From positions 1-29,715 of the forward strand of contig JAXHUS010000343.1 in NCBI GenBank assembly GCA_034189305.1: a DNA stretch of 29,715 nucleotides. The letters run 5' to 3'. Origin of the DNA: Thermodesulfobacteriota bacterium (GTDB lineage Bacteria; Desulfobacterota; WTBG01; JAXHUS01). A model generated the notes under the pieces. The model was not told the origin of the DNA, made no database searches, and saw only the letters and a list, made by a program, of their open reading frames with translations. Shown here in pieces: positions 1 to 29,715 of this stretch. Made by a program: the position numbers and the translations under genes. Every line of letters begins with the position of its first letter. The first letter of the stretch is position 1.

Positions 1-116
1 GTGGCGAAGACCCAGATGTCGGCCTGGCACATCCTGGGCAGCAGCACCTGCATATCGTCCTGCTGCCAGCACCGGCCCGGCGTCTTCAGCCAGCACACGA
101 AGTCGCCACGGCACGG
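1..116 (-). other. GC-rich fragment of an iron-sulfur flavoprotein / NADPH-dependent FMN reductase (flavodoxin-like) gene, fused in frame to the PKS; probable chimeric end
   Basis: Minus-strand translation PCRGDFVCWLKTPGRCWQQDDMQVLLPRMCQADIWVFA(T) fits the Cys-x2-(Cys/Asp)-x2-Cys-x5-7-Cys...DDM...AD..VFATP pattern of that family. Hand count gives 78/116 G+C (67%) versus 16/60 (27%) at 121-180. Confidence 0.75.
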
Positions 117-3100
117 GAATTTTTCAAGAACATAATTTGTAACCTTATTCTTTTTATCCCCTGTTACAATAACAGGAAATTCAGGAGGTAGGGGCACGGA
201 TAGCGAGTCAAGGGGTATTTCTTTTGTATCCAGGACGTATCTTTTAATTTCCGGTAAGGCAACTGCTTCACCAGGGGCATCTTTTTTGTCCTGGTGTGAG
301 GCTTTATTATCGGCTGTACGACTTTGATTAAGTTCTGTTTCCGGCAGATCCGACCCCGCCTCCTTTGATAACCAGTTTATCATGCCTCCAAGAGTTTTTA
401 TCTTTGAGGCCTGCTCCATGTCTAAATCAAAACTATCCCCCATCTTTTCTTCAAGTACCTGTCTTAAATGTCCTAAAATCTCAATCTTCTTTATGGAGTC
501 AATGCCGAGATCCGCCTCCATATCCAGATCAATGTTCAACATTTCCAGGGGATAACCGGTACGTTCTTCTACAATTGCAAGCAGACGCTCAGAAATTTCC
601 TTATGGTTTAATATAACTTCATCCTCTGGAGCAATACATTTCGCTTCCGTCTTTTTATCCGGTATGACCTCCCCGGCGGATGATTTTAGCTGTGAAATTA
701 TATCCCTGAGGGTAGTACTTTTTGAAAGGCTTTCCATCTCCGGATTGACAGAATCTATTCCACTTTTTGCAATTTCGTCTTTAAAGGTTCCGATAATCTC
801 TATTTTTTTGATGGAATCGATACCCAGATCTGCTTCTAAATTAAGATCCAAATCCAGCATTTCAGCAGGATACCCGGTTCGCTCACTAACTATACTTAAG
901 AATCTTGACTCTATATCATAAAGGTTATCTGTTTCCCTCTCTTTAGTTGATACCTCTTCTGAAACAGGAGGCATTGCCTTTCGGTCCGAAGCAGATGACG
1001 GGAAAGTTTCCGCCTGAAGATTAGGATTAAAATTAATAGTTGCAGATTTTGCTAATTCTTCTCTGGTTATGGATTCTTCTTTCCTGGGAGAAATTGTAGC
1101 TGAATCAGATACAACACTTTTCCTTTCCATGTTTTCGCCGCTCAATACAGGAGGACTTACGGTCTGTCCCTGCAGGTAGGCAAGCATTACATTTTTTTGC
1201 GTATCTAAAAACTGGCTCATTAATTTCTGAAACTGAATGATAACCTTTTCATCAGATGGGGATTGAAATTCATTCGATGGTTTTTCTTTTGCCGTAAATT
1301 GTTCCATTTTCTCCTCAAAAATGTCTTCAATATAATTATTTTTTACATCAGTAAGAGGCATTCCTTCGTGAGTTTCCTTCCTGTATTCGGCAGAATCTGC
1401 AAAACAGATTGGACGGGGTGAAAAATTTTCCCTGGAATTTTTATCTAAAGGTTGTATTCCTGAGCCATTTAATAAACATATTGTTTTTGAGGCTTCTTTA
1501 TGATTTGTATCTAAAGCCAGGCTTTCCAGCCTGAGTTTTTTGCATTGTCTATAACGGTATAGGGGTTCCATATCCATCTCAACACCTGAAGCAGCAAGTT
1601 GAGCAACTGTATGTTGCAACTGGACAAGGGCGGAACTACCCTTTCTATCAGTATAAATGGTAGTGTGGGGTTTTTTGCTTAAAATCCTGTCTATAAGCTT
1701 ACTTAGTATATTGCCGGCGCCAACTTCAATAAAAATCCTTGCCCCTGCATCATATATTGCTTCAATCTCCTCTACAAACCGGACAGGACTTACAAGTTGT
1801 CTGACAAGAAGATCGTAAACGGCTTCTTTACCTTCAGGATAGGGGGCTGCCGTTACATTAGAAAATACAGGTATAACCGGTTTTTTAAAATCGAAACTTC
1901 TGATAAATTTTTGTAGTTTCTGTTGAGCGCCCGACACAATCGGGCTGTGAAAGGCACAGGCCACAGCTACCGGGACGGAAGTTATCCCTTCTTCCTTTAA
2001 TCGTTCCATTGCCTTTTCAACAGAAATATTTGTACCGGTGATAACTGTCTGGAGCGGTGAATTGAGATTGGCAATCCATACATTATCAATGTTTCCTATT
2101 ACATTTTTAACTTCATCTTCTCCTGCCTTAACTGCCGCCATTGTTCCGGGTTCCGATCCGGCCGCCTCCAGAATAAATCTGCCCCTGGCCTCCGAAAGAA
2201 GAGCCAGTGCTTCTTTAGAAAAAACTCCGGCAGCATGCAGAGCAACATATTCTCCATAACTATGTCCCGCCACCATATCCGGTTTTACCCCAAGACGCAC
2301 AAGGAGTTTATGCACGGCCAGGTCCGCCGCTCCCATGGATGCCTGGGCTATATTTGTCCGGATAAGTTCTCTGTCAACTTCTTTTCTTTCCTCTTGCGAA
2401 AAAGAAGGGGGTGGATAAATATATCTGCTTAGGGGTAACGGCAATATCTCATTTAGAAAGCCGTCAAATTCCTCAAATACTTCTCGTACCTGGTCAAAGT
2501 TGACAGACAGATCATTAAGCATTCCAACATATTGTGAGCCCTGGCCAGGATATAGAAAGGCAAGCCTGCCCCTTTTTGCGTCAGAGGTTTCTTTATAATA
2601 GATTCCGTCACCGGTCCAGATCTCTTTTTTCTCTGCATCAGCCAGGTCAGCCTTTGCCGTTATCAGTTTCTTATTTAGATCATCCAGGGAATCCGCCACA
2701 ACTGCAAGGCAATATGTCGGCACTTTTTTATCAATAGAGGTAAGGCTGAATGCCAAATCTTTTAAAGAGGGTTTTGCACCGTTTTTCAATGCCTTTTGCA
2801 GGTTTTCCATTGCTTTTATAATGTCGGGCTTTGATTCTCCTTTAAAAATAAATACTTCGGAAGGCCACTGGTTGATAGTATATAAAGAATTTCTTTCCTG
2901 GAAGGGATCGATATATTCTTCCAGAACCGTGTGAAAATTTGTTCCGCCAAAACCAAAAGCACTCACACCCGCCCTGCGTGGATGATTATTATTAATCCAG
3001 GGCCTTGTTTCCGTATTTACATATAATGGACTTAAAGGTTTATTGATTTCAGAATTTGGTGTTTCTACACCAAGGGTAGGGGGTAGTACCCGGTTATACA

Positions 3101-6100
3101 AAGCCAGTACCGTCTTTATAAGACCTGCAATGCCGGCTGCACATTTTGTATGACCGATCACTGATTTTACCGATCCCAGGGCACAACTTTTAGGAAGCAT
3201 GGGAGTTTCGGAAAAAAATTTATTGAGGCTGAAGGATTCCGTTTTATCCCCTGCAGTGGTGCCTGTACCGTGAGCTTCTATCAATCCGATGGTTTCAGGA
3301 TCAATGTCAGCATTTTCATAGGCCCGTTGTAAAACCAGAACCTGCCCTTCAGGTCTGGGGGCAACCAACCCTTTTGCCTTACCGTCGCTTGATGAGGAAA
3401 TTCCTTTAATTACAGCATAAATTCTATCTCCATCCCTTACGGCATCTTGAAGTCTTTTAATGATTATGGCTGCTACTCCTTCGGCTAAAACTATTCCGTC
3501 AGCTTTTTCATCAAAGGGATGACATTTACCGGAAGGGGAAAGGGTTCCCGTTTTACTGAAGCAGGTATAAACATAAGGGCTCATAAGGGTATCAGCTCCG
3601 CCCACGATTACCATATCGGCTTCTTTAACCTTAAGTTCCAGAATTCCTGCCCGCAATGCTGCCAGTGAAGATGCACATGCTGCATCAACTGAATAATTTG
3701 AACCTCCTAAATCAAAACGATTGGCAATTCTTCCCGCTGCAACATTCATAAGGACTCCGGGAAAAGAGTCTCCAGTCCACTGAGGAACAGCAGTTCCAAG
3801 CTCCGAGAGAATTTCTCCCGAGCTTTCCCCAAAAAAATAAGGTAATGCCGAACGAAAGCTATAAAGTTGAGCCAGATCAGCTTCTCCCCCCCCCGCACCA
3901 ATAACTACCGCAGCCCTTTTACGGTTAAAGGGACGGGTTAGATAGCCTGAGTCTGCCAAAGCCGAATGTACACTTTTTAAAACAAGCAACTGCAAAGGTT
4001 CTATGTAATCTAAAGTATTGGGCGGGATGCCATATTCAGATGGATCAAAGGTAATATCAGGAATAAACCCGCCCCATTTTGAATTAATTTTATCCTTTGT
4101 CTTATAGTCAGGGTCATAATAAAGTTTCCAGTCCCATCTTTTTTGCGGAATTTCCTCAATGGCACTGACTTTTTCCGTAATATTATGCCAGTATGTCTGG
4201 AGATCCGGCGATTTGGGGAAAATACATGCCATACCGATTATGGCAATATCAACTGGCTCACTTTTGCCTTGTATATTTTTGGTACTATTTTTCTGGTTTA
4301 TATGAAGGTTTTGTAGTCTTTCAGAACTTTTTACAGTGATGTTATGATGCAGTTCTCTCATGGAAAGGATTTTATCCTGTAAGGCTGCCACCTGTCCTAT
4401 CATATAAAGCCCTTCTTTTTGTTGCTCCGTTTCTTCTATCGTTATATATTCTTTATCTTTGGACTCGCCTTTTTCTTCCATATAATGGGGATTTCTTTTA
4501 ATTCCTTTCGTAGCTATTTGAAGCCTTCCAAGGTTCATTCTTTCTAATGTTTCTCGAATTTCATCCCCTGTTTTTCCTTGCCTTTGTAATTTTGATTTTT
4601 CCCCTTCAAAATAGTCTACATATGGACTATTTATACAACGGACAGCGTGGCCCGGACCTGAAGAAATCAGCACAGTTCTTTTGCATTCAATGGCCTTTTT
4701 CTGAAAATTATCCGATATTGCCATGGATTTTACTGCTTCTTTTGTAAATAAGTAAGCGGTTCCTATCAAAATACCCACCTGGATTCCCTTTTGGGCCAGT
4801 GTAGCAGCCAGTGCCCCAACCATAGAGGCGGAAAGGGCGTCATGTATACCCCCTGCAAAGAGAATTTTATACGACTCCGTATCGTTCTCTTTTGAGATGT
4901 GTTCTAAAAGAACTTCAATGGCAGTCTCCCACAAAATAAAGCTGGATAACGGCCCTACATGCCCGCCACATTCACGTCCTTCAAAAATGAACCGTTTGCC
5001 TCCACTCTTAAGGAACATTTTTAAAAGAGGTGCAGATGGAACATGAATATAACTGATAATACCGTTATCCTCGAAATATTGAGCCTGTTTCGGCAATCCT
5101 CCGGCAATTATGACAAAGGGCGGGCGATAGCGAAGTATAGCTTTTTGTTGCTCATCTTTAATCTCCTGGGGGGCAAAACCTAAAATTCCAACTCCCCATG
5201 GATAACCTGATAAAACATGCCGAGCGTCTTTTAATAAATTTGTTAACTTCTCCTGAACCATCAAACCAAGGGCAAAAAACGGTAGGGCTCCGTTTTTAGC
5301 AACTTCAAAAGCAAAATTGGCATTATCACTCACCCGGCTCATAGGCCCCTGAACAATAGGAAAGGAAGTGCTGTGAAATTCTGCAATTGGAGAATTTTCT
5401 CTGAAGAGATCCTGCTTCCCCGCAAGCCGGCTGTGCTGCTGTATGGCCTCTGTAAGCCCTTTAAGCACACCTCCTACAGTATGAAATTTATGGGCCAAAC
5501 TTGATGCAAGAATTGTATCCTGCCCCAAAAAAAGCAGGTTATCTTCCCAGGAATTCCATCCGGCCAGATCAGATAATGTTTTATGCCACTTTTTTATATT
5601 TGTATCTGATAGGCCGCTCTCAATAAGTTTTTCCTCTTCTTTTTGAATCTTTTCAATTAAATGAATATTCTGTTTATTATAAACCCTGTAAAGTTCGCCC
5701 AATTTATTTCCTGTACAATCCGTTTCACTGCCATCCATAAGCGCAATTCTTGTCTTTATTTGATCAGGCAGGGGAGATTCCCTGGTCAGTAAGAGCTGTG
5801 AATCCAGAACTACTCCGGATGCTCCCGCTGCATAACAGGCTGAGGCGGTATGCAAACCTATTCCCCCCTGTACCCAGACAGGGAGTGTGAGGTCAGCTAA
5901 AAACCGCTGCAGTAAAATAAAAGCCGTCTCATTGCTTACCCAGCCTCCCGCCTCATTCCCTTTGGCAATTACTCCGTCAATTCCTAGATCTTCCCCCTTT
6001 TTTGCCTGTTTAAGACAGGTAGTTTCTAAAATTATCCTGTACTTTTGTTTCTGAAGAATTTTTACCAATGTATATAGATTTTTTATATTCTTGGCAGGCA

Positions 6101-6356
6101 ATACAAAAAATTTAAGGCCCGGGGGCGGAGTGCTGATAATTTCCCTTATCAGATCCGGTGAATAGATATCCACTTTTATTCCAAAGTCCTCTTCACTGTA
6201 CTTCCCAAGCTTAAAAATTGCATCAAGGGCAACATTTCTATTGTTGACATATTCCAGATCTAATATTCCTATTGCTCCGTTCTTTGCCGCTGCATTAACC
6301 ATTGCCGGTGAAGGTAGACAAAAAGGGGTAATAATTAAAGTTTGAAAATTTTTCAA
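117..6356 (-). CDS. Type I iterative FAS/PKS (Pfa/Ars-like): ER-like x2 - KS - AT - ACP - ACP - start of probable KR region; 3' partial, about 2,080 aa visible
   Basis: Absent from the ORF track because there is no stop in the window. TTG start at 6354-6356 follows an AGGGAGG RBS. The motifs I indexed lie in one frame: FabK-like EAGGW (5940) and ECGGH (4959), KS Cys in SVDAACASS (3675), ACP LGIDSIKK serines at 813 and 495. Also read: KS EAHGTGT and KSVIGHTK; AT PGQGSQ, GHSYG and AFHS. Confidence 0.93.
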
Positions 6357-6398
6357 TATAGAACCTCCCTTTTTAATAGTTTAATTCTTTTTCCATTG

Positions 6399-6416
6399 TG
6401 CAAAAGTAATGCCAAC
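6399..6416 (-). promoter_or_regulatory. Sigma-54 (-24/-12) promoter for the PKS
   Basis: Minus strand reads GTTGGCATTACTTTTGCA, with canonical GG-N10-GC spacing, about 43 bp upstream of the TTG start. The 17-bp core is identical to that at 9249-9265. Confidence 0.85.
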
Positions 6417-6487
6417 CATAAATAAATATGTAACCAATTGAAAATAAAGTAAAAATTAAATTTTTTATACTGATCATTTTTTCCTGC

Positions 6488-6503
6488 TGGAGATTTTTAG
6501 CCA
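6488..6503. promoter_or_regulatory. Putative enhancer (bEBP) site, TGG-N10-CCA
   Basis: TGGAGATTTTTAGCCA; 15/16 identical to 9340-9355 and at an equivalent distance (88 vs 91 bp) from the sigma-54 box. Confidence 0.65.
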
Positions 6504-6603
6504 ATACTTTAAAAAATATCTTTCATAATCCAAATTATAAGTATTTATAACTGTCATACATATCCAAATTTAGATAAAGGATGCCGTCCTCTTATTTGTT
6601 ATC

Positions 6604-6619
6604 AGGCTAAATTTAACCA
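6604..6619. promoter_or_regulatory. Putative enhancer (bEBP) site overlapping the stop codon of the CLF-like gene
   Basis: AGGCTAAATTTAACCA; 14/16 match to the perfect palindrome at 9449-9464; offset from the sigma-54 box is 204 vs 200 bp. Confidence 0.6.
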
Positions 6620-7902
6620 TTAATAATTAAAGCGCTGTTTTGTCCGCCAATTCCCTGATTTATTGCCATGAACGTACTACATTTATATTTTCGGGAATAA
6701 TTTGGGACATAGTCCAGATTACATTCGGGATCTGGATTTTCATAATTTATTGTCGGAAGAATTATCCCTTTTTTTAAGGAATACAGAGAAATTATCGTCT
6801 CAATTGCTCCTGAGGCACATCCGGTATGACCAAGGGAACCTTTTAGAGAACTCATGGGAATTTTATAAGCATGCCTGCCAAAGACATTTTTTACAGCAAT
6901 GCTCTCAATCCTGTCATTTTTTATAGTTCCTATACCGTCAGCATTAATGTAGTCAATTTTTTCCCGTGAAATGCCGGCATTTTCGATTGCTCTTTCCATG
7001 GCCCTTATCAAGCCGAACCCTAAAGGACATGGCTCAAACAGATGGTAAGCGCTTGCAGCATTTCCATATCCAATTATTTCACCATAAATTTTTGCATTCC
7101 TTGCCTTTGCATGTTCAAGTTCCTCTATTACTAAAAAACCGGCCCCTTCACTTGCCACCAGACCATCTCGATAGAGATCGAACGGACGGCAGGCTCTATT
7201 TGGGTTTTGTGAAAGGGAGGCCATATTAAGACTATAAAAAGTGAAAATGGTATTTGGAAAAATCAGGGAATCATATCCACCTGCCAATATTATATCGGCA
7301 TCACCCCTCCCAATACATCTAAAAGCCCTCCCTATGGCATCAGCGCCGCCTGTATAAGTATTTACTATATTATAATTTTCTCCTTTTATATTATATTTTG
7401 AAGATAAATAATATATTGCATTATTAGGTAACATTTTTAAAAGAAAAAGAGGATGAACAGAGTTTTGACCGTTCTCGCCAAATTTTCTGGATTTAAATTT
7501 CTGAAAATTATTATCCCATGCCTTTAATAAACCACAGGATATATCTTCAGAAAAAGGAGCCCCATCAAATCCCGAACCACCGGATCCGGTAATAACACCA
7601 AAGTATTCCGGTTTAACTTTTTTTGTTTCAAGTTCTGAATCTTCAATTGCCATTCTGGCAGCGGATAAAGCAAACTTAACATTGCGAAAAATAAGTTCCA
7701 GACAGAATTTGTCATCAATATATTTTTTGTGATTAAATTTATGAATTTCACCTGCAACTTTCACCGGATAGTCATTTGTATCAAAAAAGGTTATATTTTT
7801 TATCCCTGATTCTCCGTCAGCAATTTTTTGCCAATTTTCTAAAACTCCCTCTCCTAATGGGGAAACTATACCCAATCCTGTAATTACCGCTCTTCTAACC
7901 AT
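6613..7902 (-). CDS. FabF-like ketosynthase homologue lacking catalytic residues (chain-length-factor-like)
   Basis: FabF-like throughout (RRAVITGLG, RPFD..RDG, SEGAG, GHTG), but the active-site TAC(S/A) is replaced by NTYTGG (Cys->Tyr) and NAHGT by NADGIGT (His->Asp). Confidence 0.88.
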   Translation of the reverse strand: MVRRAVITGLGIVSPLGEGVLENWQKIADGESGIKNITFFDTNDYPVKVAGEIHKFNHKKYIDDKFCLELIFRNVKFALSAARMAIEDSELETKKVKPEYFGVITGSGGSGFDGAPFSEDISCGLLKAWDNNFQKFKSRKFGENGQNSVHPLFLLKMLPNNAIYYLSSKYNIKGENYNIVNTYTGGADAIGRAFRCIGRGDADIILAGGYDSLIFPNTIFTFYSLNMASLSQNPNRACRPFDLYRDGLVASEGAGFLVIEELEHAKARNAKIYGEIIGYGNAASAYHLFEPCPLGFGLIRAMERAIENAGISREKIDYINADGIGTIKNDRIESIAVKNVFGRHAYKIPMSSLKGSLGHTGCASGAIETIISLYSLKKGIILPTINYENPDPECNLDYVPNYSRKYKCSTFMAINQGIGGQNSALIING

Positions 7903-7920
7903 AACTTCCCCTTTGTTATT

Positions 7921-9204
7921 TCAATTTGTATATCTTTCAATTATTATACTGTTATTTTGTCCTCCAAAGGCAAAAGAATTGGAAAGGATAGCGTTCATTT
8001 CCCTTTCAGCCGCAAAATTAGAAACATGGTTTAAATCACAAAAGGGATCAGGCATTTCAAGGTTTATTGTTGGAGGAACAATATTGTTTATGAGTGTTTC
8101 AACACTCATAATAAGCTCTACTCCCGCTGCTCCGGCAATTAAATGACCTATCATGGATTTATTCGAGCTAATAAGCACCTCATAAGCTTTTTTACCAAAT
8201 ACCTTTTTTATAGCAGAAGTCTCGCTTCTATCATTTATCAACGTTGAGGTGCCATGAGCATTAATATAGTCAATATCATCGGGAGTTTTCCTTGCGTCTT
8301 CCAGAGCCTTTTTTATGGAAATATCAAGACCACTCCCATCAGGGCTACAATCAGCTATTCTGTATGCGTTTGAAGAAGTACCGAATCCAGTAAGTTCCGC
8401 TAAAATATTGGCTTTTCTTCTTCTGGCATGGGTTAATTCTTCAATGACGACTATTCCCGCCCCTTCACCGATTACAAAACCATCTCTATTTAAATCAAAT
8501 GGTCTGCTTGCCTTCTTTGGTTCCTTGTTGTTCTTTGATAAAGCGCCAAGAAGGCTTAATCCCGTATATGCGAACTCATTTATAAGGGAATCGCCTCCGC
8601 CTGCAAGCATTATATCTGCATCGCCAGATTCAATAGTCCTCATTGCAATACCTATAGCATGTCCACTTGATGAACATGCAGTAACTGATGTATAATTGGG
8701 ACCTCTGGCATTATAGATAGTTGACAGCATTGTAGATGGTATGTTTGCACTCCGTCTTAACGGCCAGATCCTTCCTAAAAAATTTGAATCATCAAAATAA
8801 TGCCTGCCGGTTATAAGGGAATCATAAATTTTTTCCTCTCCAAACACCTCCTCGAACTGGGAAATAGAAATATACTCTTCTCCGGTTCCTAATGAGATTC
8901 CAAATTTAAATGGATCGATTATGTCTATATCAATCCCTGATGAAAATATAGCCTCTTTTGCAGCAGCAGTTATAAAGAAACATGCTCTGCTCATAAAATT
9001 CTGTTTTGCTCCAAAATCTTTAAATACTGAAAAATCAAAGTTTTTTACTTCTGCTGCTATTTTAGTCTTAAAGGTGGAGGCATCGAAAAGGGAAACAATA
9101 TCCACACCGGAAGTACCCGAAATTAGCGCCTCCCAGCTGTCTTTCACATTGAGTCCTAAAGGTGTAACAGCCCCCATTCCAGTTATTACTGTTCTTCTTT
9201 TCAT
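7921..9204 (-). CDS. fabF: Beta-ketoacyl-ACP synthase II-like, catalytically intact KS
   Basis: Cys-His-His triad present: TACSSSG, INAHGTST, KSMIGH; C-terminal SNSFAFGGQN. Confidence 0.92.
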   Translation of the reverse strand: MKRRTVITGMGAVTPLGLNVKDSWEALISGTSGVDIVSLFDASTFKTKIAAEVKNFDFSVFKDFGAKQNFMSRACFFITAAAKEAIFSSGIDIDIIDPFKFGISLGTGEEYISISQFEEVFGEEKIYDSLITGRHYFDDSNFLGRIWPLRRSANIPSTMLSTIYNARGPNYTSVTACSSSGHAIGIAMRTIESGDADIMLAGGGDSLINEFAYTGLSLLGALSKNNKEPKKASRPFDLNRDGFVIGEGAGIVVIEELTHARRRKANILAELTGFGTSSNAYRIADCSPDGSGLDISIKKALEDARKTPDDIDYINAHGTSTLINDRSETSAIKKVFGKKAYEVLISSNKSMIGHLIAGAAGVELIMSVETLINNIVPPTINLEMPDPFCDLNHVSNFAAEREMNAILSNSFAFGGQNNSIIIERYTN

Positions 9205-9247
9205 TTTTGTTTTTATTATTGTTTAAATTTAATCGAAGTTAAGGTAA

Positions 9248-9265
9248 AGCAAAAGTAATGCCAAC
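9248..9265 (-). promoter_or_regulatory. Sigma-54 (-24/-12) promoter for the KS/CLF pair
   Basis: Minus strand reads GTTGGCATTACTTTTGCT, 44 bp upstream of the fabF-like ATG; identical 17-bp core to 6400-6416. Confidence 0.85.
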
Positions 9266-9339
9266 TAACAATAAAGATACAAACTGTTGTAAATAAATAG
9301 AATATCTTGTATTTTTGCATATTGCGGTTCATTATCCAT

Positions 9340-9464
9340 TGGAGACTTTTAGCCAGAAATTAATTAAAAGCCTTTAAAAACGCAAAATTTATAATATCTG
9401 TCAATTGATTGGTTAGATTTGGCCAGGAGAATGCAAATCTTTTATGTTTGGTTAAATTTAACCA
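9340..9464. promoter_or_regulatory. Three TGG-N10-CCA putative enhancer sites (9340-9355, 9410-9425, 9449-9464)
   Basis: TGGAGACTTTTAGCCA, TGGTTAGATTTGGCCA and the perfect palindrome TGGTTAAATTTAACCA, upstream of the sigma-54 box. Confidence 0.65.
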
Positions 9465-9646
9465 AAATTATTCTATTACCCGGCCTCATAAATTTTGTAC
9501 ATATAATGGCAAATTAATATGTTTTAAGGGGCCAGTTTTTTAATTTCTATCTTCCTATTATTGAATAATCCGCAAGATTTTTTATAACTACGCATTCTGT
9601 TTTAAAAGACGGTTTAATATATATCTAATAAATATAATTTAATTAC

Positions 9647-9675
9647 TTGACAAAAAAAATATATATCATTAACAT
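9647..9675 (+). promoter_or_regulatory. Sigma-70-type promoter upstream of sat
   Basis: Perfect TTGACA (9647-9652), a 17-bp spacer, then TAACAT (9670-9675). Confidence 0.55.
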
Positions 9676-9697
9676 AATGAATGAGCAATCATTCATT
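9676..9697. promoter_or_regulatory. Palindromic operator (TetR-family-like)
   Basis: AATGAATGA-GCAA-TCATTCATT: perfect 9-bp inverted repeat immediately downstream of the predicted -10. Confidence 0.65.
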
Positions 9698-9947
9698 GGC
9701 TGAAAAAAATAAATCTTCTTTAAAAACATTTTTTCTTATACAATATGATTAGTTAAAATATCCCAAGGAAAACATTCTAAAATTTGTTTGGTTTATTTAC
9801 ACATTAAAAAACAATAAGAAATTGAAGTAAAATTCATTAATAAGAAAGGAGGATGCACAAAGTAAAGTAATATAAAGAGAAGATTAGAAAAGGTTGAAAA
9901 AGAATTAAGTTTATGCAAATATTTAACAGAAAAAAAGGAGGCTTATA

Positions 9948-11135
9948 ATGATTAAACCGTTTGGGTCGGATAAGTTAAACCCATTATATGTTCAGGATGA
10001 TTCGAAACGCGAGTCTTTGATCAAAGAAGCTGCAAATTTACCTTCAGTTGTGGTATCTTCCGCTGCGGCCGGAAATGCCGTCATGTTGGCGTCCGGCTAT
10101 TTTAACCCCCTTACAGGGTATATGAACGTGGCCGATGCAAAAAGTGTTGCTGAAAAAATGCAAACAACTTCAGGCCTGTTCTGGCCTACACCTATTATGA
10201 ACGTAATAAAAGATGCTTCTGCCATCAAAGGTGCAAAACGTATAGCACTTCTTGATCCCAATGTTGCAGGTAATCCGGTACTGGCTATTCAGGATGTTGA
10301 GGCAATCGAAGAAATGAGCGAAAATGATATGAAGTTGATAACAGAGAAAGTTTTTCGCACTCTGGATATGAATCATCCTGGAGTTGCGGCTTTCAATTCC
10401 GTAGGGAATATAGCCGTTTCAGGTCCTATTCAGGTTTTAAACTACTCTTATTTTATTACCGACTTCCCTGGAACATTTCGTACCGCCACTCAGCTCAGGG
10501 ATATAATTGCCAAAAGGGGTTGGAATGAAGTAGTTGCGTTTCAGACCCGAAATCCAATGCACAGGGCACATGAAGAACTTGTTAAAATGGCAATGAAAGC
10601 TAACAATGCAGATGGTGCTATAATTCATATGTTGCTTGGTAAACTTAAGAAAGGCGATATTCCTGCCGATGTTCGGGATGGTTGTATCCGTAAGATGGTT
10701 GAACTATATTTTGAGCCTAACTCAGTTGAAATAGCTGGTTACGGGTTTGATATGTTATATGCAGGTCCTCGTGAGGCAGTATTACATTCCATCTTCCGGC
10801 AGAATATGGGCGCTACTGTCCTGATAGTCGGTCGTGACCATGCTGGTGTAGGTGACTATTACGGTGGTTTTGATGCTCAGGTGATATTTGATGAGGTTCC
10901 GGAAGGAGCGCTTCAAATTAAAATTTTCAAAGGAGACCATACAGTATGGTGCAAAAAGTGTAATCAAGTGGTTATGATGCGCGATTGTCCCCATGGCAAA
11001 GATGACTATATAATGCTTTCCGGCACCAAAGTTCGTGCAATGTTAGCCGCCGGTGAAGCCCTGCCTACAGAATTTGCACGTCCTGAAGTAGCTGCCATTT
11101 TAATGGATTACTATAAAAAGGAAGCTGCAAATTAG
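9948..11135 (+). CDS. sat: Sulfate adenylyltransferase (ATP sulfurylase)
   Basis: Motifs VVAFQTRNPMHRAHE, LYAGPREAVLH, GRDHAGVG, SGTKVR and RPEVA; metal-site motif C-x2-C-x8-C-x-H (CKKCNQVVMMRDCPH); strong AAGGAGG RBS. Confidence 0.96.
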   Translation: MIKPFGSDKLNPLYVQDDSKRESLIKEAANLPSVVVSSAAAGNAVMLASGYFNPLTGYMNVADAKSVAEKMQTTSGLFWPTPIMNVIKDASAIKGAKRIALLDPNVAGNPVLAIQDVEAIEEMSENDMKLITEKVFRTLDMNHPGVAAFNSVGNIAVSGPIQVLNYSYFITDFPGTFRTATQLRDIIAKRGWNEVVAFQTRNPMHRAHEELVKMAMKANNADGAIIHMLLGKLKKGDIPADVRDGCIRKMVELYFEPNSVEIAGYGFDMLYAGPREAVLHSIFRQNMGATVLIVGRDHAGVGDYYGGFDAQVIFDEVPEGALQIKIFKGDHTVWCKKCNQVVMMRDCPHGKDDYIMLSGTKVRAMLAAGEALPTEFARPEVAAILMDYYKKEAAN

Positions 11136-11167
11136 AACAATAGATATATTATACTAAAAAGTAATTA

Positions 11168-11204
11168 ATGCACTGAAAATGCAATTTAAGCATTCTCAGT
11201 GCAT
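11168..11204 (+). terminator. Stem-loop after sat (possible terminator or stabilising hairpin)
   Basis: ATGCACTGAAAATGC / GCATTCTCAGTGCAT: 15-bp stem with one mismatch and a 7-nt loop; no clear U-tract. Confidence 0.5.
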
Positions 11205-11602
11205 CCGGATCCGTCAAGCCTTAATAAGTAATTTACGCCGTAAAACTACCTTTTAAGTTTATAAATTTCTTCTTTTTTAATAACAGAGTTTCCTTAAAAA
11301 TTTTTATATAACTGCTCCAAGCCAATTTTCCCTCAGAAATAAAGGGCTCTGGCAAAACTCAGGAAACTCCTGTTTTAATGTTTTTAATATCTTTGCCAAT
11401 ATAACTTAAAAATGGTAATTTATTTTATAATAGTTTCCATGTATCGGTTGTAATATATACCTTTTTTAAAAGTCTTGAAAGGTCAGGCAATAATTGCCAA
11501 TGTTCAATAACCATTAAACGTTCAGACGTCAAACCTTTTTCTGAATCACGTCAACTGATTCTGGTATTAAGTTAAAAAAATTATTTAACAAAATTACAAG
11601 TA

Positions 11603-12649
11603 ATGAAAATATTAATTGTAAAACTCAGTTCCATTGGAGATGTTGTTCATACTTTACCTGTCCTCCCCGCAATCTTAAATAAATTGCCAAAAGCAAAAAT
11701 CGACTGGTTGATTGAGGATGAGGCAACGGAACTTGTCACAGACCATCCCCTTTTAAATAAGGTTATTATTTTTTATCGCAGGCATTGGATAAAAAATTTT
11801 TTCTTTGCAGATTTCTTTAAAACACTCAGGGAAGTTAAGGACTTTTTTCACTTTTTAAGGGAGGAAAAATATGACCTTATCATTGATTTTCAGGGACTTT
11901 TCAAAAGCGGAATTTTAACCTTTTTTGCAAAAGGGAAAAGAAAGCTGGGATACGATAAGACACGGGAATTGAGCCATATCTTTTTAAATGAAAAAATTCC
12001 TCCCTGTAATATAGAAAATCACGCTGTAAAAAGGTATTTGAATCTTCTAAAACCCTTAAATATAGGAATAACAAGCCCTGAATTCCCTCTTCCATGTCTA
12101 AATGGGGCTGCAATATGTGTAGATAAACTTTTTTCTGAAGCCGGAATCAACAAATTTAAACCTATAATATCCATAAGCCCTGCAAGCAAGTGGGAAAGCA
12201 AGACATGGGGTACTGAAAAGATTGCGGTTCTTTCTGACAGACTTATAAAATATGGAATGCAGGTAATTTATACCGGGAGTGAAAAAGATACTTTATTGGT
12301 TGAAGATATAATAAGTTTCATGAAGGAAAAACCGATCAATTTGTGTGGAAAAACATCGTTAAGGGAACTGATTGTTGTTTTTAAAAAGTCAAGACTGGTT
12401 TTAACTGTTGATTCAGGTCCAATGCATATTGCCGCCGCCGTACAGACTCCGTTGGTAGCATTATTCGGACCCACATCACCCGGGCGAACCGGGCCATACA
12501 GTCATAAAGCAACTGTAATTCAAAAAAATATATCCTGTAGCCCCTGTTTTAAAAAAAGATGCTCCCACAAGAGCTGTCTAAATGAAATTTCCGTGGAAGA
12601 AGTTTTTCAACAGATATCGGTTAAAATAGAAGAGGAGGAAAAAATATAA
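11603..12649 (+). CDS. waaC: GT9 LPS heptosyltransferase (WaaC-like)
   Basis: N-terminus MKILIVKLSSIGDVVHTLP, then DFQGLFKS, DSGPMHIAAA and LFGPT; typical GT9. The WaaC vs WaaF assignment is tentative. Confidence 0.8.
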   Translation: MKILIVKLSSIGDVVHTLPVLPAILNKLPKAKIDWLIEDEATELVTDHPLLNKVIIFYRRHWIKNFFFADFFKTLREVKDFFHFLREEKYDLIIDFQGLFKSGILTFFAKGKRKLGYDKTRELSHIFLNEKIPPCNIENHAVKRYLNLLKPLNIGITSPEFPLPCLNGAAICVDKLFSEAGINKFKPIISISPASKWESKTWGTEKIAVLSDRLIKYGMQVIYTGSEKDTLLVEDIISFMKEKPINLCGKTSLRELIVVFKKSRLVLTVDSGPMHIAAAVQTPLVALFGPTSPGRTGPYSHKATVIQKNISCSPCFKKRCSHKSCLNEISVEEVFQQISVKIEEEEKI

Positions 12650-12711
12650 GGTTTATTTGTATTTATCATGACTACAATTTATAATTCTTCATAATAATTC
12701 AGGAGGAAAGA

Positions 12712-12882
12712 ATGTCCATAAGCAAAGAATTATTAGATATTTTAGCCTGTCCCAAGTGCAAGGGGAGCATTTACTTAAACAAGGAAGCCAATGGTCTTAT
12801 ATGTGACCATTGTAAATTGCTCTATGAAATAAAAGACGATATCCCTATAATGCTTATTGATGAAGCAAAAAAAATTGACTAA
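12712..12882 (+). CDS. Trm112-like / YcaR (UPF0434) small zinc-finger protein, 56 aa
   Basis: Below the ORF-track cutoff. MSISKELLDILACPKCKG...LICDHCKLLYEIKDDIPIMLIDEA matches the family pattern; AGGAGG RBS. Confidence 0.9.
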   Translation: MSISKELLDILACPKCKGSIYLNKEANGLICDHCKLLYEIKDDIPIMLIDEAKKID

Positions 12883-12894
12883 AAGATATGCATA

Positions 12895-14409
12895 ATGGCA
12901 AAAATTCTTTTTATCTACCCCAATCTTAATACCCAGGTGGGTTTCAATTATGGCCTTGCGTATATTTCCGGCGTATTAAAAAAGGCGGGACATGAAACCA
13001 GACTATTAAATATTAATGAAGACCTGGGCTATCCTCTTGATTTTTCCCGGATAAAATCCGATATAATCTCTTTTTCTCCGGATTTAATCGGATTTTCCGC
13101 CCTCACCAACCAATTCAATTATATAGAAGAAATTGCCCGAAAGATAAAAGGAACTTTCAAAATTCCCATAATCTGCGGAGGCATCCATGCCACCATGGAC
13201 CCTGAGGGGGTTTTAAATACCGGTCTGTTTGACTATGTGTGTGTAGGAGAGGGTGAATATGCCCTCCTTGAACTACTGGAAAGTTTGAAAAAAGGCATTC
13301 CCTCATACAATATTCCCAACATCTGGTACAGGACAAAAGGGGAGATTATAAAAAATAAGGTACGTCCCTTTGTTGACCTTAACAGCCTGCCCTTTAAAGA
13401 CTATGAATTATTTGACTTTCAGAACATTATAAAGGCTAAAAACGGTTGGGTTGGCCTCATGACTTCAAGGGGCTGTCCATTTCGCTGCTCTTACTGTTTT
13501 AACCACCAGATGGTTAATATTTATAAAAAAGATCTGGGTATAAAGTCGGAATCAAAAGGGCTGAATTATATGCGCAGGCATCCTTTAAAGGAGATAATAT
13601 CCGAGATAAAATATTTAAAAGAGCATTATCAAGGTATCAAAACTTTTATTTTTGATGACGACCTCTTTACCTTAAATAAAGATTATATAATTAAATTTTG
13701 TGAGGCTTATGCCAATAATTTTGATATTCCTTTTGTAGTGAACGCCCATGTGAAAGTTTTTGACAGGGAAATTGCCGGCCATCTTAAAGAAGCGGGATGC
13801 CAGATAGTAAAGTTCGGCCTGGAAAGTGGAAGTGAAAGGCTTAGAAGAAAAATATTAAACAGGCAAATGACTAATAGGGAAATTTTAGAAGCATTTAACA
13901 ATGCCCATGAGTTTAACCTGCATTCATCAGCCTTTGTTATTATAGGTTTTCCTTACGAAGAGAGAAAAGATCTTTTAGCCACCATAAAACTACTGTCACA
14001 AATTAAGCCTGGAAGATTTCGCTGGTCAATCTTTTTCCCTTATATTAATACGGAAGCGTATAATATCAGTAAAAAAGGAGGATTTATTGATTTTAAAAAA
14101 ATGGAAAGTTTAAGTAACTTCACTGACTGGTCATGTCTTAAATTTTCTCCTTACCATGATCTGTTTATCAAAAAACTGAAAATGGCACTTCACTGGTATG
14201 TCAACGGCCTGTCGGATTTTCCGTCTTCATCCACTTATAAAAAATTGGTTGAAGAAATTGAGAATATGGATTTAGAAATGTGGGAAAGATTTTCAAAGGA
14301 CTTATTCATCAAAGATGAAAAAATCTCAAGTTCTCTACAAAAGGTAGGCAAAGAGCATTACGCTATTAAATATAATGATTTTATGGCTGTAAAGATTGAA
14401 AATAGTTAA
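12895..14409 (+). CDS. Cobalamin-dependent (B12-binding) radical SAM protein
   Basis: N-terminal B12-binding-like domain (GLAYI...PDLIGFS...GGIHAT...VCVGEGE), CxxxCxxC in RGCPFRCSYC, then FDDDLF and FGLESGS. Confidence 0.9.
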   Translation: MAKILFIYPNLNTQVGFNYGLAYISGVLKKAGHETRLLNINEDLGYPLDFSRIKSDIISFSPDLIGFSALTNQFNYIEEIARKIKGTFKIPIICGGIHATMDPEGVLNTGLFDYVCVGEGEYALLELLESLKKGIPSYNIPNIWYRTKGEIIKNKVRPFVDLNSLPFKDYELFDFQNIIKAKNGWVGLMTSRGCPFRCSYCFNHQMVNIYKKDLGIKSESKGLNYMRRHPLKEIISEIKYLKEHYQGIKTFIFDDDLFTLNKDYIIKFCEAYANNFDIPFVVNAHVKVFDREIAGHLKEAGCQIVKFGLESGSERLRRKILNRQMTNREILEAFNNAHEFNLHSSAFVIIGFPYEERKDLLATIKLLSQIKPGRFRWSIFFPYINTEAYNISKKGGFIDFKKMESLSNFTDWSCLKFSPYHDLFIKKLKMALHWYVNGLSDFPSSSTYKKLVEEIENMDLEMWERFSKDLFIKDEKISSSLQKVGKEHYAIKYNDFMAVKIENS

Positions 14410-15439
14410 TCCGCAAAAGATAATAATCCGTACCCCTAACTGGCTGGGAGACCTCATTATGGCAATTCCGGCCTTTAACGCAATAAAGCAAAAGTTTACC
14501 AGGGCAGAAATTACCCTTCTCATAAAAAAACCTTTAGTAAAAACTTTAAATAATAGTACTTTTTTTAACAACATCATAGAATTCGATCCTGAAAATCTTC
14601 ACAGGGGTGTGAAAGGCTTTATAAGACTGCTGGGAGAATTGCGCAAAGAAAATTTCGACCTTTGTATACTATTTCCAAAATCTTTCAGTTCTGCAATTAT
14701 TTTCTTTTTATCAGGCATAAATATTCGCTGGGGCTTTAACTGCAATGCCAGAGGTTTTATGCTTACCAATAAAATTCCGCTGCCCGACAAAATAATTCCA
14801 ATGGTTGATCTCTATCTGAATTTAGTGGAAGGATTAACAGGAGGATGTCAGGAAAAATCTTTTACTCTTTCTACCTCCCATGAGGAAAAAATGAGATTAG
14901 AAAATATCTTTTTTCAGCATAATATGAATAATCAAAAAATTATTTCAATAATACCAGGGGCTTCATTTGGTAGTTCAAAATGCTGGAAAGAAGAATATTT
15001 TTCACGACTTGCAGATTATTTAATAGGGGAATATAAGGCTCAAATTCTGATTTTACCAGGGCCCGGAGAAGAAGGGATCGCCAGGGAAATTGCAGGGAAA
15101 ATGGAAAATAATTGTGTAGTCATTGCAGATCCGCCATTACCCCTGGATATGCTTAAAGCAGCGATAGAAAAAAGCTGGCTTGTTATATCAAATGATACAG
15201 GGCCCAGGCATATTGCTGCCGCATTACAAAAGCCGGTAGTGGTAATAATAGGTTCTACCGACCCTGGATATACAGATTATGAATATGATAAAAAGCTTAT
15301 AATAAGAAAAGAGCTTGATTGCAGTCCCTGTCATCTTAAATCCTGTCCAAAAGAACATGATTGCATGAAACTTATTACCCCGGAAGAAGTTTTTTCCAGA
15401 ATAAAAGATTTTGTAGGTAAAAGAAGCATGGAAATGTAA
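14396..15439 (+). CDS. waaF: GT9 LPS heptosyltransferase II (WaaF-like)
   Basis: IIIRTPNWLGDLIMA, PGASFGSSKCW and SNDTGPRHIAAA; TTG start overlaps the radical SAM gene by 14 bp. Confidence 0.85.
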   Translation: MKIVNPQKIIIRTPNWLGDLIMAIPAFNAIKQKFTRAEITLLIKKPLVKTLNNSTFFNNIIEFDPENLHRGVKGFIRLLGELRKENFDLCILFPKSFSSAIIFFLSGINIRWGFNCNARGFMLTNKIPLPDKIIPMVDLYLNLVEGLTGGCQEKSFTLSTSHEEKMRLENIFFQHNMNNQKIISIIPGASFGSSKCWKEEYFSRLADYLIGEYKAQILILPGPGEEGIAREIAGKMENNCVVIADPPLPLDMLKAAIEKSWLVISNDTGPRHIAAALQKPVVVIIGSTDPGYTDYEYDKKLIIRKELDCSPCHLKSCPKEHDCMKLITPEEVFSRIKDFVGKRSMEM

Positions 15440-15541
15440 TAGGATGCTTAACCCAAGTTCATGAAAGAATAAGAGATAGTGTCTAAAATTTGCCGGATCA
15501 CAAAGGGGCAATTTCTTAAAATCAAGGTTTACATAATTAAT

Positions 15542-18500
15542 TTAACCCAGAATAATTTCCAGTTCATTGCGAGTAAGACGATTTTTTTCCATCAGCCTTT
15601 CTACAAGATGGTCTAAGGACTTGCGGTGCTTTCTAAGTTCATCAATAGCATAGATAAGTTGAGAGTTAATAATTTTCTCAACGGACTCTAAGACCTTAAT
15701 GGCCAATGGCCCGTCATTAAGATTTTTTGGGTTAATAGCCACCTGTCCGATACCTTTTTCCATGCCGTAATCCCTTACCATTAGCCCTGCATAATGGGTT
15801 GCCCTTTGAAGATCACCGGCAGCACCAGTGGTAAGTCCATCATCATCTCCGTAGTAAATGATCTCAGCAGCCCGTCCTCCCATAGACTGTCTAATTATAC
15901 CTTCAAGTTCTGACTTGCTATATATTATTCTATTTTCATCCGCCTCACGCTCTACAAAACCATCAGTTTTACCCCGGGCCACAATAGTGATTTGAACAGG
16001 CTTTTCACCACGTAGCCAGCCTATCAAACAATGCCCGGCCTCATGACGCGCCACCCGCAGTAAGGTCTGTGGGTCAGTTTCACCCTTCATTTCCCCCATG
16101 CGTATCTGTTCAAAGGCATCTTCCACGGTTTGATCCGTAATAACACCATTACCAAAGGAGGCCTTTCGTCCCGCCAGTTCCACAACACGCTCAAGTTCTG
16201 CTATGGTCATATTCGTCGACTGTCCTGCCATACGCTTAATTATCTCGTCGGATACATTCCGTCCCCTTTTCCCCTGAAGGCGATTTTTAAGATAATCAGC
16301 ACGTGCAGCCCGATCCGGTTTGTCAACTTCGATTTCACGGTCAAATCGCCGCCGCAGGGCATCATCGAGATGTTCGACCAGATTGGCGGCTGCAATTACA
16401 ATAACGGGCTTTTTCCCCCAGGCCTCGAAACCTTCCATTTCAGTGAGGATGGCATTAAGTGTTTCATCATATGCCCTGTTGCCGAATTCGCCTCGTTTTC
16501 TACCTATTGCATCGATTTCGTCAATAAAGAGAATAGTGGGGGCATACCGACGGGCCCTTATAAAAAGATTTCGGACATTTTCAGGCCCGCTTCCAACATA
16601 TTTGGTAACAAAATTAGTTGCTGCATCTACGATAAAAGTGGTATTACATTCACCGGCCAGTGCCCTGGCCAGCATAGTTTTACCCGTTCCGGGGTGGCCG
16701 TAAAGGAGGATCCCCCGGGGAGGTCGAAGGCCCATTGCACTGTATTGACGGGGATTCTTTAGCCAATTTACAATATATTTAAGTTCTAACTTGGCAGCAT
16801 CCGCTCCATATACATCAGCAAAGCCTATAGTTGGTCGTTCCACATCATGGAGTATCTCCAGGACATCATCGGCATCCATTGCCCTCGTAAGGCGGAAGTT
16901 TCGCAGGCGTACCGTAATGCTCCGATCCTGGTTTGAGACATATGGAGCGGTATCAAAAGTGAGGACTTTATGTTGTGAAGCCAGTTCACGTGCCTTGCGT
17001 TCCAGGAAAATACATTCGGCTGTTGTTATGAGGGATGTTATAAAGTCGTTCAGGCTGGCTTTCCACTTTTCTGTTTCCGAGGAGAGGAATGTAGTTTCTA
17101 TAACTCCCCTTGCACCACCTGAGTGTACACAGGTATGAAAAAGTTCATCATCAATACCCGGGCGAACCACATTTTTATTTCCGAATGTGAGGAGATAACA
17201 AGGGATTTCAGGATGCTTTTCATGAATCATACGAAGCAGTTCCTGTCCTTTTTTAATGACGTTGGCGGCTGCTGGAACATGGTCAAACTGGTATTGGGTT
17301 TCACCTGAGATGGAAGGCGTCACATCATCCTGGTCAGTCTGGCGGAACCAGAGATCCAGCAAAACAAAATCGATTTCTTCCTCTGATAGAATATTGAGGA
17401 CATCCGGAGTATCATTTGCAATTTTCCATTCCACTTCTGGTATGTGTTTGGACCAGAGTTCACTGAGGAATTCATCAGCTACGAGTACAACCTTTGGCTT
17501 TTCCTGTGGTTCCATAAAGGTTTTTATCTCCCCTGGTATAGTATCCAGCGAATCGAGAGCAAATATGATTCTATCAATATTTTCCATTATGGAATCAAAA
17601 CGTTCAGACTTAAAAAGTCTTGAAATTTGAAACATCTCCGATTTAACAAATGACTCTGCCTGAGAACGTATGGTACGTGCATCTGAAGCAGCACCTTCCC
17701 TGAGAACAATGCACATGGGTACAAGGGGACCAAATTCAATATCTTTATAATATTGCTTTTCCAGAAGACCGGCCATTCGTTTCATCTCTGTTGCAGCAAT
17801 CCGTTCTAATTCGTTAACTCCCAGGTGGTTGAACATCAGGGGATACCCTTCAGCCATACGGGAACAGATGGTTTGAGGGAAAAAAGGTTTTCCGGTACTT
17901 TGATCTTTCTCGTTCTCCAGGGCATTTAAAATCGTTTTTCGCTGGAAATTTGTATTGGCAATATGAACACCGGAGGCGTTTGGATCTTCGTACAGCTGCC
18001 TGCCAGCATTTGTTGTGAAAATTATAGTAGTATCACAAAAAGATATACTTTCCTCGGTGAATTGGTCCTCTAATACACCATGGTCAAGAATTTGCAGAAA
18101 AAGATGAATCACGTCCAGATGAGCTTTTTCAATTTCGTCAAATAAGAGGACAGCATTAGGGTGTTTATTGACGAAACCCGTGAGCCGGCCTGAATTAGCC
18201 CCCTGGTAACTGCGCTGCATGCCCGTTAAATAATGGACACTTACCTGGTGATCGGAGTAGCTGCTCATATCAAACCGCTGAAACGGACGTCCGAGAGCCT
18301 TAGCACCGCATTCGGCCAGATAAGTTTTTCCCACACCTGGGGGTCCGGAAAAAATAAAAACAGCCTTTGGCCTGTTTCGGTCCGTTTCTGCTGTTGCCAC
18401 TACTTCTGCACTAAAAAGACCATCTGCAAAAGCGTTAATGGCCTGATCCTGACCAAAAATGTTGTTCTGAAGCCGGGAGCGAAGTTCTTTTAAAGTATGA

Positions 18501-20098
18501 GCTAATTCACCCATTCCCATAACAGAAATGTCCCGGGCAAAAAGTTCAGCCAGCAATTCCATCACGTCTTCTCTTGAAGCAGTTGGTATTTTCAGGAGAT
18601 TGCATACCTCCTGGGAAATAGCCATTGCGCCTGCAACATGCCTCAGGTCGATAAGGCCGGGCTCCAGATTGTCAGGTTCCGCTATGGCCAATTCTAATGC
18701 AATGGCAAGCAACCTTTTCGCCCCTTGAGAGAAGGGAACATAAATCATGGTAACAGGAGCGTAGTCAGGGGAAACTTCTTTTATGGACTTTTTCAATTCC
18801 ATCATTGACATTCCCAGAAACTGAGATAATGTGCCTGCAAGCTCATTAAGCTCAAGGGAGGCCGACAGGAAACACTTTATGCCGATTCCATTTTTATCAA
18901 ATCCATCCTTCCACAAATTGTATAAAAGGTCTTTAAGTCCTTCAGCTCTACCATTAAAAAAGAGAGGTTGTTCTAATTCATCTCCGTCTTTTTTACGTGG
19001 AATAGTACGGTCAGCAGAGGGGATAACCGGGATTCTGTCCGGTATCTGGATATGGGGATTGGAATAAAGCACTACCTGATGACAGTTACCGGTCATTGCT
19101 TCATGTTGTTCAGATAATCTTTTTGCTTCATCTTCCTGTACAAAGAGCATCACACAGGGAGACCGTTTAACAGTCACAATTTCGTCCTTTAATATATTAA
19201 TACAAGTGTTTAGATTATTTAAGGATTTATAGAAGAAATGACCTGTAATTACCACAATGTCGGTTTCATTGTCTGATGCTTTACGTATAATCCGGCGCAG
19301 CTTTTCTTCAGAAAGATGATCTGGTTCATTTATTTGCCGGGGAAGGATAACCTCCACGGCCGTCCATTTTTGTTGATTTTCCCCTCTGTCCGTATCTTGT
19401 CGGGAAATTAACTCACATATCATTGTTTCAAAACATTCACGAACCACTAATTCGTTTTCACCGATAAGTAGCACCGGTTTCATTCTGGAGTGTATAACAT
19501 AACGCTCCAGCGCATGGGCCTGGACTTTTCGAGACGCTAAGGGTTTGATCTGTCCACTGGATGCCAGAAAGACCAGATCACGTTCTTGAAAATCTTCCTG
19601 GTCATAGCGTATGTCATCGGTAACGTCGTTTCCAAACACTTTAACGGAAGTTTCAGCACCCAGTATTTTTTCCAATAAGGCTGAAGGACTTTTTAGAATT
19701 GTACGAAGAAAATGGTTAATAGTCACAAAAGGGGTCTGTTCTTTCAATGATAGTTCTTCGGCTTTTATAAAAATCTGCCTTGCCTCATAGGACCGATGGA
19801 GCACATTGCCTTTGAAGGGTGAACCCCCTTTACCTAAAGCCTTCCTGAGGTTTTTACGTAGAGATGTTGAATCAATTCCCTGATCTTTTAAAACCGCACG
19901 TACATCTCTCAGTTCCTTCTTTATATGTTCCAGCAAATCTGATCCCGGGAATAACTTCTCGAGATACCCGTCCTCAAGTTCCGAGAATTTAAGAATTCCG
20001 GCGAGAAGATGTTCGGGCTGAATATTCCCGAATTCAGCTACTATGGCTTCTCTTGCCGCAAGATTCATTATAACCTCAATGCTGGGGGATAACTTCAT
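15542..20098 (-). CDS. Soluble multidomain AAA+ protease: Clp-N, degenerate ClpA-D1-like region, second Clp-N, ClpA/B-D2 ATPase, receiver-like domain, FtsH-type AAA, peptidase M41
   Basis: Clp-N (EHLLAGILK); Walker A GPPGVGKT (18323-18346) with LLFDEIEKAH; REC-like DFVLLDLW (about 17354); Walker A GHPGTGKT (16676-16699) with ILFIDEIDAIG and SRH LDDALRRRFDR; HEAGH (16031-16045), GGRAAE and TGAAGDL; no obvious transmembrane segment. Confidence 0.9.
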   Translation of the reverse strand: MKLSPSIEVIMNLAAREAIVAEFGNIQPEHLLAGILKFSELEDGYLEKLFPGSDLLEHIKKELRDVRAVLKDQGIDSTSLRKNLRKALGKGGSPFKGNVLHRSYEARQIFIKAEELSLKEQTPFVTINHFLRTILKSPSALLEKILGAETSVKVFGNDVTDDIRYDQEDFQERDLVFLASSGQIKPLASRKVQAHALERYVIHSRMKPVLLIGENELVVRECFETMICELISRQDTDRGENQQKWTAVEVILPRQINEPDHLSEEKLRRIIRKASDNETDIVVITGHFFYKSLNNLNTCINILKDEIVTVKRSPCVMLFVQEDEAKRLSEQHEAMTGNCHQVVLYSNPHIQIPDRIPVIPSADRTIPRKKDGDELEQPLFFNGRAEGLKDLLYNLWKDGFDKNGIGIKCFLSASLELNELAGTLSQFLGMSMMELKKSIKEVSPDYAPVTMIYVPFSQGAKRLLAIALELAIAEPDNLEPGLIDLRHVAGAMAISQEVCNLLKIPTASREDVMELLAELFARDISVMGMGELAHTLKELRSRLQNNIFGQDQAINAFADGLFSAEVVATAETDRNRPKAVFIFSGPPGVGKTYLAECGAKALGRPFQRFDMSSYSDHQVSVHYLTGMQRSYQGANSGRLTGFVNKHPNAVLLFDEIEKAHLDVIHLFLQILDHGVLEDQFTEESISFCDTTIIFTTNAGRQLYEDPNASGVHIANTNFQRKTILNALENEKDQSTGKPFFPQTICSRMAEGYPLMFNHLGVNELERIAATEMKRMAGLLEKQYYKDIEFGPLVPMCIVLREGAASDARTIRSQAESFVKSEMFQISRLFKSERFDSIMENIDRIIFALDSLDTIPGEIKTFMEPQEKPKVVLVADEFLSELWSKHIPEVEWKIANDTPDVLNILSEEEIDFVLLDLWFRQTDQDDVTPSISGETQYQFDHVPAAANVIKKGQELLRMIHEKHPEIPCYLLTFGNKNVVRPGIDDELFHTCVHSGGARGVIETTFLSSETEKWKASLNDFITSLITTAECIFLERKARELASQHKVLTFDTAPYVSNQDRSITVRLRNFRLTRAMDADDVLEILHDVERPTIGFADVYGADAAKLELKYIVNWLKNPRQYSAMGLRPPRGILLYGHPGTGKTMLARALAGECNTTFIVDAATNFVTKYVGSGPENVRNLFIRARRYAPTILFIDEIDAIGRKRGEFGNRAYDETLNAILTEMEGFEAWGKKPVIVIAAANLVEHLDDALRRRFDREIEVDKPDRAARADYLKNRLQGKRGRNVSDEIIKRMAGQSTNMTIAELERVVELAGRKASFGNGVITDQTVEDAFEQIRMGEMKGETDPQTLLRVARHEAGHCLIGWLRGEKPVQITIVARGKTDGFVEREADENRIIYSKSELEGIIRQSMGGRAAEIIYYGDDDGLTTGAAGDLQRATHYAGLMVRDYGMEKGIGQVAINPKNLNDGPLAIKVLESVEKIINSQLIYAIDELRKHRKSLDHLVERLMEKNRLTRNELEIILG

Positions 20099-20716
20099 CA
20101 GTCTATCCTTTCGTGAAGTATATGGGATTTGTATTGAATTTCCCAGACATTGGACAGGAATTTCAGGAGACTTAATATCAAAAAGATATTAGACACATGA
20201 ATTTTTTTGATGATGTTCATTATAAAGGATCCTGACCTTATAATCCTTTGCCAGGTTAATAATGCGGGCGGCACGTTCTTAACATATAATTTTTGTATGG
20301 TTAGGCTACCCTTTTTAATGTTGAGTGTGACCATTGAAGACAAGGTTATTTCCTTAAGTAAATACTTGTTTATGTCAACCTTAAACAAATATATAAATTT
20401 CTATTAGTTAGTCAAGAATTTAATGATATTATGAATAATATTTTAAGGCAGTTATATAATACATTATGTGTTCCTAATCAAGTGACTATAGGCATTATTG
20501 AACTTTATATGGGGATTTGTTAGAAAAAACAGGAAAAATATAGTATGTTATATGAAAAATTAATTTTAAGATCGAATTAATATACCCCAGGATTAACCCA
20601 TTGTAATGTTGACCCTTAACCTTTACAAACAGAAAGTTTTCCAGCGGGGCAAAAAAGGAAGATAAAAGAGTTAAAGTAAAAGAGCAATATAATTTGAATA
20701 AGGAGGCTATTTTCAT

Positions 20717-21718
20717 GTGAATAGAGAGAAAATGAATAAAATGGAAAGGCTTATATCTAACTTTAATAAGGCTAAAATCGGTGTTATAGGCGATATTGTT
20801 GCAGATTTTTACGTCTACGGCAAACCTTTCAAGCTTTCAAGGGAAGCTCCGGTTCTGGTAATTCGCCATGACGGAGAAAAGATTATTCCTGGAAGTGCAG
20901 GAAATACAATTAATAATCTGGCCTGTCTGGAAGCAAATGTATACCCGGTGGGAATTATAGGTAATGATAAAGAAGGGGAAGCAGTTATTAACTGTTTTGC
21001 CGGAAAAAAGGTTGTCCTTTCTGGAATTGTAAAGGATAGATCATGGGTTACTATAAGTAAAACAAGGATAATGGCAGGAGATGACAATACTTCAAAGCAG
21101 CAGGTAATCCGCATAGACAGGGAACCAATGAAAAAGATAACAACAAAAATGGAAAAAAGGATAATTTCCAACTTAAAGGACATTGCCGGTGAGATTGATG
21201 CTTTAATTGTTGCTGATTACAGCTACAATTTAATTACACCTGTTATATTAAAGGAAATTTTAGCAATAGCCAGGAAAAAAATTGTTGTTGTTGACTCCCA
21301 TCATCAACTGAAAGATTTTAAAGGAGTACATATTGTCACTCCCAACCAGGGAGAAGCAGAAGAAGCTACAGGAATAACTATAAAAAATGATCGGGATTTA
21401 GAACAGGCGGGGGAGAAACTGCTAAAAGGTTTAAAAAGCAAGGCTGTTTTAATAACAAGGGGTAATGCAGGAATGGCACTATTTGAAGTCGGAAAAAATA
21501 TGAATAAAATACCCATTTTTGGAAGGGATGATATTACTGATGTAACAGGGGCGGGGGATACTGTGACTTCTGTATTGACCCTAGCGCTGGTAGCTGGAGC
21601 ATCATTAATAAAGGCGGCATATCTTGCAAATTATGGTGCATCTGTTGTAGTTATGAAAAGAGGAACTGCCACTTTAACAGGAGAGGAACTATTAAAAAGA
21701 ATTAAGAAAGATGAATAA
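20717..21718 (+). CDS. D-glycero-beta-D-manno-heptose-7-phosphate kinase (RfaE domain I / HldA-like, PfkB family)
   Basis: SREAPVLV, PGSAGNT, VTPNQGEA and PfkB motif DVTGAGDT; GTG start after an AGGAGG RBS. Confidence 0.9.
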   Translation: MNREKMNKMERLISNFNKAKIGVIGDIVADFYVYGKPFKLSREAPVLVIRHDGEKIIPGSAGNTINNLACLEANVYPVGIIGNDKEGEAVINCFAGKKVVLSGIVKDRSWVTISKTRIMAGDDNTSKQQVIRIDREPMKKITTKMEKRIISNLKDIAGEIDALIVADYSYNLITPVILKEILAIARKKIVVVDSHHQLKDFKGVHIVTPNQGEAEEATGITIKNDRDLEQAGEKLLKGLKSKAVLITRGNAGMALFEVGKNMNKIPIFGRDDITDVTGAGDTVTSVLTLALVAGASLIKAAYLANYGASVVVMKRGTATLTGEELLKRIKKDE

Positions 21719-22196
21719 AATAATACAGAATGAAAAAATTTTGATGGAAACCATTGAAAATTTGAAAGCTTCTGGAAAGACAATAGTTTTTACAAATGGC
21801 TGTTTTAACTTACTTCATGTAGGCCATATAAGAAGCTTAAAGGATGCTAAAAATCTGGGTGATGTGCTAATCGTGGGAGTAAATGATGATAAATCGATTG
21901 AGTATTTAAAACGCGACAAATACCCCCTGATAATTCCCGTTGAAGAGAGAATGGAAATTTTAGCTGCTCTTAGTATGGTAGACTATGTAATCCGATTTTC
22001 TGAATTAAGTGCAGATAATTTACTATTAAAGATCAGGCCGCAAATATATGCAAAAGGTACTGATTATACTAAAGATTCTGTACCTGAAAGGGATACTGTC
22101 CTATCATACGGAGGGGAAATAGAAATTGTAGGGGACCCGAAAGAACATTCAGTAACGGAATTATTTAACATTTTAGGCCGGCAAAAGGGGGCATAA
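21711..22196 (+). CDS. Heptose-1-phosphate adenylyltransferase (RfaE domain II / HldC-like)
   Basis: VFTNGCFNLLHVGH (HxGH), GVNDDKS and KGTDY; overlaps the kinase gene by 8 bp. Confidence 0.9.
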   Translation: MNKIIQNEKILMETIENLKASGKTIVFTNGCFNLLHVGHIRSLKDAKNLGDVLIVGVNDDKSIEYLKRDKYPLIIPVEERMEILAALSMVDYVIRFSELSADNLLLKIRPQIYAKGTDYTKDSVPERDTVLSYGGEIEIVGDPKEHSVTELFNILGRQKGA

Positions 22197-22573
22197 GATT
22201 ATTATTGCCTTGTCTTATAACCTTTAAAACAAAGGTAAGGGGCTTTTGTATAGAGAATCCCATATCTGTATAAAATTTGACCCCAAGGCTTTGCGGTATT
22301 TTCTTGAGGTAAAATCATTATTAGCATAGCCTGTTAATGCCAAATATTAAAAAAAATGCTTAGACATTATTTGATATTTGATATTATTATTAGCTTATAT
22401 GAAAAGAGATAATATAGAAATCAGGAGTCAGAACAAAATGTTTGTAAAATAAATTATGCCAACCCCCCCCTGAATTCCTTCTTCTTGCTACTGTATTTTT
22501 TTTCATGCTTTGTTACGACCATGGGTCATGCAGGTTATTTGAAATGTATTATATAAATAAAAAGGCCGTAAAG

Positions 22574-23068
22574 ATGAATTTCACTGTTTTTATTATGTTT
22601 TTATTGTGCTTGGTTTTAACAATTTTAGCATTCTTGAAAGATCCGCATCTTCCCCTGGAGGGGCTCAAAGAAGGTGGAAACCTTTTTTTAGGTATCCTGC
22701 CTGCTATGATTTTTGCTTTTATAGCTGCAGGAATGATTGGTAAGATACTTCCCCACGAACTTATGACACGTTGGTTAGGCGAAGAATCCGGCCTGCGTGG
22801 TCTTATTGTAGCTACTTTAGCCGGTTCCCTTACACCCGGAGGACCTTTTATTCAATTTCCAATAGTAGCCTCTTTACTAAAGGCAGGGGCTGGAATTGCC
22901 CCGCTCATGGCATATATCAGTGCATGGTCTCTTCTTGGACTTAATCGTTTTATTGTTTATGAACTGCCAATCCTGGGATGGAAGATTTCCCTTTTTCGTA
23001 TGGGAGTGAGTATGATTTTTCCGATTCTTATAGGTGTACTCACTCGCATTTTATGGGCTCGATTATAA
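22574..23068 (+). CDS. Predicted permease (DUF318-like), single short member
   Basis: Hydrophobic helices, WLGEESGLRG and LTPGGPF..FPIVASLLKAGAG. Start moved from 22505 to the in-frame ATG at 22574, where the family-like sequence begins. Confidence 0.75.
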   Translation: MNFTVFIMFLLCLVLTILAFLKDPHLPLEGLKEGGNLFLGILPAMIFAFIAAGMIGKILPHELMTRWLGEESGLRGLIVATLAGSLTPGGPFIQFPIVASLLKAGAGIAPLMAYISAWSLLGLNRFIVYELPILGWKISLFRMGVSMIFPILIGVLTRILWARL

Positions 23069-23146
23069 AAGGGTAAAATTACGACATAATTAAATTTGCA
23101 TTTTCTAATGCAAACCATTTTATCTATTTTGTAAAAAATTTAAAAT

Positions 23147-24460
23147 ATGCCGATAAAAACAAAACTTGAGCTTCAATGGAAAATTCTTATAGGCATTACT
23201 GCAGGTATCCTTCTGGGCATTATATTTAATAAGGCCTTTGGACAGGAAATCCAATATGGTCCTGTAATTATTCTCAAGCTCTTTTTTAAATACGGTGGAG
23301 ATATCTTTATTCGTTTACTCTGGATGTTAATCATACCCCTGGTCTTTGCTTCCATATTCATGGCGATCCTTAACATGGGAGACATTAGAAAAATAGGTAG
23401 AATTGGGGGAGTGACCATAGTATATTATTTAGTCACAACCGGACTTGCGGTTTTAATAGGTCTTATCCTGGTAAATTTCACCCATCCAGGTCGGGGGGTT
23501 GAGAAAAAGGCCTTTCAAGATTTAAAAACAAATACATCAATTTCCAAACAGGTATCCAAAGGAGGTTTAGGAGAAAAAAGCAATACAATTATCATAACAG
23601 AAACACTGGTAAATATGATACCCAAAAATCCCATAGGGGCAATGGCAAGGGGTGATATTCTCCAGGTTATCTTCTTTACAATCTTCTTCGCTGTGGCAGC
23701 TGCAATAGTTGGAAAGGAATCCGAACCATTAACCGGTGTAATCAATGCTCTGGATCATATAATGCAAAGGGCTGTATCTATTATAATGATAATTGCTCCG
23801 TACTGTATATTTCTTCTGGTTACTTCCATCTTTATGGATATTGGGGTTCAAGCTTTAGCCACTCTGATCAAGTATGCCCTGACTGTTCTTCTGGGCCTGC
23901 TTATTCATGCCGGTATCACCTTGCCTTTGCTTGTTTTGTTTATAGGCAGGTATAATCCCATTAAACTTGCAAAAGCCTTATCCCCTGCCATATTAACAGC
24001 CTGGTCTACGGCATCAAGCGCTGCGACCCTACCCTTAACAATGCATTGCCTTTCAAAACGTGCCGGGGTAGACCATAGGATTGGCAATTTTGTATTGCCC
24101 CTTGGTGCTACCATTAATATGGATGGTACAGCATTATATGAATCTGTTGCAGCAATCTTTATTGCGGAATTAATGGGAATCAACTTAACAATAGGAACAC
24201 AACTGGTTATTTTTATTACTGCAACACTTGCCGCAATCGGAGCTGCTGCCATTCCAGGGGCAGGGCTTGTAACCATGGGAATAGTGCTCACAGCAGCAGG
24301 ATTACCCCTTGAAGGGATTGGGCTGATTCTTGCAGTTGACCGTATCCTTGATCAATTTAGAACCGCAGTAAATGTTTGGGGAGACGCCACTGCTGGTGTA
24401 GTTGTGGGGCGACTGGGAAAAATTGACTTAATTGATAACAAAGGGGGGACATACAAATAA
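23147..24460 (+). CDS. Dicarboxylate/amino acid:cation symporter (DAACS, GltP-like)
   Basis: Signature motifs STASSAATLP, LPLGATINMDG, GAAAIPGAG and DRILDQFRTAVNVWGD. Confidence 0.93.
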   Translation: MPIKTKLELQWKILIGITAGILLGIIFNKAFGQEIQYGPVIILKLFFKYGGDIFIRLLWMLIIPLVFASIFMAILNMGDIRKIGRIGGVTIVYYLVTTGLAVLIGLILVNFTHPGRGVEKKAFQDLKTNTSISKQVSKGGLGEKSNTIIITETLVNMIPKNPIGAMARGDILQVIFFTIFFAVAAAIVGKESEPLTGVINALDHIMQRAVSIIMIIAPYCIFLLVTSIFMDIGVQALATLIKYALTVLLGLLIHAGITLPLLVLFIGRYNPIKLAKALSPAILTAWSTASSAATLPLTMHCLSKRAGVDHRIGNFVLPLGATINMDGTALYESVAAIFIAELMGINLTIGTQLVIFITATLAAIGAAAIPGAGLVTMGIVLTAAGLPLEGIGLILAVDRILDQFRTAVNVWGDATAGVVVGRLGKIDLIDNKGGTYK

Positions 24461-24858
24461 TCACTATTTATAAAGATCAAGGTAATGCAAAAAAGCAATT
24501 AAAAGGGCAAATGACTATGTGAATATTGTCTCATCCAGATAAGACCAAGCATCCGATTCAATTTTTAGACCTTTTAATTTGTGCCGGGCCGGGGGATGCT
24601 ATTAATGTACTAAAATAGTAATGATAATAAGAAGGATTTGCATAAAAAATATTTGACTATATATATATTTTAAATGTAAATATAGAAGCCGGAATACAGA
24701 AGTTAGAACAAAGGGTTTGTAAAAGAAATTATTCCGATTTCCCCATGAAATCTGTCTTCTATCTTCTGTATCCTTTTTTCATGCCTGGTTGTAACCGTAG
24801 GCCATGGAGGGTATTAATATTTCTTTTGCAGTTGAAAAGTTCTAATAGCCATAAAACT

Positions 24859-25863
24859 ATGATTCCTGAAGTTGAGAAAAAGATAGTATCAATTTTAAGG
24901 GTACTAAAAGAATCCAGAGAGCCTGTGGGCGCACGGGTGCTTTCCCGAAAGTTACAGGAGTTCGGCGTTAACCTTTCTGAAAGGGCTGTCAGGTATCATC
25001 TAAAAATAATGGACGAAAAGGGGCTTACAACTCTTGAGGGAAAGAGAAATGGGAGGGTAATAACTAAACAAGGGATAGATGAAATAAAAAATGCTCGGGT
25101 TGGTGACAAGATTGGCTTTGCCATATCCCGAATTGAGATTCTTTCTTTTAAAACAACCTTTGACCCTGAAAAGAAAAGGGGACTTATTCCTGTAAACATC
25201 TCCTTATTCCCGCGAGAGAAGTTTAAAAGGGCACTTAAAGCAATGAAACCCGCTTTTTTCAAAGGTATTTGTATTAGTGATTTTATAGCAGTTGCCCATG
25301 AAGGTGAAAAACTTGGCGATATAACCGTGCCTGAAGGAAATGTGGGGCTTGCTACCGTATGCAGCATTATAATAAACGGTACTTTACTTAAAGCCGGTAT
25401 TCCTATGGATTCCAGGTTCGGCGGAATATTGCAGGTAAAAGATAAAAGGCCGTTACGGTTTGTGGAGCTTATCCATTATACCGGATCTTCCCTGGATCCT
25501 TCCGAAGCCTTCATAAGGGGTAAAATGACTTCTGTAAGAGATGTGGTGAAAAAAGGGGAAGGGAAAATACTGGCAAATTTCAGGGAAATACCTTCAATCT
25601 GTTATACCCTGGTGGAAGAGGTGTTGGAGAAGCTGAAAGGCGCTGGTATCGGAGGGATTATTATGATCGGGGATGTAAGCGAACCGGTTTGCGAGATACC
25701 TGTAGATTTGAACAAGGCTGGTATGATCCTGGCAGGCGGATTAAATCCTGTTGCTTATGTTCAGGAGATGGGAATAGAATCGGAAAACCTTGCTATGAGT
25801 ACCTTGATTGATTACGGTAAAATGATAAGGTACCCTGAGTTCCTGAAGGAATTTTCCCCTTGA
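24859..25863 (+). CDS. NrpR-family nitrogen regulator (wHTH plus one NRD/DUF128 domain), paralogue 1
   Basis: wHTH LSERAVRYHL; NRD motifs TVCSI, SRFGG, GSSLDP, ANFRE and GGLNP. Start set at M39 of the tracked ORF by alignment with the paralogue. Confidence 0.88.
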   Translation: MIPEVEKKIVSILRVLKESREPVGARVLSRKLQEFGVNLSERAVRYHLKIMDEKGLTTLEGKRNGRVITKQGIDEIKNARVGDKIGFAISRIEILSFKTTFDPEKKRGLIPVNISLFPREKFKRALKAMKPAFFKGICISDFIAVAHEGEKLGDITVPEGNVGLATVCSIIINGTLLKAGIPMDSRFGGILQVKDKRPLRFVELIHYTGSSLDPSEAFIRGKMTSVRDVVKKGEGKILANFREIPSICYTLVEEVLEKLKGAGIGGIIMIGDVSEPVCEIPVDLNKAGMILAGGLNPVAYVQEMGIESENLAMSTLIDYGKMIRYPEFLKEFSP

Positions 25864-25970
25864 TAATTTTTTGTTCACACATTTGTGGTATATCTTTATC
25901 CCCTATAGAAGCCACCAGGGAGTGGTAGTAACAGCTGATTCTTTCCCAACAATATCTTCTTCTCTGTATA

Positions 25971-26004
25971 TAATCCGAAAAATGTGTTTGCATTTTTCGG
26001 ATTA
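25971..26004. terminator. Probable bidirectional terminator between the convergent nrpR paralogues
   Basis: TAATCCGAAAAATG-tgtttg-CATTTTTCGGATTA: perfect 14-bp stem. Confidence 0.7.
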
Positions 26005-26068
26005 ATAGGTGATAAATGTTGCTTTTAAATTTTCTGTGTACCAGGTTATCTGAAATATTAAAGTCTGA

Positions 26069-27076
26069 TCAGTTCAGCCTATTAATACGGGAGTCAAATT
26101 CTTTATAATGAAACAAATTACTATAATCCGTTAACCCGGCCAGGGCTCTGGAATGTACCCTGATACCTGTTTCTTCCAGAATTGCCACAGGGTTTAATCC
26201 ACCTATCACGACAGCCCCTACCTGTCCCTCACTAACAGGTATCTCAAGAACCGGCTGTCCGGGCCATCCTATAATCATAAAGCCTCCGAGACCGATTTTT
26301 TCAAGTTTTCTTGCAAGCTCAATGACCTGATCCCTGCTTTCTCCCGGTACTTCTCTAAAACCTGCCCCGATACGGCCATTTCCTGTTATAGTTGCGCCGG
26401 TATAATCAGTCATCCCGCTTCTTATAAAAATTTCAAGGGGGTCTAAACTTGTTCCGTCGTAGTTGATTATTTCCGCAAATCTTAAAGGTTTTTTCTCTTT
26501 AAGTTCTAAAAGGGCTCCAAATCTTGAGATAGTGGGGATGCCGTGATGAAGAAGCACTCCGTTAAGGGTTATGGAGCATACTGTGCCGATTCCTACCATT
26601 CCTTCAGGAACAGGTATTTCACCAATATGCTCGCCCGGTCCCAGAAGAGACAAGAGTTCTCCCATGGCATAGCCTTCTTCAAACACCCTCTTTATAAGAG
26701 GAACAGCTATCTTAAGCTTTTCTTTCTCAATTATACTCAGGTTAATCACTACCGTACCTGTTTTTGCTGCAAGATCAAAATTCATCCGGTAGGTCATCTG
26801 GTCGATTTTGGCTGATAGAAACCCAACTTTTTCAATTATCCTTGCAGTTTCAAGTTCTTTTTGCCCTGGGGCTGTTATACGCCTGCCCCTTCGGCCAAAA
26901 TTTTCAGTGAATCCCGCTTTATCCATAGCCAGAAGATGAAAACGCACGGTGCGTTCACTGATATCATGTCCCATTGCCATAAGCCGTTCTGTAATTTCCG
27001 GGCTGCCAAGGGGTTTGTCATTTTCCTTTAGAAGCCTCAGAATTGCCAGTCGTTTTTTCTCGGTTTTTTCCCTCAT
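26069..27076 (-). CDS. NrpR-family nitrogen regulator (wHTH plus one NRD/DUF128 domain), paralogue 2
   Basis: ISERTVRFHL, TVCSI, SRFGA, GTSLDP, AGFRE and GGLNP. Confidence 0.88.
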   Translation of the reverse strand: MREKTEKKRLAILRLLKENDKPLGSPEITERLMAMGHDISERTVRFHLLAMDKAGFTENFGRRGRRITAPGQKELETARIIEKVGFLSAKIDQMTYRMNFDLAAKTGTVVINLSIIEKEKLKIAVPLIKRVFEEGYAMGELLSLLGPGEHIGEIPVPEGMVGIGTVCSITLNGVLLHHGIPTISRFGALLELKEKKPLRFAEIINYDGTSLDPLEIFIRSGMTDYTGATITGNGRIGAGFREVPGESRDQVIELARKLEKIGLGGFMIIGWPGQPVLEIPVSEGQVGAVVIGGLNPVAILEETGIRVHSRALAGLTDYSNLFHYKEFDSRINRLN

Positions 27077-27411
27077 TAGTTAAACCTTTACTATTAGTGT
27101 TGCCGATAGTCAATTACTAAAATAATAATTTTGCCAATATAAATTATAATAAATTATTGCTAAAAAATGGGCAAGGACAGAAAAAAACTATATTCATAGT
27201 ACTAAAAAGACAAAGTAATAAACTTATTTTATATATCCTTTCGAGCAATGGCATTTATCTTTCCATTAAAATCGTTTTCTTTAATTTAATTAATATGCCA
27301 GCGTTATCGAAAAGGCTCATAAATCACTGACCTGACTCTATTGGCTCCAACGCTTGATTCTAAAGGATTATCTCTGAAATTTCTTTCTAATTTGGTAATC
27401 CTTAATCTTCA

Positions 27412-28904
27412 GAGGTACTTGCAAAATTATTAAAATGAATAATTTTCTTATTACTTAAAAGGGAAAGAAAATAGCTGATGACCTCCTAATTATGATAAAA
27501 TAGAGGTATAAAGAAGAAGGAGGTCATCATGGTAAAATTATTTAATAACCTATCACATTACTGGCGAAGAATACAACTAAATCTTTTCCCCTGGTTAGAG
27601 GAAGAAATTGGTGAACTGAACGAGAAACAACAACAACTTGTTGCCACTCTGGAGCTTGTACGAGTTGAGGAATGTATACAAAGCAGATATGGTTTTCGGG
27701 GTCGACGGCGTAAAGAACGTGCTGCCGTGGGACGTGCTTTTGTTGCTAAAGCTATATATAATATGCCAACGACAAGGCATTTATTGGATCGTTTATTGAC
27801 AGACAAAACAATGAGATGGATTTGTGGATGGGAAAGGAAGAGTGATGTACCGAGCGAATCCACATTTTCCAGAGTTTTTGCGGAGTTTTCCGAGAGTCAA
27901 TTACCCGTGCGTGTCCATGCTGCATTAATTGAGAAGAAGCTTTCAAATGAACTTATTGGACATATTTCACGGGATTCTACTGAGATTGAGTCACGGGAAA
28001 AACCGAAGAAGAAAGAGAAGGTCAGGACAGAGTCTGGTGGAGATGAGCCAAAAAGGAAGCGAGGTCGTCCTAAGAGAGGAGAAGAGCGGGTTAAAGAACC
28101 GACACGATTGGAGAGGCAGCAAACCATGACATTAGAGGAGATGCTGGAAGATTTACCCAAAGATTGTGATATTGGCAGTAAGAAGAACAGCAAGGGGTAT
28201 AAAGAGACCTGGATTGGATACAAGCTGCACATAGATGTTTCAGATGGTCAGATTCCCATCAGTTGTATTTTGACTTCAGCATCGTCTCATGATAGTCAGG
28301 CGGCATTACCACTGGCAGAAATGACAAACCAAAGGGTTACAAATCTGTATGACCTGATGGATTCAGCATATGATTCGCCGATTATTAGAGGACACAGCAA
28401 ATCTTTAGGCCATGTAGCGATAATTGACATCAATCCTCGAAGGAATACGAAATTAAAAGAAGACCTAAGGACAGAAGCGAAACGTCTTGAAATTCTTCAT
28501 TTTGAACGACCTGAAGACCGTCGTTACAATGAGAGGACAAGCATTGAAAGAGTGAATGGCCGACTTAAGGATGAATTTGGAGGAAGAATGGTGCGAGTTC
28601 GAGGTCATACCAAGGTGCTGACACATCTTATGTTTGGAATACTGGCTTTAGCAGCCGATCAATTATTTCGGCTTATTATGTAGTTTTTTTAAAATTTGTA
28701 CAATTTAGCTCTTGAAAGACGCTAAAATAAGGCGTAAGGATAAGTTATGCTTAAAAAAAGCAGCAAAATTTACTAAAGTTTCTATTTTTTCTAAATTAAA
28801 TATATTATTGGTAAATTTAAGTGAGTTTATAAATAAAAGTGTCATATAATGACTATCATATTAAAAATATAAATTATTTTGCATTTGAATTTTGCAAGTG
28901 GCTC
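27412..28904 (+). mobile_element. Insertion sequence, 1,493 bp, with 17-bp imperfect terminal inverted repeats
   Basis: IRL GAGGTACTTGCAAAATT (27412-27428) and IRR AATTTTGCAAGTGGCTC (28888-28904) match at 15/17; no target duplication longer than 1 bp is visible. Confidence 0.88.
27529..28683 (+). CDS. DDE transposase (IS4/IS5-like DDE_Tnp_1 type, DUF772-like N-terminus)
   Basis: VPSESTFSR, ISRDSTEI, GYKLHIDV, LMDSAYDS and YNERTSIERVNGRLK (DDE residues); AGGAGG RBS. Confidence 0.9.
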   Translation: MVKLFNNLSHYWRRIQLNLFPWLEEEIGELNEKQQQLVATLELVRVEECIQSRYGFRGRRRKERAAVGRAFVAKAIYNMPTTRHLLDRLLTDKTMRWICGWERKSDVPSESTFSRVFAEFSESQLPVRVHAALIEKKLSNELIGHISRDSTEIESREKPKKKEKVRTESGGDEPKRKRGRPKRGEERVKEPTRLERQQTMTLEEMLEDLPKDCDIGSKKNSKGYKETWIGYKLHIDVSDGQIPISCILTSASSHDSQAALPLAEMTNQRVTNLYDLMDSAYDSPIIRGHSKSLGHVAIIDINPRRNTKLKEDLRTEAKRLEILHFERPEDRRYNERTSIERVNGRLKDEFGGRMVRVRGHTKVLTHLMFGILALAADQLFRLIM

Positions 28905-28987
28905 AACAGAATAAATTATTGGAGGCAAACAACAAAGCACTGGAAAAAAGGCTGGCTAAATTAGAGGCTCAATTTAACGAGAGGTAA
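28905..28987 (+). pseudogene. C-terminal coiled-coil remnant of a gene truncated at the IS right end
   Basis: Open frame QNKLLEANNKALEKRLAKLEAQFNER followed by tandem TAA TAA, beginning exactly at IRR with no start codon. Confidence 0.45.
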
Positions 28988-29079
28988 TAACGACATTGGA
29001 GATATCGCTTAGCCATCCTGCAAACTTTTTTAACTGAGATGTTGAAAAAGTCATAAAGGCTGGGGAGGTATTACCAGGA

Positions 29080-29352
29080 ATGAGAAAGATTGAAATAATA
29101 CCCATCGCAAGGAAAAAGTCAAAACGAAGGGGAATACCTGAAGAATGGATAATAGAAACGATAAATTTTCCCGCTCAGATTGTTGAAGGATATGGAGAGC
29201 GTAAAGTCGCTCATAGAAAATACCTGCGTGAAGGCAGAGAATATTTGCTGAGAGTAGTTTATGAGGAAAAAGAAGAACTGAATAAAGTCATTACTGCCTA
29301 CCTGACTTCTCAGGTAGAACGTTACTGGAAGGAGGAAAGGGATGAGGATTGA
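29080..29352 (+). CDS. DUF4258-family protein (putative toxin)
   Basis: 90 aa; RRGIPEEWIIETINFP...RKVAHRKY...LLRVVYEE...VITAY fits the DUF4258 pattern; paired with a DUF2283-like gene. Confidence 0.75.
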   Translation: MRKIEIIPIARKKSKRRGIPEEWIIETINFPAQIVEGYGERKVAHRKYLREGREYLLRVVYEEKEELNKVITAYLTSQVERYWKEERDED

Positions 29353-29560
29353 ATATGACCCAAAACATGATGTACTGAATATTGAATTTATTTCCGAAGA
29401 ATCAATTGTTGAATCTATCGAACTTGAAGGAATTATCATTGATTATTCAAAAGACAGAAGGATTGTGGCTATAGAAATCCTTGATGCTGGAAAGCGAACT
29501 ACAAAGAATCCGTTAGATCTACTCGATCTCACAATTGTCAAAGAAAGGGCTTTGGCATAA
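29342..29560 (+). CDS. DUF2283-family protein (putative antitoxin)
   Basis: MRIEYDPKHDVLNIEF...GIIIDYSKDRRIVAIEILDA fits DUF2283; 11-bp overlap with the upstream gene. Confidence 0.8.
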   Translation: MRIEYDPKHDVLNIEFISEESIVESIELEGIIIDYSKDRRIVAIEILDAGKRTTKNPLDLLDLTIVKERALA

Positions 29561-29595
29561 ATAAGGCTTACGGTGAATGGCTGATCATTAAGCAT

Positions 29596-29715
29596 TGAAG
29601 AGTGATAAAAAAGCAATGAAGAGTTAAGAATGTTATAAAAACAATTAAGAGTGAAGAATTAAGAATGAAAAATGAAAAAAATAACTCTTTAACTCTTAAC
29701 TCTTCATTCTTAACT
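29596..29715. repeat. Degenerate heptamer tandem repeats arranged as an inverted repeat
   Basis: Purine-rich units (TGAAGAG/TAAGAAT/TAAGAGT) face pyrimidine-rich units (TAACTCT/TCATTCT). AATGAAGAGTTAAG (29615-29628) is the exact reverse complement of 29695-29708. Runs off the window end. Confidence 0.75.

Follow-up and report, generated by a model that had tools for sequence, protein, structure and literature searches.

The closest described relatives of the locus reported here are the secondary lipid synthases of types M–P, which Shulse and Allen (2011) list as ER-KS-MAT-ACP1-2-KR / KS-AT-PPTase / ACP, with ArsA entered as type P and the domain order ER-KS-MAT-ACP-KR (PMC3098273 supplement). 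ArsA/ArsD of Azotobacter is the only characterized member, and its products are C22–C26 fatty acids. Clusters of the ER-KS-AT-ACP-KR / KS-AT-PPTase kind are widespread, yet only one product is known. A second point of comparison comes from anammox bacteria, in which amxFabF2/amxFabFmut forms a FabF-derived KS/CLF-like heterodimer that is active only when paired, functions in initiation and on short chains, and is the sole FabF-derived KS/CLF to have been studied biochemically (bioRxiv 10.64898/2026.05.19.726425). Here, we describe a cluster in which an Ars-like core is preceded by a FabF-like KS and a catalytically dead paralogue. The cluster represents local variation on a known kind of pathway rather than a new pathway class; the addition of a type II KS/CLF-like pair to an Ars-like core amounts to a natural experiment on the control of chain length or priming.

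The locus comes from a marine sulfate-reducer metagenome-assembled genome of 580 contigs, with 80% completeness. The stretch of DNA that was analysed, referred to as the window, is 29,715 nt long. Its features, followed by those on contig C91, are:

1..117: chimeric contig end, a foreign GC-rich stretch joined in frame to the megasynthase ORF; not gene sequence
118..6356, minus strand: 5' part of megasynthase A, ER1-ER2-KS-AT-ACP-ACP, aa 1–2079 of 2872 (Pfam and NCBIfam)
381..881, minus strand: two tandem ACP domains (Pfam PP-binding, two stretches; Ser 1848 and Ser 1954, each within an LGIDS motif)
1656..2558, minus strand: acyltransferase domain (Pfam/NCBIfam; GHSYGE active-site serine; AFHS motif)
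2763..4250, minus strand: type I KS domain, extended at its C-terminus (Pfam; motifs DAACASS, EAHGTG and IGHTK)
4335..5405, minus strand: ER2, a FabK/PfaD-type enoyl reductase (Pfam NMO, aa 322–674; PDB FabK matches)
5637..6311, minus strand: ER1, a FabK/NMO-like barrel (PDB FabK matches, aa 16–240; NMO, 49.7 bits)
6400..6415, minus strand: sigma-54-type −24/−12 box, TGGCAT-N5-TTGC, 44 nt before the start codon of the megasynthase
6488..6503, minus strand: TGG-N10-CCA, which may be bound by an enhancer-binding protein; the box lies about 85 nt downstream
6613..7902, minus strand: dead FabF-like KS, P0002, 429 aa (Cys replaced by Tyr, first His by Asp; Lys and second His kept)
7921..9204, minus strand: active FabF-like KS, P0003, 427 aa (all of Cys-His-Lys-His kept), separated by 18 nt from the dead KS downstream of it
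9249..9264, minus strand: second, identical sigma-54-type −24/−12 box, 45 nt before the start codon of the KS
9340..9355, minus strand: second TGG-N10-CCA, with a spacing to its box that matches the first copy
C91, L003:2-2497: KR and PKS-type DH of megasynthase A (continuation of the gene)
C91, 17 nt past the gene A stop: subunit B, P0005, 1623 aa, KS-AT-(PS-DH)-ACPS, i.e., KS-AT-DH-PPTase
P0005, aa 1467 and aa 1486: PPTase motifs NGKP and LSISH, which fit the P1a and P1b' definitions
C91, L003:7389-7669: discrete ACP, 93 aa, with a LESID serine motif

The window holds only part of the cluster. The megasynthase ORF occupies 3..6356 on the minus strand and is open at its 3' end in the window, and the gene runs on into C91 with KR and DH domains. 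The GC content is 67.5% in window positions 1–117 vs 41.6% in 118–6356, and, in run X1, bases 1–117 lie on a separate 3182-nt contig with a depth of 256, the remainder having a depth of 13. C91 shares positions 118–237 with the window and differs beyond them; the C272–C91 join is based on a 120-nt overlap and one Logan contig, the latter from the sample that is probably the source. Logan contigs from two samples cover the window stretch. An X1 contig of 16.2 kb runs from 5987 to 118 and for 10.4 kb further, and an X2 contig from the second sample covers 6125–7403, linking the start of the megasynthase with the dead KS. On C91, subunit B comes next after megasynthase A, and then the discrete ACP, a gene of the phosphodiesterase family, a secreted protein (family unknown), and an alpha/beta hydrolase. 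The earlier remark that no discrete ACP was in view is therefore correct inside the window but does not extend to C91, where such a gene lies two genes downstream.

The predicted ER-ER-KS-AT-ACP2 order was borne out by Pfam and NCBIfam, which identify two NMO domains, a KS, an AT, and two PP-binding domains. Both NMO domains exceed the Pfam cut-off. The GGH motif of ER2 is intact, at aa 464, whereas in ER1 another residue stands in place of the catalytic His (the motif reads GGW here and GGR in two relatives); ER1 is therefore probably a non-catalytic partner of ER2. The type I KS domain keeps its Cys and both His motifs, and the type I part as a whole has a complete KR-DH-ER reducing loop.

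This core agrees with types M–P in both of its large genes: the first has an N-terminal ER, KS, AT, two ACPs, and, on C91, KR; the second, directly downstream, is the KS-AT-PPTase gene (P0005). As in types M, N, and O (Frankia, Streptomyces avermitilis, Chryseobacterium, and Dinoroseobacter), a discrete ACP gene follows the second synthase, so that gene order (A / B / discrete ACP) and PPTase motif class are alike; the PPTase motifs are those of branch M–T, with NGKP for P1a x(G/D)xP and LSISH for P1b' hShxH. Unlike the described members of these types, none of which has a stand-alone KS/dead-KS pair, the “ER” is here resolved as two barrels, and a DH domain is annotated in each protein. ArsA/ArsD of Azotobacter vinelandii is similar in that its first protein begins with a FabK/PfaD-type ER joined to KS-AT-ACP-KR and its second contains the PPTase (PMC3098273 supplement; PMC4824345); it is likewise iterative and malonyl-fed, with a complete reducing loop. 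It differs in that the present cluster has two ACPs, a discrete ACP, a hydrolase, a phosphodiesterase-family gene, and the upstream KS pair, and in that ars regulation involves ArpR/RpoS (PMC4824345), whereas regulation here appears, from sequence, to be sigma-54-type. No type III PKS genes (arsB/arsC) occur in the cluster, where A and B are adjacent, and no Chal_sti_synt_C match was found in the 80%-complete genome. An Ars alkylresorcinol system proper was rejected because arsB/arsC are missing between the synthase genes. The original prediction knew of no characterized pathway with this combination of genes; for the core, this does not hold, since the two-gene unit is already catalogued as types M–P and ArsA/ArsD has been characterized (PMC3098273).

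ORFs, Pfam/NCBIfam matches, and catalytic residues agree that an active and a dead FabF lie on the same strand, adjoining the megasynthase on its upstream side, as had been predicted. The dead KS belongs to a family in which all 44 sequence clusters, that of P0002 included, have Tyr or Phe in place of the Cys and Asp in place of the first His (Y/F-D-K-H). Hosts of this family are Desulfobacterota-like metagenome-assembled genomes and at least one anammox genome, with the genes in sigma-54-linked type II clusters. The family broadens the recent claim that chain length factors occur in fatty-acid-type pathways. Against the FabF equivalog model TIGR03150, the two window KS genes score 428 and 402 bits vs a cut-off of 493.75, and, in the KS tree, both fall outside the housekeeping FabF clade (G000 C217 and its orthologues). 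A canonical housekeeping FabF (KAS II) was rejected on the basis of the sub-threshold scores, the separate clade, and the loss of Cys and the first His in P0002.

In a fold test, P0003/P0002 scored 0.95 (best control, 0.00), a pass that is expected of any FabF-like pair, that does not distinguish heterodimer from homodimer, and that memory of FabF dimers may inflate; 51 of 78 solved complexes reached the mark used, as did 2 of 108 mismatched pairs. It is plausible that the two proteins form a KS/CLF-like heterodimer, and amxFabF2/amxFabFmut is a biochemical precedent for FabF-derived KS/CLF pairs. The description of the genes as a KS/CLF-like pair thus stands as far as an active/dead FabF pair and a plausible heterodimer are concerned, but polyene and aromatic KS/CLF structures are more distant from both proteins than FabF is: the two proteins score 321–329 bits to Bacillus subtilis FabF vs 174–270 bits to chains of 1tqy, 6kxd, and 6smo. 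Type II PKS KS/CLF pairs (actinorhodin, ishigamide Iga11/12, and AntD/E) resemble the window pair in having an active KS adjacent to an inactive partner, with a dimer predicted, but the window pair has no Gln at the Cys position, no cyclases, and no aromatases. An aromatic type II PKS chain length factor was rejected, as P0002 has Tyr rather than Gln and its best PDB matches are FabF proteins. Like amxFabF2/amxFabFmut, the window pair consists of a FabF-derived active KS adjoining a FabF-derived inactive paralogue. However, amxFabFmut has Val or Thr and has lost both His residues, whereas P0002 has Tyr/Asp and keeps the second His; the gene order is opposite; and the window pair has no attached radical SAM or phytoene-desaturase-like genes. 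The two pairs look to be of independent origin. P0002 scores 259 bits to 9s5h_B and 182 bits to 9s5h_C, chains of an entry that may be the anammox heterodimer.

Both window KS genes are 72% identical to a paralogous pair on contig C445, to which they are sister in the KS tree with support of 100/100. Of the C445-type cluster, the window copy has kept neither the middle KS nor any of the type II accessory genes. A pair that has remained intact while diverging to this extent suggests selection in the new location. In the neighbourhoods of dead-KS relatives, all seven are type II clusters, five of which adjoin a histidine kinase and a sigma-54 response regulator; a type I synthase accompanies the dead KS in none of the seven.

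The window has exactly two copies of the 16-mer TTGGCATTACTTTTGC, at 6400–6415 and 9249–9264 on the minus strand, and none of 100 shuffles had two matches, in agreement with the prediction of identical sigma-54 boxes before the KS pair and the megasynthase. Each copy of TGGCAT-N5-TTGC has its GG and GC elements at the spacing of TGGCAC-N5-TTGC and has an upstream TGG-N10-CCA, and we regard both as predicted sigma-54 promoters. The two upstream regions can be aligned across about 190 nt, TGG-N10-CCA included, with a mean column identity of 77%. Since the same promoter precedes the pair and the synthase, one activator probably turns on both. Transcription may also read through from the pair into the synthase, as the search for a terminator between the two found none. 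No RNA run contains the locus. Similar sigma-54 boxes stand before unrelated genes elsewhere in the genome, e.g., on C41.

The ER1-ER2-KS-AT core itself is broadly distributed, with loci in 78 species of many phyla, from Actinomycetota to Planctomycetota and Melainabacteria, most of them with a KS-AT-DH(-PPT) gene directly next. Upstream sequence reaches 3 kb or more in 62 loci, just one of which has a stand-alone KS upstream of the synthase; the G014 locus has too little upstream sequence for a judgement, and the same-class synthase of G037 has no KS pair upstream. The KS pair and the synthase rarely co-occur (1/62 synthase loci and 0/7 dead-KS neighbourhoods), the outcome that the original prediction had said would count against it. 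The KS pair is a lineage-specific addition, not a conserved partner of the synthase.

We consider it fairly probable that the locus is an Ars-like secondary lipid synthase cluster with a duplicated KS/dead-KS pair that is probably co-activated and likely acts on the cluster's ACPs. To judge from ArsA/ArsD, the PPTase of subunit B would activate the ACPs; the two KS-AT sets and the KR-DH-ER loop would build a long, largely saturated acyl chain iteratively from malonyl; and the hydrolase or a downstream enzyme would off-load it. As the products of types M–O are unknown, the long saturated chain is extrapolated from Ars alone. In this lineage only, the FabF-derived KS and dead KS would have been copied from a sigma-54-controlled type II cluster (the C445 paralogue) and set directly upstream of the synthase, such that about 190 nt of promoter with the same −24/−12 box now precede both. 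Most likely a KS/CLF-like heterodimer, the pair would prime chains or alter their length; because it is here without its native ACP, FabG, and dehydratases, it most likely uses the discrete ACP or the tandem ACPs. Functional coupling of this kind is plausible, and the case for it is that the genes lie side by side and have similar promoters, as seen in a single metagenome-assembled genome.

Alternatively, the KS pair may be independent of the megasynthase, i.e., a spare type II copy that uses the ACP, reductase, and FabG of C445, its promoter reflecting a common sigma-54 regulon. We judge this somewhat unlikely. It would fit the seven contexts of dead-KS orthologues, every one of them a self-contained type II cluster with no type I synthase alongside, the missing association in 61 of 62 synthase loci and in G037, and the like boxes before unrelated genes; were there no coupling, the finding would amount to the ordinary annotation of a cluster type already known and of a paralogue. 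However, the window copy is stripped of the middle KS and the accessory genes, its intact but 72%-diverged state suggests selection, the promoter likeness reaches well beyond the box, and no terminator separates the pair from the synthase. The pair could instead serve general fatty acid synthesis.

A type I/II hybrid in the full sense, in which a Y/F-D-K-H heterodimer docks on the synthase ACPs and sets primer or chain length to give a lipid that is the product of neither system by itself, under one sigma-54 activator, seems unlikely to us; were it real, the KS of L030 (Bryobacteraceae) would be a second, independent instance. The hybrid originally proposed, in which the synthase passes a finished chain to the KS/CLF for conversion to a polyene or a head-to-head membrane lipid, is very doubtful. 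Adjacency, the common promoter, and the lack of an ACP of the pair's own in the window speak for such a transfer, as does L030, where a stand-alone KS of the same clade lies directly upstream of an ER-ER megasynthase, but that KS is on a long branch and has no dead partner. Moreover, the pair comes first in gene order, its proteins are the more FabF-like, and the FabF-derived KS/CLF that has been studied works at initiation, on short chains. A polyene product is unsupported, given the full reducing loop of the type I part and the absence of polyene-type features.

That the cluster encodes a polyunsaturated fatty acid (Pfa) synthase is extremely improbable: the PfaA subfamily model TIGR02813 is the top NCBIfam match of both megasynthases, but its scores (947, 283, and 635 bits) are all under the cut-off of 1010, a PfaC-type KS-CLF with tandem FabA-like dehydratase/isomerase is absent, the DH is exclusively PKS-type (PS-DH), the ER is fused and doubled, and the PPTase has a non-PUFA P1b' motif.

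Searched alone, the discrete ACP had no Pfam or NCBIfam match; homologues occupy the equivalent position in eight other loci, and the discrete ACP and hydrolase occur in G037, G014, and planctomycete and actinobacterial loci.

The original prediction held that this combination of genes matches no characterised pathway. In part, that no longer applies: the megasynthase core is an already catalogued, widespread kind of Ars-like secondary lipid synthase. The part that stands is the added KS pair with its duplicated sigma-54 promoter, which together are a lineage-specific variant on that known core. ORF and domain calls agree with the prediction that a KS, a dead KS and a megasynthase share one strand:

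9204..7921, minus strand: P0003, a FabF-like KS of 427 aa, with Cys, His, Lys and His all intact
7902..6613, minus strand: P0002, a dead FabF-like KS of 429 aa, with catalytic Cys changed to Tyr and the first His to Asp
6356..3, minus strand: megasynthase ORF, open at its 3' end, with two NMO/FabK-type barrels, a KS, an AT and two PP-binding domains

P0003 and P0002 (the “KS pair”) are spaced 18 nt apart, P0002 is FabF-like along its whole length, and 256 nt separate it from the megasynthase ORF. Within the same study, a second sample yielded a 1279-nt contig that matches window positions 6125-7403 with one base different; it reaches from inside the dead KS across the intergenic region into the start of the megasynthase. 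Because this contig bridges the junction, an assembly artefact is ruled out, and the predicted adjacency is upheld by two samples.

The locus was thus observed correctly, but its extent has to be revised. The window starts at base 1 of its contig, C272, and bases 1-117 are a chimeric end, i.e., foreign DNA joined in frame to the megasynthase ORF. Their GC content is 67.5%, as against 41.6% for the remainder of the gene, and in the probable source run (public) they lie on a separate contig with ~20-fold deeper coverage. Their translation is rich in Cys and could be mistaken for an extra C-terminal domain. The gene continues on another contig of the same genome, C91, which shares window positions 118-237 and then carries the reading frame onward. 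A single 16.2-kb Logan contig runs from window position 5987 to 118, plus 10.4 kb beyond. When C272 and C91 are joined, the product (“megasynthase A”) has 2872 aa arranged as ER1-ER2-KS-AT-ACP-ACP-KR-DH. C91 also encodes the following:

C91, strand as megasynthase A: gene B, KS-AT-DH-PPTase, 1623 aa, KS and AT motifs intact
C91, strand as megasynthase A: discrete ACP, 93 aa, after gene B
C91, strand as megasynthase A: Phosphodiest/AlkP-family protein, 534 aa
C91, strand as megasynthase A: secreted protein, 514 aa, matching no family
C91, strand as megasynthase A: alpha/beta hydrolase

The original prediction saw no discrete ACP in view for the KS pair. That is true inside the window but not of the cluster: since C91 carries the 93-aa ACP gene, the “missing” ACP exists just beyond the window.

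The order megasynthase A / gene B / discrete ACP is the same as that of types M-P of Shulse and Allen (2011), given in their supplement as ER-KS-MAT-ACP(1-2)-KR / KS-AT-PPTase / ACP and found in Frankia, Streptomyces avermitilis, Actinosynnema, Renibacterium, Chryseobacterium, Dinoroseobacter and Parvularcula (PMC3098273). The same supplement describes Azotobacter vinelandii ArsA as ER-KS-MAT-ACP-KR and enters ArsD merely as “PPTase”. The PPTase of gene B has P1a and P1b' motifs, which are those of the M-T branch (PMC3098273). Type P (Ars) is the only one of types M-P with a known product (PMC3098273), namely C22-C26 fatty acids that are handed to type III PKSs to make alkylresorcinols (PMC4824345). 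A search of this genome (80% complete) gave no type III PKS, so the Ars system proper is ruled out. A PUFA synthase is likewise ruled out, because PfaC-type KS-CLF-DH2 is absent and all PfaA model scores are under the cut-off. A full-text literature search for domain strings such as ER-KS-AT-ACP and KS-AT-PPTase gave no match.

An alignment search found 78 species loci with an ER-ER region, taking in Solirubrobacteraceae, Obscuribacterales/Melainabacteria, Bryobacterales, Planctomycetota, Dehalococcoidia and “Deltaproteobacteria” MAGs, as well as the cultured species Ruegeria profundi, Haloechinothrix halophila and Amycolatopsis arida. Their domain map is ER1-ER2-KS-AT-ACPn-KR(-DH), nearly always followed directly by KS-AT-DH(-PPT). 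Two relatives' genomes, G037 and G014, also have a discrete ACP and a hydrolase 3' of gene B, as do loci from planctomycetes and actinobacteria; both relatives further retain the gene of the phosphodiesterase family and that for the secreted protein of no family. One sub-type (L032, L062, L066, L082 and L064) lacks the KS-AT-DH-PPTase gene; in its place, 3' of A, stand genes for a separate PPTase, a GNAT-like (Acetyltransf_9) protein and a ~580-aa protein of no family.

The doubled ER is kept in all of the ER-ER megasynthase loci (78/78). The ER1 motif is GGW (Trp at aa 137 of P0001, the megasynthase A protein; window 5946-5948), ER2 and FabK-type reductases have GGH with its catalytic His, and both same-class homologues, in G014 and G037, have GGR (Arg) at the ER1 position. 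Because GGW replaces GGH here, and GGR does so in the two homologues, ER1 seems to be a partner of ER2 that has no catalytic activity. The doubled ER brings to mind an ER heterodimer that has been reported from thraustochytrid PUFA synthases (PMC13311796).

Conservation of this core does not extend to the KS pair. The pair's co-occurrence with homologous PKS genes had been put forward as a test of the prediction, and it fails in both directions. At least 3 kb of sequence lies upstream of the synthase in 62 of the 78 loci, and a stand-alone KS is present there in only one (L030, from a Bryobacteraceae MAG), with no dead partner. In reverse, an NMO or type I synthase lies within 10 kb of dead-KS relatives in 0/7 neighbourhoods. 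The upstream neighbour of the G037 synthase is an unrelated secreted protein, and the 950 nt of contig upstream of the G014 synthase contain no KS. At L030 (6098-19808), the only other such locus, the KS lies directly 5' of an ER-ER-KS-AT-ACP4-KR gene; there is no KS-AT-DH-PPTase gene, and PHP-domain and metallo-beta-lactamase-fold genes follow the synthase.

The pair has a second copy in a paralogous type II cluster on a further contig of the same genome, C445:

L013 (contig C445) 35-8117: KS, divergent second dead KS, dead KS, then accessory genes

The accessory genes encode a thioester reductase similar to PigE in its N-terminal half, a FabG, an acyltransferase of the PlsC type and a protein with a condensation domain. 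The product of this cluster may be a fatty aldehyde, a fatty alcohol or an ester lipid. P0003 and P0002 are each 72% identical to their own C445 counterparts, to which a maximum-likelihood tree places them as sisters with 100/100 support. The identity and the sister placement show the pair to be a within-lineage duplicate of a type II module. The clades of the pair are shared with G037 and another relative's genome, G012, and are separate from the one-per-genome housekeeping FabF clade. Relative to the C445 module, the window copy has lost the middle KS and every accessory gene.

When the dead KS was searched against 5.8 billion protein clusters, 43 clusters matched at 45-53% identity; the next matches, after a gap, were canonical FabF-like proteins. 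All 44 members, including P0002, carry Tyr/Phe in place of Cys, and Asp in place of the first His (44/44); Lys is kept in 44/44 and the second His in 43/44. The family is under selection rather than decaying. We found no published description of it (44 clusters; P0013-P0055, loci L115-L119 and L122-L125). Members with a named source come from, among others, “Deltaproteobacteria bacterium DG_8” and a Candidatus Anammoxibacter MAG. All seven neighbourhoods of dead-KS relatives that were read are type II clusters with the layout KS-(KS)-dead KS-(Shikimate_DH-like thioester reductase)-FabG-ACP (132-137 aa)-(ACPS)-FabA/ApeI-like dehydratases-KS, and a divergent histidine kinase and sigma-54-dependent response regulator adjoin 5/7.

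The predicted identical sigma-54 boxes before the KS pair and the megasynthase were recovered. The 16-mer TTGGCATTACTTTTGC matches the pattern TGGCAY-N5-TTGC and occurs exactly twice in the window, 44-45 nt 5' of the start codons of P0003 and the megasynthase; two matches were seen in 0/100 shuffles. The likeness extends beyond the box: ~190 nt of the two upstream regions are alignable, with 77% mean column identity, and a TGG-N10-CCA block lies ~85 nt 5' of each box. No intrinsic terminator was found between the dead KS and the megasynthase, sigma-70-like promoters were not in excess over expectation, and an Rfam search of window 1-12000 matched no family. As for the ancestry of the synthase's box, the G014 synthase has a one-mismatch box 60 nt upstream and the G037 synthase has none, counts that are not above chance. 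Near-copies of the box are present at other sites of the genome. One of these, with one mismatch, lies 5' of genes for a membrane protein and for a secreted protein that carries WxxGxxGxI-type repeats (L096 on contig C41, 602-1736). Directly 5' of this near-copy is a gene for a protein with an NtrC-type HTH at its C-terminal end, a candidate activator of this promoter class.

By analogy with Ars, megasynthase A and gene B, after activation by the PPTase of gene B, would build a long, mostly saturated acyl chain on the ACPs of A, to be released by the hydrolase or some later enzyme. P0003 and P0002 probably form a KS/CLF-like heterodimer, as suggested by an anammox precedent and a fold test. 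The anammox active and dead FabF (amxFabF2/amxFabFmut) are active only as a heterodimer, which decarboxylates malonyl-ACP and prefers C6-C8 chains (bioRxiv 10.64898/2026.05.19.726425). PDB 9s5h, with two different KS chains, is probably the anammox heterodimer and served only as a score comparison. In the fold test, whose mark is reached by 51/78 solved complexes and 2/108 mismatched pairs, P0003/P0002 scored 0.95 and the best control 0.00, although any two FabF-like proteins would be expected to pass. We give this test little weight because it does not separate heterodimer from homodimer.

The main rival explanation is that the KS pair still works for the C445 type II system and has only its regulon in common with the synthase. 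Functional coupling of the pair to the synthase is plausible. Because no ACP of the native type is present at its new place, the pair may use the cluster's ACPs. Speculatively, use of the discrete ACP or the tandem ACPs could lead to priming or altered chain length.

A marine metagenome was the source of this 3.0-Mb MAG (580 contigs, 80% complete), and the species genomes searched included no relative from its family. An anammox/ladderane affiliation is ruled out: no hydrazine synthase alpha domain was found in the 80%-complete genome, the closest RpoB matches with a name, at ~70% identity, come from Desulfobacteria/Thermodesulfobacteriota MAGs, and dsrAB is present. The organism belongs to a deep-branching, sulfate-reducer-like lineage rather than to the anammox bacteria.

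Divergent from the KS pair is sat (window 9948-11135, plus strand). Since dsrAB is present, sat is probably dissimilatory, and we did not count it as a pathway gene but keep it as a lead. A sat-cysC fusion lies 5' of the stand-alone KS at L030 (6098-7870), sulfotransferases end two related type II clusters (L123, from 21277; L125, 18343-18813), and an APS kinase and a sulfotransferase are encoded elsewhere in the genome. A sulfated lipid product is a lead suggested by these recurring sulfur-activation genes near KS genes. LPS inner-core genes surround the lipid locus (window 11603-15439 and 20717-22196), with two family-9 heptosyltransferases either side of a B12-binding radical SAM gene, and RfaE as split kinase and adenylyltransferase genes. 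Close to the far contig end lies a transposase-like ORF of 384 aa (window 27529-28683).

Follow-up and report, generated by a model that had tools for sequence, protein, structure and literature searches.

Two questions are raised by an open reading frame in the 29,715-nt stretch of DNA analysed here (the window): what kind of machine is built when Clp-type and FtsH-type AAA+ modules are encoded as one protein, and what controls it? The frame runs unbroken for 1518 codons on the reverse strand (Table 1), and its M1 start is backed by the conservation of residues 1-10 across 105 homologous N-domains. The source MAG is fragmented (580 contigs, 80% complete), and a chimera of clp and ftsH sequences created during assembly, or a decaying pseudogene, could therefore give the appearance of such a fusion. 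However, an independent Logan contig of 18,131 bp covers the whole gene with 0 differences, and 29 of 30 bins are covered in a second sample, with no joints. Other assemblies contain full-length homologues (60-66% identity), the module order is common to more than 100 homologues, and every catalytic motif is intact. On this evidence we rejected both forms of artefact, which are extremely improbable; the frame at 15542-20098 is, as the original prediction had assumed, a real, intact gene and not an assembly join.

Table 1. Features of the 1518-aa protein and their positions in the window.
Feature	Position	Strand	Basis
Whole ORF	15542..20098	(-)	1518 aa + stop (P0001)
N-A, Clp_N double repeat, residues 1-150	19649..20098	(-)	Pfam Clp_N E 2e-6, above gathering score
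Dead D1, alpha/beta large subdomain of Clp/Hsp100 first AAA+ module, residues ~170-345	19064..19591	(-)	Profile A3, Foldseek
Linker, residues 346-379	18962..19063	(-)	pLDDT 54-60, low confidence
N', second divergent Clp_N-like domain, residues 380-530	18509..18961	(-)	Profile A4
ClpA/B-type D2 AAA+ module, residues ~540-830	17609..18481	(-)	AAA_2 at 576-717, E 4e-33
Receiver-like CheY-fold domain, residues ~865-1010	17069..17506	(-)	AF2, Foldseek, profile vs PDB, column counts
Long helix 1012-1041 and conserved beta-hairpin 1044-1072, leading into FtsH-type AAA	16883..17065	(-)	AF2 pLDDT 90-98
FtsH-type (classic clade) AAA module, residues ~1090-1335	16094..16831	(-)	AAA at 1130-1259, E 8e-49
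M41 zinc peptidase, residues ~1345-1518	15545..16066	(-)	Peptidase_M41 at 1348-1514, E 4e-30

The last 430 residues can be aligned over their full length with the AAA and M41 modules of FtsH (MEROPS M41; TIGR01241; soluble fragments 4ww0 and 2ce7) with an E-value of 2e-77. Both Walker motifs (A at 1134-1141, B at D1193/E1194), the aromatic pore loop (Y1167-V-G), the sensor Asn (N1239), the Arg fingers (R1250/R1251), the HEXXH motif (HEAGH, 1352-1356) and the third-ligand Asp (D1429) are all present. H1352, E1353, H1356 and D1429 occur in 119-120 of 120 homologues; in this set the two ATPase sites and the two pore loops of the protein are near-invariant, as is the zinc site. This conservation argues for an active FtsH-type AAA and an intact M41 peptidase, as had been predicted. 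Unlike FtsH, the protein has no TM helices or periplasmic domain, and ~1090 residues of Clp-type and receiver-like modules precede its FtsH part; it scores 341 bits against a cut-off of 600, and its Arg-finger stretch reads ...L-R-R-R-F-D..., where canonical FtsH has a stretch of the R-P-G-R-F-D type. No TM segment or membrane anchor was found in the protein, the highest Kyte-Doolittle mean over 19 residues being 1.18.

The first of the two motors resembles the D2 of class I Clp/Hsp100 proteins. The ClpA, ClpB and ClpV NCBIfam models align over residues 506-820, and the module carries Walker A (585-592), pore-loop Y631, Walker B (D654/E655), sensor-1 (T695-T696-N697) and the GA..DAR motif (802-808). 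Since GPPGVGKT, DEIEK, Y631 and the sensor TTN are near-invariant among the 120 homologues, the D2 that was originally described as intact is, judging by its motifs, an active ClpA/B-type ATPase module. With ClpA, ClpC, ClpB and ClpV the protein shares the N-domain/D1/D2 order, the Clp_N fold, the fold of the D1 large subdomain, the G-x-x-x-S-[YF] pore loop of an intact D2 and the GA..DAR sensor-2 motif. It differs from them in that its D1 lacks Walker A, Walker B and the lid and in many lineages is carried by a polypeptide of its own, an additional N-domain separates D1 from D2, an M-domain is not seen, and the protease (M41) is fused rather than recruited, as ClpP is. The IGF/L loop for ClpP docking is also absent, in agreement with the original prediction: the loop at the position of the ClpA IGL reads [T/S]-G-[V/I]. 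Domain matches, conserved motifs and the TM-less sequence thus support the proposed soluble protease, whose two active AAA+ modules belong to different clades.

The N-terminal half required a partial revision. The predicted Clp_N domain (N-A) is detected by Pfam and has the fold of the ClpC N-domain (AF2 pLDDT >93). Its family signature (E17, P28-E29-H30, K37, E40, R81-R82-R85, G89, G91 and H101-R102-S103) is kept alike in the three arrangements in which N-A occurs: directly on the core itself, on a split ~340-aa partner, and fused as in the window. The D1 region that follows gave no match in a single-sequence search; profile A3 of the family (71 sequences) matched the D1 large subdomain of ClpC/ClpB/Hsp104 (E 1e-25), and the AF2 model (pLDDT 87) matched ClpC and a 1-360 fragment of Hsp104 in Foldseek (E 1e-12). 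The Walker A and Walker B positions are both replaced and the lid subdomain is absent. A degenerate D1 without a P-loop is therefore present, as claimed, but it is not an internal vestige. In other lineages a separate ~340-aa protein consisting of Clp_N and the dead D1 is encoded directly upstream of a ~1140-aa core; at four loci (L013, L015, L016 and L017) the two genes are 15-35 bp apart and the partner aligns with residues 1-356. Roughly 65 clusters of stand-alone partners were found. Because residues 1-356 match a separately encoded protein, they are a fused copy of the partner and the window's gene is a fusion of partner and core. Stand-alone partners end at the equivalent of residue ~356, and so the linker at 346-379 is where the partner-like part is fused to the core.

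The core begins with N', which carries a conserved PD-x-x-x-PG loop. A Pfam search was silent over residues 380-530, yet family profile A4 matched the ClpC N-domain (E 4e-7), consistent with the second Clp-N domain proposed at the outset. The dead D1 is predicted to dock on N'. A complex model of residues 1-380 with residues 380-835 scored 0.64, versus 0.00 for the best of 3 controls; 58 of 80 solved complexes attain this mark, as do 2 of 110 mismatched pairs, counts that are only rough here, as our own alignments were used. The predicted interface comprises residues 453-483 and 520-527. The score could partly reflect the model's memory of contacts between Clp N-domains and D1.

The best explanation, which we consider probable, is that the product of the gene is an ATP-dependent metalloprotease, soluble and self-contained, from an uncharacterised family: an accessory two-ring machine controlled by Ser/Thr phosphorylation. 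By analogy with the hexamers solved for Clp/Hsp100 and FtsH, six chains would form a stack. Hexamerisation of FtsH-type proteases is driven by the membrane anchor (PMC5095350). The Clp-D2 ring would provide the assembly platform in place of that anchor and act as the first unfolding motor, with the FtsH-type ring as the second motor and the M41 ring as the degradation chamber; ring stacking and substrate hand-over between two AAA+ clades are inferred from the same analogy. The receiver-like domain, the long helix and the beta-hairpin sit between the motors, where they probably govern how these assemble or are coupled. Choice of substrate or activator would most likely reside in N-A, which bears an invariant basic patch, and a separate partner would dock on the core's own N'.

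The original prediction named gating by phosphorylation as a possibility, and the receiver-like segment does adopt a true CheY fold. Its AF2 model (pLDDT 86.7) retrieves almost exclusively receiver domains as top Foldseek matches (E 3e-6; target-normalised TM-score ~0.7), NtrX and NtrC1 being at the top, and 91 of 118 homologues weakly match Pfam Response_reg. The domain contains a variable, low-confidence insert at 926-940, and the hairpin beyond it is nearly invariant at residues 1044-1066 (K L F T ... R L R; positions 215-237 of alignment A1). In NtrC-type activators, assembly of the AAA+ ring is controlled by receiver domains. As in NtrC1, NtrX and DctD, which provide the best structural matches, the receiver fold here lies directly N-terminal to an AAA+ module; it differs in lying between two AAA+ modules, in the clade of these modules, and in lacking both a DNA-binding domain and the receiver Lys. 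The mechanism first put forward, in which phosphorylation of Asp915 by a histidine kinase or acetyl phosphate gates the protease, draws on this fold, on the retention of Asp915 in 119 of 120 homologues and of Ser/Thr971 in 109 of 120 (T971 here), and on D875/E876, which the 1518-aa protein still has at the position of the acidic pair. However, the position of the conserved Lys is Thr or Ser in 102 of 120 homologues (T1002 here) and Lys in 0 of 120, the family does not conserve the acidic pair (Asp at 875 in 45 of 120), the Pfam score of 16.7 is under the cut-off of 30.2, and a histidine kinase was not a recurrent neighbour across 12 loci, occurring once, at the edge of one locus. Since Lys is missing even though Asp and Ser/Thr are kept, His-Asp gating is doubtful, and we regard it as quite unlikely.

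Phosphorylation may matter instead via Hanks-type Ser/Thr kinases, FHA and PP2C proteins, as these are conserved neighbours of relatives. In a sample of 12 loci, which is not a census, a Hanks-type kinase is encoded within 8 kb in 10. Four loci (L028, L030, L042 and L043) share the cassette order FHA-kinase, PP2C, kinase-WD40, protease, and five of seven kinase-WD40 proteins compared are mutual full-length homologues (30-37% identity over ~1200-1470 aligned residues). Because most relatives encode the protease together with a giant kinase-WD40 orthologue, an FHA-kinase and a PP2C phosphatase, the family most likely carries out proteolysis on the signal of a Ser/Thr phosphorylation switch; the phosphate would either tag substrates or turn the protease on. 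The McsB/ClpC phospho-arginine system of Firmicutes similarly pairs a kinase gene with a Clp_N-bearing AAA+ protease, and ClpC E32, a residue of the pArg1 pocket (PMC12583610), aligns with E29 of N-A, present in 93 of 105 homologous N-domains. Unlike that system, the kinases here are of the Hanks Ser/Thr type with WD40 or FHA domains, not McsB, and the second-pocket Glu (ClpC E106) is not kept. The likeness could serve as an analogy for how a phospho-mark is read; the basic patch of N-A could also bind something other than a phospho-residue.

The kinase link may not apply to the window's copy, since a kinase-WD40 orthologue was not found in the assembled 80% of its genome. Kinase, FHA and PP2C genes are all absent within ~15 kb on either side, and the gene stands alone among LPS genes. 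Its GC content is 44.1%, versus a genome window mean of 37.4 +/- 2.5%, and only 0.2% of windows are as high. The copy was most likely acquired horizontally, as a stand-alone fused version without the cassette nearby.

A literature search found no published characterisation of a Clp-FtsH fusion family, in keeping with the original prediction, but the architecture is not singular: the core of D2, receiver-like domain, FtsH-AAA and M41 occurs in at least 120 sequence clusters across many phyla. The family is rare and patchy: it turned up in none of 40 relatives from the same class, in 3 of 400 genomes from the same phylum and in none of 400 from another phylum. Canonical FtsH and ClpA/B/X-type genes lie elsewhere in the same genome, and therefore the 1518-aa gene is an extra. 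ClpB/ClpG-type disaggregases handle aggregates with Clp_N domains and D2 rings, and the matches of ClpK and ClpG models to D2, together with the isolation of the window's copy, would suit a general stress or quality-control protease, or a combined disaggregase-protease acting on misfolded proteins of the cytosol, that receives no dedicated signalling input. Such a role is unlikely for a family that is present in roughly 1% of the sampled genomes or less, whose copy here lies in a genome already supplied with FtsH and ClpA/B/X-type genes, and whose other members are linked to one specific kinase family.

Another possibility, which we rate as less likely than a signalling output, is a conflict or anti-phage effector, in which the kinase-WD40 senses an invader or perturbation and switches on the protease to degrade invader or host proteins (abortive infection). 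This differs from the phosphorylation-controlled protease in biological role, and the same molecular machine could serve it. In support of it, the distribution is patchy and rare, the gene is a GC outlier, some loci have mobile-element, WYL/WCX or rhomboid neighbours, and WD40/TPR arrays are typical sensor modules of NTP-dependent conflict systems (PMC7159879). However, PADLOC returned only generic AAA and kinase-domain matches, and none for the partner protein; known defence genes do not flank the window's gene; and kinase-WD40, FHA and PP2C genes also belong to ordinary developmental signalling in the same phyla. A further comparison is with the FtsH-containing MoxR-vWA ternary conflict systems, which likewise place soluble FtsH-type AAA+ proteins in accessory, patchy clusters of morphologically complex bacteria and also contain ClpN and beta-propeller domains (Kaur et al. 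2020, PMC7159879). Neither the window nor the 12 loci examined, judged by their domain lists, contained a MoxR or vWA gene. The proteins of those systems carry a pair of FtsH-type AAA domains, of which the first is inactive, and are accompanied by MoxR and vWA partners, whereas the first motor of the 1518-aa protein is, by its motifs, an active Clp D2.

The chain encoded on the minus strand is intact and, by its sequence motifs, carries two active AAA+ modules of different clades together with an active M41 site. That its uninterrupted frame could be an assembly artefact is ruled out, since a Logan contig of 18,131 bp, a separate assembly possibly of the source sample, covers the whole gene with no differences, and a second sample from the same study has 29 of 30 bins covered at ≥99% identity, with three substitutions and no joints. 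The original prediction described a fusion of ClpA-type and FtsH-type motors with a zinc peptidase, and all three catalytic modules are matched by Pfam (see table). Motif conservation was counted over 120 homologues: Walker A, Walker B, sensor-1 and GA..DAR of the Clp-type D2 module, Walker A/B, the sensor Asn and R1250/R1251 of the FtsH-type module, and the HEXXH histidines and glutamate with Asp1429 are each 95-100% conserved. The pore-loop residue of D2 (position 631) is Tyr or Phe in every homologue, and that of the FtsH-type module (position 1167) is Trp, Tyr or Phe in all except one, which has His. The FtsH-type module displays the classic-clade AAA features (Walker A/B, aromatic pore loop and second region of homology), and the zinc site, an HEXXH motif with a downstream Asp ligand, consists of H1352, E1353, H1356 and D1429. 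A sequence search of the PDB with the query, as we call the window's protein, ranks FtsH fragments first (E 2e-77, residues 1086-1513).

Location of features in the window, in the query protein and in its homologues
Feature	Location	Detail
Protease gene	window 15542-20098, minus strand	1518-codon uninterrupted frame
AAA_2 (D2)	query residues 576-717	Pfam E 4e-33, 115 bits against a cut-off of 27
AAA (FtsH-type)	query residues 1130-1259	Pfam E 8e-49
Peptidase_M41	query residues 1348-1514	PF01434, E 4e-30, 105 bits against a cut-off of 29.9
FtsH NCBIfam model	query residues 1087-1513	
ClpA, ClpB and ClpV NCBIfam models	query residues 506-820	
Homologue form of ~1170 aa		domain like residues 1-147 joined straight to the core from about residue 527
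Homologue form of ~1140 aa		starts with a domain like residues 380-530
Homologue form of ~1500 aa		matches the query over its full length; P0003-5 (60-66% identity), P0034 and P0085
LPS inner-core cluster	window 11603-15439	two GT9 heptosyltransferases either side of a B12-binding radical-SAM enzyme
Split HldE-like pair, also of this LPS cluster	window 20717-22196	pfkB kinase and separate cytidylyltransferase, on the far side of the protease gene
DDE_Tnp_1/DUF772 transposase gene	window 27529-28683	lies past two convergent NrpR-family regulator genes, at a distance of ~7 kb from the protease gene

The usual scheme for AAA+ proteases comprises a few fixed designs, namely ClpXP/ClpAP, Lon, FtsH, HslUV and the proteasome, and the query fails defining features of both FtsH and Clp/Hsp100. 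Its C-terminus works like FtsH, from which it differs in lacking an anchor and in scoring below the cut-off (341 bits vs 600 for the equivalog TIGR01241, of which model positions 155-598 alone are covered). The absence of a membrane anchor had been predicted, and a hydropathy scan of the query detects neither a membrane segment (highest 19-residue mean 1.18) nor the N-terminal transmembrane helices and periplasmic domain of FtsH. Its N-terminus works like class I Clp/Hsp100 proteins and holds both Clp_N and D2 (AAA_2), but differs in its dead D1, in lacking a ClpP loop and in scoring 162 and 130 bits against the ClpA and ClpB equivalog cut-offs of 993 and 1232; indeed, none of the NCBIfam equivalog cut-offs is reached. 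No IGF/IGL-type ClpP-docking loop is present, again as predicted, residues 708-711 reading [E/A/R]-[T/S]-G-[V/I]. The Gly of this D2 loop (window 17966-17977), equivalent in position to the IGL loop of ClpA, is near-invariant (116 of 120) within its [T/S]-G-[V/I] context, and the loop may be a remnant of a docking loop that perhaps now faces the FtsH-type ring. The FtsH component of MoxR-vWA ternary systems has two FtsH-type AAA domains, the first inactive, and MoxR/vWA partners (Kaur et al. 2020, PMC7159879). We rejected this assignment, as the first motor of the query is instead an active Clp D2 and neither the window nor the domain lists of 12 relatives' loci contain a MoxR or vWA gene. A literature search found no description of a Clp-FtsH two-motor architecture, in agreement with the earlier statement that none was known.

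These features suggest how such a machine might operate. The membrane anchor of FtsH-type proteases reportedly 'drives hexamerization' (PMC5095350). In the query, a hexameric D2 ring would supply the assembly platform in place of that anchor and act as the first translocating motor, handing substrate to the FtsH-type ring and from there to the M41 chamber. By joining a Clp-type and an FtsH-type motor, the family departs from the rule that the two belong to different machines, and the Clp ring standing in for the membrane anchor would represent a natural route to a soluble FtsH. Being soluble, the proteins should also suit biochemistry and cryo-EM.

The modules N-terminal to D2 were more difficult to recognize. 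Clp_N was found at the N-terminus when the query was scanned in pieces (Pfam E 2e-6), a scan that gave no match in residues 160-390 or 370-540; single-sequence PDB searches with residues 150-395 and 1-540 found no match, and an exhaustive phmmer search with residues 150-395 returned 4 proteins only. A profile of residues 1-380 built from 71 sequences, including the ~340-aa genes found upstream of some relatives, matched the large subdomain of D1 in ClpC, ClpB and Hsp104 (E 1e-25), and it was only because these split partner proteins were included that the dead D1 could be identified. The fold is retained, but both the Walker A (GxxGxGKT) and Walker B positions are occupied by unrelated residues, such that an ATP-binding D1 is not found here. 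An AF2 model of this region (pLDDT 87) has structural matches to ClpC, ClpA, ClpB and an Hsp104 1-360 fragment (E 1e-12). The profile of residues 380-535 matched ClpC N-domains at E 4e-7, identifying a second Clp_N-like domain (N'); an hhalign comparison of N' with the partner profile was confounded by two long-form fragments in the partner alignment that themselves include N'. Therefore, with profiles and models resolving the weak regions, all of the modules originally proposed are present, including the Clp_N domains and the degenerate D1.

Between the two motors lies a domain whose Response_reg match is weak (Pfam E 0.009, 16.7 bits against a gathering cut-off of 30.2). An AF2 model from residues 830-1085 and 117 homologues (pLDDT 86.7) shows a five-stranded beta-alpha domain followed by a 30-residue helix and a long beta-hairpin. 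Foldseek matched it in the PDB almost exclusively to receiver domains (NtrX, HupR, ArcA, NtrC1 and CheY; E 3e-6, TM-score ~0.7 normalised to the target), the profile of this region also matches PDB receivers, and weak PF00072 matches occur in 91 of 118 family members. The flavodoxin-like, (beta-alpha)5 CheY fold anticipated for this segment is therefore present. By the residues at its active positions, however, receiver chemistry is kept by half only: the predicted phospho-acceptor at the end of beta3, Asp915, is found in 119/120 and the Ser/Thr at the end of beta4 (position 971) in 109/120, whereas the conserved Lys after beta5 is kept in none, that position being Thr or Ser in 102/120, and the metal-binding acidic pair after beta1 (A874-D875-E876 in the query) is poorly conserved in the family, with Asp at 875 in only 45/120. 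Since receiver-AAA+ proteins of the NtrC type are the best fold matches, we propose by analogy that the receiver-like domain, helix and hairpin, placed where the two motors meet, may regulate ring assembly or coupling. The middle module also occurs alone: a stand-alone protein of ~273-300 aa, homologous to query residues 824-1118, is encoded at L044:9356-10240 (G119:C1, minus strand; tblastn E 2e-17, profile E 2e-32), with no AAA or M41 found next to it.

When 5.8 billion proteins were searched, 4780 of 8000 scored candidates were matches, and AAA_2, AAA and M41 occur together in 120/120 of the matches listed. When sorted by BLAST coordinates on the query, homologues fell into three forms (see table). 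In 4/4 inspected loci of the 1140-aa form (L013, L015, L016 and L017), a gene for a 336-345-aa protein lies 15-35 bp upstream, and this protein aligns to query residues 1-356, ending where the query's low-confidence linker starts. The partner forms roughly 65 clusters, several of which are wrongly annotated as fragments of ClpA or ClpC. Since the partner corresponds to residues 1-356 and the core to the rest, the window's protein represents partner and core in one chain, and the split/fused pair points to an adaptor. In support of this, a complex model of residues 1-380 with residues 380-835 scored 0.64, the best of 3 controls scoring 0.00; that mark is reached by 58/80 solved complexes and 2/110 mismatched pairs, counts that hold only roughly because our own alignments were supplied. 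The predicted interface brings dead D1 residues 192-206 and 340-358 together with the conserved loop of N' (453-483 and 520-527), and the model supports binding of the partner-like part to the core.

The family is rare, patchy and cross-phylum. Scored by the middle-domain profile (E 1e-20 or better, on the six best first-look candidates per genome), the protease gene was found in 0/40 same-class relatives, in 3/400 other genomes of the window's phylum and in 0/400 other genomes of the phylum of L013, and a contig-level search with the single protein as query found no relative. Named matches, among those listed, come from Syntrophobacteraceae, Nitrospirota, Chloroflexota/Anaerolineae, Planctomycetota and 'Humimicrobiia', to which ESM Atlas clusters add Bacillota, Campylobacterota, Pseudomonadota and Melainabacteria. 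At least 7 of these clusters, of 62-197 members, have AAA plus AAA_2 and/or M41, and they are named only 'AAA family ATPase' or similar.

Examination of the relatives' neighbourhoods revealed a conserved kinase cassette. A Hanks-type kinase is encoded within 8 kb of the protease in 10/12 loci, and all 12 encode at least one kinase, FHA-domain or WD40 protein. L028, L030, L042 and L043 have a common gene order, FHA-kinase, PP2C, kinase-WD40, protease; these loci represent at least 3 different assemblies, two being GTDB species of the window's own phylum. P0003, the closest full-length homologue, has the kinase-WD40 gene upstream and the FHA-kinase and PP2C genes downstream. Five of seven kinase-WD40 proteins compared share 30-37% identity across ~1200-1470 aligned residues, and this whole-length homology indicates one family travelling with the protease.

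The N-domain of ClpC reads phospho-arginine. Given the kinase neighbours in relatives, it is an attractive idea, by analogy, that the first Clp_N domain of the query (N-A, residues 1-150) is a candidate reader of a phospho-mark. N-A has a signature shared by all three architectures (E17, P-E-H at 28-30, K37, E40, R81, R82, R85, H101, R102 and S103), in which E29 is aligned to ClpC E32, which forms part of the phospho-arginine pocket (PMC12583610). A bolder extension of the analogy, which we consider improbable, is that the family carries out degradation within a bacterial Ser/Thr 'phosphodegron' system, in which kinase-WD40, tuned by FHA-kinase and PP2C, would phosphorylate targets, the invariant basic patch of N-A would read the mark and the two-motor machine would destroy the protein. 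If so, the fusion found in the window would combine reader and shredder in a minimal, portable version. The orthologous cassette makes phosphorylation-directed proteolysis testable in bacteria outside the Firmicutes pArg system. The role of the family may lie either in regulated proteolysis in signalling or in a conflict system. PADLOC 2.0 returned no specific anti-phage model, the protease matching generic AAA only (IetA, DolB, TRIP13), the kinases matching generic kinase domains only and the partner matching none. The original interpretation was supported in part: the membrane-free dual-AAA+ protease stood, and gating by His-Asp phosphorylation is doubtful.

The window itself presents a different setting, with no kinase, FHA, PP2C or known defence gene within it. 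The protease gene is flanked by a convergent GT9 heptosyltransferase gene and by the divergent pfkB kinase and cytidylyltransferase pair; further out are ATP sulfurylase, a polyketide/fatty-acid megasynthase cluster, two NrpR genes and an IS transposase. Its GC content is 44.1%, vs 37.4 +/- 2.5% in 4.5-kb windows of the genome, 0.2% of which are equally high, and its GC3 is 39% vs 28-36% in its neighbours, the LPS genes on both sides having a GC of 35-37%. This contrast with the flanks fits an insertion by horizontal transfer between the waaF-like gene and the hldE-like pair. The genome, a 2.99-Mb MAG from a marine metagenome, comprises 580 contigs, is 80% complete and encodes canonical FtsH and ClpA/B/X-type proteins elsewhere; a look through RNA runs found none containing the window's stretch. 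A tblastn search of this MAG located six Hanks kinases and a single PP2C elsewhere, on small contigs, and found neither a kinase-WD40 orthologue nor a cassette-like arrangement.

Two small frames beside the protease gene were rejected as genes: one of 96 codons directly upstream (20098-20388, TTG start) has no family match and lies in AT-rich, promoter-like DNA, and one of 95 codons (15224-15511) overlaps the convergent glycosyltransferase gene where that gene ends. The best sigma-70-like match (window 20388-20415, minus strand) reads TTGACT, a 16-nt spacer and TATATT, ~290 nt upstream of the start codon in the 330-bp AT-rich spacer common to the protease and the divergent pfkB genes; the promoter and terminator scan was at chance level overall.

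Other neighbours of relatives, at L013:12064-15602, L014:12948-19029 and L017:14873-15637, are a WYL/WCX regulator alongside an RCC1-repeat protein, a resolvase with several transposases, or a rhomboid protease. Variants with three motors (1420-1720 aa) also exist (P0019, P0031, P0033 at L029:8001-12458, P0037 and P0063), in which D2 and the receiver-like domain are followed by two FtsH-type AAA modules in tandem and then by M41. In L029, a WD40 protein and a rhomboid protease precede this variant.
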